Shown here piece by piece: positions 1-64,000 of a DNA stretch of 64,000 nt. Each line of letters begins with the position of its first letter. Within the stretch, counting starts at the first letter, position 1. The stretch spans positions 1,376,001-1,440,000 of the forward strand of contig CAVUDW010000002.1 of assembly GCA_963740355.1 (NCBI GenBank). Reading direction: 5' to 3'. Below the pieces are notes generated by a model, which worked only from the letters and a program-made list of their open reading frames with translations, ran no database searches and was not told the origin of the DNA. A program made the translations under genes and the position numbers. The stretch is from an uncultured Gemmatimonadaceae bacterium. Its GTDB lineage: Bacteria > Gemmatimonadota > Gemmatimonadetes > Gemmatimonadales > Gemmatimonadaceae.

Positions 1-1
1 C

Positions 2-61
2 AACGGCACCGGCTGGCTCGTCGGCCCGCGCGGACGTGTGGTGCGGGTCGACTGGCGCTGA
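2..61 (+). CDS. 3' end of a gene running in from the left edge (possibly YCF48/BNR-repeat beta-propeller)
   Basis: Frame from nt 2 reads NGTGWLVGPRGRVVRVDWR*; GW-x-VG-x-x-G resembles YCF48-type repeats. Confidence 0.45.
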   Translation, partial: NGTGWLVGPRGRVVRVDWR

Positions 62-103
62 CGACCGAACATCCGCTGACTCGGCTGCGTCAGCGCGCGA
101 CGG

Positions 104-265
104 TCAGGATTCGAGGCGCTCGGCGAGCTTGTAGCCGGCGTACATGCCGATACCCGTGCCGACCGTGCCAAGCATGAAGCCTGTCATCATGCCGACCTTC
201 GAGCCCGCCCAGCCGAGGACGGTACTGACGACGAGGCTGCCGGTGATGGAAAGGAGCTTCCGCAT
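104..265 (-). CDS. small membrane protein (Gly-rich, 2 TM)
   Basis: MRKLLSITGSLVVSTVLGWAG...GTGIGMYAGYKLAERLES; ATG at 265. Confidence 0.7.
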   Translation of the reverse strand: MRKLLSITGSLVVSTVLGWAGSKVGMMTGFMLGTVGTGIGMYAGYKLAERLES

Positions 266-456
266 GTCTGTTTGACTGCTGGTGAAGCGGCAGGTCACGG
301 AGGCGCCACGATCGAGACAACCCGGCGCCGACCCGGCGGCAACCACGCGGCTCGCTGCGTGGTCAGAGCGGAGGACAGGCCTGCGACGCACTCCGCCGAA
401 ACCGGCGCGAGAGGGTGCGCGTACCGTCCTTCATCCTTAGCCCACCGGAAGCCGTC

Positions 457-1254
457 ATGCGTCATCAAATCGCTGCCCTCGTCATCCTTGCCGCCGCCGC
501 CGCGCCGCTCTCCGCCCAGAGTGACGATGGCACGACCTTCCGCTGGTCCGGACCCGTGGCGTCGGGGCACTTCATCCGGCTGCACAACATGAATGGCGAC
601 ATCCTCGTCGAGCGCGGCTCGGGCTCGCAGGTCGAAGTCGTGGCCGAGCGAAAGGTCGAGCGCGGCGACCCCAAGATCGTCAGGTTCGAGGTACGGATGC
701 GCACCGATGGTGATGCCGTGATCTGTGCGCTCTGGGGCGCCGACATGCGGTGCACCGATGACGGCAGTCGCGGCAGCTACAACTCTGACAGCTGGCGCCG
801 GCGTGACAACATCAGCGTCACCATGCGGGTGCGTGTGCCGGACGGCGTCAAGGCGTATGCGCGCAGCACGAATGGCAGCGTGGATGTCTCGGGATTGTCG
901 TCCGAAGTCGACGCCGCCACCACCAACGGCGACGTGAAGGTGCGCACGTCGGGCGGCGTGGTGAATGCGAACACCACCAATGGCAGCGTGACGGCCTCGC
1001 TGGGAAGTCTGTCGGGCTCCGAGCCGATGCGTTTCACCACCACCAATGGCAGCGTGACGGTGTTTGCGCCGCCATCACTCAACGCCGACATCGAGATGTC
1101 TACCACCAATGGTGGCCTGAGCACCGACTTCCCGCTCACGGTCAGCGGCCGCTTCATGCGCAACTCGGTGCGTGGTACACTTGGGTCGGGCGGGCGACAG
1201 ATCGTCGTGCGTTCCACCAACGGCAACATCGCGCTGAAGCGAAACGGAATCTGA
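457..1254 (+). CDS. DUF4097 family beta-strand repeat (adhesin-like) secreted protein
   Basis: Signal peptide MRHQIAALVILAAAAAPLSAQ; repeated (S/T)TNG(S/D)V motifs. Confidence 0.85.
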   Translation: MRHQIAALVILAAAAAPLSAQSDDGTTFRWSGPVASGHFIRLHNMNGDILVERGSGSQVEVVAERKVERGDPKIVRFEVRMRTDGDAVICALWGADMRCTDDGSRGSYNSDSWRRRDNISVTMRVRVPDGVKAYARSTNGSVDVSGLSSEVDAATTNGDVKVRTSGGVVNANTTNGSVTASLGSLSGSEPMRFTTTNGSVTVFAPPSLNADIEMSTTNGGLSTDFPLTVSGRFMRNSVRGTLGSGGRQIVVRSTNGNIALKRNGI

Positions 1255-1311
1255 TTGGTTTCTGGCAAACGAGCGGGCATTCCATCTTCCGGGCGCATCA
1301 CCGGTGCGCCC

Positions 1312-1884
1312 GTGCGACCGCTGCTCCCGGACGATCCAGCGGCCCCGATCCGCGCCGTGCTGGTTGGCGAAGCGCCAGGCCCACGCGGCGCGGATCAATC
1401 AGGGATTCCATTTTTCGGTGATCGCGCCGGCAAGCCGCTCTACGCGGCGCTGGCGGCGGCCGGCGTCCTCACCTGGGTCGGCGATCCGACGCGGGTGCCA
1501 TGGGACGGTGTGGCATTGATCGGCGCTGGCGTGCGGCCCGTCGTGACCGGGGTGTTGCTCACCAATGCATACGACCGATGCCCCACCGACGACGGCAAGA
1601 AGTTCCGTGCGCCGTCGAAGAGTGAACGCGAGAGCGTCGCAAACCTCGAGCGCCTGCGCGGGGACATCGCGCTGGCCGCCAGTCGCGGTGCCGATCGAAT
1701 CTGCTGCCTGGGGAAGGTTGCGGCGAGCGTGGTCCAACTCAGTGGCACGACGCTCGCCGTGCACGCCCTGCCACATCCGAGTGCGCAGGGCCTGCTCACC
1801 TCGGCGCCGAATCGCGGCAAGGGCGCACGCATGGCCGATCTCGAAGCAGCGTGGATCGAGACCCTTGCCGCGTTGCTGCGCTAG
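1312..1884 (+). CDS. uracil-DNA glycosylase superfamily protein
   Basis: VLVGEAPG...GIPFFG motif A, TNA..C, LPHPS motif B; GTG start at 1312 is uncertain. Confidence 0.8.
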   Translation: MRPLLPDDPAAPIRAVLVGEAPGPRGADQSGIPFFGDRAGKPLYAALAAAGVLTWVGDPTRVPWDGVALIGAGVRPVVTGVLLTNAYDRCPTDDGKKFRAPSKSERESVANLERLRGDIALAASRGADRICCLGKVAASVVQLSGTTLAVHALPHPSAQGLLTSAPNRGKGARMADLEAAWIETLAALLR

Positions 1885-3225
1885 TCAGCGATTGCCGCCG
1901 AGATTGAAGAAGTCCAGCCGCGGATTCACCACGTTGTTGTAGATCGAGCCAAAGCTGTACGACAAGCCGGTGAAGACGAACACGCTGTAGTTGCTGGCCA
2001 GGGCCCGCTGCTGCGTGAGGATCTGCTCCGGCGTCTGCCCTTCGGCTGCGAGGAAGATCTGGTCGCGGATCAGTGACGCGCCACCGCCGACGTTGAACGA
2101 GAGCCCCTTCACCAGGTTCAGGTTCGTCTGGCCGTTGATGCTCAGGTTCCACTTCTTCACGTCGGGGATGAAGCTGGCGTACCGCGAGCTGATGTTGACA
2201 CTCCCCCAGCTCTTGCGGATGTCCGAGCCGACGACCAACTCCTGCTGCGCACGCCATTCGTGCTCACGCCCGAAGATGGTCGGCTCCTTCCAGCGATAGT
2301 AGCGCGGCCCGACCCCGTAGGAGATTGCGACCTGTTCGCTGGTCGCCCGTTTCCAGGGAAAGAAGTTGTACTCGATCACGGGCGCTGCACGCCAGAACAG
2401 CTGCGTATTGTTGAATTCACTGAAGCCGAGGTTCGTCATCAACCCGGCCGACAGTCGTGGCCCCAGCGCCTTGACGCCGCGAATGAAGAACACGCCGTTC
2501 CGGATCGTGTTGGTGACGGTCGTCGAGTCGTCGAGCTCGAACTTGTTGTAGCGCGCACTCTGGTTGAAACCGAATCGCAGGGCACTCGTCTCGGTGACGC
2601 GCCGGATACGGATGTCGGTATACACCTCCGCGAAGGTCTGTCGCGCCTCGGTGTTCATGTATCCATTCGCTTCGAGTTGCAGCACGAAGTTGTTCCACTT
2701 GTCCCGCACGGCACTCTGCGACATCGGCGGTGTGCCGGCAGGGGACTCGTAGATCACGCGCAATCGTGGTGCCATGGCCGTGGTGCGCAGGTACGGGACG
2801 AGCAGCAACGAGAAGTTCGAGGAGAGTTTGCGCCGGATCCCATCCTCGGCTTCGTTGGGAAGGGTGTTCACGATGCTGGTGTCCGCGCGCCCATCGAACC
2901 GGCCGCGGCCCAGCGCAGTGACCGTGTACTGAAAGGCGCCGCTGCCGGTCTGGATCGTGGTCACGAGAAACTGCACGTCGGCAAAGAGTCGATCGCGTGT
3001 CCACGAGACATACGGCAGTTCCGTCACGAAGAAGTCTGCCGAACAGCCTTGATTGGTGTCGCCTCGGCATTCCAGGTAGGCCTTGATCGTCTCGCCGCCT
3101 GCGGCTGGCGCGACGCCGGAAGCCGGCGATGGCACCGCTGGCTGCGCGGCTGCAGGACGTGCGAAACAGACCGACAGAACGAGAGCAAGAACGGCGAGTG
3201 CGGTCGGCCGAGAGCAGGGAAGCAC
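1885..3225 (-). CDS. hypothetical exported, probably outer-membrane beta-barrel protein
   Basis: Signal peptide; amphipathic strands; C-terminal GLSYSFGSIYNNVVNPR. Confidence 0.7.
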   Translation of the reverse strand: MLPCSRPTALAVLALVLSVCFARPAAAQPAVPSPASGVAPAAGGETIKAYLECRGDTNQGCSADFFVTELPYVSWTRDRLFADVQFLVTTIQTGSGAFQYTVTALGRGRFDGRADTSIVNTLPNEAEDGIRRKLSSNFSLLLVPYLRTTAMAPRLRVIYESPAGTPPMSQSAVRDKWNNFVLQLEANGYMNTEARQTFAEVYTDIRIRRVTETSALRFGFNQSARYNKFELDDSTTVTNTIRNGVFFIRGVKALGPRLSAGLMTNLGFSEFNNTQLFWRAAPVIEYNFFPWKRATSEQVAISYGVGPRYYRWKEPTIFGREHEWRAQQELVVGSDIRKSWGSVNISSRYASFIPDVKKWNLSINGQTNLNLVKGLSFNVGGGASLIRDQIFLAAEGQTPEQILTQQRALASNYSVFVFTGLSYSFGSIYNNVVNPRLDFFNLGGNR

Positions 3226-3366
3226 GGGGGAGCCGGTGCGAGTGAAACAGCGGGAGCAGCCGCGTTCGAGGCCGCACGAAGTGACGAGGCGCGCGCGCTC
3301 GTCGACCCGACGACCACGCTACAAGCTGGTTGCGCGCAACCTTAGTTTCCGCTCGCAGAGCAATCG

Positions 3367-4386
3367 TTGCCTCTTACCCACGGTCCCGTGTCGCGTCATC
3401 GTCTGATTGTTACTGGTGGAGCCGGATTCATAGGCAGCGCCACCATCTGGCAGCTGAACAAGCTTGGGTACGACGACATCATTTGCGTCGACGCCCTGCG
3501 CACGGGCGACAAGTGGAAGAACCTGGTTGGCCTTCGCATTACAGACGCCCTCCACAAGGACGATTTCCTCGCCACGTTGCGGCGGAATTCTGGGGCGTTC
3601 CAGGCCGACACGGTGATCCATTTCGGCGCCTGCTCAGCCACCACCGAACGGGATGCTGACTACCTGCTGGCGAACAACACGCATTACACCAGTGAACTCT
3701 GTGAATGGTCGCTGGAGCGGCACGCGCGCTTCATCTACGCCAGCAGCGCTGCCACCTACGGTGCGGCGGCGGGTGGATTCGACGACGATCCGGCGCGCCT
3801 GGAGTCGCTGGTCCCGCTCAACATGTACGGCTTCTCGAAGCACCTCTTCGACTTGCAAGCGGCGCGCTCAGGGCTGCTGAACCAGATCGTGGGGCTGAAG
3901 TTCTTCAACGTCTTCGGGCCCAACGAATACCATAAGGGCGACATGATGAGTGTCGTCTGCAAGGCGCACCGGCAGATCGCGACCACGGGCGAGCTGGAGC
4001 TGTTCCAGTCACATCGGCCCGAGTTCGCGGACGGCGAGCAGAAGCGCGACTTCGTGTATGTGAAGGACGCGACGGCGGTGATCGCGTGGCTGGTGGCGGC
4101 GCCGCAGGTGCACGGCCTCTTCAACCTCGGCACTGGACAGGCGCGCAGCTGGAATGCGCTCGCGAATGCGGTGTTCAAGGCGATGAAGGTCACGCCGAAG
4201 ATCCGCTATGTGCCGATGCCGGAGTCGATCCGCGACCGGTACCAGTACTTCACCCAGGCCTCCATGGCGCAGCTCTCAGCGGCCGGATGCCCCGTGAAGT
4301 TCACCTCGCTCGAGGACGCGGTGCAGGACTACGTCACGAACTACCTCGCCCGGGATGAATCGACGCTGGGCGTGGTCGGGGGCTGA
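3367..4386 (+). CDS. hldD: ADP-L-glycero-D-manno-heptose 6-epimerase
   Basis: IVTGGAGFIGS, HFGACSATTE, YASSAATYG, PLNMYGFSK, FFNVFGPNEYHKG, RDFVYVKD; start uncertain. Confidence 0.93.
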   Translation: MPLTHGPVSRHRLIVTGGAGFIGSATIWQLNKLGYDDIICVDALRTGDKWKNLVGLRITDALHKDDFLATLRRNSGAFQADTVIHFGACSATTERDADYLLANNTHYTSELCEWSLERHARFIYASSAATYGAAAGGFDDDPARLESLVPLNMYGFSKHLFDLQAARSGLLNQIVGLKFFNVFGPNEYHKGDMMSVVCKAHRQIATTGELELFQSHRPEFADGEQKRDFVYVKDATAVIAWLVAAPQVHGLFNLGTGQARSWNALANAVFKAMKVTPKIRYVPMPESIRDRYQYFTQASMAQLSAAGCPVKFTSLEDAVQDYVTNYLARDESTLGVVGG

Positions 4387-4397
4387 CTCACAGCCCC

Positions 4398-4880
4398 TCA
4401 GTCATCGAGAGGCTGCAGGAGCCCGAGCGGCGGAAAGAGCTGGTCGCTGACATCGGCACCGGACGAGGCCACCGCCTCACGCAGGGTCGCAAGTTCCTCT
4501 TCCGCGTAATCGCTGGCGGTGATCGCGAAGCAATCGCGGAAGAGTGTGTCGGGTAATCCGGCCCGCACCGGCTGTGCGCCGCCTGCCTGATCCCAATAGA
4601 TGTCGAAGTCGAACGTCCAGGGGCCGATCGTCAATCGCAGGAGCACCCGATCGGAGTCGCAGTCCTGGAACAGCTGACCCCGGTGGAGCATCTGCTGGAC
4701 CCACAGCGCGGCCAACCGCCCATGGTCGCCTTCGGTCCGAAACAGCGCATCGGACGCTTCGCGCAGGTGCCAACCGTAACGCCGACCAAAGGTCAGGCGA
4801 ACGTCCGTGCTCTCGTCATTCAGTTCGTCGAGTGGCCACATCGGAGATTCTTGGGTTGGGAGGCAGGGACGATTCTCCAC
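4398..4880 (-). CDS. hypothetical acidic protein
   Basis: 160-aa ORF filling the gap with protein-like composition; start may be at MWPLDE. Confidence 0.55.
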   Translation of the reverse strand: MENRPCLPTQESPMWPLDELNDESTDVRLTFGRRYGWHLREASDALFRTEGDHGRLAALWVQQMLHRGQLFQDCDSDRVLLRLTIGPWTFDFDIYWDQAGGAQPVRAGLPDTLFRDCFAITASDYAEEELATLREAVASSGADVSDQLFPPLGLLQPLDD

Positions 4881-4969
4881 CCTGTACCGCCAACGTGCAA
4901 TGGGTGGGGTTACTTCCGGTCGAAATATGCCAGAGATCGGTGCTCGATCCGGTAGTCTGGTCTGCTTTG

Positions 4970-4994
4970 TAACGCGTTGAAAATCAACGCTTTA
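4970..4994. promoter_or_regulatory. dyad IHF-like site
   Basis: TAACGCGTTG-AAAAT-CAACGCTTTA contains AATCAAcgctTTA, matching WATCAANNNNTTR; lies in a divergent intergenic region. Confidence 0.55.
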
Positions 4995-5205
4995 TGGCAA
5001 TTTCATCGTCTCCCATCGGCCGGTCGGCCGAGCGCAAGATTGACACATGGACGGGATTGCTAACCGCACCCGTGTGTCGTCCCGCGGCGATGAGACTGCT
5101 CCAGCGTCGATTTCGCGTTCCATCAACGCGCTGGCCACGCGCAAAACCTGCAACGCACGCCGTCGCCCTTGCGCTGGTGTCGGAGGCGGCGCACCGTCCC
5201 CCGCC

Positions 5206-6462
5206 ATGACCCCTGCCAGCTACCTCCGCGCGTCGATCGTCGCCTTCCTCTGTGTCGCTCCCGTGAACGTCGCCCTCGCCGCGCCGCGGGCCGCCGAGGT
5301 GCCGAGCTCTGGGCCCGTCACCCCCGGGATCACGGTACTGGTGCGAGACTCGATCCACCTGATCCGCGGCAAGCGTGTCGGACTCATCACCAACCACACG
5401 GGACGGGACGCAGCCGGTGTCAGCAGCATCGACCTGCTCGCCAAGGCGCCCGGCGTGCAGCTCGTGGCCCTGTTCGGACCCGAGCACGGCCTGCGCGGCG
5501 TGGCTCAGGCGGGGGAGAAGGTGGCGTCCTCGGTCGACAGTGCCACGGGCGTCACCATTTTCTCGCTTTACGGCAACACCAAGGTGCCGACGGCGGAGAT
5601 GCTGAAGAACGTCGATGTCCTCGTGTACGACATCCAGGACGTCGGCTCGCGCACCTATACCTACGCCTGGACAATGGCGCTCTCGGCCGACGCGGCGGGG
5701 AAGGCCGGCATTCCGTTCATCGTCTGTGATCGTCCCGATCCGGTGCGCGGTGATATCGTCGCCGGCGCCGTTCTGGACACGGCCTATCGCTCGTTCGTCG
5801 GGCAGTATCCGGTGACGCTGCGGTATGGCCTGACCGCCGGTGAACTTCTGCGACACCTCGTGCGCACGAAGCAGGTGCATGCGAACGTCACCGTGGTGCC
5901 GATGCAGGGCTGGCGACGCGACATGTGGTACGACGAAACGGGACTGCCGTGGGTCGTGCCGTCACCGAACCTGAAGACGCTCGATGCAGCGATTCTCTAT
6001 ACCGGCACGGTGTTCGTCGAAGGGTCCAACCTGAGTGAAGGTCGCGGCACTGATGCCCCCTTCCAGCTGGTGGGCGCACCGTGGCTCACCGACGCCGGTG
6101 CCATTGCCGCGTCGCTGCAGGCGATGCAAATGCCCGGCGTGCGCTTCGACACGGTCACGCGCACGATCGCGGCCGGTCAGAAGCACGCTGGCGCCACCAT
6201 TCCGATGGTGCGCATCACGATCACCGATCGCAATGTGATCGACCCGGTGCAGGTCGGTCTCACCCTCCTCTCCGCGATTCGTCGCCGGCACGAAAAGGAT
6301 CTCGTCTGGCGCGACGCCTTCATGGCGCAACTGGCAGGCACGCGCGCGCTGATCGGCGCGCTGAATACATCGGATGCCGCAGTGGTGGCGCTGCGAGCGC
6401 AGTGGCGTCGCGATGCGGTGCGTTTCGCGGCATCGACGCGCGTCGATCAACTCTACCGCTGA
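5206..6462 (+). CDS. namZ: DUF1343 family exo-beta-N-acetylmuramidase (NamZ-like)
   Basis: GKRVGLITNHTG, LFGPEHGLRG, DIQDVGSRTYTY, PSPNL, SEGRGT; signal peptide. Confidence 0.9.
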   Translation: MTPASYLRASIVAFLCVAPVNVALAAPRAAEVPSSGPVTPGITVLVRDSIHLIRGKRVGLITNHTGRDAAGVSSIDLLAKAPGVQLVALFGPEHGLRGVAQAGEKVASSVDSATGVTIFSLYGNTKVPTAEMLKNVDVLVYDIQDVGSRTYTYAWTMALSADAAGKAGIPFIVCDRPDPVRGDIVAGAVLDTAYRSFVGQYPVTLRYGLTAGELLRHLVRTKQVHANVTVVPMQGWRRDMWYDETGLPWVVPSPNLKTLDAAILYTGTVFVEGSNLSEGRGTDAPFQLVGAPWLTDAGAIAASLQAMQMPGVRFDTVTRTIAAGQKHAGATIPMVRITITDRNVIDPVQVGLTLLSAIRRRHEKDLVWRDAFMAQLAGTRALIGALNTSDAAVVALRAQWRRDAVRFAASTRVDQLYR

Positions 6463-6532
6463 TCGGCCTGCGCACGTGTTTTGGCGGTGACAGCGCGCGG
6501 GTCGTCCGGGCGCGCTGCCACCGTGCATCGCG

Positions 6533-7018
6533 TCAGGCCTGCGTGCGACCCATGCGTGTCGCGTAGACGCTGCGGCGCTGATCGCGGCCAAGAGCGATCA
6601 CGTCGTATCGCTCCGGCGACGGGCCTTCCATGCCAGGTGAACCGGCCGGCATTCCCGGGACGAAGAGGCCCACGATGGCCGGCTTTTCCTTCAACACTTT
6701 CTGCACCAGGTCGGGCGGCACGTGCCCCTCGAACAGGTACCCGGCAACCACACCGGTGTGGCACGACGCCAGGGCTTCCGGCACACCGAGTGAACCCTTT
6801 ACTGCGCCGATGTTGGGTGTGTCCCGAACATCCACCACGAAGCCAGCCTTTCGCATCGCCTCGTTCCAGGCGGTGCAGCAGCCGCAGTTCGGGTCCTTGT
6901 AGACGGTGATCCGCGTGGCCGGCGGCAGCGCCGAAGCCTGCTGGCTGACCAAGGCGGAGGCACCGGCGAAAACGGCGGCACGGAGCAGGAACGCGCGACG
7001 ATCGAGTGGCTCGGACAT
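6533..7018 (-). CDS. DUF411 metal-binding protein, Tat signal
   Basis: RRAFL Tat motif; KDPNCGCC, SCHT, EGHVP, PGMPAGSPGME. Confidence 0.9.
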   Translation of the reverse strand: MSEPLDRRAFLLRAAVFAGASALVSQQASALPPATRITVYKDPNCGCCTAWNEAMRKAGFVVDVRDTPNIGAVKGSLGVPEALASCHTGVVAGYLFEGHVPPDLVQKVLKEKPAIVGLFVPGMPAGSPGMEGPSPERYDVIALGRDQRRSVYATRMGRTQA

Positions 7019-7044
7019 GCTGCAAGATAGCTATTTTCACCACC

Positions 7045-8340
7045 ATGGCCATCATCGAAGCCTCCATCCCGCTTTTCTTCCTGCTCATCATCGTCGAGCT
7101 GGTGGTGGCCCGGCGCAGGCACCTGCGCCTGTACCGACTGAACGACTCCATCAGCGACCTCTCCTGCGGCATCCTCAGCCAGCTGCTGGGCATCTTCACC
7201 AAGTTGCTCGTGCTCGGCGTGTTCGCCTGGTGCGCCGCACACCTCTCGCTGCAGCGACTTGGCCTGCTGCCGGCGTGGATCGAGCGTGTGCCGTTCGGCA
7301 GCAGTGCCGTGCCGGGGGTGTGGGGAGTCGACTGGCCGGCGTGGGGCAGCTGGGCACTGGCGTTCCTGCTCGTCGATCTCGCGTACTACTTCCTGCACCG
7401 CTACTCGCACACCATCCACGTATTGTGGGCTGGACATGTCGTGCACCACTCGAGTGAGGAGTACAACCTCACAGTCGCACTCCGGCAAAGTTCGCTGCAT
7501 GGGCTTTTCAGCTGGGTGTTCTTCATCCCGCTGGCAGTGATCGGCATGCCATGGCAGCTGTTCGCCGCCTGCTACGCACTCAACCTCGTCTACCAGTTCT
7601 GGATTCACACGCGCGAGATCGACCGACTGCCGCTCGGCCTCGAATGGTGGCTCAATACGCCCTCCCACCACCGCGTGCATCACGGCGTGAATCCACAGTA
7701 CATGGACAAGAACTACGCCGGTGCGCTGATCATCTGGGATCGGATGTTCGGCACCTTCGAGCCGGAGGTCGAGCCGGTGGTGTACGGCATCACCACGCCC
7801 CTCGAGAGCTGGAATCCGGTCTGGGCCAACGTGCATGTCTTCGCGGACATCGCACGCAACGCCGCGCGCACGGCTCGGTGGAGCGACAAGTGGCGCGTGA
7901 TCTTCGGCCATCCGGGCTACGTTCCGGCTGACCTCGCAACAGATGCGCCAGCGAAGCATGCGTGGCCAGTGCACGCGCCACAATTCGACCCGGTCGTGCC
8001 GCGCGAGCACCAGTTCTACGGCGCGGCGCAGTTCGTCGCGCTGCTGACGGCGGCCTACCTCACACTCGTCGCCGCAGCCAGCATGGCGTCCCACGAGATC
8101 GCCGCGATGCTCTTCTTCGTCACACTCGGTCTCGCCAATGTCGGCGCATTGTTCGAAGGCAAGGCCTGGGTCTACCCGATCGAGTTTGCGCGATTGGCGA
8201 CGATCAGCGTGGCATCGTGTGCGTTCCTCGCGCGCGGCCAGCATGTCGCATGGTCCAGCGCCGTCCTGCTGGGATGCATCACGTCCGCGATCTGGCTGTT
8301 GCGCCTGCGAAGCCGGAGCCCCGTGCAGCAATCGCGATAG
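7045..8340 (+). CDS. sterol desaturase/fatty-acid hydroxylase family (alkylglycerol monooxygenase-like)
   Basis: His boxes HRYSH, HVVHHSS, QFWIH, HHRVHH; DKNYAG; WDRMFGTF. Confidence 0.9.
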   Translation: MAIIEASIPLFFLLIIVELVVARRRHLRLYRLNDSISDLSCGILSQLLGIFTKLLVLGVFAWCAAHLSLQRLGLLPAWIERVPFGSSAVPGVWGVDWPAWGSWALAFLLVDLAYYFLHRYSHTIHVLWAGHVVHHSSEEYNLTVALRQSSLHGLFSWVFFIPLAVIGMPWQLFAACYALNLVYQFWIHTREIDRLPLGLEWWLNTPSHHRVHHGVNPQYMDKNYAGALIIWDRMFGTFEPEVEPVVYGITTPLESWNPVWANVHVFADIARNAARTARWSDKWRVIFGHPGYVPADLATDAPAKHAWPVHAPQFDPVVPREHQFYGAAQFVALLTAAYLTLVAAASMASHEIAAMLFFVTLGLANVGALFEGKAWVYPIEFARLATISVASCAFLARGQHVAWSSAVLLGCITSAIWLLRLRSRSPVQQSR

Positions 8341-8367
8341 GCGCCAGCTGGCGTCAGCGCGTCGACT

Positions 8368-8757
8368 CTACTTCGAGAGTGCTCGACCGAGTGACATGCC
8401 GATCACCATGGCACCGACGCCCAGCACGAGGCTGAACATGACATAGGTGGTGATCATCGTCATGCGACCCTCCTCGAGCCCCTTCACGATATCCATCGAG
8501 AAGGCCGAGAAGGTGGTGAAGCCGCCGCAGAGGCCCGTCGTGATCATGATGCGCGTGGTGTCGCTCATCGTTCCGTTTTGCACGCCATAACGGACCGCGA
8601 TGCCGAACACGAAACAGCCGATCACGTTCACCAGCAGCACGCCGAGTGGGAAAACATCGGTGACGCGCGTGTTGGTGAACGACACCAGCAGCATGCGCAG
8701 CACGCCGCCCACGGCGCTTGCGACGGCGACGAGCAGGATCGACGCGAGGGAGGGCAT
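8368..8757 (-). CDS. crcB: fluoride efflux channel Fluc/CrcB
   Basis: GGVLR, FPLGVLLVNVIG, TTGLCGGFTTFSAF; start overlaps upstream stop (TAATG). Confidence 0.92.
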   Translation of the reverse strand: MPSLASILLVAVASAVGGVLRMLLVSFTNTRVTDVFPLGVLLVNVIGCFVFGIAVRYGVQNGTMSDTTRIMITTGLCGGFTTFSAFSMDIVKGLEEGRMTMITTYVMFSLVLGVGAMVIGMSLGRALSK

Positions 8758-9935
8758 TACGCGGCCACCACCGTATCCTGCTCGTACTGGCGCGTGCGCC
8801 ACTGCCTTGGCCGCTTGAGCGACGATAGCACGATCCGAATGGCGGCCAGCGGGTCCGCCGTAAACGACAACCAGAACGTCCAGTGACGCACCGCGTACGA
8901 ACCGGCGAGCCCGAATTGCAGGAGCACACGCGCGACCACGAGTCCGACGTTCATCCAGAACCAGATGGCTGCCGGGCCACCCACGCGCCAATCCGGAATA
9001 CCGGTGGCCAGTGCGACCAGGACCGCTGGCAGCGGAACGAATTGCGTCAGCAGCACGAAGCAGACGTCCCAGAACTGGGTCCATGACGTCGTGCCGTCCT
9101 TGAGATCGATCGAGCGCCCCCATTCGCGCCACATCTGCCCGATGCCGCTGTACGCGCGCACGCCGATGATGCGTGCGCCATCGAGGAAGCCCACCTTCGC
9201 GCCGTTGCGTGCCATGTGGCGCGCCAGGGTCACGTCGTCGCACCAGCTGCGACGTGCGCTGCTGTACCCGCCATTGGCCAGCAGCGTGCTGCGCTTCGCG
9301 AGAAAACATTGCCCGTTGGCCATCACCCGATCCGGCGATGGTGCACGTTCGCCCGCCGCACCGAAGCGATAGACGAGCGTCACCAGCATGGCAGGTTGCA
9401 ACCACTGCTCCGCCACCGTCATCTCGTTGAAACGTGGCGCGAAGCTGACGGCATCGTAGCCCAGTGACTCGGCGGCGTTGACGGCAGCGGCCACGAGGCC
9501 CGGCTGAGGCGTCGTATCGGCGTCGATGCCAAGCACCCACTCTCCCTTCGCATGCCTGAGGCCGTGCTCGAGAGCCCAGACCTTGCCCACCCACTCCGGC
9601 GGCAGCGGGTCGTCGTGCATCGGCACGATGCGCGAATCGAGTGTCGCCGCCGATTGAATCAGCTCCCAGGTGCCGTCGGTGGACCGGCTGTCGACGATCA
9701 GCGCCTCCAGCATCGCCGGGCCCTGCCGGCGCAGGCCGTCGAGGCAGGGCCCAATGCGGTGTGCCTCGTCGAGGCTCGTCACCACCACCGTGACGCGTCC
9801 CGCATGCGCATCGCCAAGCAGCGGCGCGATGGGGGGACGGCGTGTACGGCCGGGCAGCAGGCGGACCACCAGCAGGAGGGTGGCGAGGCCCTGCACGGCG
9901 ACCAGCGCAGCGAACGCAACAGAAAGGGAGGGCAC
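8757..9935 (-). CDS. GT2 glycosyltransferase, CruG/HpnB-like
   Basis: N-terminal TM, PPEWVGKVWAL, IDADT, ANGQC, DDVTLAR, EWGRSIDLKD, C-terminal TMs; GTG start. Confidence 0.8.
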   Translation of the reverse strand: MPSLSVAFAALVAVQGLATLLLVVRLLPGRTRRPPIAPLLGDAHAGRVTVVVTSLDEAHRIGPCLDGLRRQGPAMLEALIVDSRSTDGTWELIQSAATLDSRIVPMHDDPLPPEWVGKVWALEHGLRHAKGEWVLGIDADTTPQPGLVAAAVNAAESLGYDAVSFAPRFNEMTVAEQWLQPAMLVTLVYRFGAAGERAPSPDRVMANGQCFLAKRSTLLANGGYSSARRSWCDDVTLARHMARNGAKVGFLDGARIIGVRAYSGIGQMWREWGRSIDLKDGTTSWTQFWDVCFVLLTQFVPLPAVLVALATGIPDWRVGGPAAIWFWMNVGLVVARVLLQFGLAGSYAVRHWTFWLSFTADPLAAIRIVLSSLKRPRQWRTRQYEQDTVVAA

Positions 9936-10075
9936 GTGGCGAATGTACGGGTCCGGGCGATGATTGGCAGTGGCGGGCGGGTGGGAACATCCGCTACCAC
10001 GGCGGCATACCTTTGATGTTCCACCGGCCGCTGCCTCGCGTCGAGTGGACATTCACTCCAAACAGCTCCCAACTC

Positions 10076-10672
10076 ATGCGTCGTTTCTTCACGATGTCGG
10101 CCGTCCTGCTCGCCGCTGCTGCCCCAGTGTTCGCCCAGGGCGGCATGACCATGGCAGCTCCTGCTGCTGGCCGGTTGTCGATTGCACCCTCCCCCCGCGC
10201 TTCTGCCACGATCGAAGTGAGCACCGGCGTCCGTGGCGCCCCCACGATGAAGGTCTCCGTGGACTACGGCCAGCCGTTTGCACGTGGCCGCGCCGTGGAA
10301 GGTGGTCTGATCCCGAACGGTCAGGTATGGCGGACCGGTGCCAATTCGTCGACGGCGTTCACGACGCAGGCGAACCTCAAGATCGGCACGCTGACGGTGC
10401 CGAAGGGCACGTACACGCTCTTCACGCTCTGGACGCCGGCCGCCGGCATGCAGCTGATCGTGAACAAGCAGACGGGGCAGTGGGGTACGGAGTACAAGCC
10501 CGAGATGGATCTGGGCCGCACGGCGATGACCTCCCGCACCATGGCCGACTCGCATGACGCCTTCATGATCACGATCGAGCCCGGCACGGCCACCACCGGC
10601 CCGACCACCGCCACGATGCGTCTGGTGTGGGGCAAGTCCGAATTCTCGGTGCCGATCACGGTCGTTCCGTAA
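10076..10672 (+). CDS. DUF2911 family secreted protein
   Basis: PSPRA, VDYGQP..RGR, VWRTGAN, GTYTLFT, QWGTEY. Confidence 0.88.
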   Translation: MRRFFTMSAVLLAAAAPVFAQGGMTMAAPAAGRLSIAPSPRASATIEVSTGVRGAPTMKVSVDYGQPFARGRAVEGGLIPNGQVWRTGANSSTAFTTQANLKIGTLTVPKGTYTLFTLWTPAAGMQLIVNKQTGQWGTEYKPEMDLGRTAMTSRTMADSHDAFMITIEPGTATTGPTTATMRLVWGKSEFSVPITVVP

Positions 10673-10842
10673 GCGATCCTCGAAGGGAAGTTGTTGGAAA
10701 CGTCTGGCTGGCACGGAGGTGACCCCGCGCCAGCCAGACGTTCGTGCGTCAGGGTGAGGGGGCGAGGGTCCGCGAGCGACGGCGGACGGCTATCTTTTGC
10801 GTCTTGACGCAGGTCTCCGCTTTCCCGCTGCACACTCCGCTC

Positions 10843-11988
10843 ATGCCGCATTCCCGACTGCACAAGCTGCACGCTGCCGGACAGAGCGTCTGGCTCGACT
10901 ATATCGATCGGACGATTCTCGCCGACGGCGCCCTCACCCGTCAGATCGACGCCGATGCCCTCACCGGCATGACGTCGAATCCCACAATCTTCGAAAAGGC
11001 CCTCGCCACCGGCACTGCGTACGACGCGCAGCTCGCGTCCGCGCCGGAAGGGCTGACGCCATGGCAGCTGTTCGAGCTCGTCGAAAGTGACGACGTCCGT
11101 ACGGCCTGCGACCAGTTCCGCGCCGTGTACGAGCAGTCTGGCGGCACCGATGGATACGTCTCCATCGAAGTATCTCCGAACGTGGCCAATGACGCCGACG
11201 CCACGGTCGAGGAAGCCCATCGCCTCTGGAAGCTGGTCAACCGCCCGAACGTGATGATCAAGGTGCCGGGCACGGAAGAAGGCTCGAAGGCCCTCCGCCG
11301 CCTGATCGCCGATGGCCTCAACGTGAACGTCACGCTGCTCTTTGCAGTCGATGCCTATCGTCGTGTCGCAGAAGCCTATCTCGCCGGTCTCGAGGATCGG
11401 GCGAAGGTTGGCGGCGACCTGCATCGCGTGGGCAGTGTGGCCAGCTTCTTCATCAGCCGCGTGGACAACGAAGTCGACGCGCGCCTCGATGCGATGATCA
11501 AGGACGCCGACGATGCCTCGGCGTCGCGACTCGGTGCACTCAAGGGCAAGGCTGCCATCGCCAATGCCAAGCTGGCCTACGCCCTGTTCCAGAAGACGTT
11601 CTCGGGCGAACGCTGGGACAAGCTGCGCGCGAATTCCGGCCGAGTGCAGCGCCCGCTCTGGGCCAGCACCAGCGTCAAGAATCCGGCCTATCGCGACGTG
11701 ATGTACGTCGAGCAGCTGATCGGCCCCGATACGGTGAACACCATGCCGCCGGCGACGATCACGGCATTCCAGGATCATGGCGAAGCCGCGCGCACCGTCG
11801 ACAAGGACGTGGACGAAGCGCGCGAGTTGCTGCAGGCGCTGGCCAGCGAAGGGATCAGCATGTCGAGCGTGACGGACAAGTTGCTCGCCGAAGGCCTGGC
11901 CAGCTTCCAGAAGTCGTTCGACACCTTGCTCGCCGGTCTCGAAACGAAGTTGCGTTCACTCGGTCGTGCGCCGGTCGCGACGGTCTGA
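10843..11988 (+). CDS. tal: transaldolase
   Basis: GQSVWLD, GMTSNPTIF, VSIEVSP, MIKVPGT, NVNVTLLF, SVASFFISRVD, RPLWASTS. Confidence 0.95.
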   Translation: MPHSRLHKLHAAGQSVWLDYIDRTILADGALTRQIDADALTGMTSNPTIFEKALATGTAYDAQLASAPEGLTPWQLFELVESDDVRTACDQFRAVYEQSGGTDGYVSIEVSPNVANDADATVEEAHRLWKLVNRPNVMIKVPGTEEGSKALRRLIADGLNVNVTLLFAVDAYRRVAEAYLAGLEDRAKVGGDLHRVGSVASFFISRVDNEVDARLDAMIKDADDASASRLGALKGKAAIANAKLAYALFQKTFSGERWDKLRANSGRVQRPLWASTSVKNPAYRDVMYVEQLIGPDTVNTMPPATITAFQDHGEAARTVDKDVDEARELLQALASEGISMSSVTDKLLAEGLASFQKSFDTLLAGLETKLRSLGRAPVATV

Positions 11989-12126
11989 GCGAGGTCGGCG
12001 CACGCGGCAACGCGGTGCCGTGACGTGGCGCGGAAACGCGCTGTCGCAGGGAAAGTTCGAACCACTTGATGCGGGGGCTGTCTGTGAGTGCAGGCAGCCC
12101 CTGACGTATCCAGCCCCCGGAAACGC

Positions 12127-14616
12127 ATGGCACGCGGTCTCGTCGGAACCATTGGCAGCGCGGTCACAGTCGCCGCGACTCTCTTCGTGTGCGCGCGCGG
12201 GATCAGCGCCGCCGGCATTCCGCCCATCGGGCCCCTGCTCGATCCGCTGCAGGGAGCGGCGGCCAGCGTCCGATACGGCGACCTGCCGGAGACGGAGCAG
12301 GAACACATACCGGGCATGGGTGCAAACACCCGCGTCCTTTTCGATGTGCGGGGTGTGCCACACGTCTTCGCCGGCAACACGCGCGACGCGTATCGTGCGT
12401 TGGGCTACGCGGTGGCCCGCGACCGGTTCTTCCAGATGGAACTCACCTATCGCGCGGCATCAGGCACGCTGACCGAGTTGGCCGGTGCCCGTGCGCTGCC
12501 GCTCGACAAGGAAGCACGACAGCTCGGCCTCGGCTGGGCGGCCGAGCGCAAGTGGGCCGCGCTCGACAGCAGCAGCGAGGGCCGTCGGGCGATGGAAGCC
12601 TTCGCCGACGGGGTGAACGCGTACCGTGCATCGATGACGCCGGCCAGCACACCGGTGGAGTACAAGCTTCTGGGCGCGCAGCCGATGACCACATGGGAGC
12701 CACGGTACTCCGTGTACCTGCTGATGCGCATGGCGCTCACGCTCGCGTACGATCCTGAAGACCTGCGGCGCACCCGTGCCGCCGCACTGGTGGGCCGCGA
12801 TGCGGCCGATGCCCTCTTCCCGCGCAATAGTCCTATTCAGGAGCCAATTCAGCCTGTCGCAGGGCGTATGGCACCGCGTGAAGCGTGGGCCGTGATTCCC
12901 GCGCCTGGCGCGCCCGACACATCGCTGCTGGTGCCGGCGAAAGCCGCCAGCCTTCTCGAGCACACCGCGCTGGCCATGCCCGGCACCGAGCAGACCGGTG
13001 ATGCCCTCGGGAGCAACAACTGGGCGATCGCGCCGCAGCGCACCGCCAGCGGCGGCGCCTTGTTGTCCGGCGACCCGCACCTCGACCTGTCGTTGCCGTC
13101 GATCTGGTACGAAGCGCACCTCGTGGTGAAGGATTCGCTCGATGTCTACGGTGTGACGTTCCCCGGGTCGCCGACGATCGTGATCGGCTTCAACCAGAAC
13201 GTGGCATGGACGTTCACCAACACCGGTGGTGATGTCGCCGACTACTTCCTCGAGCAGGTCGACAACGAGAAGGCACCGACGCGCTACATGCTGGATGGAC
13301 AGTGGCAGAAGCTGACGCCGCGCATCGAGACCTTCCGGAATGCTGCCGGCAAGACGATCAGCACTGACACGGTGTTCTACACACATCGTGGTCCCACCAT
13401 GCGCGAGAACGGGCGATTCCTCAGCTTCCGCTGGACGGCACACGATCCATCGAACGAGCTGGATGGATTCGTGGCCGCGACCCGGGCCAGCTCGGTGCAG
13501 CAGTGGCAGGCAGCGATGCTGCCGTACAAGTCGCCGACGCAGAACATGCTGGTGGCCGATCGTAGCGGTACCATCGCACTCCGTTCGTATGGCGAATATC
13601 CATTGCGGCCGGCCGGCGTCGATGGAGCCTACGTGCGCGATGGGCGCACCCGTGCCAGCGATTGGACCGGCATGCTCCCGATCGACAGCATGCCGCAGGT
13701 CACCAATCCGGCGCAGGGTTACATCGTGAGCGCCAACCAGCAGCCCTTCGATCCTGCGGTGGTTCCGCGCTACATCGGCGGCAATTGGCCCGACCCGTGG
13801 CGCGCGCTGCGCATCAATGAAATCCTGCGCGCCGATGATCGGGTCACGCCGGAACGCATTCGGCAGATGCACATGGATCCGCTGAACGTGCGGGCCCGCA
13901 TGATCGCGCCGTTCTTCGTGCGGGCGGCAGAACGCAGCGGCAACGCGTCGCTCGGTGCGGCCGCGAAAATGCTGCGCGACTGGGACTATCGCTACACGCT
14001 CGATGCGCGTGTGCCGGTGTTGTTCGAGGCCGCGATGAAGCGTGCGGTGCGCAACACCTGGGATGAGTTGAGTCCCGAGGCAGGGAAGGCAGCCGTCGCC
14101 GTCCCGGCCAGCGCGGTGTTCCTCGAACTGCTGCGTGATTCGACCAATGTCTGGTGGGACGACAAGCGCACTGCGGGCTCGGTCGAAACGCGGGACGGCC
14201 TGCTCGCCGATGCCCTGAAGAGTGCCTACGACTCCCTCGCGCTCTCACTCGGCCCGGTCGGCCTGCCCTGGGAGTGGAGTCGGACGGGCGGCATCAACGT
14301 GCACCACCTGGTGAACCTGCCGGGCTTCAATCGCGATCATCTGGCGGTCACTTCCGGGTACGGCACGATTGCGCCGGCGTCAGGTGCGACGGGCAGTCAC
14401 GGTGCCAGCTGGCGCATGATCGTGGAACTGACGAAGGAGCGTCGCACGGCCTGGTCGATCTATCCCGGCGGTCAGAGCGGCAATCCGGCCAGCAAGCGGT
14501 ACGACGATCGGCTGGAGAAGTGGCGCACGGGGCAGCTGGATTCGCTGATCGTGCCGGAGAGTGAAGCGGCGTTCGCCAAGGCACGGATTCTTTCGACCCT
14601 CGAATTGCGGCCGTAG
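12127..14616 (+). CDS. penicillin acylase family (Ntn hydrolase)
   Basis: GVPHVFA, RDRFFQME, GSNNWAI, DPHL, PGGQSGNP. Confidence 0.92.
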   Translation: MARGLVGTIGSAVTVAATLFVCARGISAAGIPPIGPLLDPLQGAAASVRYGDLPETEQEHIPGMGANTRVLFDVRGVPHVFAGNTRDAYRALGYAVARDRFFQMELTYRAASGTLTELAGARALPLDKEARQLGLGWAAERKWAALDSSSEGRRAMEAFADGVNAYRASMTPASTPVEYKLLGAQPMTTWEPRYSVYLLMRMALTLAYDPEDLRRTRAAALVGRDAADALFPRNSPIQEPIQPVAGRMAPREAWAVIPAPGAPDTSLLVPAKAASLLEHTALAMPGTEQTGDALGSNNWAIAPQRTASGGALLSGDPHLDLSLPSIWYEAHLVVKDSLDVYGVTFPGSPTIVIGFNQNVAWTFTNTGGDVADYFLEQVDNEKAPTRYMLDGQWQKLTPRIETFRNAAGKTISTDTVFYTHRGPTMRENGRFLSFRWTAHDPSNELDGFVAATRASSVQQWQAAMLPYKSPTQNMLVADRSGTIALRSYGEYPLRPAGVDGAYVRDGRTRASDWTGMLPIDSMPQVTNPAQGYIVSANQQPFDPAVVPRYIGGNWPDPWRALRINEILRADDRVTPERIRQMHMDPLNVRARMIAPFFVRAAERSGNASLGAAAKMLRDWDYRYTLDARVPVLFEAAMKRAVRNTWDELSPEAGKAAVAVPASAVFLELLRDSTNVWWDDKRTAGSVETRDGLLADALKSAYDSLALSLGPVGLPWEWSRTGGINVHHLVNLPGFNRDHLAVTSGYGTIAPASGATGSHGASWRMIVELTKERRTAWSIYPGGQSGNPASKRYDDRLEKWRTGQLDSLIVPESEAAFAKARILSTLELRP

Positions 14617-14622
14617 GGCGGC

Positions 14623-15075
14623 ATGTCGTTCACCGCGCTCATCCTGACCGTAGGAGCCCTCGTTGCCGCCGGCATCGCGCTCCTGTGGGCCAACCAGACC
14701 CGGAACCAGACCATGTTCGTGATCGTCGCCGTCGTCCTTTTCATCGCTGCCGAGTTCGTCATGGGCTGGTGGGCCCTGCCGGTCGTCGGCCTCGTGCTCG
14801 GCCTCGTCGGCGCGCGCCGAAAGGCGGTCGGCACCATGGTCGCTGGCGCCGCACTCACCGCCTGGATGCTCCTCTATGGCTGGAACGCCATGCACGGCAA
14901 CCTCGGCAGTTTCATGCAGGCGCTGGCGGCCAGCATGAAGGTGAAACCGAACGCCCTCCTCTCTGTGGTGACCGCTTTGCCCGCACTGCTCGCCGGCCCG
15001 GCGGCACGTCTCGGTGCCGGTTTGCGCCCGGAATCGACGCCCGCAGATCCGGTAGGGACCGCATTGAACGGTTAG
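14623..15075 (+). CDS. hypothetical membrane protein
   Basis: Several hydrophobic segments; follows the acylase gene closely. Confidence 0.7.
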   Translation: MSFTALILTVGALVAAGIALLWANQTRNQTMFVIVAVVLFIAAEFVMGWWALPVVGLVLGLVGARRKAVGTMVAGAALTAWMLLYGWNAMHGNLGSFMQALAASMKVKPNALLSVVTALPALLAGPAARLGAGLRPESTPADPVGTALNG

Positions 15076-15174
15076 TTCAGCTATGTTGGGTTCCGGGAAC
15101 CGGCGCGTGGGCGTGCCGGCGAAGCCCACACGGCCCGGCTGCGATCGGCGCCGTTTCCACTCGACGCCGATCCC

Positions 15175-16590
15175 GTGTCCGTCACCGCTCCGAAAACCAA
15201 GATCGTCTGCACCCTCGGTCCCGCCTCTGCCACGCGTGAGAGCATCGGGTCCCTGATCGAAGCCGGCCTCAATGTGGCCCGGATCAACTTCTCCCACGGC
15301 ACGCACGAGCAGCACGCGCAGACGATCGCGATTGTGCGTGAGGTGGCCTCCGCCTACGGCAAGCCGGTCGCCATCCTCGGTGACCTGCAGGGGCCGCGCA
15401 TCCGGATCGGCGTCCTCTCGCAGCCGCTCCAGCTCGTGCCGGGCCGCGAAGTGGTGCTGGCGCACGAAGGGGAAGAGGAACCCGGCGACATCCCGGTGAC
15501 CTACACCCAGCTCTCGCACGACGTCTCGGCCGGCGGTCGCATCCTGATCAATGACGGCCTGCTCGAGTTGCGGGTGCTGCAGGTGATGGGAAAGCGGGTG
15601 CGCTGCGAAGTGGTCTTCGGCGGTGAACTGAAGAGCAACAAGGGCATCAACCTGCCGGGCATCGCAGTGTCCGCACCCTCGATCACGGAAAAGGATCGCG
15701 CCGACGTCGCCTTCGCCGTCGAACAGGACCTCGACTACGTCGCGCTCAGCTTCGTGCGTCGCGCCGAGGACCTCTGGCAGCTCCGTGGACTGGTGCCAAG
15801 CCACATGATGATCGTGGCCAAGGTCGAGAAGGACGTCGCGCTCGACAACATCGAGACGATCGTCGCTGCCTCCGACGCGATCATGGTCGCCCGCGGTGAC
15901 CTCGGCGTCGAATTGCCGTTCGAGCGCGTGCCGGTCGCGCAGAAGCAGATCATCGCGCTCTGCAATCGCATGGGTCGCCCGGTGATCACGGCCACGCAGA
16001 TGCTGGAGTCGATGATCACGCATCCGCGCCCGACGCGCGCCGAAGCCAGCGACGTCGCCAACGCGATCCTCGATGGCACCGACGCCGTGATGCTCTCCGC
16101 AGAGACGGCTGCCGGCGCCTATCCGCGCCTGGCCGTGGAAGCGATGCAGCGCATCATCATCGAGATCGAACAGCGCTCGAAGCTCGACATGGCGAACAAG
16201 GACCAGCGCCGCATGCCGGAGCACAAGCACGAAGTCGCCGAAGCGATCGCATCGGCGGTCAGTGCGGCGGTGAAGATGCTTCGCGCACCGGCCATCGTCT
16301 GCTTCACCAAGAGCGGTTCGACGGCTCGCGTCGTGTCGAGCATGCGTCCGGCCGTCACGGTGGTGGCCTGCACGGATCTCGAGAAGACCTATCGCCAGCT
16401 GGCGCTGGTCTGGGGCGTGCAGCCGGAACTGGTGCCGCGTCACGACAACTACGACGACCTGATCGTCGAAGGGTTGAAGGCCGTGCGCCGCCTCAACCTC
16501 GCCGATCCGGGCGACCACATCGTCGTCACGGCCGGCGTGCCGTTCGACACCCCGGGTACGACGAACTTCATGCGCGTGGAGACGGTGTGA
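15175..16590 (+). CDS. pyk: pyruvate kinase
   Basis: KTKIVCTLGPAS, RINFSHG, DLQGPRIR, MVARGDLGVE, ATQMLESM, DAVMLS. Confidence 0.97.
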   Translation: MSVTAPKTKIVCTLGPASATRESIGSLIEAGLNVARINFSHGTHEQHAQTIAIVREVASAYGKPVAILGDLQGPRIRIGVLSQPLQLVPGREVVLAHEGEEEPGDIPVTYTQLSHDVSAGGRILINDGLLELRVLQVMGKRVRCEVVFGGELKSNKGINLPGIAVSAPSITEKDRADVAFAVEQDLDYVALSFVRRAEDLWQLRGLVPSHMMIVAKVEKDVALDNIETIVAASDAIMVARGDLGVELPFERVPVAQKQIIALCNRMGRPVITATQMLESMITHPRPTRAEASDVANAILDGTDAVMLSAETAAGAYPRLAVEAMQRIIIEIEQRSKLDMANKDQRRMPEHKHEVAEAIASAVSAAVKMLRAPAIVCFTKSGSTARVVSSMRPAVTVVACTDLEKTYRQLALVWGVQPELVPRHDNYDDLIVEGLKAVRRLNLADPGDHIVVTAGVPFDTPGTTNFMRVETV

Positions 16591-17366
16591 GACTGACCTT
16601 CCTCGGCACCGGAACCAGTTTCGGTGTGCCGCAGGTTGGTTGCAATTGCGCTGTCTGTCGTTCTCCCGATCCGCGTGACAAGCGCACACGGGTCGGGGCA
16701 GTCGTCGAGTCGGCAGGCGGTACGCGCCTGCTGCTCGACACACCGCCCGAGCTGCGCGTGCAGCTGATCGCCAACGGGATCGATCGCGTGGACGCGGTGC
16801 TGTTCACGCACGACCATGCCGACCACACCCACGGCATCGACGACATCCGGGCCATCTCCGTCCGGCGTGATGCACCGTTGCCGCTCTATGGCTCGGCCGG
16901 CACCATGCAGAGCCTGCGCGAGAAATTCCGCTACGTCTTCGATGAATCGATGCGCCCCATGCCCGGCACCACCAAGCCGGAAGGGCAGACCGTGATCGTC
17001 GAACCCGACGTGCCAGTGACCATCGGCGACCTCACCGTGGTGCCGTTCATCGTGCCGCACGGTCGCTTCGAAGTCACGGCGTATCGCATCGGGCCGCTCG
17101 GCTACGTCACCGATGCCAAGTCACTGCCGCAGCACGCGATCGATCTGCTGCGCGGCGTGAAGGTGCTGGTGCTCAACGCCCTCTTCCGCACCGCGCATCC
17201 GACCCATCTCAGCATCCCCGAGGCGATCGCCGTGGCGCGCGAAATTGGAGCCGAGCGTACGTACCTGACACATCTCACACACGAGAATTTTCACGCCGAT
17301 CTCGAGGCGGAGTTGCCGTCAGGGATCGCGCCGGCGTTCGACGGTCTCACGGTGCGGGTTGAATAG
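16587..17366 (+). CDS. MBL-fold metallohydrolase (PhnP-like)
   Basis: LGTGTSFGVP, CNCAVC, THDHADHTHGIDD. Confidence 0.9.
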   Translation: MRLTFLGTGTSFGVPQVGCNCAVCRSPDPRDKRTRVGAVVESAGGTRLLLDTPPELRVQLIANGIDRVDAVLFTHDHADHTHGIDDIRAISVRRDAPLPLYGSAGTMQSLREKFRYVFDESMRPMPGTTKPEGQTVIVEPDVPVTIGDLTVVPFIVPHGRFEVTAYRIGPLGYVTDAKSLPQHAIDLLRGVKVLVLNALFRTAHPTHLSIPEAIAVAREIGAERTYLTHLTHENFHADLEAELPSGIAPAFDGLTVRVE

Positions 17367-17369
17367 CCT

Positions 17370-17798
17370 GTGCCACGCATCGAGACCGAGTCGTTTGCCG
17401 TGGACGAGAGTGTCACTGCCATCACGGCGGGGCTGCGCAGCTTCAACGTGAACCACATGACGCCCGAGGAGGCGTCACCGTTCAACATCGTGCTGCGGGA
17501 TGACGATGGGACGATCGTGGGTGGCTGTGTGTGCGAGACACGCTGGCACTGGATGTTCGTCGATCGGCTCTGGGTCAGCGACGCCTTTCGCGGCGCGGGG
17601 TTCGGCACCGCACTGCTCGAGGCGGCCGAGGACGAGGCGCGCCGCCGCGGCTGCACAAAGGCGCATCTTGATACCATAAGCTTTCAGGCGCGGCCGTTCT
17701 ACGAGAAGCTTGGCTGGCGACTGTTCGGCACACTCGAAGACTATCCACCGGGGCACACCCGGTATTTCCTCCAGAAAGACCTTCCTCCGCGTTCCTGA
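17370..17798 (+). CDS. GNAT N-acetyltransferase
   Basis: LWV..FRGAGFG, DTISFQARPFYEKLGW. Confidence 0.9.
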   Translation: MPRIETESFAVDESVTAITAGLRSFNVNHMTPEEASPFNIVLRDDDGTIVGGCVCETRWHWMFVDRLWVSDAFRGAGFGTALLEAAEDEARRRGCTKAHLDTISFQARPFYEKLGWRLFGTLEDYPPGHTRYFLQKDLPPRS

Positions 17799-17802
17799 TC
17801 CC

Positions 17803-19188
17803 ATGGCTCTCCGATTCGACTACACCAACATGCTCGCGCCGGCCTGCCCAGGCGCGCTGCCGGCTGACACGATCGTCACCGCGGCAGACGCGTTTGCGAA
17901 GGCTGTCGCGGACGTGAAGACGCGCCGCGCGGCGGGCACCCTCGGCTTTCCTGTGCTCCCCGAGGACGCCGCATTGCGCGTCGCGCTCAAGGCTGACGCG
18001 CTGGCTTCGCGCGGCGAGATCGACGACGTGATCCTCTGCGGCATCGGTGGCAGCGCGCTCGGGCCGAACATGCTGCGCAGCGCCCTCTGCCCGCCACGCT
18101 GGAACGAGCTCGATCTCGCCGCGCGCGGCGGCTGGCCGCGGTTGCATGTGATGGACAACGTGGACCCGGTCTCGATGGCGTCGCTCTTCGACCGCATCGA
18201 CCTCAAGCGCACGCGCGTGCTGGTGATTTCCAAGTCCGGTGGCACTGCGGAAACCATGTCGCAGTACCTCGTCGTGCGCGACATGCTGGAGAAGCTGGGC
18301 GAGGAATGGCCGAAGAAGGTGTTGCGCTTCATCACCGATCCCGAGAAGGGTGTGCTGCGCGCGATCGCGAAGACCGATGGCATCATCACCTACGACATTC
18401 CGCCCAGCGTGGGCGGCCGATTCAGTGTGCTGACCGCCGTCGGCCTGGCTCCTGCGGCCTTCATCGGCATCGACATCGATGCACTCTGCGCTGGTGCCGC
18501 AGCGATGCGTGACCGCTGCGAAGATGCGAACCTGGCCGAGAATCCTGCCGGTGTCTTTGCCGTGCTGCAGCATGCGCATGACCAGCGGAACGGTCGGCAG
18601 ATCCATGTGCTGATGCCGTATGCCGATGCGTTGCGTGACGTGGCCGCCTGGTTCGTGCAGCTCTGGGCCGAGAGCCTAGGCAAGGCGCTGCCCGGCGGCG
18701 GGAATGTTGGTCCGACACCGTTGCCGGCACTCGGTGCCACCGATCAGCACGCGCAGGTCCAGAACTTCATGGAAGGTCCGCAGGACAAGACCGTGACCTT
18801 CATCGCGGTCGAGAAGCTGGCGCGCGACATCACCATTCCAGCCTTGCACGCGAACTTCCCTGATCTCGCGTACCTCGGCGGTGCGACGATCGGTGCCTTG
18901 CTCGACGCCGAGCGCCGCGCCACGGCCGGCGCCCTCGCCAGCAGTGGTCGCCCGAACGGTGTGCTGCAGATTCCGCAGGTGGACGCACATCACCTTGGCG
19001 AATTGATCATGCTGTTCGAGTTCGCGACCGCCTTCGCCGGCGCACTCTATGGCATCGATGCCTACAACCAGCCGGGCGTCGAGCTGGGCAAGCAGTTCAC
19101 CTACGGCATCTTCGGCCGGCCAGGCTTCGAGTCCGACCGGGATCGGTTCAACCAGCTGGCGCAGCCGAACCCGGCCTGTGTGGTTTGA
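17803..19188 (+). CDS. pgi: glucose-6-phosphate isomerase
   Basis: GIGGSALG, SKSGGTAET, GGRFSV, QLWAESLGK, GATDQH, NQPGVELGK. Confidence 0.95.
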   Translation: MALRFDYTNMLAPACPGALPADTIVTAADAFAKAVADVKTRRAAGTLGFPVLPEDAALRVALKADALASRGEIDDVILCGIGGSALGPNMLRSALCPPRWNELDLAARGGWPRLHVMDNVDPVSMASLFDRIDLKRTRVLVISKSGGTAETMSQYLVVRDMLEKLGEEWPKKVLRFITDPEKGVLRAIAKTDGIITYDIPPSVGGRFSVLTAVGLAPAAFIGIDIDALCAGAAAMRDRCEDANLAENPAGVFAVLQHAHDQRNGRQIHVLMPYADALRDVAAWFVQLWAESLGKALPGGGNVGPTPLPALGATDQHAQVQNFMEGPQDKTVTFIAVEKLARDITIPALHANFPDLAYLGGATIGALLDAERRATAGALASSGRPNGVLQIPQVDAHHLGELIMLFEFATAFAGALYGIDAYNQPGVELGKQFTYGIFGRPGFESDRDRFNQLAQPNPACVV

Positions 19189-19303
19189 TCGAGCACGCGG
19201 CACGATCCCTTGTGCCTCGTGCCGGTGGTAGGGAGCTTTCAGGTCTCCCCCACCAGAGTCGTGCACGAGGTCGCTGTTTCCCCTTTCTTTCACTGAGGTC
19301 TTG

Positions 19304-20713
19304 ATGTCCGCTCCCGCCATCTCGTCGGCGCTGCTCTCCGACTGCGTTACCGTCGCTGGATCCACCGTGACCGTCACGCATCCCGAGCTGCTGGCGACCG
19401 ACCGCATGGACGCGGTGATCAACGCTGCCGTTTTCGGCACCGATGAAGAGAAGGAATACGCGCGCTGGCTGCTCTGGGAAGTTGGACAGCACGTCGGTGT
19501 CCGACCGGCCTCGATTCATGACCTCTACGTGGCGCGCGGTGCCGGCAAGACCGGCGGCTACACCGTCCCGGCCATGAACATCCGCTGCGCCTCGTACGAC
19601 ACGATGCGCTCGATCTTCCGCACCGCCAACAAGCTCGAAGCCGGCGCGTTCATTCTCGAAATCGCGCGCTCCGAGATCGCCTACACCGACCAGCGTCCCA
19701 CCGAGTACGTCGCGGTGATGATTGCAGCGGCGTTGCGCGAAGGTTTCCGCGGCCCGCTCTTCATCCAGGGTGACCACTTCCAGGTCAACCACAAGAAGTT
19801 CGCGGTCGATCCGGTGCTGGAAGTGAACTCGGTGAAGCAGCTGGTGACGGAAGCCGTCGCTGCCGGTTTCTACAACATCGACGTCGACACCTCGACGCTG
19901 GTCGACCTGTCGAAGCCGACGCATGACGAACAGCAGGTGCCGAACTACGTCACGGCAGTGGACATCTGCCGTTTCGTGCGCGCGTCGGAGCCTGAGGGTG
20001 TGACGATCTCCCTCGGCGGCGAGATTGGCGAAGTGGGCACCGAAAATTCGACGCCCGATGAACTGCATGCGTTCATGAAGGGCTTCAACAAGACGCTGCA
20101 GGAGCAGGCACCGGGCATGGCCGGCCTCTCAAAGATCAGCGTGCAGAGTGGCACCAGTCATGGTGGCACGGTGTTGCCGGACGGCAGCATCGCCGATGTC
20201 GCGCTCGATCTCGAGACGCTGCGCATCCTCGGCGAGTTGGCCCGCTCCGACTACGGCATGGCAGGCGCCGTGCAGCATGGTGCGAGCACGTTGCCGGACA
20301 GCAAGTTCAGTTCTTTCCCGGCCGCCGAAACCGCCGAGATCCATCTCGCGACGAACTTCCAGACGATGATGTTCGACCACATGCCCGATGCACTCCGCAA
20401 GGAGATGTACGACTGGCTGCTGGTGAATGCGAAGGACGAGCGGAAGGCGACCGACACCGATGAGCAGTTCTTCTACAAGGCACGCAAGAAGGCGATTGGT
20501 CCCTTCAAGAAGCAGATGTGGTCATTGCCGGCGGACGTGAAGGCGAAGCTTGCGGCCGCATACGATGCCAAGTTCACGTTCCTCTTCACGCAGCTGAACG
20601 TCGTCGGGACCAAGGCGGCGGTGAAGGAGTTCGTGAAGGCGCCGCGCCTGCACAAGGTGTTCGGTGCGCCCGGCGTGATCGCCGCGCCGGATGATGCGGA
20701 CCTGAGTGACTGA
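19304..20713 (+). CDS. fba: class II fructose-bisphosphate aldolase (long form)
   Basis: VPAMNIR, FIQGDH, GGEIGEVG, QSGTSHGG, VQHGASTL, EIHLAT. Confidence 0.85.
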   Translation: MSAPAISSALLSDCVTVAGSTVTVTHPELLATDRMDAVINAAVFGTDEEKEYARWLLWEVGQHVGVRPASIHDLYVARGAGKTGGYTVPAMNIRCASYDTMRSIFRTANKLEAGAFILEIARSEIAYTDQRPTEYVAVMIAAALREGFRGPLFIQGDHFQVNHKKFAVDPVLEVNSVKQLVTEAVAAGFYNIDVDTSTLVDLSKPTHDEQQVPNYVTAVDICRFVRASEPEGVTISLGGEIGEVGTENSTPDELHAFMKGFNKTLQEQAPGMAGLSKISVQSGTSHGGTVLPDGSIADVALDLETLRILGELARSDYGMAGAVQHGASTLPDSKFSSFPAAETAEIHLATNFQTMMFDHMPDALRKEMYDWLLVNAKDERKATDTDEQFFYKARKKAIGPFKKQMWSLPADVKAKLAAAYDAKFTFLFTQLNVVGTKAAVKEFVKAPRLHKVFGAPGVIAAPDDADLSD

Positions 20714-20715
20714 GC

Positions 20716-21357
20716 TTGACTGATTTCCCGACCCGCGATTTTGCAGCGGCCGCACCCTCTTCCGAGGATGCGGCCGCTGCGTCGTCACGGGCTGCACGCC
20801 AATTGCTGGACGCCGCCGTGGCGCGTGCCATCGCGACGCTCGCGCACGACCTGCGCAATTCGCTGGGGGTCGTCTCGATGCAGGTCGAGGCGATCGCCGT
20901 GCGGTCTGCGTCGGCCACGCCCGATCTGGCCAAGATTCAGGCCCACGCCAGCGTGGCCGCGGATCACATCGAGCGCCTGGCCGACATGACCAATGCGCTG
21001 ATTGCCTTTGCCCGTGGGCGGACCTCGTCCGATCTCTCCGTCATCGTGGCCGAGGCGGCAGCACTGGTCCCGCTCCGTCCCGTGAACATCTCGAAGCCGC
21101 TGGTGGCAGCCGTTGGCCTCGACCCGATGCTGGTGCGGGCCGTCGCCCTCGAGGTACTGGTGCTGGCCCTCGGCAGCCCCGCTGCTCCCTCCTTTTCCGT
21201 CACGACGAACTCAGCGGGCTCGACCTTGACCGTCGTTTCCGGTGAGCCGCTGATCGCCAATGATGCGCTGGAATGGGTTGTGCAGTTTCAGCGCGTTGGC
21301 GGCCGCATTGATTCTACCGAGGACGGCATGCGTCTTCAGTTCCCGCCGATCGCCTGA
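20716..21357 (+). CDS. sensorless HisKA-containing protein with degenerate ATPase domain
   Basis: LAHDLRNSL H-box; no recognisable N/G1/G2 boxes; directly upstream of a response regulator. Confidence 0.65.
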   Translation: MTDFPTRDFAAAAPSSEDAAAASSRAARQLLDAAVARAIATLAHDLRNSLGVVSMQVEAIAVRSASATPDLAKIQAHASVAADHIERLADMTNALIAFARGRTSSDLSVIVAEAAALVPLRPVNISKPLVAAVGLDPMLVRAVALEVLVLALGSPAAPSFSVTTNSAGSTLTVVSGEPLIANDALEWVVQFQRVGGRIDSTEDGMRLQFPPIA

Positions 21358-21360
21358 ACC

Positions 21361-22839
21361 ATGACAAGTCCAATGGCCAACGCCACGATCCTGATCGCTG
21401 ACGACGAACCCGCCGTCACCACACCCCTCGAAGCGGTGCTCTCGGCTGACGGGTACAACGTGGTCGTGGTGAGCGATGGCAATGCGGCGCTCGAGCGGCT
21501 CGAACAGGACGACATCGCCCTCATCCTCACCGACCTCAAGATGCCCGGCCTCGATGGCATGGCACTGCTCGAGGCGGTGCGCAGCCGCGAGCTGCTGGTC
21601 GAGTGCATCATCATCACCGGTGAAGCGTCGGTCGATACGGCCGTCGAGGCGATGCGCCACGGGGCGTATGACTACATCGAGAAGCCGCTCACCAAGCAGA
21701 AGCTGACGCGGCTGAAGGCGCTGATCCCGAAGGCGATCGAGAAGGAAGCCACGCGTCGCAAGAACCGCGAGCTGTCATCGCGACTCGAAGGCCTCACCAG
21801 CTTCGGTGAACTGATCGGACAGTCGGAGCCGATGCGCGAGGTGTACGGCCTGATCGAGGCCGTCGCGCCCACGAATGCCAGCGTGCTCATTCTCGGCGAA
21901 TCGGGCACGGGCAAGGAGCTTGTAGCTCGCGCGGTGCACCAGAAGAGCGATCGCGCCAAGGGCCCGTTCTACGCGCTCAACTGCGCCGCGTTGCCGAAGG
22001 AGATTCTCGAGAACGAGCTGTTCGGCCACGAGAAGGGCGCCTTCACCGGTTCGGTGAACGAAAAGACCGGCGCCTTCGAGAATGCCATCGGTGGCACGCT
22101 CTTCCTCGATGAGCTGGCCGAGATGCCGGTGGATATCCAGGTCAAGCTGCTGCGTGCCCTCGAGACGCGCTCCATCCGGCGCCTTGGCGGCAAGAAGGAA
22201 ATTCCGGTCGACATCCGCATCGTCGCGGCGACGAACAAGGACATCCAGAAGGCGATCGCCGACAACGAGTTGCGCGAGGACCTCTACTACCGCCTCGCGG
22301 TGGTCGAGTTCGTGCTGCCGCCGCTGCGCGAGCGGGGTGCCGACATCCTGATCCTCGCCGAGGCGTTCCTGTCGCGCTACTCGAAGCAGAATGGCAAGCG
22401 CCTGACCGGCTTTGGGGATGGTGCCCGGGAGTGGATGGCGATGTACCCGTGGCCGGGTAACGTGCGCGAGTTGAAGAACGCGATCGAGCGCGCCGTCATC
22501 CTCGCCCGGACGACGGAAGTCAGCGCCAGCGACCTCCTGCCGCGCCACCTGCGGGGCACGGCGGAAAGCCTCGGCCCGGTGACACTTTCCTTCGGTTCGT
22601 CGGTGGCGGATGCGCGTCGCCAGCTCGCGTTGCGCACCTATGCGCAGCTTGGTGGCGACCTGCCCAAGGCCGCATCGATGCTGGGCCTGAAGGAATCGCA
22701 ACTTCGCGAAGAGCTGATGGCGATGCTCGCCCTGCCCGATCCGTCAGGAGACACCCCACCCGGAGGCGAAGAGGGGAGTGACCGGGCGTCGGTCCGCCTC
22801 GTACGTTCCGATGAGGGCAAGGCTGCGCCCGGACGCTGA
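21361..22839 (+). CDS. sigma54-dependent response regulator (NtrC family)
   Basis: REC (ADDE, TDLKMP), [29 protein letters not shown]. Confidence 0.93.
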
Positions 22840-22883
22840 GGTCCGGGAGGCGCCGGTCCGCTTCCACCAACGAAACACGCCCC

Positions 22884-23306
22884 ATGCCGCGACGTGACTG
22901 GGACGACGACGATCAGATCATCATCGTCGAAGAGAACGATTCCTCCGGACTGTCCGCCTTCCTGCTCGGCGCCGCCCTCGGTGCCGGACTGGCGCTGATC
23001 TTCGCACCGCAGACGGGCGCCGAAACGCGCCAGTCGATCAAGCGCAGCGCCAAGAAGGCCGGCGAGGCGACCAAGCGAGCAGGCGAAAAGGTGACCGATG
23101 CGTTGTCGCAGGCGAAGGCAGACCTCGAGTCACGCATCGACTCCGCGAAGTCGTCGCTCGACCTGAAGAAGGTTCAGGTCTCGCGCGCCGTCGACGCCGG
23201 CCGCGAAGCCGCCCGCGCCGCCCGCGAAGACCTCGAGCGTCGCATGTCCGAGCAACGCTCCAGCGAAACCTCCCGCCTCCGCGAACACGACAACGGCGCG
23301 GCTTGA
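22884..23306 (+). CDS. YtxH domain protein
   Basis: FLLGAALGAGLALIFAPQTGAETR followed by coiled coil. Confidence 0.85.
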   Translation: MPRRDWDDDDQIIIVEENDSSGLSAFLLGAALGAGLALIFAPQTGAETRQSIKRSAKKAGEATKRAGEKVTDALSQAKADLESRIDSAKSSLDLKKVQVSRAVDAGREAARAAREDLERRMSEQRSSETSRLREHDNGAA

Positions 23307-23330
23307 GCTCTTGATTCGGGCGTCTGAAAC

Positions 23331-23475
23331 AGCAACTGCATAACGCAGAACTGCACAGCCGCAGAAGAGAACAGCCGCAGAACTGCAAAAGCCACAGAAC
23401 GCAAACGACAGCGTAGCGAGCTGCTACCTGCAGTTGCCCTTCTGCGGCTGTTCGGTTCTGCGTTATGCAGTTGCT
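23331..23475. repeat. long imperfect inverted repeat between convergent genes
   Basis: AGCAACTGCATAACGCAGAAC-tgc-ACAGCCGCAGAAG ... CTTCTGCGGCTGT-tcg-GTTCTGCGTTATGCAGTTGCT, with internal ACAGCCGCAGAA and GCAGAACTGCA direct repeats. Confidence 0.85.
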
Positions 23476-24555
23476 CTAAATCGCAACCGCAGTGGGAGCA
23501 GGCGACGGTGTGTCGCTGCGCCCGGCGGTGACGCCGCAGGATGGGCAGTACTGGAAGAATGCATTCTTGCGGGTGTCGCAGGCGACGCACTTGTCGAAGA
23601 GCTTCATGCCGCAGTGCACGCAGAAGTTCGTGGTAGCATTCGGGCCGCCGGCGATGGCGCGTTCGCAGCCGGGGCACATGTTCGCGCTCATCTTGCGCAG
23701 CGCTTCTTCGTAGCCGAGTGACTGGCGACGCTCGGTTTCCGTCTGCTGCTCGACCAGTTGGCGCTTGGCCACGTAGCGCTGCATCGCTCGGATCACGTAG
23801 TGACCCGCGACCAGCGTGAGGATGATGCCGACGATGTAGCGCACGTAGCCGCCGTAACTCGGCAGGTACGGCACCAGCTCGACGAAGAACGCCACCGCCG
23901 CGAAGAGCACGAAGCCGCGCGCCAGGGGCCAGTACTGGCTCTTCCGCTTCTTCGCGATCAACCAGATGCCGATCAGCAGCAGCGGCAGGGTCAAGGCAAG
24001 CCGGATCGCGAACACACGCAGCTCGAGCTGGAACTGCGCGCGATCGTACATCGGCATTGCGGCATCGCGCAGGTCGGATTCAACGGTCTGCAGCGAGTCC
24101 ATCGACTGCGTGATCACCAGGCGGCGTGCGTCGAGGACTTCGACCGACTTCTGCGCGATGGCCTGCTGCGCCAGCAACGACTCCAGCTCACGCGTCTTGG
24201 CGATCCCCTCGGGATCCTGATCCGGGTTGCTGGTTGCGGTGCGCGTCGAGCGCCAGTTGTCGTACGCTTCCTTGCGATTCTGGTAGGTCGTGCGACTCGA
24301 GTCGAAGGTCTGGTTCGCCGTGTTGCGGCGATTGTCCACCGCGTTCGCTTCGTCCTGGAGTGACTTCCGCTGCGCACGAAGGGGCTGCAGCCTGGCCTGG
24401 TCGATGAACTGGTCCAGCGAAATCGACTGGTCCACGCCCGGCAACTGTCCCACCACTTGGCGCCCGAGGCCCGTCAGGAATCCAGCGAACACCAGCGACA
24501 CGGCCCACATCGCGATGGAGAACAACCGCTCGGGGACGCGCAGGCTCTTGAACAT
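23476..24555 (-). CDS. membrane protein with coiled coil and double zinc ribbon
   Basis: TM segments, ELVPYLPSYGGY, four CxxC motifs at the C-terminus. Confidence 0.8.
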   Translation of the reverse strand: MFKSLRVPERLFSIAMWAVSLVFAGFLTGLGRQVVGQLPGVDQSISLDQFIDQARLQPLRAQRKSLQDEANAVDNRRNTANQTFDSSRTTYQNRKEAYDNWRSTRTATSNPDQDPEGIAKTRELESLLAQQAIAQKSVEVLDARRLVITQSMDSLQTVESDLRDAAMPMYDRAQFQLELRVFAIRLALTLPLLLIGIWLIAKKRKSQYWPLARGFVLFAAVAFFVELVPYLPSYGGYVRYIVGIILTLVAGHYVIRAMQRYVAKRQLVEQQTETERRQSLGYEEALRKMSANMCPGCERAIAGGPNATTNFCVHCGMKLFDKCVACDTRKNAFFQYCPSCGVTAGRSDTPSPAPTAVAI

Positions 24556-24589
24556 GTTTTCTGGCTCGAGGAATGCGGGCTACGCCAAC

Positions 24590-25519
24590 TCAGCGCCCGC
24601 GCAGCGTACCAAGGACAGACTGGAGATTCGTGCCGCGCGCAACAGTCTGGACCCGGTCCTGCACCTTCGGGAAAATCGTCTCCGCTTCCTTCTGGAAGCG
24701 CGTGAACAGCGCCTTCATGTCACTCGTCGAGAGTGAACGACCCTGCGCATAGTACTGCGCGGCGGCATGACCGAGTGCGTAGGTCGCGGCGAAACTCACC
24801 GTTGCACCGGCGGCCATCCCTGTGGCACCGCCGAACATGCCGCCCAGCAACCCACCCGCGAGGCCGCCGAATGTCTTGCGCACTATGCTTTCCATGAACT
24901 GCGCCGCGGCACCGATCCCGAAGGTCGCCGCGAGATCCTTCACCTGCGCCGCCGACATCTGCTGGCCGTTGCGCTGCCCGATGGTGTAGACCAAACGCAG
25001 TTGCAACGGCAGGATCGCCATGTTTGCCAGTCGATCCGGCAGCACTTCGAGCGCTGCGGTCAGGATCGCCTGATCGAGAATCATCGCATCCAGTTCCGCG
25101 GCCGTCGGCGGCTGTGCTGCGGCGGTCGTCGGCACCGGCGGCTGCATCACGGCGCCCGTCAACGCGGCGACCGACGCAATCGCCGACATCTCACCGGTCG
25201 TCGAGCCAATGCCAAGGCTCGACTGGAGCTGCTGCAGGAACACCACTTCCTTGGCGTCGGCAACACCATCTGCATTGCAGACGGCGACTGCGATCTCGTA
25301 CGCCGCGCGCCGCGCGTCATCGGTGGACAATGACCCCGCGAGAATCCGGATATCCTCAGGCGCCGCGGCCGCACGCTGCACCACGGCCTCAGCGTTCGGC
25401 AGGCCGAGGCGCGATGCGGCGGCGGTGATCTGCGCCAGCTCGACCTCGTTCCGGTTGCCGTCGGCGATGGCCGCCTGCGCGGCGATCGTGATGATGACTT
25501 CTGCGTCCGTCGGCGTCAT
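24590..25519 (-). CDS. TerB-like / DUF533-DUF697 family protein
   Basis: AIADG..E, VCNADG..KE; LPLQLRLVYTIG; FAATYALG. Confidence 0.7.
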   Translation of the reverse strand: MTPTDAEVIITIAAQAAIADGNRNEVELAQITAAASRLGLPNAEAVVQRAAAAPEDIRILAGSLSTDDARRAAYEIAVAVCNADGVADAKEVVFLQQLQSSLGIGSTTGEMSAIASVAALTGAVMQPPVPTTAAAQPPTAAELDAMILDQAILTAALEVLPDRLANMAILPLQLRLVYTIGQRNGQQMSAAQVKDLAATFGIGAAAQFMESIVRKTFGGLAGGLLGGMFGGATGMAAGATVSFAATYALGHAAAQYYAQGRSLSTSDMKALFTRFQKEAETIFPKVQDRVQTVARGTNLQSVLGTLRGR

Positions 25520-25568
25520 GGTGCGTATCTCGGTGGGGGAAGTGCAGGACCCTACGCGTGCAATGCCC

Positions 25569-26246
25569 TCAACGTGTCACCTGTCGGTCACACTGCGGTG
25601 AGCCGGCCTTCGCCGCCTCCAGCAGCCCAACCAGTTCCGCGCTCAGGCTTCGCCCACCGTCGTTCGCGTAGAATGTGCTGCGGTAGGTGTGCAGCGAATC
25701 GTCGCTCACGACACCTCGGTTCTTGTTCGTCCACTGCCGCAGCGGCGCGGGCAGCTCCACCAGGCAGCCGGCGTCGTTTCCGTTGGCATCCAGCAGAATG
25801 AAGGTCGGCGTCGCCATCCGGCCGTCCTGCGTACGATGCGTGTTCGCCGCACTCTCGCCAACGGTGGGCGTCACGATGCGCAGCGAAAGACCGGGCACCG
25901 AATCGGCGAGCCGCGCGGCGTAGGGCACGGAATTCATCGAATCGCCGCATCCATCGCGCGCCACCACCAGAATCTGCCACGTCCCACCAACCGCCCGTGC
26001 CCGCTGCAACAGCGCCGGGCCAACCGACGCCTCGCGCTGGAGACGCAGCCAGCCTTCGCGTCGCGCCGTCGCCTTGTCGACGAATTCGGCGAACGTCTGC
26101 CCGCGATCGAAGAGTGTTCGCAGCACGCTGTCGGTCGCGACCACCGGCGCACTGGCCAGCGGGCGCGCAAGCGTGGCCGGCAGCGTGGTCAGTGGCGTGG
26201 CGGGTTGGCAGACGGACAGGCTGGCGATCAGGACGGTGACGAACAT
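25569..26246 (-). CDS. thioredoxin-like (Thioredoxin_9) exported protein
   Basis: GCGDS..SVP, TPTFILLD. Confidence 0.75.
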   Translation of the reverse strand: MFVTVLIASLSVCQPATPLTTLPATLARPLASAPVVATDSVLRTLFDRGQTFAEFVDKATARREGWLRLQREASVGPALLQRARAVGGTWQILVVARDGCGDSMNSVPYAARLADSVPGLSLRIVTPTVGESAANTHRTQDGRMATPTFILLDANGNDAGCLVELPAPLRQWTNKNRGVVSDDSLHTYRSTFYANDGGRSLSAELVGLLEAAKAGSPQCDRQVTR

Positions 26247-26276
26247 GGCAATTGGGCAGGAGGACGACGACGGCGC

Positions 26277-26654
26277 TTACCGGACAAGATCATTCCCCGT
26301 GTGCGCCACGCGCCACACCCAGTAGATCAACAGTGGTTGCAAGGGAAGCCGGATCCAGCAGGCCAACTGGAAGAGCAAGCTGGCGTTGCGCGACATCGCC
26401 AGCCGCAACATCTCGATGTTGGCTGGAAAGACAGCCAGCAGCAGGGCGATCAGCCCGATCGCTGCCCAGAGGCGCGTGGCCGGCAGCAGCAGGCCCAGCC
26501 CCCCGAGGATCTCGAACACCCCGCTGATGTACACCAGCATCAGCGGCCTCGGCAGCCACGCCGGCATGATCCCCATGTACACGCGCGGGATCACGAAATG
26601 GAGGATGCCCGCCACCACGAAGCCGATCGTGGTGACGAGCAGGCCCGTCGTCAC
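26277..26654 (-). CDS. DoxX-like membrane protein
   Basis: GILHF, SGVFEILGG, VFPANI, RLPLQ. Confidence 0.85.
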   Translation of the reverse strand: MTTGLLVTTIGFVVAGILHFVIPRVYMGIMPAWLPRPLMLVYISGVFEILGGLGLLLPATRLWAAIGLIALLLAVFPANIEMLRLAMSRNASLLFQLACWIRLPLQPLLIYWVWRVAHTGNDLVR

Positions 26655-26694
26655 GACGCCGGTACCGGCGCCGATGCTTTCCCAGACAGCAGGC

Positions 26695-27741
26695 TCACGC
26701 GCCCAGCGTCTTGAGGTCGATCACGAAACGGTACTTCACGTCACCCTTCAGCATGCGCTCGTATGCCTCGTTGATCGTGTCCATCGCGATCACTTCGACA
26801 TCGGCGGTGATCCCGTGCTCTCCACAGAAATCGAGCATTTCCTGCGTTTCGCGAATGCCACCGATCAATGAACCCGCCAGCGAGCGACGCTGACCGATGA
26901 GCACGAACGGGTGCACCACCGGTGGCGCGTCAGGCACACCAACCAGCGTCATCGTCCCGTCGCGCTTCAGCATGTTGATGAACTGCATCAGGTCATGCGG
27001 CGCCGACACTGTATTGAGGATGAAGTCGAATGTGCCGGCGTGCGCCTTCATCGCCTTGGCATCATTACTCATCACCACTTCGTCTGCGCCGAGGCGCAGG
27101 GCATCTTCCACCTTGCCCTTCGACGTGGTGAACTGGACCACGTGCGCACCGAACGCCTTCGCGAACTTGAGCGCCATGTGTCCCAGACCGCCGAGGCCGA
27201 CCACACCCACCTTCTGTCCGGCACCGACCTTCCAGTGGCGGAGCGGGGAATAGGTCGTGATGCCTGCGCACAACAGCGGTGCCACGCCGGCCAGATCGAG
27301 CGACTTGGGGATCGTCAGCGCAAAGGCTTCGTCCACCACCAGGTTGTTCGCATAACCCCCGTAGGTCAACTCGCCATGCTTGTCGCGGCTGTTGTACGTG
27401 AAGGTCGCGCCGGTCGTGCAGTACTGTTCTTCACCGTCGACGCAGTTCGCGCAGGTGCGGCACGATTCGACCAGGCACCCCACACCGGCCAGGTCGCCGA
27501 CCTTGAACTTCTTCACGTCGCTGCCGACTGCCGTCACGGTGCCGACGATCTCGTGGCCCGGGACCATCGGGAAGAGCGCGCCGCCCCATTCGTCGCGAAC
27601 CTGGTGCAGGTCGCTGTGGCAGACGCCGCAGAATGCGACCTCGATCTGGATGTCGAGCGGCCCCGGCGTGCGGCGCTCGAAGGCAAAGGGCGCGAGCGGT
27701 GCTTTCGCCGTCTGTGCGGCGTAACCGTGTGATGCAATCAT
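26695..27741 (-). CDS. Zn-dependent NAD(P) alcohol dehydrogenase (YahK/CAD-like)
   Basis: CGVCHSD, GHEIVG, PLLCAGITTYSPL, GLGGLGH, DVKYRFVID. Confidence 0.93.
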   Translation of the reverse strand: MIASHGYAAQTAKAPLAPFAFERRTPGPLDIQIEVAFCGVCHSDLHQVRDEWGGALFPMVPGHEIVGTVTAVGSDVKKFKVGDLAGVGCLVESCRTCANCVDGEEQYCTTGATFTYNSRDKHGELTYGGYANNLVVDEAFALTIPKSLDLAGVAPLLCAGITTYSPLRHWKVGAGQKVGVVGLGGLGHMALKFAKAFGAHVVQFTTSKGKVEDALRLGADEVVMSNDAKAMKAHAGTFDFILNTVSAPHDLMQFINMLKRDGTMTLVGVPDAPPVVHPFVLIGQRRSLAGSLIGGIRETQEMLDFCGEHGITADVEVIAMDTINEAYERMLKGDVKYRFVIDLKTLGA

Positions 27742-27920
27742 TCTGTATGAATCCGGTGAGTTCTGAGGGTGACCGTACGTAGTCGAGGCGTCTGGCTGTA
27801 ATTTACCTGAACTGGACAGCCCATGCTGTCTCGATAGAACCCGAGGTTGGCCCGGAAGGTGCCGGCTCGTCCGTTCTTGCTGCGCCATCTCCGAACGCAC
27901 GCCTTGCAACGCGGGAATCC

Positions 27921-28283
27921 ATGTCTGACCGCATTTCGCTGGACGAGAAGTTCGCCAGCTTCGCTGAGCACTGGAGTCCGAAAATCGTCGCCGACCTGAA
28001 CGGCCAGCAGGTCAAGCTGGTCAAGTTCCAGGGCGCCTTCGATTGGCATTCCCACGCCGACGAGGACGAACTTTTCCTCGTGCACCGGGGTGAATTCACG
28101 ATGGAATTTCGCGATCGCATCGTGCCACTGCGCGCCGGTGACATGCTGGTGGTCCCGCGTGGCGTGGAACACCGGCCGGTCGCCGAGTTCGAGTGTGCGG
28201 TCCTCCTGTTCGAGCCGGCCTCGACGCTGAACACCGGCGACGCGATCACCGAGCGCACCAAGCACGTGCTCGATCGGATCTGA
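27921..28283 (+). CDS. cupin domain protein
   Basis: WHSHADEDELF, VPRGVEHRP. Confidence 0.9.
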   Translation: MSDRISLDEKFASFAEHWSPKIVADLNGQQVKLVKFQGAFDWHSHADEDELFLVHRGEFTMEFRDRIVPLRAGDMLVVPRGVEHRPVAEFECAVLLFEPASTLNTGDAITERTKHVLDRI

Positions 28284-28323
28284 TGCCTCAGTTCGTCGGG
28301 CGATCCCTTTTGCGCCAACCGGC

Positions 28324-29298
28324 GTGAGCCACAGCCGCCAGAAGCCCCCGCGGAAGGGAACGCCAACCCGCGGCACTGGGTCGGCGCCACTCGTCGCGGG
28401 CTTCACCGCCGAGCACCCGGCGTCACCGCTCGCGATCGCCAAGAGCTTCGCCGGACAGGTGTGGAAAAGCCTCGGCGACGACGATGTGATGTTTCTCGCC
28501 AGCGGCGTGTCGTTCAACCTGCTGCTGGCGGTCGTCCCGTTCGTCCTGCTGCTCGTGTCGGTCTCGATCCTCTTCCTCGGCAGCACGCCGGACAGCGCCG
28601 CCGACGTAGCGCTGCAATTCCTCGACCGGTTGCTGCCGGCGAAGAATTGGTCGGATGGTGACAATATTCGCCAGACCATCCGGGAAATCGCACGAGTCAG
28701 CGGCTCGGTGACGCTCTACTCGTCGATCGGCTTCGTCTGGTTCTCGACGCGCGTCTTCAGCTCGATGCGCAGTGTCTTCCAGAAGACCTTCGACGTGCCC
28801 AACGAACGTGGCATCCTGCACGGCAAGCTGTTCGACATTGCCTGCGCGATGATCGCAGCGGTGGGCATCACCGCTTATGGCTCGCTGAGCGCCTACCTGC
28901 TCGCGGCGACGACGCGCGGCGCGGCGGTGCTGACGCAACTCGGTGTGCGCGAAAGCGTGATGGGACCGATCGAATATGGGTTTGGCCGCGTGATCGCCTT
29001 CCTCGTGGTGGTGCTGCTCTGCTTCAGCGCCTATCGGCTGGTGCCGAACAGGCCGATTCCGTCGCGCACCGCGTGGGTCGGCTCGATCACCACCAGTATC
29101 CTGTTCGAGCTCGCGCGCATCGGCTTCGGGAACTACGTCAACACCTTCTCACCGAGCTCGCTCTACACCGGCACCATCGCCACGCTGGTCGTGGTGACGC
29201 TCTGGACCTACTACGCCTCGCTGATCTTCATCATTGGTGCCGAGGTGGCGCAGGTGGTGGAGCTACGCCGACACCCGAAACTGCCGCACAAGAAATGA
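28324..29298 (+). CDS. YihY/BrkB family membrane protein
   Basis: ASGVSFNLLLAVVP, YRLVP, LYTGTIA, IGAEV. Confidence 0.85.
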   Translation: MSHSRQKPPRKGTPTRGTGSAPLVAGFTAEHPASPLAIAKSFAGQVWKSLGDDDVMFLASGVSFNLLLAVVPFVLLLVSVSILFLGSTPDSAADVALQFLDRLLPAKNWSDGDNIRQTIREIARVSGSVTLYSSIGFVWFSTRVFSSMRSVFQKTFDVPNERGILHGKLFDIACAMIAAVGITAYGSLSAYLLAATTRGAAVLTQLGVRESVMGPIEYGFGRVIAFLVVVLLCFSAYRLVPNRPIPSRTAWVGSITTSILFELARIGFGNYVNTFSPSSLYTGTIATLVVVTLWTYYASLIFIIGAEVAQVVELRRHPKLPHKK

Positions 29299-30314
29299 TC
29301 GATCTTCGCAGCGACACGGTCACTCGACCCACGGCAGCCATGCGGGCCGCGATGGCGAATGCACCGGTGGATGACGATGTGCTTGGGCACGACCCGACGG
29401 TGCTCGAGCTGGAAACCGAGGTCGCCGCCCTGCTGGGCAAGGAAGCGGCACTCTACTTCCCCAGCGGCACGATGGCCAACCAGACCGCACTCTGGCTGCT
29501 GGCGGAGCCGGGAACGGAGGCGCTCTGTGATGCCCGCTCGCACATCTACGACTGGGAAGGGGCCGGTGCGGCCGTCTTGCGTGGCGTGCAGTTGCGCATC
29601 ATCACGCCGACTGGCGCAACCATCCGTGCCGACGATGTGATGCGAGGGATCCGCACACCGTCACGCTACGCGCCGCGCACCTCGCTGCTCTGCCTCGAGA
29701 ATACAAACAATGGCGCTGGCGGGGCCATCACACCGCTCAAGGATCTGCTGGCGCTCGGCGACGCTGGACGCGCGCTTGGCTTGAAGGTGCACCTCGATGG
29801 CGCGCGACTCTGGAATGCACACGCCGCCACGGGCACGCCGTTGCACGAGTTCGCGAAGGCCGCCGATACCGTGATGGTCAGCTTTTCCAAGGGACTCGGC
29901 GCGCCCGTCGGTGCGGCGCTGGCCGGCTCGAAGGAGTTGATCGCGGCGGCGTGGGAAGTGCGCAAGCGATTCGGTGGCGGCATGCGTCAGGCCGGGATCA
30001 TCGCGGCCGGCGCGCTGCACGGTGTGCGTCACCATCTCGCCCGGTTGCCGGAGGATCATGCAAACGCGAGGGCGTTCGCGGCGGCGGTGGATGGCGCCGG
30101 TGGTGCGAGGCCCGTGTCGCCGGACTCGAACATCGTGATGATCGACCTTCGCGAGGGGCAGCGTTCTGCCGACGTGGTGGCGGCGGCGAAGGCTGCCGGT
30201 GTGGCCCTGTCGGACTGGGCCCCGACACGCGTGCGGGCGGTGTTCCACCTCGACGTGTCGGCCGCGGCGGCGCTCGACGCCGGCCGCATCGTCGCGACCG
30301 TCCTCGGGCAATAG
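29295..30314 (+). CDS. ltaE: low-specificity L-threonine aldolase
   Basis: IDLRSDTVT, SGTMANQ, HLDGARLWNA, SKGLGAPVG, GGGMRQAG. Confidence 0.93.
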   Translation: MIDLRSDTVTRPTAAMRAAMANAPVDDDVLGHDPTVLELETEVAALLGKEAALYFPSGTMANQTALWLLAEPGTEALCDARSHIYDWEGAGAAVLRGVQLRIITPTGATIRADDVMRGIRTPSRYAPRTSLLCLENTNNGAGGAITPLKDLLALGDAGRALGLKVHLDGARLWNAHAATGTPLHEFAKAADTVMVSFSKGLGAPVGAALAGSKELIAAAWEVRKRFGGGMRQAGIIAAGALHGVRHHLARLPEDHANARAFAAAVDGAGGARPVSPDSNIVMIDLREGQRSADVVAAAKAAGVALSDWAPTRVRAVFHLDVSAAAALDAGRIVATVLGQ

Positions 30315-30334
30315 GCAATCGGCAACAGGCAATT
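30307..30334 (+). repeat. heptamer tandem repeat GGCAA(T/C)N x4
   Basis: GGCAATA GGCAATC GGCAACA GGCAATT spanning the ltaE stop. Confidence 0.6.
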
Positions 30335-30424
30335 TGGGAGAGCCGCGTTTCGTCGCGGCTGGGGTGATTCGCGCGGCGCGGCCTGCACTACGCACTTCAG
30401 TGCCCGCCCACTAGATTATTTCTT

Positions 30425-30521
30425 GCTCCAGGTCCCGGAGGGCGTGAGCCCGCTAACCGCGTCAGGACCGAGAGGTAGCAGCGCCGTGTGGTGTCTTGCG
30501 TTGCTCCGTCAGGCCTGGAGT
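30425..30521 (+). ncRNA. ffs: SRP 4.5S RNA
   Basis: GTCAGGACCGAGAGGTAGCAGC domain IV motif; terminal helix CTCCAGG/CCTGGAG; lies upstream of dnaX. Confidence 0.88.
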
Positions 30522-30706
30522 ATCGCGCGGCCGTTCGATCGTCCTGGTGTCGGACGGCGAGGCCGCGCGATTCGTTTCTGCAGGTTCGTGTTCTGCCAGT
30601 ACGTGTGCGTGATCCCTCTGTGGATCACCCGCGTCGCCACGCGCGGCGCCCGCCGGCTCGTGTCGCTCCGGTTGACCCTTGCGCCCCCCGGGAGGATTCC
30701 CAGCCC

Positions 30707-32581
30707 GTGATTGCGCTCGCCAGAAAGTACCGACCGAAAAACTTCGCGCAGGTCGCGGTTCAGACGCACGTCTCGAACACGCTCAAGGGGGCCATTGCGC
30801 GCGATCGCGTCGCGCACGGCTACCTGCTCTGCGGGCCGCGCGGCACCGGCAAGACGACGCTGGCGCGTGTGCTGGCGATGGCGCTCAACTGCGAGAACCG
30901 GAAGCTCCGCGACGACGGTGAGCCATGTGGCACCTGCGGCGCCTGCACACGCATCTGGAGTGGTAGCGCCTCACTCGACGTGATCGAGATCGACGCGGCC
31001 TCCAACCGTGGCGTGGACGACGCGCGCGAACTGCGCGAACGTGCCATGTATGCGCCGTCCACCAGCGATGGCTATAAGGTCTACATCGTGGACGAAGCGC
31101 ACATGCTCACGCGTGAAGCGTGGAATGCGCTGCTGAAGATCCTCGAGGAGCCGCCACCGCGGGTGGTGTTCGTGTTCGCCACCACCGAACCGCAGAAGAT
31201 CGCGCAGACGGCAGCACCGGTACTGAGCCGACTGCAGCGCTTCGACTTGCGCCGGATCAACCCGGCCGAGATTCGTGACCGGCTCGCGTCTGTGCTCGAC
31301 GACGAAGGGGTCAGCTACGAGCCTGACGCGCTGCAGATGCTGGCGCGTGCCGCCGATGGGGGATTGCGTGATGCACTCTCGCTCACCGACCAGGTGCTGG
31401 CCTTCGGCGACGACTCCCGCCTGACGTCCGCACGTGTGCGTGATGCGCTGGGCCTGGTGCCGGAAGACGAGTTGCTGGCGCTGCTTTCGATCATAGGTGA
31501 ACGGCGCGCCGGTGATGTCTTCGGCGCTGTCGAACGGCTGACGAATCTCGGTGTCGACCTCGTGCTGCTGCTCACCGGTCTTGGAGACCTGGTGCGTGCC
31601 CAGCTGGCCATCGTGCTCGGCGGCGACCCTGGCGCTGTGTCGTCGTCGGTTCGGGAGCGGCTGACCGCCATGGCGCCGCAGTGGCGCGCGGGTGACCTGC
31701 TCCGTGTCCTGCAGTTGATGGCCGAGGTCGAGGCGCGACTGCGGAAGAGCAGCCAGCCGCAGTTGGTGTTCGAGACACTGTTGGTGCGCCTCGCGCTGAT
31801 GGATCGCACGATGGCGCTGGAAGAGGTGCTGGCAGGACTTGGTGATGTCGCGCCACGGTCGGTTGCGGCACCGCGGGGTGCGCCGCCGGTTGCAGCGAGG
31901 GCGGCTGCACCGCCGCCTCCGCGTTCGGCGCCTGCGGCCGACAAGTGGGCACCGCCGGCCGATAAGTGGTCGCAGCCGGCCCCGCCCGCGGAGCGACCGG
32001 CGTCGCCGGCATCGGGCACCCCATCGTCGAGCGCGACGGCGTCCGGGGCCTCTGAGCTGCCATCGGCGCTCGTGCTTCCGTCAGCGCCCCCGGCGACGCC
32101 CGCTGCAGCACCCGGGCCGGCGTCGGCGTCGGCACCGGCGAACAAGGCCGCGGCCAAATCGTCGGCGGCCGCGGCGCCGGCTGGTGGCCCCGTGATTCCC
32201 GACCTGCACCGCATCGTCGACGACTGGGACTCGGTCATCACGGCGCTGAAAGGGCAGGGACGGGGTATGCTGGCTGCGCTCCTCGCTCGGGTGCAGCCCA
32301 CGGCCGTCACCGCAGGCGGCCTGCTGACGCTGGAATGTGATGACCCGGGCGACTATCCCGTCGTGACCGATGGCCTGACGCAGGTCACGGATGCGCTCCG
32401 TGACGTGCTGCCCTCGATCACCCGGGTGCAGGTCAAGCCGCCTGCTGACGGCGTGCCCGACGCGCCTCGCGAGCGGCTGACCACGGAGGGTGTGAAGCAG
32501 GAGCGGGTGGCCGCGCTGTCGAAGCAGGATCCGATCCTCGGCGCCGCGGTCGAGGCGCTGGACCTGGAACTGATGGAGTAG
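30707..32581 (+). CDS. dnaX: DNA polymerase III subunit gamma/tau
   Basis: ALARKYRP, GPRGTGKTT, EIDAASNRGVDD, DEAHML, NALLKILEEPP; Pro/Ala-rich linker. Confidence 0.95.
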   Translation: MIALARKYRPKNFAQVAVQTHVSNTLKGAIARDRVAHGYLLCGPRGTGKTTLARVLAMALNCENRKLRDDGEPCGTCGACTRIWSGSASLDVIEIDAASNRGVDDARELRERAMYAPSTSDGYKVYIVDEAHMLTREAWNALLKILEEPPPRVVFVFATTEPQKIAQTAAPVLSRLQRFDLRRINPAEIRDRLASVLDDEGVSYEPDALQMLARAADGGLRDALSLTDQVLAFGDDSRLTSARVRDALGLVPEDELLALLSIIGERRAGDVFGAVERLTNLGVDLVLLLTGLGDLVRAQLAIVLGGDPGAVSSSVRERLTAMAPQWRAGDLLRVLQLMAEVEARLRKSSQPQLVFETLLVRLALMDRTMALEEVLAGLGDVAPRSVAAPRGAPPVAARAAAPPPPRSAPAADKWAPPADKWSQPAPPAERPASPASGTPSSSATASGASELPSALVLPSAPPATPAAAPGPASASAPANKAAAKSSAAAAPAGGPVIPDLHRIVDDWDSVITALKGQGRGMLAALLARVQPTAVTAGGLLTLECDDPGDYPVVTDGLTQVTDALRDVLPSITRVQVKPPADGVPDAPRERLTTEGVKQERVAALSKQDPILGAAVEALDLELME

Positions 32582-32678
32582 CGCCCATCTTGCGCACACG
32601 ATCGGCACGAGCAACTGCTGGAGTAGAGGCTGCTGCAACGGTAGCTTCTACAGACTATTTCCTTCGCCCCACCCGACG

Positions 32679-32999
32679 ATGGATTTCTTGAAGATGATGC
32701 AGCAGGCCCAGCAGATGCAGGGCAAGCTGGCTGAGCTGCAGGATGAACTCGCAAAGCGGACCGTCACCGGTGCCGCTGGCGGCGGCATGGTCACGGTCGA
32801 TGCCGACGGGAAAGGCACCGTCAAGCGCGTCAAGATCGATCCCAGCCTGATCGCCGGCGGCGATGTCGAGCTGCTGGAAGATCTGGTCACTGTCGCCATT
32901 GGCGACGCACAGCAGAAGGCGGCAGCCCTCGGCCAGGAAGAGATGGGACGCCTCGCTGGCGGACTGGGCATTCCGGGACTCAAGCTGCCGTTCATGTGA
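32679..32999 (+). CDS. ybaB: YbaB/EbfC nucleoid-associated protein
   Basis: QAQQMQ, GGGMVTV, ELLEDLV; dnaX-ybaB-recR synteny. Confidence 0.93.
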   Translation: MDFLKMMQQAQQMQGKLAELQDELAKRTVTGAAGGGMVTVDADGKGTVKRVKIDPSLIAGGDVELLEDLVTVAIGDAQQKAAALGQEEMGRLAGGLGIPGLKLPFM

Positions 33000-33002
33000 G
33001 CC

Positions 33003-33593
33003 GTGTCGGCGATTGACGAGTTGGCGAGCGAGCTCGCCCGACTCCCCGGGATCGGTCGCAAGACGGCGCTCCGGCTGACGTATCACCTCCTCAAGCAGCC
33101 AGCGGCCCAGTGCCGCCGGCTGGCTGATGCGTTGGTGGGATTGACCGAGCGTGTCCGTCAATGTGAGGTGTGCTTCAACCTCACCGAGGCCCCTCGCTGC
33201 GCCATCTGCTCCGACCCTCGACGTGACGGAAACACCATCTGCGCAGTCGAAGAGGCAGCCGATATCGGCGCGATCGAACGGGCAGCCGAATTCCGGGGCG
33301 TCTATCACGTCCTCGGAGGCCGGATCTCCCCGCTCGATGGTGTCGGTCCCGGTGACCTGACGATCGCCGCACTCGTTGACCGGGTGCGCCACGGTTCCGT
33401 CTCCGAAGTGATTCTCGCGACCAACCCCTCGATGGAAGGCGAAGCAACCGCAATCCACCTGCAGCGCCAACTGGCGCCGACGGGCGTGCGCATCACGCGC
33501 ATCGCCCGTGGATTGCCTGTTGGTGGCGACCTCGAGTACGCAGATGGTGTCACGATCGCACAGGCACTCTCCGCACGTCGGGAGATGGCGTGA
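33003..33593 (+). CDS. recR: recombination mediator RecR
   Basis: LPGIGRKTA, C4 Zn finger, YHVLGG, EGEATA, GLPVGGDLEYAD. Confidence 0.96.
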   Translation: MSAIDELASELARLPGIGRKTALRLTYHLLKQPAAQCRRLADALVGLTERVRQCEVCFNLTEAPRCAICSDPRRDGNTICAVEEAADIGAIERAAEFRGVYHVLGGRISPLDGVGPGDLTIAALVDRVRHGSVSEVILATNPSMEGEATAIHLQRQLAPTGVRITRIARGLPVGGDLEYADGVTIAQALSARREMA

Positions 33594-33889
33594 TGCGCAT
33601 CGTGCGACGTCGCGCACCGCGAGGTGCGATGCCCTACGTACTGGCAGGATTTGCAGGCGGCGTGATGATCGGTGCCCTCGCGTGGCGCCGACAGCAGGCT
33701 GCCGCGCATGATCAGCTCTTTGCGGCATCGGTTGTCCAGCGTGCAGCGGCCATTGGGTGGCTTGCACGCACACCGACCGTTGAAAACGCGCGATTGCTGC
33801 GCGACTACATTCGTTGGGAGCGTCGACCGACGCTCCGCCGGCGCGCTGAACGTGCGCTGGATCGACTCCTCCTCGCTCTCGAGTCGTGA
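33590..33889 (+). CDS. hypothetical protein with single TM
   Basis: Overlaps the recR stop and mglB start (GTGA), suggesting translational coupling. Confidence 0.65.
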   Translation: MMRIVRRRAPRGAMPYVLAGFAGGVMIGALAWRRQQAAAHDQLFAASVVQRAAAIGWLARTPTVENARLLRDYIRWERRPTLRRRAERALDRLLLALES

Positions 33890-34380
33890 GCGCCGATATG
33901 TCTCGCGCATCGCATTGGTCTTTCACGCAGGATGACGCTGACGCGATCACGCGCATCCTGTCGAATTTTTTGCAGGAGACGAACAGCCGCAGTGCGCTGC
34001 TCGTCGATCGCTCGGGGCAGCTGGTGACGACCGTCGGCGAACAGCCGCAGTTCGACGCCACCGCCTTCGCGACCCTCGCCGCGGCGGATTTCAGCGCCAA
34101 CGACCAATTGGCCAAGCTGATTGGCGAAACCGACTTCACCACGCTCTTCCATCAGGGCGAGCGTGACTCGATGTACGTGGCCGACGTCGCACGACGATTG
34201 ATTCTCGTCGTGCTGTTCGACCAGCGGACGACACTCGGGCTGGTGCGTCTGCGTCTGAAGGCCGCCGTCAACGACCTGAACTCGGTCTTTACACGGCCGC
34301 AGGAACCACAGCCCACCGATTTCGGTGCCTCTCACCTGCTCGCCGGTGCCGAAGACGACATCGACCGGCTCTTCAGCTAA
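33886..34380 (+). CDS. mglB: MglB roadblock/LC7 GTPase-activating protein
   Basis: LLVDRSGQL, LAKLIGE..F..LFHQGE, FDQRTTLGLVRLR, DDIDRLF. Confidence 0.92.
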   Translation: MSADMSRASHWSFTQDDADAITRILSNFLQETNSRSALLVDRSGQLVTTVGEQPQFDATAFATLAAADFSANDQLAKLIGETDFTTLFHQGERDSMYVADVARRLILVVLFDQRTTLGLVRLRLKAAVNDLNSVFTRPQEPQPTDFGASHLLAGAEDDIDRLFS

Positions 34381-34395
34381 TCCGACCCCCACGAC

Positions 34396-35082
34396 ATGTC
34401 GGTCATCAACTACGCGTCGCGCGAGATCAACTGCAAGATCGTCTACTACGGTCCGGGACTCGGCGGCAAGACCACCAATCTCGAACATGTCTACGCGCGC
34501 GTTGCGCCGGACACCCGTGGCAAGCTGATCTCGCTCGCCACCGAGAATGAACGCACCCTGTTCTTCGATTTCCTGCCTGTCGACCTGGGCACGATTCGCG
34601 GCTTCAAGACGCGTTTCCATCTCTACACCGTGCCCGGGCAGGTGTACTACAACGCCAGTCGCAAGCTCATCCTGAAGGGCGTGGATGGCGTGGTGTTCGT
34701 GGCCGACTCGCAGGTGGATCGACAGGAAGCGAACATCGAGGCGATGCAGAACCTGTACGACAACATGGCTGAGTACGGCTATGACATCACCCGGATGCCG
34801 TTCGTCATCCAGTACAACAAGCGCGACCTCCCCAACGCCTCGCCGATCCAGGACCTCGACGTCCTGCTCAACCCGGGCTTCGAAGTCGTGGACCCGGCCC
34901 GGCAGCGCCCCATGGAAGACCCGAACAACCCGGGCAAGCTGCTGGTCGAACAGCTCCCCACCGGGGAATGGATCGAGCGCGTCCCCAGCGTCGAGGCGGT
35001 GGCAGTAGCGGGAGACGGTGTCTTCGATACGTTGAAGGCTGTGAGCAAGCTGGTACTCAAGAGCCTCGCTTCCTCGAGCTGA
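34396..35082 (+). CDS. mglA: MglA small GTPase
   Basis: [46 protein letters not shown]. Confidence 0.95.
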
Positions 35083-35097
35083 CACCGGCCTCGACCC

Positions 35098-35793
35098 GTG
35101 AACCTCCCGAACGCCCTCACTGTCGGACGAATTGCCATCACACCGCTGGTGGCCGTTCTTCCGTTCGTGAACGGATCGACCGTCCGCGCCATCGCGTTCG
35201 GCCTGTTCATCATTGCGGCCGTCACGGACTACGTCGATGGCTACCTGGCGCGGCGCGAGAACCTGATCACGGACCTCGGCAAGTGGCTCGATCCGCTGGC
35301 TGACAAGCTGCTGCTGCTCGGCACCTTCGTCCCGATGTACTACCTGATGCGCGGCGCCGGCGCCCCGATTCTCCAGCACGCCGGACAGTCGATTCCGCCG
35401 GACGGCCGATTCCCCACGCTGCTGGCGTCGATGTGGCTGTCGTTGCCGCTGTGGGTGGTGCTGGTCGTCCTCGGGCGCGAAGCCTTCATGACGGGCTTCC
35501 GCGAACTGGCCAAGCGCCGCGGCGTCGTGATCTCCTCCATCGGGCCCGCGAAGTGGAAGACCACCTTCCAGAGCGTGTGGATCGGTTCGGCCTACTGCTG
35601 GTTCTTCACCGCCACCCTCGCCCGTGAACGCGGCTGGGGCGGGAACTGGTGGTCCGCCTTCGCGCAGTTCAATGGCGCCGTCACCGCCGTCAGCATGTTC
35701 TGCGCGGTGGCGCTCACGCTCTGGTCGCTCGGACTCTACGTCCAGCGCTACGGCAGCATCGTTGCTGCCCCTGCCCGCGGCCACGCGGGATAA
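35098..35793 (+). CDS. pgsA: CDP-alcohol phosphatidyltransferase
   Basis: NLPNALTVGR, TDYVDGYLARR..ITDLGKWLDPLADK. Confidence 0.9.
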   Translation: MNLPNALTVGRIAITPLVAVLPFVNGSTVRAIAFGLFIIAAVTDYVDGYLARRENLITDLGKWLDPLADKLLLLGTFVPMYYLMRGAGAPILQHAGQSIPPDGRFPTLLASMWLSLPLWVVLVVLGREAFMTGFRELAKRRGVVISSIGPAKWKTTFQSVWIGSAYCWFFTATLARERGWGGNWWSAFAQFNGAVTAVSMFCAVALTLWSLGLYVQRYGSIVAAPARGHAG

Positions 35794-35810
35794 CTCCTGC
35801 ATCACAATTC

Positions 35811-37064
35811 ATGACCGACTCCGTCGAGATCGTCACCATCGGTGATGAGCTCCTGCTCGGCACGACCATCGACACCAACGCCGTCTTTCTCGCACGTGCG
35901 CTCGGTGAAATCGGTGTCCCGATCGCCCGTCGCGCCACCGTCGCCGACAATCCGGATGAGATCACCGACGCGGTGCGTCAGGCACTGGAGCGCACCGGCG
36001 GCGTGATCACGACCGGTGGGCTCGGTCCGACGGCCGATGACCTCACGCGCCCAGTGCTGGCGAAGCTGTTTGGCCGCGAACTGCATGAAGATCCGGCCAT
36101 CGTCGCATCGTTGCACGCGCTGTGGGCATCGCGTGGGCGTGGCGGCGCACTGCCGCCTTCGAACCTGCAGCAGGCTTTAGTGCCAGATGGTGCCGAAGTG
36201 CTGGCGAATGCGCAGGGCACCGCGCCCGGACTGCGCCTCACCGACGACAAGGGACGCTGGGTGATCATGTTGCCTGGCGTGCCGCGCGAGCTGCGGCACA
36301 TGACCACGGAGCACATCGTGCCCTGGCTCTCGTCACGCAGCAGCGGCACCGTCCTGCGCTCACGCTCAGTCCGCACCACCAGCATCGCCGAAAGTGCACT
36401 GGCGGAAAAGCTCGGACCGATGAAGCGCGAAGTGGAAGGCCTCCCGCTGGCCTACCTCCCCGGGCATGACGGTGTCGACCTGCGTGTCACCGCGCGTGGC
36501 TTGAGCGCCGAGGAATCGACGCGCCGGCTCGATGCTGCAGTGGCGCAGATTCGCGAGGCCGTTGGCATTCACGCCTACGCGACCGATGGCGTATCGATGG
36601 CGTCCGTCGTGCTCGATCTCTGCGTGGCGAGCGGTGACACCATCGCCGTCGCCGAGAGTTGCACGGGCGGCCTGCTCGGCGCGCGGCTGACCGAGGTGCC
36701 GGGGTCGAGTCGTGTGGTGTTGGGCGGCGTGATTGCCTATGCGAACTCGGTGAAGGAGCAGGAACTTGGTGTCTCTGCCGAGGACCTCGCGGTGCACGGA
36801 GCCGTGAGCGAGCCCGTCGCGGTACAGATGGCGCGTGGCGTGCGCGGTATGACCGGCGCCACGATCGGCGTCGGCATCACCGGAGTCGCCGGCCCCGATG
36901 GCGGCACCCCCGAGAAGCCCGTCGGCACCGTCTGGATCGCGGTCGATGTGCGCGGCGAAACGACGGCGCGGGTGGCGATCTACATCGGTGATCGAGCCGA
37001 GATCCGGCACCGGGCGACGCAGGTGGCGATGGACCTGATTCGTAGGGCGCTGCTCGAGGCGTGA
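35811..37064 (+). CDS. cinA: competence/damage-inducible protein CinA
   Basis: IGDELLLG..DTN, TGGLGPTADD, LPGVPRE, AESCTGG, GVAGPDGG..KPVGTV. Confidence 0.94.
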   Translation: MTDSVEIVTIGDELLLGTTIDTNAVFLARALGEIGVPIARRATVADNPDEITDAVRQALERTGGVITTGGLGPTADDLTRPVLAKLFGRELHEDPAIVASLHALWASRGRGGALPPSNLQQALVPDGAEVLANAQGTAPGLRLTDDKGRWVIMLPGVPRELRHMTTEHIVPWLSSRSSGTVLRSRSVRTTSIAESALAEKLGPMKREVEGLPLAYLPGHDGVDLRVTARGLSAEESTRRLDAAVAQIREAVGIHAYATDGVSMASVVLDLCVASGDTIAVAESCTGGLLGARLTEVPGSSRVVLGGVIAYANSVKEQELGVSAEDLAVHGAVSEPVAVQMARGVRGMTGATIGVGITGVAGPDGGTPEKPVGTVWIAVDVRGETTARVAIYIGDRAEIRHRATQVAMDLIRRALLEA

Positions 37065-37067
37065 GCG

Positions 37068-37543
37068 GGCGAGTGGGTGACTCCGTGTACGCGGAATTCT
37101 GGGCCTAAAGCGTTCGGGGGCAATGAGTTGCCATCCGATCAAGGGGTCGGAGATCTTGGTCGATCAAGGGGTCGGAGATCTTGGTCGGTGGTTTTTCCGA
37201 CGTAAGTCGTTGACGTGCCTGACGTTGCACCCCGATCAAGGGGTCGGAGATCTTGGTCGGCGCGAGGGTGACTTGGTGTACACGAAATTCTGGCGTTAAA
37301 GCGTTCGGGGGCAACGGGTTACCCTCCGATCAAGGGGTCGGAGATCTTGGTCGGCGCGAGGGTGACTTGGTGTACACGAAATTCTGGCGTTAAAGCGTTC
37401 GGGGGCAACGAGTTACCCTCCGATCAAGGGGTCGGAGATCTTGGTCGGCTGTTCCGCCGACGTAAGTATTTGACTTGCTTGGCTTTGCCTGGCAAATGAT
37501 GGTGATCAAGATCTCTGACCCCTTGATCTGACCCCTTGATCGG
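37068..37543. repeat. mosaic REP/BIME-like repeat cluster
   Basis: CGATCAAGGGGTCGGAGATCTTGGTCG at 37136, 37161, 37233, 37327, 37421; inverted variant at 37504-37543; 94-bp unit duplicated. Confidence 0.9.
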
Positions 37544-37728
37544 CCGCCGACGTGCTGACACAACGCGCTCGGGGCGGCGTACATTTGGCAGCAGTCACCA
37601 CCCGTGCCCTCAAACGCCTGCCAGAGCGGCAGACTCGAGGGGAACGCGGGTTGCAATACTCCCTGAAGCACCCTTGCTCGTGCCTGCCTGCGCCGACGCC
37701 GCGCGCCTGACCAATAGGAGTTTGCCCG

Positions 37729-38265
37729 ATGGAACAGAACACCGCCGCTTCCGATCCGCAGTCTGCGCCCGTCGAAGGCACCTCCGCTGGCGCTGAAGGT
37801 GCGGCGGCGGAACTGGAGACGCTGCGCGCGCAGGTCGACTCGGCGAACGACAAATACCTCCGGCTCGCCGCCGAGTACGACAACTTCCGCAAGCGCACGA
37901 TGAAGGAGCGGCAGGACGAGCGCGGGCGCGCACAGGCCGACCTGGTCAAGCTGTTGATGGACCCGCTCGACGACCTGACCCGGTTCGCGAACGTCGACGT
38001 CACCAGCGCCAGTGTGCCCATGATGGTCGAGGGCGCGGCGCTCGTCGCGCGGAAGGTGTTCAAGGAATTGACCGCCGGTGGCCTCACGGTGATCGATCCG
38101 GCCGATCAGGTCTTCGATCCAGCCATGCACGAAGCCGTCACGACCCAGCCCGCAGCCACGCCAGACCAGGACCACACCGTCGGCGCGGTTTATCAGGTCG
38201 GCTACATGTACAACGGTATGCTGCTCCGCCCGGCGCGTGTCGTCGTGCGACAGTGGAACGGTTGA
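37729..38265 (+). CDS. grpE: nucleotide exchange factor GrpE
   Basis: RLAAEYDNFRKR, FDPAMHEAV, GY..LLRPARVVV. Confidence 0.95.
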   Translation: MEQNTAASDPQSAPVEGTSAGAEGAAAELETLRAQVDSANDKYLRLAAEYDNFRKRTMKERQDERGRAQADLVKLLMDPLDDLTRFANVDVTSASVPMMVEGAALVARKVFKELTAGGLTVIDPADQVFDPAMHEAVTTQPAATPDQDHTVGAVYQVGYMYNGMLLRPARVVVRQWNG

Positions 38266-38291
38266 CCCAGATCTCGCGCTGACGCGCGCCC

Positions 38292-39440
38292 ATGGCACCC
38301 ACGAACGCAGACTTCTACGCAGTGCTCGGTGTCTCGTCCACGTCGACCGCGGATGAGATCAAGAAGCAGTACCGACGCCTTGCGAAAAAGTATCATCCCG
38401 ATTCGAACAAGTCCGACCCCAAGGCTGCCGAGCGCTTCAAGGAAATCTCCGAGGCCTACACGGTCCTCGGCGATGCCGACAAGCGCAAGCAGTACGATGA
38501 CATGCGCAAGTTCGGGTCGGTGGGCGGGTTCACCGAGGCGTGGCGCAACGCTGGCACCAGTGCACGCCGTCCAGGGCCAACGCCAGGGAGTAGTACCTCC
38601 ACTGGTGGCGCCGCCGGCAACCCACGATTCGATGACTTCGACATCGGTGGCCTCGGCGGATTGGGCGACCTGTTCGGCAGCGTCTTCGGTGGACGTGCGA
38701 AGGGCGCGCGCGCGGCAGAACGTGGGCAGGACGTCGAGCTGACGGTCGAGATTCCGTTCCGCACCGCTGCCACGGGTGGCAAGGTGCCGGTGGAACTCGA
38801 CCTCGTCGAGGAATGCCCTGTCTGCAAAGGAAACGGCGCCGCCCCGGGCGCACAGATCAAGACCTGCGGCGAGTGTAATGGGCGCGGGACGATCAGCTTC
38901 GGGCAGGGCGGCTTCGCTGTCAATCGGCCGTGCCCGGCCTGTCTCGGCCGCGGCACGATTCCGACCGAGAAGTGCGGCACCTGCGCCGGCGCCGGACAGG
39001 TGCGCTCACGTCGCAAGGTGAACATCACGGTGCCCAGCGGCGCGGAGAGTGGCTCGCGGGTACGTCTCAAGGAGCAGGGCTCTCGCGGACAGAATGGCGG
39101 GCCGACAGGTGATCTCATCATCACCTTCCAGGTCTTGCCCGATCGCGCCTACACCCGCGATGGGCTCGACTTGATACTTGGTGTGCCGATCAACATCGCG
39201 CAGGCCACACTCGGCTCGAAGATCCAGGTGAAGACGCTCGATGGCACGCGCGTGGCACTGCGCATTCCCGGTGGCACGCCGAGCGGGAAGCGATTCCGTG
39301 TGCGAGGGCAGGGTATCGAGAAGGAAGGGAAGCGTGGCGATCTGCTGGTCGACGTGCAGATCACCGTGCCGGAAAAGCTCAGTGAAGAACAGGAAAAGCT
39401 GATGCGCGAGTTCGCTGAGGCGGGCGGGCTGAAGTTCTGA
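38292..39440 (+). CDS. dnaJ: chaperone DnaJ
   Basis: J domain with HPD, G/F region, four CxxCxGxG repeats. Confidence 0.95.
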
Positions 39441-39451
39441 GGCCCGCCGGG

Positions 39452-40090
39452 TTGGCCGCGGCGTGGACCACGCATCGCGCGGCGATTGAAGCGTTCGCGC
39501 ACGAGACCGGAAAACGTGCCGACGCCGCGCATGACATGGCGCATCTGTCGCGCGTCGTCTCGATGGCGTCTAGGCTCGCGGCCGAGGAAGGTGCGTCACT
39601 CGACATCGTGATGCCTGCCGCATGGCTGCACGACTGCGTGCATGTCCCCGTGACGTCACCGGACCGTCCGCGTGCTTCCGTGATGGCCGCGGACGCTGCG
39701 CTCGCGATGCTTGCCGACATCGGCTATCCCGCCGAGACGTTCGACGCCATCCATCACGCCATCGCCGCGCACAGCTTCAGCGCACGCATTGCGCCCACCA
39801 GCACGGAAGCGCGCGTGGTGCAGGATGCCGATCGCCTCGACGCGCTGGGCGCGATCGGCATTGCACGCTGCCTGATGCTCGGCGGACAGCTCGGTCGGGT
39901 GCTTTACGATGTGGACGATCCATTCGCGGAGCATCGCATGCCGGATGATCGCGTGTCGAGCATCGACCACTTCTTCACCAAGCTGCTGACGCTTGCCGGC
40001 ACGATGCAGACCGAATCCGGCCGCCGCGAAGCCGCTCGTCGCACGGATTACATGCGGGCCTACCTCGAGCAGCTGCGCAGCGAACTCTGA
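39452..40090 (+). CDS. HD domain phosphohydrolase (YedJ-like)
   Basis: AHDMAHLSRV, WLHD, QDADRLDALGAIG, HFFTKLL; start uncertain. Confidence 0.88.
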   Translation: MAAAWTTHRAAIEAFAHETGKRADAAHDMAHLSRVVSMASRLAAEEGASLDIVMPAAWLHDCVHVPVTSPDRPRASVMAADAALAMLADIGYPAETFDAIHHAIAAHSFSARIAPTSTEARVVQDADRLDALGAIGIARCLMLGGQLGRVLYDVDDPFAEHRMPDDRVSSIDHFFTKLLTLAGTMQTESGRREAARRTDYMRAYLEQLRSEL

Positions 40091-40193
40091 GGGCGTCCGC
40101 GTCATTGCGTCGCGGCAGTCAGCAGGTCTTCACACAATTACGCGGATTACCTGGCGCGGAGGACGCGGCAGCACTCCGTGTCGTCAGGCTCGG

Positions 40194-40628
40194 TCAGCGC
40201 ACGTCGAAGACGTACTTCTCCAACTGCTCTATCTGGGCCTCAGCCTGCGCCACCTCGAAGGCGAGGATGTCGCCGGAGGTCACCATGCCCACCAGGCCGC
40301 CGTCGTGGACCACCGGCAGGTGGCGAATGCGCCGCGTGCTCATCATCGCGCGACAGACTGGAATCTGCACATCGGCGGTGATCGTCATGCAGTCGGCGGT
40401 CATCACATCGCTCACGATCGTGGTGGCGGGATCGCGGCCCGCGGCGACCACGCGACGCATGATGTCACGTTCGGTGAAGATGCCCACCAGTGAGGTGCCA
40501 CGCATCACCACGACGCCGCCAATTCCCTTGTCGTTCATCACGTGCGCGGCTTCGAGCACGGTGTTCTCAGGCGTGACCGCGATGACTGCGGTGCCCTTTC
40601 TCGCGAGCAGGTCTTTGACACTGGACAT
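40194..40628 (-). CDS. CBS domain pair protein
   Basis: GIFTERD, IRHLPVV, GMVTSGD. Confidence 0.9.
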   Translation of the reverse strand: MSSVKDLLARKGTAVIAVTPENTVLEAAHVMNDKGIGGVVVMRGTSLVGIFTERDIMRRVVAAGRDPATTIVSDVMTADCMTITADVQIPVCRAMMSTRRIRHLPVVHDGGLVGMVTSGDILAFEVAQAEAQIEQLEKYVFDVR

Positions 40629-40811
40629 GCGATAGGCCTCGGGAGCGATTGTGCTGAGAGCTTACCCCGCGGCGCAGGCGGGCGCCAGCGGCGTCGCAGG
40701 CGCGTGGCACCGCAGCCGGCGCGCGCTGTATCATATGGTTCTCACTGGATACGCTGCGCCGTCGACCAGTCCGGTCTGGCGGCGCACATCAAATTGCTGA
40801 GGGTTTTGACG

Positions 40812-41540
40812 ATGACCTGCCTCACAGTCGCTCACGCGCGCGCTGCCCTCACCGCCGCATGCGTGGTTTCCGCCGCGCTGCTCGCGCCCCACGCCGCCTT
40901 CGCTCAGGGTGGCGCCAACGAGACATCGAACAAGGTCGCGGGCGGCGGCATAACCGTGCCCGGCTGGACGGGTGTCGTGGACGCGCGCGAAGCCGCCGCA
41001 GGCCACGGCGTCAATGACGCCAAGTTCGCCGCCGAGGGTCGCGGCCTGAAGGTCACCACCGGTCCCGCCATCACGTACTGGAACCCGGCCAACGGCGCGA
41101 CCGGCAACTACACCGTGAAGGCGACGTTCACCGAAGCGAACTTCATGGGTCTCAACGATCACCCGCATCCGTACGGGATCGTGGTGGCCGGCAACGACCT
41201 CGGCACACCGAACGCGAGCTACCTGTACTGCGCCGCGTACGGCACCGGCACCTTCATCGTGCGTGGCATGGGCCCGGCGCCGTTCCAGATGAACGGTCGC
41301 GGCGAAGCGAATCCGGCCATCCACAAGGCGGCAGGCAAGGGTTCACCGGTGACGCAGGAGATCGCGGTGTCGGTGAAGGGTGACAAGCTTGAGTGCGCGA
41401 TCAATGGAACGGTCGTTGGTAGCTATGATCGGAGCGCATTGCTGGCGGCGGGGCACCTGAAGAGCCTCGATGGTGTGTGGGGTGTGCGGTTTGGGCACAA
41501 CACGGAAGCCACGGTGACTGGGCTTGGGGTGACGAAGTAG
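40812..41540 (+). CDS. hypothetical secreted beta-sandwich protein
   Basis: Signal peptide ending AFAQ; strongly host-like codon use. Confidence 0.7.
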   Translation: MTCLTVAHARAALTAACVVSAALLAPHAAFAQGGANETSNKVAGGGITVPGWTGVVDAREAAAGHGVNDAKFAAEGRGLKVTTGPAITYWNPANGATGNYTVKATFTEANFMGLNDHPHPYGIVVAGNDLGTPNASYLYCAAYGTGTFIVRGMGPAPFQMNGRGEANPAIHKAAGKGSPVTQEIAVSVKGDKLECAINGTVVGSYDRSALLAAGHLKSLDGVWGVRFGHNTEATVTGLGVTK

Positions 41541-41702
41541 TCGACCTTCGTGAATCACGTGGCGCGCGATGTGGCGCGCCGCGTGATGTCCTTCGCGCCG
41601 CCGTTGCAATTCGCGGCGATGACGAGCACCGCACCAGGAAGCGTTGCGGAGGAATTGGGGTCTGCCGTCAAGTCGGCAGAAGCGCGTGCCCGCCGCCGCA
41701 CG

Positions 41703-42248
41703 TCAAGGAGTCGGCGCATATGTCTCGCGACCGCTGCGCGCGAACCAGTGCAGCGCCATGTCGCCCTGGGCGTCCACCCATGCCCAGAAGTGATCGACTG
41801 CCGCTGGTCCTGCGTCGCGATCAAAAATGATCATCGCGTTACACATGTCTTCTGGAGAGCCGATCGGGCCCCAGAAACCAGCCCCGTAGATCGCGAAGCC
41901 CGCTGCGCGGGAGCGGTCCACGAACGCAGACAGGCATGCGGGATCCGTCCCGGGCTCCCAACCGACGAGCACCGCAGCGCCTACCGGTAACTCTTGATAG
42001 TCGTACGGGCCGAAAGGCGTGAAAGGGTGCGTCCACGTCTCTGGCTTCCCAGGCACCCAATGCGCGGGCAGGTTGGGAAAGACGTCGTGCCACGTTGCGC
42101 CAGGCTCGAGGTCACGCAGGTGTGCGAGGAACGCTGCGGCGTCTTCGTCCGAGTCACCAATCGCGAGGCCGGGCAGATCGCGGTAGTCGAGACCGAGCCG
42201 TTTGAACTCCACGACCATCGCCGCAAACGGATCAACGGGAATCGACAT
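41703..42248 (-). CDS. hypothetical protein
   Basis: 181-aa ORF with ATG and protein-like composition; no recognised motif. Confidence 0.55.
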   Translation of the reverse strand: MSIPVDPFAAMVVEFKRLGLDYRDLPGLAIGDSDEDAAAFLAHLRDLEPGATWHDVFPNLPAHWVPGKPETWTHPFTPFGPYDYQELPVGAAVLVGWEPGTDPACLSAFVDRSRAAGFAIYGAGFWGPIGSPEDMCNAMIIFDRDAGPAAVDHFWAWVDAQGDMALHWFARSGRETYAPTP

Positions 42249-42479
42249 TGGTCACGAGGTGTGCTGGGTGCAAAATGAGACAGCGGGCCGCTGCGCCGCT
42301 CTGCTCACGGCGACCGATTAAAGGTCAATCTGAGTGCAATACCCACAATCGCCCGGTCAGCAACTCGCCGCCAGGAACCGCGCGGTCTGGCTCTTCGCAT
42401 CAGGCACGCTACTGCAAATCGCGTGGCAATTCGCAACTTGACCGATCGCCGGCCCGACTCGAGCGCCGCCTCTCGTGGC

Positions 42480-42536
42480 TAAGTCGTTGCTAATAAACGC
42501 ATTGATTCGCGTCTGAGGCGCGGCAGTGATATTGCT
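42480..42536 (+). promoter_or_regulatory. IHF-like site plus sigma54 -24/-12 promoter for pilin
   Basis: TAAGTCGTTG-CTAAT-AAACGCATTG at 42480; CGGCAGTGATATTGCT (GG-N10-GC) at 42521-42536. Confidence 0.7.
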
Positions 42537-42614
42537 CTCCCCTCTGCCGAGCCCACCGGCAGAGCGCTGGCGGGTGAGCCGGTCCCTACCGACACCCACT
42601 CGAACGAGAAAGAC

Positions 42615-43019
42615 ATGCGACGCAGCATGAAGAAAGGCTTCACCCTGATCGAACTCCTGATCGTCGTCGTGATCATCGGCATCCTCGCCGCCGTGGCGAT
42701 CCCGAAGTTCTCGAATACGAAGCAGCGCGCCGCGCGCGCGGCAGGCATCTCCGACATCCGCAACCTGGCCACCGCGCAGGAGGCCTTCCGCGCCGACAGC
42801 AACCGCTACGCCGGCATGGCTGACACCGGCTCGGCCACTGGCAAGATGAACTTCACCCCGTCGAACGGAAATACGGCGCTGTTCCTGTCGGCTGGCGCTG
42901 TGGGTTGGTGGGGGTCGGTGGCCATCTCAGGCGGCCAGTCCTGCGGCATGTACCTGAACACGGCGCGTCCGGGCGTCATTCCGGCGACTGCGCGCGAAGG
43001 TGAGGCGGTTTGCTGGTAG
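42615..43019 (+). CDS. pilA: type IV pilin
   Basis: KKG/FTLIELLIVVVIIGILAAVAIPKF prepilin motif; C-terminal Cys pair. Confidence 0.9.
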   Translation: MRRSMKKGFTLIELLIVVVIIGILAAVAIPKFSNTKQRAARAAGISDIRNLATAQEAFRADSNRYAGMADTGSATGKMNFTPSNGNTALFLSAGAVGWWGSVAISGGQSCGMYLNTARPGVIPATAREGEAVCW

Positions 43020-43059
43020 TGGTGTGACTGTGTGACGGTGTGACGTAAGTCATGCGACG

Positions 43060-43095
43060 AACGGCGCGGGGGGCTTTGGCTTCTCGCGCTGTTTT
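43060..43095 (+). terminator. intrinsic terminator after pilin
   Basis: AACGGCGCGGGGGGC-TTTG-GCTTCTCGCGCTGTT followed by TT. Confidence 0.7.
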
Positions 43096-43256
43096 GTCAG
43101 CGACTCACACGAACGTTGCGAGCAGGCCCCAACTGTACGGATTCTGGTGCACATGGGCGACCTGCTGGCAAGCCGGAGGGGGACGGACCCCATGAACGAA
43201 CGACTGAAGCTCATTTCTCACCTGCGCCGCCGTACCGCAGTGACTGGCATTCGGGG

Positions 43257-43784
43257 CTAGTCGAACTCGCGCTGCGGTGCGGGCTGGTCGATCCCCGTTT
43301 GTCCGGCCGCGATCAGCGCGCGTTGATAGCTCTCGCCGCGCACGGGGGCGTGTGCCAGCCGACGGAGGAAGGTCAGCTGCCCCGTATGCGTCAGGGCGTC
43401 TGCGATGGGGCCCTGCAGGAGCTGCAACAGCACCGGCAGGTCGAGCGGCGCCGAGTGTTCGAGGATCGCGTCGAGGTCACGAATACCGGCGAAGAGCCGT
43501 TCCACATCGGCGTCCCAGGCTTGCGGTGGCTGCTCGCGCCACACCGTGCGCGCCTCGGCCGTACTGCGCGCCCACTCCAGCAGATCGCCCATGTGCGCCA
43601 GTATCTCGGCCGGAGTCCGAGAGGTGGGGCCAACGCGCAACGTGGCGAAATCAGGTGGGACGCCGCGGACTGCCTTCGACGCGCGGTAGGCCAGGGTCGC
43701 CAGACTGTGGCGGATGACGGCATTGGCCTCGCGCGAAGCGTCGGCGGCTGGTGTGGGGGGCACGGTGGGCGAATCGCTGTGCAT
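43257..43784 (-). CDS. DinB-like protein
   Basis: RHSLATLAYR, RTPAEILAHMGDL, QGPIADALTHTGQL. Confidence 0.8.
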   Translation of the reverse strand: MHSDSPTVPPTPAADASREANAVIRHSLATLAYRASKAVRGVPPDFATLRVGPTSRTPAEILAHMGDLLEWARSTAEARTVWREQPPQAWDADVERLFAGIRDLDAILEHSAPLDLPVLLQLLQGPIADALTHTGQLTFLRRLAHAPVRGESYQRALIAAGQTGIDQPAPQREFD

Positions 43785-44163
43785 GTCGCGAGACTGTCGA
43801 GGGAGGGTATTGGGCGGCACTCGAACGAGACGGGATTCTACCCGATGCGTGCGAACGAAAACTACTTCCGAATGCTGGCCGTCGGTCCGTTGGTCAGCTG
43901 CAGCGGATGACAATGAAGGCTGTAGACGCTCACCTCTGACCGAAGTCGCGCGACTGAGCGCTCCCACTCCACCTCGACGGCGTAGCGGCTTCGCGGGTTC
44001 AGCCAGAGTTGTCGCGACGTTCTGCAGAACGGCCGAAGCGATGCCCCCGCTGCCGCGAGTGTCCTATCGTGTGAGCGTCACGGTCGTGCGTTCATTCAAA
44101 CTCCTTGCGCAACGCGCGCCAACGATTTGAGATACTGCTGCATGAGAGCCCCCTGCTCGACGA

Positions 44164-44547
44164 CTAGTTCGCCTTGTTGAACATGTAGCGGGCAATCTTC
44201 CACACGCCGCTGACGTGGCGGAAAATGAAGAGTTCGCGGTTCGCCTCCGCGCTCGTCACATCCGTTGCGAGGATGGTCTGCGTACCCGCGCTGCGCGTCA
44301 ATGCGTAGGCCGCGTCGGTCGCCACAACCTCCAGCTCGTCGATCGTGAAGGTGACAGCCAACCGAATGGCGCCGAACACCTGTCGGTACGCGGCTTCCAG
44401 ATGATCGCCTGCGGCGGTCGGCAGGGTCGTGGGCAGAAAGATCCCGTCAGCGGTATAGCATGATGCAGCCAAGGCCGCGTCGCTCATATTGAGTGCCGCT
44501 TCGTAGGTCTGGAGCAGAGCGCGAAGTTCGGTATCGGCGGATGTCAT
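44164..44547 (-). CDS. SnoaL/NTF2-like protein
   Basis: YEAALN, YTADG, ANRELFIF, WKIARYMFN. Confidence 0.85.
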   Translation of the reverse strand: MTSADTELRALLQTYEAALNMSDAALAASCYTADGIFLPTTLPTAAGDHLEAAYRQVFGAIRLAVTFTIDELEVVATDAAYALTRSAGTQTILATDVTSAEANRELFIFRHVSGVWKIARYMFNKAN

Positions 44548-44570
44548 GGTTGTATCCTCTCGTCTCGGTG

Positions 44571-44619
44571 TATATTACATGGAATCTACTTGGAGCACAA
44601 ACCATATTCCGCGGAATAT
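44571..44619. promoter_or_regulatory. putative MarR operators
   Basis: Perfect palindrome ATATTCCGCGGAATAT (44604-44619) and imperfect copy TATATTACATGGAATCTA (44571-44588) between divergent genes. Confidence 0.7.
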
Positions 44620-44636
44620 ATCCTGTCAAGACGCCG

Positions 44637-45086
44637 ATGCACCCACCCCTGACGGAGATCTTTAGCGATCTGGTCCGGCTCGAAACCGAGCTGTGGGACG
44701 TGCTCGAAGGCGAGCTACGCGCCAAGCACGGCCTCCTCCTGTCCTGGTTTGAGCCGATGCAGGTCATCGCGCGGACGCCGCACTGCCGGGTCCACGACAT
44801 CGCGACAGCGCTGGCGATTACCGTGGGCGGGACGAGCAAGCTCGTGGATCGCATCGAGGAGGCCGGGTGGTGTGAGCGGGGGCTCAACCCGCTGGACAGC
44901 CGTTCATCTGTGATCGCGTTGACAGCGCGCGGACGACGGCTGCTGAGTGTCGCGGAGCGCACGACCGCTGATGAACTCGCACGAGTGATTGGAACCGCGC
45001 TATCGTCCGACGACTTGACGCAGTTTTCCGCCATGCTGCACCAGTTGCGCGTGGCGGTACACGCCGCGAGGCGAGCGCACGTGTAG
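44637..45086 (+). CDS. MarR family transcriptional regulator
   Basis: RVHDIA...GGTSKLVDRIE..G..R, DSRSSVIALTARG. Confidence 0.9.
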   Translation: MHPPLTEIFSDLVRLETELWDVLEGELRAKHGLLLSWFEPMQVIARTPHCRVHDIATALAITVGGTSKLVDRIEEAGWCERGLNPLDSRSSVIALTARGRRLLSVAERTTADELARVIGTALSSDDLTQFSAMLHQLRVAVHAARRAHV

Positions 45087-45656
45087 ACGCCCCGGGCGGC
45101 TGTGCATTGCGTGCAGGCACGGCGATTGACTCGACCTCAACGCGCGTTGGGCGCGAGACACCCGGAGCACATTCACCACAAATGCTCGCGGTCTCGTAAA
45201 CTTACGAGTCGAAAGCGCGAGCTGCCCATCGTCCCTCAGCCCGGCCTAGTGCTTGTTCGTCCACGGGGGACGTTGGCGAGGAACATCCGACCGCAACGCA
45301 GCACAACAGTCCGACGACTGCACCAACGCGATAGCGTGTCATACGTGAGCTACTCCGAGGTCGCATTCCACGTCACATCTGCATCGCAGTGCTGCCTAAC
45401 GACCAGGGTTCTGCTGCAAAGTGGGCACCTGGTCGTTATCGAGCTCACAAATCGTCCGCCACTTCGTCAGCAACAGCACGCGGACCAGAAAAACATGCGT
45501 CGCAGCATGAAGCGCGCTGTGCGTCCGTCCGGCGCCCACGTCGCACGGAATGCCTCACCGCCATCGGCGCAGCTCTCCACCAACAGGCCGCTCTGCCCTC
45601 CAGACGCCGGTACCAGTCCGATGCCGTCGGGAGCGTGAAAGGCCGGCTGCCCAAAC

Positions 45657-46772
45657 TCAGGTGTGCTGCCCAATCGCCAGCGCCAGACGTCGCACCCCCT
45701 CCACCAACTCGTCTGCGTCGTAGTGCGCGAAGCTCAGACGCGCCGAGTGCGGGAATGTGCCGCCACGCACGAATCGCGCGCCTGGATGAAACGTCACGCC
45801 GTATCTGGTCGCGATGTTGAGCAATTCCGCGGCCAAGATACTGCCAGGAAACTGCAGCCACACGAAGTAGCCACCGCGAGGTTCGACGAAGTTGGTCTGC
45901 GGCAGCTGCGTGCATAACGCGTCGCTCAAGGCGACGGCCCGAGCGGCGTGCGCGCTGCGCAGGGTGTCGAGCACCGTGTCTGCCAGTCCCATGTCGATGA
46001 GACTCTTCACGACGCCCGCTGCGAACGGATTGAGGCCTCCGCCGCTCTGTACCACGCCGGATTGTGTGAGGGTGTCGAGCAGCGCGGGCGCGCCGTGTAT
46101 CCAGCCCAATCGCAAACCGGGCGCGCAGATCTTGGAGAACGACCCGAGTGAGAGGACGCGGTCGGCGCCCGCATAGGTGGCGAGCGGTGGCGGCGGCGCG
46201 GCGCCGAAATCGAGCAGCTGGTACACCTCGTCCGCCACGACCAGCAGCTCGTGCTCGCGGCTGAGGGCGATGAGCTGCTCGCGTCGCTCGGCCGACATCG
46301 TTACGCCCGATGGATTCTGGAACGACGGAATGGTGTACAGCAGCGCCGCACGATGTTGCGTGAGCGCAGTACGCAGCGCATCGATGCGCAGGCCATCGTG
46401 GTCGATAGGGATGCCGACGACGCGCAGCCCATGATCACGAAAGATGTCGAGCGCGAGGAAGTAGGTCGGCTCTTCGACGAAGATCGTGTCGCCCGGCCGA
46501 GTGAAGCGCGTGCAGACGAGATCGAGCGCCTGCGAGATGCCAGCCGAGACGATGAGATGGCTCGTTTGGACTGGCGCCGCGTAGCGACGCGTCAGGAAGT
46601 CCGCGAGCGAGGTGCGAAAGCCCTCGTCGCCCGGATCGACGCCATATTGCAGCAGTGTGGCATCGCCCTGCGCCAGCGCGTGATCGGCGGCGACGCGCAG
46701 CGCTTCAACCGGAAGCAGCGACAGCGACGGCTGGCCGTTGCCGAAGTCGATGACGGTGTCCGTCGTGATCAC
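45657..46772 (-). CDS. PLP-dependent aminotransferase class I/II
   Basis: EEPTY, FQNPSG, ADEVY, GSFSKICAPGLRLGW, RLSFA. Confidence 0.92.
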   Translation of the reverse strand: MITTDTVIDFGNGQPSLSLLPVEALRVAADHALAQGDATLLQYGVDPGDEGFRTSLADFLTRRYAAPVQTSHLIVSAGISQALDLVCTRFTRPGDTIFVEEPTYFLALDIFRDHGLRVVGIPIDHDGLRIDALRTALTQHRAALLYTIPSFQNPSGVTMSAERREQLIALSREHELLVVADEVYQLLDFGAAPPPPLATYAGADRVLSLGSFSKICAPGLRLGWIHGAPALLDTLTQSGVVQSGGGLNPFAAGVVKSLIDMGLADTVLDTLRSAHAARAVALSDALCTQLPQTNFVEPRGGYFVWLQFPGSILAAELLNIATRYGVTFHPGARFVRGGTFPHSARLSFAHYDADELVEGVRRLALAIGQHT

Positions 46773-46964
46773 AGTCCCATCGCGCGCAGGAGTTCAGGAG
46801 GGCGCCGGTGTGCGCCGAGAGGAAACGTCGCCCGGAGATCCGGCGCGACGGAAGGTATGGCAGGGCGGGGCATGCCGCTCCCACGTCGCCGCCCCCGTAT
46901 CGTATCCTTCCTTCGCGCCCCCACGCTGGGAATTCTGCGCCCCGCACCTATCGTCTGGAGCCAC

Positions 46965-48266
46965 ATGGTCAGCCGCCGCGAACGTCGCCTTCACGCCCCG
47001 TCCCTCTGCAGTGCCACGCTGCTCGCGTTTCTCGGCGTCACGACAGCCAGTGCGCAACGGCCGGCCGCCGACCCGCTCGCCCACGCGAAGGCGCTGCTCG
47101 CCACCACGCCATTGGTCGACGGCCACAATGACCTGCCGTGGGCGATTCGCGAATCGAAGAGCGCACCACGTGACATCGAGGCCTACGACCTGCGCAAGCG
47201 CACCCCGCACCAGACGGACCTCGCCCGCATGAAGGCCGGTCACCTCGGCGGGCAGTTCTGGTCGGTCTACATCCCCGGCGAGATCCGCGACAGCGGCTAT
47301 GCGCGCGTGCAACTCGAGCAGATCGACATCGCGCGCCGCGTGATCGCGAAGTACCCCGAGCTACTGATGCCGGCCAGCACCGCCGCCGACGTACGCCGCG
47401 CTTTCAAGCTCGGCAAGGTGGGATCGATGCTCGGCATGGAAGGCGGGCACGCCATCGAGAACTCGCTCGGCGCGCTTCGCACGTACTACGACATGGGCGT
47501 GCGCTACATGACGCTCACGCACAACGTCACCCTCGACTGGGCCGACGCCGCGCTCGACAGCTCAAAGCACGGTGGCCTCACACCGTTCGGGCGTGAGGTT
47601 GTGCGCGAGATGAATCGCACCGGCATGCTGGTGGACCTGTCGCATGTCTCACCCGGCGTGATGAGCAACGCGCTCGACGTGGCCGAGGCGCCGGTGATCT
47701 TCTCGCACTCGGCCGCGCGCGGGCTGGTCGAACATCCCCGCAACGTGCCGGACTCCATCCTGCGCCGCCTGCCGCGCAATGGGGGAGTGGTGATGGTGCC
47801 GTTCGTGACGAGCTTCACGTCGCCGGCGGTCCGCGCGCATGATGTCGCACGTGACAGCGCCGTGCGTGCGATCCGCGCTGCGACCGGCAGCGACACGACC
47901 GCCGCGCGAACGGCACTGCGCGCGTGGGAATTGTCGCACCCTGCTCCCAAAGCGACGCTCAGCGACGTGGCCAATCACATTGAGTACGTGCGCAAGGTCG
48001 CCGGCGTGAACCACGTCGGCATCGGTTCGGATTTCGATGGCGTCGATGACGACCTGCCCGTCGGGCTCGAGGACCAGTCCACGTATCCCGCACTGTTCGC
48101 GGAGTTGATCCGCCGTGGCTGGAGCGATGCCGACCTGCGCAAGCTGGCCGGCGAGAACGTGCTGCGCGCGCTGTCGCAGGCCGAGGTGGTGGCGAAGCGG
48201 CTGCAACGCGCACGGCCGGCGTCGACGCGCACCATCCGCGACATGGACACCCCGCTGCATCCGTAG
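46965..48266 (+). CDS. membrane dipeptidase (peptidase M19)
   Basis: DGHNDLP, GMEGGH, LTHN, DLSHVS, FSHS, GIGSDFDG; signal peptide. Confidence 0.93.
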   Translation: MVSRRERRLHAPSLCSATLLAFLGVTTASAQRPAADPLAHAKALLATTPLVDGHNDLPWAIRESKSAPRDIEAYDLRKRTPHQTDLARMKAGHLGGQFWSVYIPGEIRDSGYARVQLEQIDIARRVIAKYPELLMPASTAADVRRAFKLGKVGSMLGMEGGHAIENSLGALRTYYDMGVRYMTLTHNVTLDWADAALDSSKHGGLTPFGREVVREMNRTGMLVDLSHVSPGVMSNALDVAEAPVIFSHSAARGLVEHPRNVPDSILRRLPRNGGVVMVPFVTSFTSPAVRAHDVARDSAVRAIRAATGSDTTAARTALRAWELSHPAPKATLSDVANHIEYVRKVAGVNHVGIGSDFDGVDDDLPVGLEDQSTYPALFAELIRRGWSDADLRKLAGENVLRALSQAEVVAKRLQRARPASTRTIRDMDTPLHP

Positions 48267-48299
48267 CAGTCCCACACCTGGCACGCGGGGCACGAGACC

Positions 48300-49166
48300 A
48301 TGACGGTGGTGATCGGCATCTTCATGGCGCTGGCGGCGGTGACACTCACCTACGTCGGCGTCCTCGCCAGATGGCTGCGACGATCGCGCGCGGACGGTGC
48401 GCCGTCGCCGGTGCCGTCAGCGGGCCAGCTGGCGCTCGGCTTCGTCACCAACTTCTTCGACACACTCGGCATCGGCTCGTTCGCCACGACGACGGCCGGG
48501 TTCAAGTTCTGGAAGATGCTGCCGGACGAGCTCATTCCCGGTACGCTGAACGTCGGTCACACGGCGAGCTCGGTGATGCAGGCGTTCATCTTCATCATCG
48601 CCATCCAGATGGACCCGCTGACGCTGATCCTGCTCCTGGCGAGCGCCGCGTGTGGTGCCTGGTTCGGCGCCGGTCTCGTGGCTGGCCTGCCGAGGCGGTC
48701 GGTGCAACTCGGCATGGGCACCGCACTCCTGGTGTCGGCGAGTGTGATGACACTCAGCCAACTCAACCTCCTGCCCGTCGGCGGCGCCGCGCTCGCGCTG
48801 CATGGCTGGAAGCTCGCCGTCGGCGTTGGCGGCAACTTCGTGCTCGGTGCGCTGATGACGCTCGGCATCGGCATGTATGCGCCGTGCATGATGCTCGTGA
48901 GCCTGCTCGGCATGAACCCGTCGGTGGCATTCCCGATCATGATGGGGTCGTGCGCGTTCCTGATGCCGGTGGCCAGCCTGCGGTTCATCGAGCGCAGCGC
49001 GTTCCAGCCGCGCGTGGCGATGGGACTCGCCATCGGCGGCGTGTTCGCGGTGCCGTTGGCGGCATTCGTCGTGAAGTCGCTGCCGCTGACGGTGCTGCGG
49101 TGGGTGGTGATCGTGGTGGTGGTGTATGCGGCGGTGTTGATGTTGCGGTCGGCGAGGACACGATGA
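48300..49166 (+). CDS. TauE/SafE family permease
   Basis: NFFDTLGIGSFA, PGTLNVG, GIGMYAPC, FPIMMGSCAFL. Confidence 0.88.
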   Translation: MTVVIGIFMALAAVTLTYVGVLARWLRRSRADGAPSPVPSAGQLALGFVTNFFDTLGIGSFATTTAGFKFWKMLPDELIPGTLNVGHTASSVMQAFIFIIAIQMDPLTLILLLASAACGAWFGAGLVAGLPRRSVQLGMGTALLVSASVMTLSQLNLLPVGGAALALHGWKLAVGVGGNFVLGALMTLGIGMYAPCMMLVSLLGMNPSVAFPIMMGSCAFLMPVASLRFIERSAFQPRVAMGLAIGGVFAVPLAAFVVKSLPLTVLRWVVIVVVVYAAVLMLRSARTR

Positions 49167-50998
49167 TGGACGCGCGGTGGGTGCGATCCGCTGTGAGGAC
49201 GGCGGCGTTGCTGATGCCGCTGCTGACCGAGACGGCGATCGCGCAGGCGCCCGCATCGCCTGCGCCCCGTCAACGGACCTACGCCAACCCGATCGACATC
49301 GACTACCGCTACAACTTCGAGCAGCTCAATCAGGGCATCTCGTATCGCTCGGGCGCCGACCCGGTCATCGTGGTGCAACGCGGCAAGTACTATCTGTTCG
49401 AGACACTCGGTGGCGGCTACTGGGAGTCGAGTGACCTGGGCACGTGGCGACACATCACGCCGACACGCTGGCCGATCAACGACATCGTAGCGCCCTCGGC
49501 GCTCTCGGTGCGCGACACGATCTACCTGCTGCCCAGCACCACGAGTCCGCTCCCCATCCTGATGCTGCCGCAGGCCGGCACGGGACGCGTCGAGTTCTAT
49601 AACCGCCTGATGCCATGGCTGCCGATGGCGCGCGATCGTGAAGGACTCACCCTCGCTAGGCCGGATTCGGCGCAGCCCGGTCCGTGGGACGCGCAGTTCT
49701 TCCACGATCCCGACACGGAGCGGTGGTTCCTGTACTGGAACTCGTCGAACGTGTATCCCTTGCATGGAATCGAGTTGGACAAGGGCAAGCGCCTCGTCTA
49801 CGAGGGCACACCGAAGTGGCTGTTCGGCCTCGACCCGACACGGCATGGATGGGAACGATTCGGCCGCGACCATCGCGACACCACCATCGCGCCTTTCATC
49901 GAGGGCGCGTGGATGACCAAGCATCGTGGCAAGTACTATCTGCAATACGGTGCACCGGGGACGGAGTACAACGGCTACGCCACCGGCACCTACGTCGGTG
50001 ATGACCCACTCGGCCCGTTCACCTACGCGCCCTACAATCCCGTCGCGTACAAGCCCGGTGGCTTCGTGCAGGGGGCAGGGCATGGCAACACGTTCCAGGA
50101 TGTGCACGGCAACTGGTGGAACACCGGAACGCCGTGGATCGGCGTGAACTGGAACTTCGAGCGCCGCATCGGGCTGCATCCGGCCGGGTTCGACGCCGAC
50201 GGCCAGATGTATGTGGATACTCGGTTCGGTGACTATCCCCACTGGCTCCCCGGCAAGGCCTGGCGCACCAGCGACGAACTGTTCACGGGCTGGATGCTGC
50301 TGTCGTATCGCAAGCCGGTCACCGCGTCCTCGGCGCGCGACAGCTTCCCCGCCGCCACGATCACCGACGAGAATCCGCGCACCTACTGGGTGGCCGCGCA
50401 GAACCGTCCCGGTGCATGGCTCACGATCGACCTCGGATCGGCGTTCGACGTGAAGGCGATCCAGGTGAACTATGCCGACTACAAGTCCGGTCTGTATGGC
50501 ACCGATTCCACCGGCGTCACGCAGTTCCGTCTGCAGCTGTCACGGGACGGCAGGACGTGGCGCACCGCCGCCGATCTCTCGCGTGAACGACGCGATCGCC
50601 CGAATGCCTACGTCGAGCTGCGCGCAGCGGTGCGTGCGCGCTACGTGCGCTACGAGCACGTACACGTCGGCGCCGCCAACCTCGCCATCAGTGACATTCG
50701 CGTGTTCGGCAACGGATCCGGGCCGAGGCCGGTCACGCCGGCGGGATTGCGCGCGCAGCGCGACCGCGACGAGCGCAATGCAGTGATCAGCTGGGACGCC
50801 GTTCCGGGGGCCACCGGCTACAACGTGCGGTGGGGCATCACGCCCGAAAAGCTGTACCAGACGTACCAGCGCTTCTCCGACCAGGGGAGCACGTTCGAAC
50901 TGCGCGCGCTGTCGCTCGGCGTGAACTACTGGGTGGCGATCGAGAGCTTCAACGAGCAAGGAGTCTCGACGCTGAGTGCGCCGGTCCCGATCCGGTAG
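49163..50998 (+). CDS. GH43 glycoside hydrolase with F5/8 (CBM32-like) and FN3 domains
   Basis: YRSGADP, EGAWMTKH, YYLQYGAPGTE, GAGHG, LTIDLG; signal peptide. Confidence 0.87.
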   Translation: MMDARWVRSAVRTAALLMPLLTETAIAQAPASPAPRQRTYANPIDIDYRYNFEQLNQGISYRSGADPVIVVQRGKYYLFETLGGGYWESSDLGTWRHITPTRWPINDIVAPSALSVRDTIYLLPSTTSPLPILMLPQAGTGRVEFYNRLMPWLPMARDREGLTLARPDSAQPGPWDAQFFHDPDTERWFLYWNSSNVYPLHGIELDKGKRLVYEGTPKWLFGLDPTRHGWERFGRDHRDTTIAPFIEGAWMTKHRGKYYLQYGAPGTEYNGYATGTYVGDDPLGPFTYAPYNPVAYKPGGFVQGAGHGNTFQDVHGNWWNTGTPWIGVNWNFERRIGLHPAGFDADGQMYVDTRFGDYPHWLPGKAWRTSDELFTGWMLLSYRKPVTASSARDSFPAATITDENPRTYWVAAQNRPGAWLTIDLGSAFDVKAIQVNYADYKSGLYGTDSTGVTQFRLQLSRDGRTWRTAADLSRERRDRPNAYVELRAAVRARYVRYEHVHVGAANLAISDIRVFGNGSGPRPVTPAGLRAQRDRDERNAVISWDAVPGATGYNVRWGITPEKLYQTYQRFSDQGSTFELRALSLGVNYWVAIESFNEQGVSTLSAPVPIR

Positions 50999-51085
50999 CA
51001 CGACCTGACGGTCGGCGCCGGCGGGCGACGTGTCGAGCGTCACCAATGTCCCCATGGCACGCAATGTCGGACGTACATTCCCGGC

Positions 51086-52315
51086 ATGACCCAGCGATCC
51101 ACGTCCACCGCCGGCCGCGCCGCGCTCGCGTCGGCCTTCGTCGCCTCTTGCCTCGCGCTCGCCGTCATCCCGTCGACAATGTCCGCGCAGAGAACGCCTG
51201 CTGCCCCTAGGGCGCGCACCTACCCGCTCTACATCGGCACCTACACGCAGGGGTGGGCCTGTGCCGAGCGGAATGACTGCACCAGCGCCGGGATCTATCG
51301 CGCGGAGTTCGACGCCGCGACCGGTGCACTCTCGGCGCCGGTCCTGGTCACGAAGGCGGTGAACCCGTCGTACGTCGCCGTGCATCCGAGCGGTCGCTTC
51401 GCCTACGCGGTGAACGAGGTGGGCGACTTCGGTGGCCAGCCCACCGGCGCGGTGTCGGCGTATCGCATCGGGGCAGGGAGCCGGCTGACCGCGATCGGCA
51501 TGGTGTCGTCGTTCGGCGCCGACCCGTGCTACGTCTCGGTCGATGCGGCGGGCCGCACCCTCTTCGTCGCCAATTATTCCGGCGGGAGCATCGCCAGCTA
51601 TCGCATCGCCAAGGACGGCACGCTCAGCGTCGCGTCGCAGATCCCGCTGGCCGGCTCAGGCCCGCACCCGAACCAGAAGGGACCGCACGGGCATTTCATC
51701 GCCGAGTCGCCCGCGAAGGGTCGCATCTTCGTCGCTGACCTCGGCAGCGACCAGGTGCGCGTGTATCGCGTCGACGCCGTGACGGGCACGCTGACGCCGG
51801 ATGCGGTGCCACCGGGCCGCGTCGACGCCGGCAGTGGACCACGCCACATCGCGTTCGATCCCTCCGGGCGCTGGGCGTACGTCAACAACGAGCTCGCGTC
51901 CACGGTGACCGTGTTCGCGCTCGACGCGGCCACCAGCGCGCTCTCTCCAATGCAGACGCTTAGCACGCTGCCCGCCGGCTTCACCGGCGCGAACGATACG
52001 GCCGAGATCCAGGCCAGCGCCGACGGCCGCTTCGTGTACGTCTCGAATCGCGGCCACAACAGCATCGCGGTCTTCCAGGTCGATGCGGCGTCCGGCAGGC
52101 TCACCTTGCTCGACGTCACGCCCTCCGGCGGCGACTGGCCCCGCGACTTCAAGCTCGATCCCACCGGCGGCTTCCTTCTCGTGGAGCACCAGAAGTCCGA
52201 CAACATCGTCGTCTTCCGCATCGATCGCACGACCGGGCGGTTGACGCCGACGGGGAATGAGCTGCGGGTGTCGAAGCCGGTGAGCATTGCGTTCCTGCCG
52301 GGTGCGCGGCGGTGA
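51086..52315 (+). CDS. pgl: 6-phosphogluconolactonase-type beta-propeller lactonase
   Basis: YIGTYT, NPSY, ANYSGG, DLGSD, GPRH, YVSNRGHNSI, WPRDF. Confidence 0.88.
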   Translation: MTQRSTSTAGRAALASAFVASCLALAVIPSTMSAQRTPAAPRARTYPLYIGTYTQGWACAERNDCTSAGIYRAEFDAATGALSAPVLVTKAVNPSYVAVHPSGRFAYAVNEVGDFGGQPTGAVSAYRIGAGSRLTAIGMVSSFGADPCYVSVDAAGRTLFVANYSGGSIASYRIAKDGTLSVASQIPLAGSGPHPNQKGPHGHFIAESPAKGRIFVADLGSDQVRVYRVDAVTGTLTPDAVPPGRVDAGSGPRHIAFDPSGRWAYVNNELASTVTVFALDAATSALSPMQTLSTLPAGFTGANDTAEIQASADGRFVYVSNRGHNSIAVFQVDAASGRLTLLDVTPSGGDWPRDFKLDPTGGFLLVEHQKSDNIVVFRIDRTTGRLTPTGNELRVSKPVSIAFLPGARR

Positions 52316-52370
52316 CGTGTCTCGCGTGCCCGTGCGCGCCCTGAAATCCCCCCTCTTCACCCATCCTCGC

Positions 52371-52766
52371 ATGAAGCCCGCCTCGCTGTTCGTCACACTT
52401 GCTGTCGCCCTGCTGGCGATCGCTCTTCCCACCGAGCCGGCCGCGGCGCAGCAGGCGCCTCCGCGGCAGCTGATGCACGTGGTCTCGTTCCGGTTCAAGC
52501 CGACGGCCACGGCGCCGCAGATCGACTCGGTCGTCGCGGCGTTCAAGGCCCTTCGTACGAAGATTCCGACGATTCGTGAGTTCTCGTGGGGCACGAACGT
52601 CAGCCCCGAGAAGCTGAACAAGGGATTCACGCACGCGTTCGTGCTCAGTTTCGCCAGTGACGTGGATCGAGATGCGTATCTCGTGCATCCGGACCATGTG
52701 AAGTTCGGGACGTTGCTGTGGCCGATTCTCGATGATGTTTTCGTGATCGACTACTGGACGCGGTGA
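52371..52766 (+). CDS. Dabb family stress-responsive protein
   Basis: HVVSFRFK, WGTNVSPE, GFTHAF, YLVHPDH, FVIDY. Confidence 0.9.
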   Translation: MKPASLFVTLAVALLAIALPTEPAAAQQAPPRQLMHVVSFRFKPTATAPQIDSVVAAFKALRTKIPTIREFSWGTNVSPEKLNKGFTHAFVLSFASDVDRDAYLVHPDHVKFGTLLWPILDDVFVIDYWTR

Positions 52767-52823
52767 TGCTGGAGCCGGTGGGCTGCGAACTGTCGAGGGG
52801 CGTCAGTCAGGTTCCGTATCCGC

Positions 52824-53343
52824 CGAGCGCCACGCGTGGTGCCTGGTTCGGCGCCGGTCTCGTGGCGGGCCTGCCGAGGCGGTCGGTGCAACTCGGCATG
52901 GGCACGGCGTTGCTGGTGTCGGCGAGCGTGATGACACTGAGCCAACTCAACCTCCAGCCCGTCGGCGGCGCCGCGCTCGCGCTGCATGGCTGGAAGCTCG
53001 CCGTCGGCGTTGGCGGCAACTTCGTGCTCGGTGCGCTGATGACGCTCGGCATCGGCATGTATGCGCCGTGCATGATGCTCGTGAGCCTGCTCGGCATGAA
53101 CCCGTCGGTGGCGTTCCCGATCATGATGGGGTCGTGCGCGTTCCTGATGCCGGTGGCCAGCCTGCGGTTCATCGAGCGCAGCGCGTTCCAGCCGCGCGTG
53201 GCGATGGGACTCGCCATCGGCGGCGTGTTTGCGGTGCCGTTGGCGGCATTCGTCGTGAAGTCGCTGCCGCTGACGGTGCTGCGGTGGGTGGTGATCGTGG
53301 TGGTGGTGTATGCGGAGGTGTTGATGTTGCGGTCGGCGAGGAC
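52824..53343 (+). pseudogene. 5'-truncated near-identical copy of the TauE gene 3' half
   Basis: Matches 48640-49159 at offset 4184 with few substitutions; lacks the N-terminal half. Confidence 0.88.
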
Positions 53344-53499
53344 GGACGTGGTTCGCGCACGGGCCTTGGGCGTCGCGCCGGAGATCTGATTCTGGCAGAC
53401 TGACGATGTCGCGGACGACACGCTTCGGTAGGGGAAGCGGCTACGCGTGGCGGGATCGGCCCAACTAGCGTCCGCGGCTGCGGGTCTCGTCAGCGCGAG

Positions 53500-53729
53500 G
53501 ATTCGCCGTCACAGTCATCATGTGCTTCCGGAGCCGCGCGCTGTGCACCGTTAATGTGCTCGAAGCGCACCATGTCGGGCGGCACGAAGTCGCGAATCGT
53601 AGTCGGGCGATCTGCTGCGGGACGGTCCTGCTCGCCCGCTTCGACACACGGGATTACATCGTCCAGAGCTGCCCTACGCGCAAAGCTTGTTGCCGGACTA
53701 AAGTGCAAGACATATTCCCGGCTATTCCA
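53500..53729 (+). mobile_element. IS481-family transposase 3' remnant with right end
   Basis: ...GTVLLARFDTRDYIVQS followed by TTGCCGGACTAAAGTG..CCCGGCTATTCCA; homologous to 57547-57708. Confidence 0.65.
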
Positions 53730-53740
53730 ACGCGCGAGGA

Positions 53741-53830
53741 CGCTGCGAACGAGATGCCTCATCCGCACTGTACGCGACTTCCCTTTAGTCACGATGCTTC
53801 TGAGAACAGGTAGCGTGTGGCTTCGCAGCG
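53741..53830 (-). other. degenerate attC-like site
   Basis: Directly after HEPN stop; outer arms CGCTGCGAA/TTCGCAGCG; R'-like GTTCGCA; weak L boxes. Confidence 0.4.
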
Positions 53831-53832
53831 CA

Positions 53833-54480
53833 CTAAGCAGCTTTGTTGCCGTCTGGCGGTGCCAGGAATGAGCGGTTCTCAACAGCCGACGAAATGCTCA
53901 GAGCTAACTCATAGATAGCATTCGTCACGGCGACCTCGTACTTCGCATACTCCTCAATACTGGAGATCACATTCTTCTTCCCGTGCGCAATCTCGTTTCG
54001 CCGTTTTACCAGTGTCTTCAGCTTGGCGGTGTCGTCTTCTAGCGAAGGCATGTGCAGATTGAGAGTGTCGCAGTGCTGCTTGAGCAGACTTGGATACAGG
54101 TTCCCGTTTGTGTCCGCTTTTGTTTCGAATACCGCAGGCTTTGCAAGTTCGGTCGGAAGTACCTCTGTAAAGAATCTCCACAATTCTGGAGACGAGGTGT
54201 CGCCGCGCAATTTTTTGAACTGAGTGTCTAGAGAGAATTGAGCCAGCGACGGGCTGAATTCTGCGCGCGCAACTGAACAGCGCTCTAGTTCGCCTAAGTA
54301 AAGGTCTAGTGCATACTTGCAGAAGCCTTCGTAGTGCGCATACAGCATGACCCAGAGTGCGCGGAGCCCAGCGGCGTAACGCACGGCGTCCGTATTCACG
54401 GTCGCGATCGCAAGGCGCAGCGCTGCAAGTTCCGCCATTCGCCAATCGATGTCTTTCTCAAGCTCTGCCTCGATTGCCAC
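53833..54480 (-). CDS. HEPN-like nuclease (MAE_28990/MAE_18760 type)
   Basis: DIDWRMAEL, MLYAHYEGF, RNEIAHG (Rx4H); 2 nt from DUF262 stop. Confidence 0.8.
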   Translation of the reverse strand: MAIEAELEKDIDWRMAELAALRLAIATVNTDAVRYAAGLRALWVMLYAHYEGFCKYALDLYLGELERCSVARAEFSPSLAQFSLDTQFKKLRGDTSSPELWRFFTEVLPTELAKPAVFETKADTNGNLYPSLLKQHCDTLNLHMPSLEDDTAKLKTLVKRRNEIAHGKKNVISSIEEYAKYEVAVTNAIYELALSISSAVENRSFLAPPDGNKAA

Positions 54481-54482
54481 TG

Positions 54483-55571
54483 TCAGCCCGCGGATGCTGC
54501 GAGTGCGTGCTGAACCAGAGCGATGCGAGCCTCGAGCTTTTGTTTAGAGTTCGCTCCTGGGCCCGTCACGTCTCGGAAAGCGTTTCCCTGAACGGTATCT
54601 CGTATCGCAATTGCGAACTGCTCTTTAGAGATCTCTTCCACTCTCGCGAGTGAGCGGTGGACAGCCATTGCAACGGCTTCGAAGTACGCCGGAGCAAGCC
54701 CGCCGAGCGGGACGTTGTTCCTGTACCGTACGAACGATGAATCGCCCGTTCGCACGGCAAGGGCGTCGAAAACCGCACTGAACTCTCTAATCTCTTCATC
54801 TTGGTCAAACGACGACTTTTCAAGGATTACGCGCTCCATGTAGTCGTCAAGCCAGTCGCGCACGCTACCCCTAAAGCCGTCCTGATAGTTCTTAAGAGCA
54901 AAGAAGCGAAGTGCAAGCTCTTCATCTGCCTTCTGCTCGCGTTCACGCTCCGGGATTGGTGCAATGCAGAGCTTGTAACTCTCGAGAGAAGCACACCTCT
55001 GAAGAAATGTGTAGAACGCCGCTCCACGATCACCAAGAATTCTGGCTGTGACGTTTCGAATTTCCTGCGGAGCGAGGAGTGATCCGCCCGTATTGAGCCG
55101 TTTAAACATCTCAAATCGCAAGAACTGCGAGCTTTGCCGCTTAATCACCACAACGCGGACGGCTGATCGTTTTACACGCAAGCGCAACGTCAGCGAAAGA
55201 TCTGTAAACTTCAGACCGTCGAGCTCGGGAATAAGATCGCAACCCGTGAGTGCAAGTGGATCAGCACTAATGGTAGTCGAGTCGATGAAGCGTAGGATCG
55301 ACGATGTTCGCTGCAATCCGTCAATTAACTCAAAAATACCACCCGCATTCTCGATCACAAAAATCGGAGGGATGGGAAGTTCGAGTAGAATAGATTCTAT
55401 CAGACGCGACTGCTGTTCCTCTGACCACCGGAACAGACGTTGGTACTCTGGGGCAATCAGTAGCTCGTTCGATTTATGAAGGTTGACAATTTCGCCGAAG
55501 CTAATGTCTAGCGCTTCGGTACGAACTTCCCCAATCCGTTCGTCGATAATTTGCTCAAGATCTTTTGTCAT
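54483..55571 (-). CDS. DUF262 (GmrS/ParB-like) domain protein
   Basis: PEYQRLFRWS, LIESILLELPIP, IDGLQR, FKRLNTGG..L..QEIRN. Confidence 0.9.
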   Translation of the reverse strand: MTKDLEQIIDERIGEVRTEALDISFGEIVNLHKSNELLIAPEYQRLFRWSEEQQSRLIESILLELPIPPIFVIENAGGIFELIDGLQRTSSILRFIDSTTISADPLALTGCDLIPELDGLKFTDLSLTLRLRVKRSAVRVVVIKRQSSQFLRFEMFKRLNTGGSLLAPQEIRNVTARILGDRGAAFYTFLQRCASLESYKLCIAPIPEREREQKADEELALRFFALKNYQDGFRGSVRDWLDDYMERVILEKSSFDQDEEIREFSAVFDALAVRTGDSSFVRYRNNVPLGGLAPAYFEAVAMAVHRSLARVEEISKEQFAIAIRDTVQGNAFRDVTGPGANSKQKLEARIALVQHALAASAG

Positions 55572-55615
55572 TGTTCTAAGCTGCCCGGGGACAATTAAGG
55601 CGCAAGGCTCCAGCC

Positions 55616-55712
55616 GTCTGACGAGACAGGATTCTGCTGGGCGGCGACCGCACGAAAAGTCGTCCTGCTTACAATAGCCTGGTCGCCGCGTCAACAGCAA
55701 CCCGGATTCGCT
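55616..55712 (-). other. degenerate attC-like site
   Basis: Minus strand: AGCGAAT-ccgg-GTTGCTGT-tgac-GCGGCGACC...GGTCGCCGC-cca-GCAGAAT-cctgtctc-GTCAGAC, overlapping the abi stop. Confidence 0.6.
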
Positions 55713-56526
55713 AGCCGCGCGCCGTTCTTTCGTCCCAAGTTGTGATTATAAACGTTGAAAGTGTGTGGGCCGCGCCAATAACGAGGCTGGCGTGACGCGG
55801 CGAGAGTCGGTACGACGTGCGTCCGCGTCCGTGAGCTGATCCGGTATGCGTTCGAAATGCACCGTGGCCATGAACTATTGCCGAGAGCCCAGCTAACACT
55901 TGGCGCAAATCATTGTCAGGAATGGACTTCGGATCTAGTCCCAGATCGGCTTGCACGATTTTCCAGAGAGGTTGCACAGACTGGTCTGATGGCAACTCTA
56001 GGCCGCAGTCTTCGATATAGACCTTGCACAGCGACTCAAGAATTGCGCAAGCGGCGGTCACGGCCGCTGCAGGATCCGACTGAACACTCTCAAGCGCGCG
56101 ATCAAACTCGGTGTTCACGCCTCCGAGATCGCGCTCGCGCAGGATCGCCTCGAGTTGTCGAATCGGCGCAACCGAGCCGGCGACAATGACCCTGCCACCC
56201 CGAACGTACTCAAGGCCTTCCCGGTTCAGAAGCTGCCTGACTCGCACTTGCTGCTTGGAGTGCTCGTCGTTGAAGTGGTAGTGCCCCTGAATGTCCGTGT
56301 CCATGAACTGTTCGAGAACAGCACCGAGGACCCGAAGCCCGTCGCATTCAGGATCCGCTGCGGCGCGCTTCAACCACGCCACGGACTTGTCGACACAGTT
56401 TCCCTCAGGCGCGTCTCCTGGTGCGCCACTCTCAGCGAACAAACGATTGAGCGTCGCGTGGTGGTAGTAGTAGCCCCCGAGAACGTCACCGACAACTATC
56501 GCCACCGAGTTCGAGAAGCCAGCCAT
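55711..56526 (-). CDS. abortive infection family protein (Abi_C C-terminal domain)
   Basis: DPAAAVTAACAILESLCK, RTHTGSAHGRG, PRHASL. Confidence 0.82.
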   Translation of the reverse strand: MAGFSNSVAIVVGDVLGGYYYHHATLNRLFAESGAPGDAPEGNCVDKSVAWLKRAAADPECDGLRVLGAVLEQFMDTDIQGHYHFNDEHSKQQVRVRQLLNREGLEYVRGGRVIVAGSVAPIRQLEAILRERDLGGVNTEFDRALESVQSDPAAAVTAACAILESLCKVYIEDCGLELPSDQSVQPLWKIVQADLGLDPKSIPDNDLRQVLAGLSAIVHGHGAFRTHTGSAHGRGRTSYRLSPRHASLVIGAAHTLSTFIITTWDERTARG

Positions 56527-56556
56527 CAGATCAAATGTAGGTTGCTAGCTAGAAAA

Positions 56557-57545
56557 TATGACTGGGCGGGCCCCCCGGTTTCGCGTGGGCTAGCTCCTCA
56601 ATGCGAATCGAGGTACCAGAGCCACCTGCGACGATCGAGCATGTCGCCGTTCTTCGGAGGACCAGCCCATGTCCACGAAATCGGGTGTTCGGTCGCCAAT
56701 TGCTCCCTCAACAATCTTCGTTGGACTCGAAGTGCACAAGGAGTCCGTCACCCTGGCCCTCCTGCCCACCGACGACCTTGCGCCGGTGCGGGTCGACAAG
56801 CTGCCCTACGACCTGAAGAAGCTCGGACGCTACCTGGAGATGCTCGGGCCGGCCGACAGGCTGCGCACGTGTTACGAGGCGTCCGGTGCCGGCTCTGTGC
56901 TGCAACGCGAGCTGGCCATCTGGGGCATCGCGTGCTCGCTAGCCGCGCCGTCGCTGATTCCGACCAAGCCCGGGGTCTAGCGCAAGCGCGACAAGTATGA
57001 CGCGGCACAGCTCGCGCGGCCGTTTCGCGCGGGGTAACTCACGGCCGTGGTTGTGCCGACCGAGACAAAGGACGCGTGCGCGACCTCGTCCGCTGTCGCT
57101 CGGCGTTCCAATGCGACATCCTGACATCTTGGCAATAAGTTCTGAAGTTCCTCACGCGCCGTGGCCCTGGTGTATCGCGAGGGCACGCCGTGGCGGAAGC
57201 CGGGCTACGAGTGGTTGCGTCGTCTCGCGCGTGCCGACTCGTCGCTCGCGGCGGAAGATCGCATCGTTTTCGGCGAATACCTTGCGCTGCTTGAGTACAA
57301 GTTCAGTCGGCGTGATGAATTGGATCGCCAGATCGCCGCGTTAGGTTTTCTCCGGCGTTGGCGCCCAAAATCGCGCGCCTGCGGTGCTTCCGCGGGCTCG
57401 ACACGCACGGCGCGATGGTGCTGGCGACCGAGCTCGCGGCCTGGCAGCGCTTCGGGTCGGCGCGCGAGCTGATGGGTACTTCGGGCTCGTCCCTCGGGAG
57501 CATTCGAGTGGGGACCGCCAGCGCCGCGGCTCGATCACGAAACCA
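56557..57545 (+). mobile_element. decayed IS110-family element (pseudogene recombinase plus non-coding left end)
   Basis: FVGLEVHK, CYEASGAG, APSLIPTKPG*..D..DA, GLVPREHSSG..RRGSITK; stops, frameshifts and 3' truncation. Confidence 0.85.
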
Positions 57546-57546
57546 A

Positions 57547-57708
57547 TCAACGGATCGGTCTGGATGAGACCGACGACAGCCTCTGGGCGATCTACCTCCA
57601 CACGGTCCTGCTTGCCACGTTCGAGGAACGCGACTACATCGTCCAGAGCTGACCCACACGTAATGGATGTTGCCGGAATATCGTGTCAATAATCTCACCG
57701 GCTGTTCA
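57547..57708 (+). mobile_element. IS481-family transposase 3' remnant with right end
   Basis: RIGLDETDDSLWAIYLHTVLLATFEERDYIVQS* then TGTTGCCGG..TGTCAA..CCGGCTGTTCA. Confidence 0.7.
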
Positions 57709-57721
57709 GTAGACCCCTCAA

Positions 57722-58525
57722 TTATCCCCAGGCCTCCAATACATCCGCTCTCCGATACCCGTCGGGAGACTCGATGTGACTTGGATACTTCAAGCAAAGT
57801 CCAAATTCAGAATCTCTGTAGCGGTTTTGGAGTTGCCGCCAATGCGTGATCAGGTAGTAGATTGCAGCGCGAGTTCCAGCACCTTCGATCCCGGCTGCGA
57901 CAAAAACTGGAACGTCGGAATCAGTGTCAATGCTCTTGTCAAATACCTTGAGCAAGATCGCTGTCTCCCAGCCGTCCGGCTCAATGACTGCCTTCCCAGT
58001 ATCCTGGCCACGATTGCGAACTACAGACCAGCGCTCGTTGCGTACTTCGAGCAGGAAGCTCGGTTTGCACGTGTGGAAATAGTGCGCCGCCGCGGTATTG
58101 TGACGCGGACCACCTATGCAGACAGTTGGCCCGGATGAGAGTTCATTCTCCGTCTTCGGGCTGCAGCGAAAATCCAAGACTGGCGGCCGCGCTAGCCAGC
58201 TACTACTCACTGACAACAGCTCAGGTAAAGACTCGAGCATCGTTGTCGAGAAGAGCGATGACAGTAGCGGAACCAGCTTGAACTCCGACTCAGGAAGTCC
58301 TCGCGTATACGGACGGGTGTTTCCGAACCGATCTTTCACACCTCCTACCGGAACCTCGAGAGCCGATAGATACACGAAGAGTCGTTCGGACTTGCCGACG
58401 CCAAAGAAGCGATGCAATCGTCGACGGCGGTTTCTCAACAAGCCTGCAACAAGCACAGCTGATGGAACTAGCAGCGCAATACTTGAGACGAGATTGGCTA
58501 GAACATCGTGAAGGAATGGGCTCAC
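57722..58525 (-). CDS. hypothetical protein: N-terminal TM plus GGPxxN / AGxxGxGTxAA domain
   Basis: RBS GAGGAG before GTG; VCIGGPRHN and VFVAAGIEGAGTRAAIYYL motifs. Confidence 0.7.
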   Translation of the reverse strand: MSPFLHDVLANLVSSIALLVPSAVLVAGLLRNRRRRLHRFFGVGKSERLFVYLSALEVPVGGVKDRFGNTRPYTRGLPESEFKLVPLLSSLFSTTMLESLPELLSVSSSWLARPPVLDFRCSPKTENELSSGPTVCIGGPRHNTAAAHYFHTCKPSFLLEVRNERWSVVRNRGQDTGKAVIEPDGWETAILLKVFDKSIDTDSDVPVFVAAGIEGAGTRAAIYYLITHWRQLQNRYRDSEFGLCLKYPSHIESPDGYRRADVLEAWG

Positions 58526-58553
58526 GTCTCCTCAATGTGAAATGTGGAGCGGT

Positions 58554-58650
58554 GTCGAACGAAAATACGTTCTGCTGCACTGCGGCCGACAGATGCCAAT
58601 CCTGGTCACCGACCCGTGGCCGCAGTGGCTGCAGCAAAGCGGGGTTAGCC
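58554..58650 (-). other. attC-like integron cassette recombination site
   Basis: Minus strand: GGCTAAC-cccgc-TTTGCTGC-agc-CACTGCGGCC...GGCCGCAGTG-ca-GCAGAAC-gtattttc-GTTCGAC; intact AAC/GTT, extra base in L''. Confidence 0.72.
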
Positions 58651-58674
58651 AGCCACACGCCGAAGCTCCTCGGC

Positions 58675-59520
58675 TTAGAATGGTAGATCGTCATCGTCAG
58701 CAGAGCGAACTGCGGCGAACAGCTCGGACAACTCTGTCGCGGACGCCGCGCCGAGCTTGACGACGTTTCGGCTCGGTCGTGCTACCCTCTGAGCGAGGTA
58801 TACCAGCGGACGTTCGAGACCGTCAAGTGCTTCACGTACTTCCACGGTAAGCGCTGCGGGATTCAGGGCGAGTGCCGACAACAACTTCCTCGCGGATACG
58901 AGCAAATCGGACAAGGCAGACGGGGAGACTGGGTCCGAGTCATGGGCCGGTCTTGCGCGTGAGATGACTCGCGAAAGTGCCAGAACTTCTTCGAGAATCT
59001 CCTTTTCCGTTCTGACTGGCGTGACCACGTCCGCTTCAACCCGGTCCATGATGGACTCGACCTGCTCTTTAAGGCGTGGCCACCACATGGCAAAGACGTC
59101 TTGCACGACATCCGGACCAAGACGGTGCTCGCCGAGCTCTGAGTTGATTGCGATCACAACTTTTCGCATCTCCTCCATTGAAAACTCAGCAGACTGAAAC
59201 TGTGTCATTGGACCGACGAGGTCACCAGTGTGAACGCCGAAGAGGATCGGAATAACCCGGGCGCTGCCGATGTTCTTTGACAATGCGCCAGCCTCAAACA
59301 TCAACCATGGCGCTTCAAGGTTGTCGCGCGTCAGGCAAACAATTCCGAGTTTTGACTCATTTAGCTCTCCCGCGATCTCGCTTGACCAGCGAGTGCCCTT
59401 AGTCACGTCATCGGGCGAAAAGTATGGCCGCGATGCCTGAATGACGCTCGGTAGCCATTGGCGTAAGACGTCCGCGATCGCGCGGCTCCGTTCCCCGGAC
59501 CAGCTCAGAAAGACTTTCAT
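58675..59520 (-). CDS. TIR domain protein
   Basis: MKVFLSWSG, KGTRW..EI..EL, GIVCLT, PWLMFEAGAL (catalytic Glu position). Confidence 0.88.
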   Translation of the reverse strand: MKVFLSWSGERSRAIADVLRQWLPSVIQASRPYFSPDDVTKGTRWSSEIAGELNESKLGIVCLTRDNLEAPWLMFEAGALSKNIGSARVIPILFGVHTGDLVGPMTQFQSAEFSMEEMRKVVIAINSELGEHRLGPDVVQDVFAMWWPRLKEQVESIMDRVEADVVTPVRTEKEILEEVLALSRVISRARPAHDSDPVSPSALSDLLVSARKLLSALALNPAALTVEVREALDGLERPLVYLAQRVARPSRNVVKLGAASATELSELFAAVRSADDDDLPF

Positions 59521-59904
59521 GCTCGGAAAGTTGAGGACGTGTTGTCACTAGAACATGATTGCTGGGTAGCCCACAATTAGACAGAAAAGTACCTAATGAC
59601 GGATTCTGTCGCGACGCAACGCTGCAGCGCCAGCGCTATCTGTCCTCGGAACCACAGTCATCGCCCCCTCCCAACGCAGGAGCCGCTTCCGCAACTCGCC
59701 ACTACGCAACGAGTTAGACGCGTTCTGTCGTTGTGCCGCCCCGGCGTCTCGCTTCGAGAAGTCTTTATAGCGGCACTGTGCAGCCTAGCATCCCAGAGCG
59801 AGCCCCCAGCTCCACCTGCTTCGCGAGCGCCTTCCGGGAGAAGTCGGCCTCGCTACCACGGTCAGGCCACAGCGCGCATCACCGCCGCCGTCGCCCCACG
59901 CCAA

Positions 59905-61024
59905 TCACCCCGCCATCACTACCGGCAACGCCATCCGCCGCCGCCCATCTCGAGTCCCGGCCTCGATGAACCCCCCACCCAACACCCGGTCCCCATCATA
60001 CAGCACCATCGACTGCCCTGGACTGATGGCACTAGAGCGCCTCCTCCAACGCCAACTCCATCTCATCCCCATCCAAACGGACGATCTCGGCAGCAACAGG
60101 CACCGCCCGATGCCGATGCTGTACCGACACCCGATCCCCAACCGTGAGGGGCGCCGGCGACATCCACCGCACCCCCCGCGCAATCAACCCGCGCCCCAGC
60201 AACGACTCCCGCGGCCCCAGCACCACGGCGCGCGTTTCGGGCTGAATGGCCACCACGAACATCGGCTCCGCAAACCCACCCGGCACACCCTTCCGCTGCC
60301 CGATCGTAAACCGCGCATACCCATCATGCTCACCAACTGGCACACCGCTCTCGAGCACGAACGGCCCCCGCTGCAACGACGGCGTGTCATCGCCAAGCTC
60401 CCGCCGGATGATCTTCACATGATCACCATCGGGCACGAAGCAGATGTCCTGACTCTCCACCTTCTCCGCAATCACCTCGAGCCCAAGCCGGTGCGCCATC
60501 GCCCGCGTCTCCGCCTTGGTCTGGTGCCCGACAGGCAGCAACAACCGCTGAACGACGGCCCGCTCGACCCCCCACAGGAAGTACGTCTGGTCTTTCCCAT
60601 GATCGAGCCCGCGATACAAATCACCATCGATCGCCCGCGCATAATGCCCAGTCGCGATCCAGTCGCACTCCAACGCCTCGGCCTTGCGCGCCAGGTCGCG
60701 AAACTTCGTAAACGTGTTGCACCGCACACAGGGAATCGGCGTGCGTCCGCGACTGTATTCGTCCACGAAGTCCTGCACGACGTCGCGACCGAACGCACTC
60801 TCGAGATTGAGCACGTAGTGCGGCACCCCAAGCTGCTGGCACACACGACGCGCATCATTCACGCTGTCGAGCGAACAGCAGGGCCGATCAGGCAGGTCTT
60901 CACCGTGACAGAACAGCTTCATGGTGGCGCCGATCACCTCGTAGCCCTGCTCGTGCAACAGCGCGGCGGCGACGGAACTGTCCACGCCACCGCTCATCGC
61001 CACCAACACACGACGCCCTGCCAT
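59905..61024 (-). CDS. mnmA: tRNA-specific 2-thiouridylase, frameshifted near 60034
   Basis: AMSGGVDSS, TPIPCVRCN, ATGHYA, KDQTYFL, TIGQRKG; C-terminal SAISPGQS..LYDGDRVLGGG in another frame. Confidence 0.92.
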
Positions 61025-61028
61025 CTGC

Positions 61029-62192
61029 CTAGACCGCGCCAGCGAGACGACGTGCCTTCTCGACGAGGGAAGGGAAGACCTCGCACACGCGCGCGATGTC
61101 GGCATCGGTGCTCAGCATGCCGACCGACAGACGCACCGCTGCACCAGCCAGCCCACGCGACACGCCCATCGCGCTCAACACATGGCTCGGCGACACACTC
61201 CCACTCTGGCAGGCCGATCCACCGCTGGCAGCAATGCCGGCGAGGTCGAGCGCCATCAACAGGCTTTCGCTGTCGGTCCCTGGCACGCTCACGTTCAGGA
61301 TGTGCGGCGCACGCGTCGCTCCAACACCATGCACCACGGCATCCGGCACACGGGCGAGGATCGCACGCTCCAGCGCATCACGCATCGCGCCCAGTCGCGT
61401 ACACTCGGCTTCCCGCTCCGCGAGCTGGAGTTCGGCCGCCACCGCGAGACCGACGGCGAACGCCACATTCTCGGTGCCGGGGCGGCGTCCGCGATCCTGC
61501 GAGCCACCATGAAACAGCGGCTCGAACGGCGTGCCGCGTCGCAGGAACAACGCGCCAATGCCCTTCGGGGCACCGATCTTGTGCCCGCTCAACGACAGGA
61601 TGTCCACCGGCAGCGTGGTCATGTCGATCGGCAACTTGCCGAACGCCTGCACGGCGTCGGTGTGCATCAATGCACCCACACGACGCGCGTGGGCGCCGAT
61701 CGCGGGAATGTCCTGCACCACGCCGATCTCGTTGTTGATCCACATCACGCTGCACACCGCGACCTGCTCATCGACCAACTCGTCGAGCGCCGCCAGGTCG
61801 ACCACACCATCGCACGTCACTGGGAAGAGGCGCTCCTCACCACCCTCACGCGCGACCTGATGCACGACCTCGAGCACCGCCTTGTGCTCGGTCGGGCTGG
61901 TCACGACCGCGTTGCGGCCCTGCGCCCGACGCATCCGCCAGGTGCCGATGATGGCGAGGTTGTCGCCCTCGGTGCCGCCGGAGGTGAACACGATCTCGTC
62001 CGGCTGCGCCTTGAGACAGGCCGCGATCCGCGACCGCGCCTCGTCCAGCGCCGTGCGCGCGTCCCGACCCCAGCGGTGCACGCTGGACGGGTTGCCGAAC
62101 CGCGCGCCGAAAAAGGGCGTCATGGCTTCCAGCACCTCCGAACGAACGGGGGTGGTGGCGGCGTGGTCGAGGTAGATGGGCGGCGGGGCCAT
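61029..62192 (-). CDS. iscS: cysteine desulfurase
   Basis: YLDHAATTP, GNPSS, FTSGGTE, HTDAVQ, SGHKIG.PKG, SGGSAC. Confidence 0.93.
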   Translation of the reverse strand: MAPPPIYLDHAATTPVRSEVLEAMTPFFGARFGNPSSVHRWGRDARTALDEARSRIAACLKAQPDEIVFTSGGTEGDNLAIIGTWRMRRAQGRNAVVTSPTEHKAVLEVVHQVAREGGEERLFPVTCDGVVDLAALDELVDEQVAVCSVMWINNEIGVVQDIPAIGAHARRVGALMHTDAVQAFGKLPIDMTTLPVDILSLSGHKIGAPKGIGALFLRRGTPFEPLFHGGSQDRGRRPGTENVAFAVGLAVAAELQLAEREAECTRLGAMRDALERAILARVPDAVVHGVGATRAPHILNVSVPGTDSESLLMALDLAGIAASGGSACQSGSVSPSHVLSAMGVSRGLAGAAVRLSVGMLSTDADIARVCEVFPSLVEKARRLAGAV

Positions 62193-62227
62193 AGGCAGGG
62201 AAGATACGAGCTCAGCCCCGATTGTGC

Positions 62228-62869
62228 CTACGGGACAGCCCGCTCCAGGATCGCCCGAACCGGCGCCGCGTCGGCCCCAACCACCAGCACGGGGTAGGCG
62301 GTGAGGATGTATTCGCCGTCCGGCACGTCGCCGAGGTAGAGGTTCTCGAGGACATACGCCCCGCCGCCGAACAGTGCCCGGTGGACGGTCAGGTCGGTGG
62401 CGGTCCGCGGGTCCACACTCGGCGCGTCCACCCCAAAGAGCTTCAGCCCGCCCCTGGTCAGCCAGCTCGCGGCGTCCGCCGTCAGGGACGGCCATTCCGC
62501 CGGAAAGGTCCCCAGCAGCACGGAGCGCCCGGTCCGCAGCAGCAAGCGGGTCGGAAGGCGCATGCCCTCCAGCGCCGCGATGAGCCACTCGGTGGTGATC
62601 GAGCCGCCCACGTTCGCATCACGGGCATCGAGCACCGTCACGGGCCCGTGGAAGGCTGCCAGCGGCAACGATTCGCTGGCCGCGCCGTGCTGGGTCACGT
62701 GCAGCGGTGCATCGGCATGCGTCCCGACATGCCAGCTGGTTGTCACCCGCCCGACGTTCACGCTCGCTCCCGCCGACATCTCCCACGCCCACCCGCAGGA
62801 ATACGGCGTATCGCCCGGCCACGCCGGTGTCGCCTGGCCATACGCGACACTGATGTCGTAGCGAGTCAT
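62228..62869 (-). CDS. kynB: cyclase family / kynurenine formamidase
   Basis: WPGD, HVGTHADAPLH, GVDAPSVD, LENL, APVRA. Confidence 0.82.
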   Translation of the reverse strand: MTRYDISVAYGQATPAWPGDTPYSCGWAWEMSAGASVNVGRVTTSWHVGTHADAPLHVTQHGAASESLPLAAFHGPVTVLDARDANVGGSITTEWLIAALEGMRLPTRLLLRTGRSVLLGTFPAEWPSLTADAASWLTRGGLKLFGVDAPSVDPRTATDLTVHRALFGGGAYVLENLYLGDVPDGEYILTAYPVLVVGADAAPVRAILERAVP

Positions 62870-62878
62870 GGCGCGTGC

Positions 62879-63601
62879 CTAGAAGGTCGAGACGTCGAGC
62901 GCGGCGATGTCCGACACACGCACCGTCTCGGTGGTGTGAAACGGCTCGCCGTAGCGAGCCCGAATCATCGTGCCGTAGTGCGCCGCCTGATGCCGAATCA
63001 CGTCCGGCAACGGCTCACCATTCGGATAGACCTCGCCAGCCTGCGTCAGCCCGTCGAACTGGGAGTGATAGCAGCGGATAGCGGCCAGCTTCTGCTCGAA
63101 GACATCGCTGATGTCGACGATGAACGAGGGCGTGATCGGATCTTCGCGGAACGACATGCAGTGCACGACCTTCCGCGGCCGAAAGGCTGGCATGTCGGGC
63201 ACCAGTTTCTTCAGTCCCGCAAGAAAGCAGGCATCTCGCACCAGCTGGGCGGCCGCGATGTGATCGGGATGCCGGCCCTGTCGTGCGTGTGTGATCACGA
63301 TCGTCGGTCGATGCTTGCGGATCGCGCGGATCACTGCTTCGCGCGTCTCTGGTGTGTTCACGAGATGCGCGTCCGGGAGGTGCAGATTCTCGCGCACCGA
63401 GACGCCGAGAATGCGCGCCGCCGCCTGCGCCTCTTCCGCACGCAGTTCTGCCGTGCCTCGGCTGCCGGTCTCGCCTGCGGTGAGATCCACGATGCCGGTG
63501 CGTCGGCCAAGCGCAGCACTCGCGAGCATGGTACCGCCGCAAGCGAGTTCAACATCGTCCGGATGCGCCATGATGGCGAGGACGTCGAGAGGTGCCTTCA
63601 T
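62879..63601 (-). CDS. bshB1: bacillithiol biosynthesis deacetylase BshB1 (PIG-L family)
   Basis: AHPDDVELACGG, DLTAGETGSRGT..R..EA, RHPDH, YHSQF. Confidence 0.85.
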   Translation of the reverse strand: MKAPLDVLAIMAHPDDVELACGGTMLASAALGRRTGIVDLTAGETGSRGTAELRAEEAQAAARILGVSVRENLHLPDAHLVNTPETREAVIRAIRKHRPTIVITHARQGRHPDHIAAAQLVRDACFLAGLKKLVPDMPAFRPRKVVHCMSFREDPITPSFIVDISDVFEQKLAAIRCYHSQFDGLTQAGEVYPNGEPLPDVIRHQAAHYGTMIRARYGEPFHTTETVRVSDIAALDVSTF

Positions 63602-63654
63602 CTCGAAAAGCTAACCTGCGGCGCGCGACGACACCGAGCGTCGCCGTCAGCGTG

Positions 63655-64000
63655 TCAGGCCACTGCGACTGGCGTCGGCTGAATCGCGCCTCGCCCGGCA
63701 TTCACGATCGACTCGGCCTGCGCCATCACTAGCGCCCGCGACGCGATCCGCTCGCCGGCTGCGACGCAGTCGCCGACACTCACCCCGCGGCGGAACTGCC
63801 CGTCGACCAGCAGCCCGGGCACCAACGACTCGATCTCGTCGGCCGCAGCACCATGCGCGCCATGCCCGACGTTGTACTGCGGAATGGCCTGCGGCCACGA
63901 CGTCAGGTGCACGAACTTCGGCACTCCGGTGACGCCGAGGATTTCGGCCAGCTCTGGCTCGACGATCTCGACCAGTTCCGCCGCTGACGCGGTTCCGAGC
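63655..64000 (-). CDS. hemG: protoporphyrinogen oxidase, 3' part
   Basis: WPQAIPQYNVGH, GVSVGDCV; runs off the right edge. Confidence 0.8.
   Translation of the reverse strand, partial: LGTASAAELVEIVEPELAEILGVTGVPKFVHLTSWPQAIPQYNVGHGAHGAAADEIESLVPGLLVDGQFRRGVSVGDCVAAGERIASRALVMAQAESIVNAGRGAIQPTPVAVA

Follow-up and report, generated by a model that had tools for sequence, protein, structure and literature searches.

Between 53.6 and 59.7 kb of the window, the whole 64,000-nucleotide stretch of DNA that was analysed, lies what is very probably a relic integron cassette array (CALIN) of four co-oriented minus-strand cassettes, stranded apart from the resident integron of the genome. The cassettes encode, in order, a TIR protein, a 267-aa membrane protein, an Abi_C protein and a DUF262 protein together with a HEPN protein. 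The integron integrase of this lineage would once have moved them by recombination between folded attC sites. They now lie at the margin of a strain-specific insertion of 19.2 kb, and the intact integron is on another contig. The array is a well-documented case of a kind of element that is already known, and novelty of kind is not claimed.

attC sites in the array and in the resident integron

The two attC sites within the array belong to the same sequence-and-structure family as 16 sites that adjoin an integron integrase gene (intI) on contig C3. This gene (C3:2343237-2344169) is an open frame without stops and matches TIGR02249 at 386 bits (cut-off 265). An earlier note on this DNA had reported no intI in the window and called the array integrase-less; a profile search of window and genome, which finds intI on contig C3 and none in the window, agrees for the locus but not for the genome. 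The nearest IntI relatives fit the Gemmatimonadota-like genome which that note had proposed. The only sequences used to build a covariance model (R1) were six attC sites of the C3 integron; the model is lineage-specific and is not that of IntegronFinder. With six sequences, of effective number 1.43, its E-values are rough, a limitation that does not extend to the bit scores. R1 finds 16 sites next to intI, 10 of them unused in building it, and 10 sites elsewhere in the genome, three of which are in the window (attC1, attC2 and a solitary remnant). With filters off, the window matches that rank next come from the opposite strand of the two window attC sites, at 17.4 and 14.5 bits, and all the others score at most 13.9 bits. 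The consensus structure has the layout of an attC site: R'' and R' pair over 5 bp, the spacer stays single-stranded, and two bases are left unpaired in the stem that L'' and L' form. Compensatory changes occur in five pairs of this structure. The sites and hairpins considered are as follows.

59593-59717, minus strand: attC0, decayed, upstream of the TIR cassette; R''-like GTCTAAC, L'-like GCGACAGAA, R'-like ATTAGGT
58552-58652, minus strand: attC1; R'' GGCTAAC (58650-58644), L'' TTGCTGC (58637-58631), L' CAGCAGAA (58577-58570), R' GTTCGAC (58560-58554); 60.3 bits, rough E 2.8e-14
55614-55714, minus strand: attC2, with mutated cores; R'' GCGAAT (55711-55706), L'' TTGCTG (55700-55695), L' CAGCAGAA (55639-55632), R' GTCAGAC (55622-55616); 69.4 bits, rough E 8.3e-17
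53741-53830, no strand: hairpin 3' of the HEPN gene; 9-bp terminal stem, 72-nt loop; fold z -2.0 and -2.6
45392-45492, minus strand: solitary attC remnant; L'', L' and R' (GTTAGGC, 45400-45394) kept, R'' side replaced; 41.5 bits, rough E 4.3e-9

attC1 and attC2 are co-oriented and 2.8 kb apart. They have in common the boxes TTGCTG and CAGCAGAA, a spacer of 9 nt (or of 8 nt, as counted earlier, with the next base assigned to L') and GTT or GTC. Genome-wide, this exact box pattern has 16 matches, 12 of which are attC-type hairpins on inspection (6 beside intI and 6 scattered). attC1 folds as DNA at -22.7 and -24.1 kcal/mol (z -2.5 and -3.7). attC2 shares 79-84% identity with three sites of the C3 array; its cores have changed from GTT to GTC and from AAC to AAT, and the model flags both outer R''/R' pairs as non-canonical. 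Neither hairpin belongs to an Rfam family or has a T-run terminator. Of three hairpins to which attC geometry had been ascribed, these two are matched by the model, at scores well beyond what chance would give. The third, at 53741-53830, was rejected as an attC because it is without the family boxes and has no match to the model at E<=10.

attC0 is not matched by the model, and its folding is not significant (z 0.1 and 0.9). A loose pattern (CTAAC N60-125 CAGAA N5-10 [AG]TTAG), which was designed after attC0 had been seen and is its sole support, has 7 matches on both strands of the 5.45-Mb genome, namely six integron attC sites and attC0.

The attC family extends to relatives, as a search for it and for intI elsewhere has shown. 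G016 has 45 sites adjoining its intI, and the same family is found downstream of intI in 9/16 Gemmatimonad-labelled loci. In these loci, in G016 and in this genome, intI and the attC sites share a strand, and the sites follow the 3' end of the gene.

Cassette genes

The five genes, all on the minus strand, carry the domains listed in the earlier note, as Pfam and PADLOC profile matches confirm, and their GC content is indeed low (0.52-0.59 vs 0.65 for the genome).

58675-59520, minus strand: cassette 1 gene, TIR-domain protein, 281 aa; Pfam TIR_2 2e-8; GC 0.57
57722-58525, minus strand: cassette 2 gene, 267 aa, N-terminal membrane helix and alpha/beta domain; AF2 model pLDDT 93.5
55711-56526, minus strand: cassette 3 gene, Abi_C (AbiJ-like HEPN) protein, 271 aa; Pfam Abi_C 3.8e-17; PADLOC AbiJ 6.6e-11
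53833-55571, minus strand: cassette 4, a two-gene unit; 2 nt separate the stop from the next start
54483-55571, minus strand: DUF262/ParB-like protein of cassette 4, 362 aa; Pfam GmrSD_N 2e-24; PADLOC NsnA 2.5e-56, PD-T4-2_A 8.1e-35
53833-54480, minus strand: HEPN protein of cassette 4, 215 aa; Pfam HEPN_MAE_28990 1.8e-39

The cassette genes are intact and their catalytic motifs are kept. The Abi_C protein has an RTHTGSAH motif at residue 225, and those of cassette 4 are DGLQR (residue 84) and RRNEIAH (residue 160). The TIR protein matches PADLOC TIR-TM at E 1.5e-71 over residues 1-185 only. Judging by domain homology only, the genes probably still act as single- or two-gene phage defences of the abortive-infection or nuclease type, in which the TIR domain may cleave NAD+ or signal and the HEPN domains may cleave RNA. 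The HEPN_MAE_28990 protein does not match the PADLOC PD-T4-2 partner models at E<=0.01. Homologues of the TIR protein are present in 3/150 other genomes of the family, those of the DUF262 protein are likewise present in 3/150 family genomes, and both are absent from the 3 same-genus genomes sampled. A promoter-like site was sought at the array and none was found.

The 267-aa membrane protein has no match in Pfam, PADLOC or NCBIfam. It has 310 representative homologues at E<=1e-3, and its best fold matches are BcsB (Z 10.4), the N-terminal domains of GH67/GH115 (Z 9-10) and an S-layer anchoring domain (Z 9.5). Profile, homologue and fold searches gave no link to any defence family. The description of the cassettes as anti-phage may therefore be kept for four genes, as a reading of their domains, but is unsupported for this protein.

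Insertion sequences and the missing attC sites

Four cassettes are accompanied by two attC sites. No attC trace at all is present at cassette 4, which is counted as a cassette because it starts at attC2 and an IS481 fragment adjoins it. The following remains of insertion sequences are found in the array.

57542-57709, plus strand: IS481-family fragment A, 3' end of the transposase gene and terminal repeat (TGAACAGCCGG..., outer end 57708)
56549-57542, plus strand: IS110/IS1111-type element, truncated and degraded; left end at 56549
56527-56548, minus strand: start of cassette 3, R' core remainder TAGCTAG; abuts the IS left end, 15 nt before the Abi_C ATG
53605-53735, plus strand: IS481-family fragment B, a more decayed second copy of the same 3' end and terminal repeat; junction aligned

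An IS481 end had been proposed to replace the 3' flank of a fourth unit (cassette 2), and fragment A, which begins 13 nt past the stop of that gene, does match the 3' end of the IS481-family transposase of relatives. It is 80-84% identical to copies in four relatives, with the junctions aligned, and an intact homologue (L027 2994-4070) matches NF033577 IS481 at 1.1e-61. Fragment B is 72-74% identical to 57585-57707.

The truncated IS481-family element is fused to a truncated IS1111-type element. NCBIfam NF033542 matches an N-terminal piece (1.5e-4) and a C-terminal piece (2e-5) of the latter, Pfam Transposase_20 also matches it, and the element is 77-84% identical to 7 copies with full-length starts in relatives. 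The window copy is without the last ~90 transposase codons, the 3' non-coding region (~350 nt downstream of the transposase gene in relatives) and the right end, and has a premature stop after codon 103, where L021 reads on to 213. In relatives this element is always found at GTT|AGGC of an attC. At the right ends, 5/5 show an attC L', the spacer and GTT followed directly by the invariant IS end. In 7/7 relatives the left end (...CATATTTTC) is followed by TAGGC, TAGAC, TAGGT, TAGCG or TATAC, and in the window by TAGCTAG.

These features are consistent with insertion of an IS1111-attC-type element at the R' core of the attC of cassette 2 and of an IS481-family element just after the cassette 2 gene. 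The truncation points suggest that this attC was then lost in a deletion that ran from inside one element to inside the other, and the attC of cassette 4 was probably lost in a similar IS481-associated event. Decay by core mutations, as had been supposed, is thus an addition to what appears to be mostly IS insertion and deletion. The truncated IS110/IS1111-type element, the second IS481 fragment, attC0, the attC at 45392-45492 and the C3 intI with its 16-site array had all escaped the earlier note.

Origin of the array and its mobility

40689-59916, no strand: strain-specific 19.2-kb insertion between a CBS-domain gene and the mnmA 3' end; the cassette array is its right-hand end

Eight relatives were examined at this locus and both flanks were placed in seven (G009 was left out). 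Gene order is not fixed among them, and the 19.2-kb block is absent in 7/7. Five have no insert (G003, G004, G005, G016 and G019), window position 40688 sitting 5-70 nt from 59917-59962 in blastn, and two have unrelated inserts (2.9 kb in G006 and 4.0 kb in G014). An attC was sought at this locus in the eight relatives and none was found. The insertion is a mosaic with IS debris and a half-replaced attC 8 kb from the array.

How did the cassettes arrive here? Instead of an array fragment having been displaced by rearrangement or horizontal transfer, IntI could have added them singly at a non-canonical site in the genome (the attG route). An IntI is encoded elsewhere in the genome, off-target insertion is one of three routes to CALINs proposed in the part of PMC8618304 that was available, and IntI-catalysed insertion outside att sites is reported in the accessible text of 10.1101/2022.09.11.507474. 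However, the attC-like remnant upstream of the first cassette, with its R''- and R'-like boxes, suggests that the array once continued upstream, and the array lies within the mosaic insertion just described. Its GC content is also lower than that of the resident C3 array (0.57 vs 0.634), therefore it is not a simple copy of the resident cassettes. Stepwise insertion is for these reasons unlikely.

Can the cassettes still move? CALINs are regarded as open to mobilisation in trans, the intI of this genome is apparently intact, and attC1, which scores 60 bits, retains CTAAC and GTT and has a stem that pairs well. The array could then be a working satellite of the integron, whose C3-encoded IntI would cut out or rearrange cassettes in trans, using attC1 together with either attC2 or sites elsewhere. 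This is quite improbable, as the exit of a cassette needs two working sites. attC2 would be inactive because the cleavage triplet is GTC and the R'' core (GCGAAT for CCTAAC) no longer pairs, both outer pairs being broken. attC0, which has ATT and does not fold, is presumably dead, and the other two attC sites have probably been deleted. With mutated cores in attC2 and a decayed attC upstream, the array is almost certainly frozen; at most one usable site is left, so that no cassette should be excisable any more.

Defence genes commonly cluster in low-GC islands and the hairpin at 53741-53830 is not an attC, but an ordinary defence island with terminators or REP-like repeats unrelated to integrons is hardly credible when two hairpins reach 60-69 bits under a model whose training set was intI-adjacent sites only, have R'', L'', L' and R' boxes in common with those sites, resemble neither Rfam families nor T-run terminators, and carry a box pattern of which 12/16 genome-wide matches are attC-type hairpins.

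Comparison with known systems

In 'inverted integrase' integrons, for example those of Treponema, intI is co-oriented with the cassettes. The resident integron, that of G016 and the 9/16 loci resemble this group, a likeness that concerns the resident integron and not the window. The IS1111-attC group is reportedly treated by Tetu and Holmes (2008) and Post and Hall (2009). The IS1111-type element here is likened to that group by description: the available portion of PMC11187229 describes members of the IS1111 family, ISKpn4 and ISPst6 included, whose target is one end of attC sites, and like them the present element has a DEDD transposase and a fixed point and orientation at one attC end. It differs in that the window copy is a truncated pseudogene and the family comes from Gemmatimonad genomes.

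The array resembles CALINs, as characterized in the accessible text of PMC8618304 and the methods of 10.1101/2024.07.02.601686, in its co-oriented attC pair, the cassette-sized units between and an intI found only elsewhere. However, it stands towards the decayed extreme of such arrays. IS activity probably removed half of the attC sites to be expected, one of the two remaining has mutated cores, and detection relied on a lineage-specific model rather than that of IntegronFinder.

The DUF262 protein relates cassette 4 to Menshen (NsnABC) and PD-T4-2 through its NsnA and PD-T4-2_A matches. Its partner is a HEPN_MAE_28990 protein, whereas Menshen, as presented in the available part of PMC12065111, has the NsnB ATPase and a third gene.

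The integron defence cassettes in the accessible text of Darracq et al. (10.1101/2024.07.02.601686) and Kieffer et al. (10.1101/2024.07.02.601719) are likewise small one- or two-gene units with defence domains bounded by attC sites, and the former describes an Abi_C-domain cassette system, 'Taranis'. Those cassettes were phage-tested in Vibrio and E. coli, whereas the ones in the window are known from sequence alone, belong to a Gemmatimonas-like bacterium and form an array that is detached and almost certainly immobilised.

The resident integron and its attC family

A single match to the intI profile TIGR02249 above the cut-off (386 vs 265 bits) was found in the whole assembly, in an open frame at positions 2343237-2344169 of contig C3. 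The same search gave no match in the window (C2:1376001-1440000), which bears out the statement of the earlier note that no intI is present there. That note had also called for a search elsewhere in the genome, and the gene on C3 has the same attC family alongside it. The intact intI belongs to a complete integron (C3:2327938-2344169, locus L007) in which 16 attC sites lie on the same strand downstream of the intI 3' end, typically spaced 575-736 nt apart, and which has a GC content of 0.634. The IntI protein is closest (73-63% identity) to proteins of Gemmatimonadaceae, Gemmatimonas and Gemmatimonadales MAGs, and the guess that the genome was Gemmatimonadota-like fits with this.

The attC family was recognized from a box pattern, TTGCTG ... 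CAGCAGAA, that has 16 matches genome-wide. On inspection 12 of these are hairpins, and six of the hairpins lie in a row directly beside intI. These six have canonical cores, R'' CCTAAC, a spacer, L'' TTGCTGC, L' GCAGCAGAA, a 9-nt spacer and R' GTTAGGC. The consensus fold of the six aligned sites has the layout of attC, that is, a 5-bp R''/R' stem, an unpaired spacer, a long L''/L' stem and two unpaired bases, and five of its pairs keep their pairing via double changes. A covariance model, R1, was built from these six sites alone. The E-values of R1 are rough because calibration was short and the effective sequence number was 1.43, so the argument rests on the gap in bit scores. Genome-wide, R1 found the 16 sites beside intI, ten of which had not been used in building the model, and ten sites elsewhere. 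Of these ten, three are in the window and seven are scattered outside both the integron and the window (C3:724753, 732710-734234 and 839410; C2:1692392 and 1978821), with a cluster of three at C3:732710-734234.

The arrangement is shared by relatives. A same-genus genome, G016, carries this attC family in an array of 45 sites that immediately follows the 3' end of its intI on the same strand (L019-L020, C5:1020488-1050860). When 16 Gemmatimonad-labelled loci, taken from the 80 loci returned, were run through R1, attC sites were found downstream of intI on the same strand in nine. Within the family, intI is over the cut-off in 70/121 sampled genomes, the present one included. Three unpublished genomes are in this tally, two with an intI over the cut-off (G067 and G068) and one below it (G042); leaving them out gives 68/118. 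Integrons in Gemmatimonadota and three proposed routes to CALINs, which are cassette arrays without an adjacent intI, are among the subjects of PMC8618304.

The cassette array in the window

The features of the array are listed here from its upstream end (window positions).

Features of the cassette array
59593-59717, minus: attC0, upstream of the TIR gene, taken as a decayed attC
58675-59520, minus: TIR protein, 281 aa, cassette 1 (Pfam TIR_2; PADLOC TIR-TM, 1.5e-71)
58552-58652, minus: attC1
57722-58525, minus: 267-aa membrane protein, cassette 2 (no family match)
57542-57709: IS481-family fragment, 3' end and terminal repeat (80-84% identity to the copies of four relatives)
56549-57542, plus: IS110/IS1111-type element (NF033542, N-terminal piece 1.5e-4 and C-terminal piece 2e-5)
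55711-56526, minus: Abi_C protein, cassette 3 (PADLOC AbiJ, 6.6e-11; Abi_C, 3.8e-17 at residues 187-261)
55614-55714, minus: attC2
54483-55571, minus: DUF262/GmrSD_N protein, cassette 4 (PADLOC NsnA, 2.5e-56, and PD-T4-2_A, 8.1e-35)
53833-54480, minus: HEPN_MAE_28990 protein, cassette 4, two bases 3' of the DUF262 gene
53605-53735: second IS481 3' fragment, more decayed, 3' of the HEPN gene (72-74% identity)

With filters off, R1 found three sites in the window, at 55614-55714 (69.4 bits), 58552-58652 (60.3 bits) and 45392-45492 (41.5 bits). All other matches in the window score at most 17.4 bits, and the two best of them are the reverse strands of both attC sites of the array. A search of Rfam gave no family matching the window sites (0 at E<=0.1). 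The two best sites lie on the same strand within about 4 kb and no intI adjoins them. The locus is therefore a CALIN by the working definition of at least two such sites, called here with the lineage-specific R1 and not with the model of IntegronFinder; without intI it is not a complete integron. The integrase-less array of candidate defence cassettes proposed in the earlier note is real, was for the most part read correctly and is linked to the resident integron. Of its three attC hairpins, attC1 and attC2 belong by R1 to the attC family of that integron, but the third, at 53741-53830, does not stand as a divergent attC. It has no R1 match at E up to 10 and none of the boxes, and consists of a 9-bp stem with a 72-nt loop (fold z -2.0 and -2.6).

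Both attC1 and attC2 align to the consensus structure, with the R''/R' stem, the unpaired spacer and the L''/L' stem with extrahelical bases. The cores have diverged to different degrees from RYYYAAC/GTTRRRY. In attC1, R'' is GGCTAAC and R' is GTTCGAC, so that the GTT triplet is retained with one departure per core. In attC2, R'' is GCGAAT and R' is GTCAGAC; the triplet is lost and both outer pairs are broken in the R1 alignment. The conserved R-box triplet, AAC/GTT, is where integron cleavage occurs, and because it is altered in attC2, the core sequence of that site indicates that it should be inactive.

The site at 45392-45492 (minus strand) was overlooked in the earlier note. It retains L'', L' and an R' of GTTAGGC, and its R'' side has been replaced. 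On one side of it is the core of normal GC, and on the other a segment of 4.7 kb that carries DUF4440, MarR and pilin-like (N_methyl) genes and may represent further decayed cassettes.

Upstream of the TIR gene, attC0 reads GTCTAAC ... GCGACAGAA-6 nt-ATTAGGT. When the arrangement is searched loosely, with a pattern devised post hoc, both strands of the genome give seven matches, six of them sites of the integron and the seventh this one. There is no R1 match and no significant fold at 59593-59717. The site is taken as a decayed attC that bounded the TIR cassette.

Cassette genes

Five ORFs without frame breaks are present on the minus strand between 53.5 and 59.7 kb, and their Pfam and PADLOC matches agree with the earlier reading of five co-oriented genes with TIR, Abi_C and DUF262 plus HEPN domains. 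The lower GC reported for this stretch was also confirmed: it is 0.57 for 53736-59717 vs 0.65 for the genome, and in 500-nt windows the values are 0.49-0.60 across 53.5-59.7 kb vs 0.64-0.71 in the surroundings. A scan for promoters and terminators yielded nothing useful.

The candidacy of these genes for anti-phage function is a domain-level one for the TIR, Abi_C, DUF262 and HEPN proteins, but for the 267-aa protein it comes from its neighbours alone. The motifs DGLQR, RRNEIAH and RTHTGSAH define the DUF262, HEPN and Abi_C families, respectively, and all three were found in the expected proteins. RTHTGSAH, at residue 225 of the Abi_C protein, is the Rx4-6H motif of the C-terminal Abi_C (HEPN) domain that characterizes AbiJ. 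The AbiJ match of PADLOC spans only residues 147-262, and residues 1-186 match no Pfam family at E<=0.01. The TIR-TM match of the TIR protein is likewise partial (profile positions 1-190 of 293, residues 1-185 of 281 only), and no hydrophobic stretch is visible by eye in the C-terminal 96 residues.

The cassette genes are sporadic in the family. Homologues of the TIR protein are present in 3/150 other family genomes and homologues of the DUF262 protein in 3/150 family genomes, and neither is found in the three same-genus genomes of those samples. Near the TIR homologues of other genera R1, which is lineage-specific and so a weak probe there, gave one match of 27.5 bits, downstream of the homologue in genome G172, and none at the rest.

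Insertion sequences and the proposed loss of attC sites

The stretch at 56549-57709, between the 267-aa and Abi_C genes, consists of two truncated insertion sequences joined at 57542. A reading as a single IS110 element was rejected since relatives always break at 57542, which makes it two fused elements. The first is the 3' end of an IS481-family element, of which a relative has an intact copy (L027 2994-4070) with a 358-aa product and an NCBIfam IS481 match at 1.1e-61; the outer end of the window fragment sits 13 nt past the stop of the 267-aa gene. The sequence 'GAACAGCCGG' beside both IS481 fragments was considered as an attC remnant of R'' plus spacer, and the junctions in four relatives show that it is the IS481 terminal repeat. 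The second element matches the profile of the IS110/IS1111-type DEDD transposases (NF033542). A premature stop interrupts it, and the right end, the 3' non-coding region and the last ~90 codons are missing. In the relative's locus L021 the two ORFs give 74.4 and 121.5 bits with NF033542 (profile positions 1-155 and 186-341), each under the whole-protein cut-off of 140 because the tnp gene is split between them.

In relatives, the IS110/IS1111-type element is located in cassette arrays and always at one point of attC. All five aligned right ends have the attC L', the spacer and GTT followed directly by the invariant IS end GATATGACTGGGCTGCTGTCAAGGG. At all seven left ends the R' core resumes after the IS end ...CATATTTTC, reading TAGGC, TAGAC, TAGGT, TAGCG or TATAC. 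The window has the same left end, followed by TAGCTAG, with the start codon of Abi_C 15 nt later. Position and orientation within attC are thus fixed in 5/5 right ends and in 7/7 left ends plus the window, as in IS1111-attC elements. Since the left end abuts a remnant of the R' core 15 nt before the Abi_C ATG, the Abi_C cassette starts exactly where a cassette should, and the same junction implies that the preceding cassette once ended in an attC with the IS at its recombination point.

Four loci of relatives (L021, L022, L024 and L025, from G010, G005 and G004) have a conserved ~350-nt non-coding region between the tnp stop of the IS1111-type element and the end that abuts GTT. A seek/bridge RNA for reading the attC target would be expected to lie in this region. 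A 14-nt repeat, TTCRCATTGAGGAG (minus strand), is present at 56594-56607 and 58528-58541. One copy is the ribosome-binding region of the 267-aa gene and the other falls within the IS1111-type element, in its left end. The IS1111-type copies of relatives resemble the repeat at the same place, and its sharing with the 267-aa gene is probably a coincidence.

The other end of the IS481-type element lies 8-10 nt upstream of the attC R'' in two relatives (L027 about 4200-4250, from G010; L028 about 3190-3240, from G012). These were both of the cases seen, and they hint that this element also prefers the junction between gene and attC in cassettes. The simplest history for the missing attC of cassette 2 would be two IS insertions and then a deletion. 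An IS481 element would have inserted after the 267-aa gene and ahead of the attC of that cassette, an IS1111-type element would have entered at the R' end of that same attC, and a deletion between the interiors of both would have removed the site. The second IS481 fragment, 3' of the HEPN gene, suggests a similar IS481-linked loss of attC for cassette 4. As reconstructed, the array was frozen by attC-homing insertion sequences together with core mutations.

The 267-aa membrane protein

Searched by words against 5.8 billion proteins, the 267-aa protein matched only itself. With HMMER, 310 relatives came up at E<=1e-3 among 1.84 billion representatives, and 102 at E<=1e-10; most relatives are 256-297 aa long. 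The atlas search gave clusters without names. In the structure predicted from a 55-sequence alignment (pLDDT 93.5), residues 3-41 form a long N-terminal helix, which is accompanied by an alpha/beta domain. Foldseek found nothing in the PDB at E<=0.001 with this model. VIA-align placed a BcsB domain highest (Z 10.4 over 160 aligned residues, rmsd 3.3); its other best matches are to GH67/GH115 enzymes, in their N-terminal domains (Z 9-10), and to an archaeal domain for S-layer anchoring (Z 9.5). With Z values of about 10, these matches of the model point to a resemblance at the domain level only.

The TIR and membrane proteins could be read as one two-gene system split by attC1. The homologues gave no support for this, as TIR and all other Pfam domains are absent above threshold from the eight longer ones tested and from two of near-query length.

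Genomic setting

The array is the right-hand end of a larger insertion. By blastn, the equivalent of window position 40688 lies 5-70 nt from that of 59917-59962 in five same-genus relatives (G003, G004, G005, G016 and G019). These junctions make 40689-59916 an insertion of 19.2 kb, which has a CBS-domain gene on one side and the 3' end of mnmA on the other. Two more relatives have inserts of 2.9 kb (G006) and 4.0 kb (G014) at this spot; an eighth, G009, is unresolved at this locus and stands outside the count. No attC of this family is present at this spot in nine loci from the eight relatives. The spot is variable, but the inserts of G006 and G014 hold unrelated genes, including cytochrome c, and it was rejected as a conserved defence hotspot.

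The middle of the insertion (45.5-53.6 kb) has a normal GC of 0.67 and carries metabolic genes that are found elsewhere in relatives. Genes for an aminotransferase, an M19 dipeptidase, GH43, a lactonase, Dabb and a TauE-like protein occur in this part. No integrase, tRNA or direct repeat was found at the ends of the insertion. The adjacent mnmA (tRNA_Me_trans, 59905-61105, minus strand) appears split. Its ORF at 60032-61105 stops, and a second ORF in a different frame (59905-60183) holds the rest of the conserved C-terminal part (...LYDGDRVLGGGFIE), owing to either a frameshift or an assembly error.

Comparison with known systems

The DUF262 gene matches NsnA of Menshen (NsnABC), but the gene that follows it is HEPN_MAE_28990, without an ATPase match, and then comes the IS481 fragment. 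The pair is not Menshen because there is no ATPase of the NsnB type (as that system is presented in PMC12065111). ISKpn4 and ISPst6, both named in PMC11187229, are known members of the IS1111 family with one end of attC as their target; that paper cites Tetu & Holmes 2008 and Post & Hall 2009. In the literature searched on Gemmatimonad integrons and on IS1111-attC elements, neither this attC family nor the IS elements found here were described from Gemmatimonadota.

A wider proposal has two parts: that attC-homing IS1111-type elements (at the R' core) and IS481-type elements (just upstream of R'') regularly strand cassettes in Gemmatimonad genomes, turning mobile integron cargo into fixed chromosomal defence genes, and that the 267-aa family (310 representatives, no known domain), here between defence cassettes, is an unrecognised envelope-level anti-phage gene. 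Taken jointly, these are unlikely to hold.

The locus does not change general knowledge of integrons or of defence systems. It is a fully dissected example of how integron cassettes become fixed chromosomal genes, in which the loss of two attC sites can be ascribed to named IS families, two in number, and one of these families homes exactly to the core of attC. It also extends the picture of cassettes as stores of phage defence to a Gemmatimonas-like lineage of soil or freshwater. Integron and CALIN cassettes are described as rich in defence systems, including an Abi_C system, in 10.1101/2024.07.02.601686, and the defence richness of integron cassettes is reported in 10.1101/2024.07.02.601719 as well. 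A stranded defence-cassette array is a kind of element already known, and what is added here is its link to a resident integron and a reconstruction of how it was frozen.
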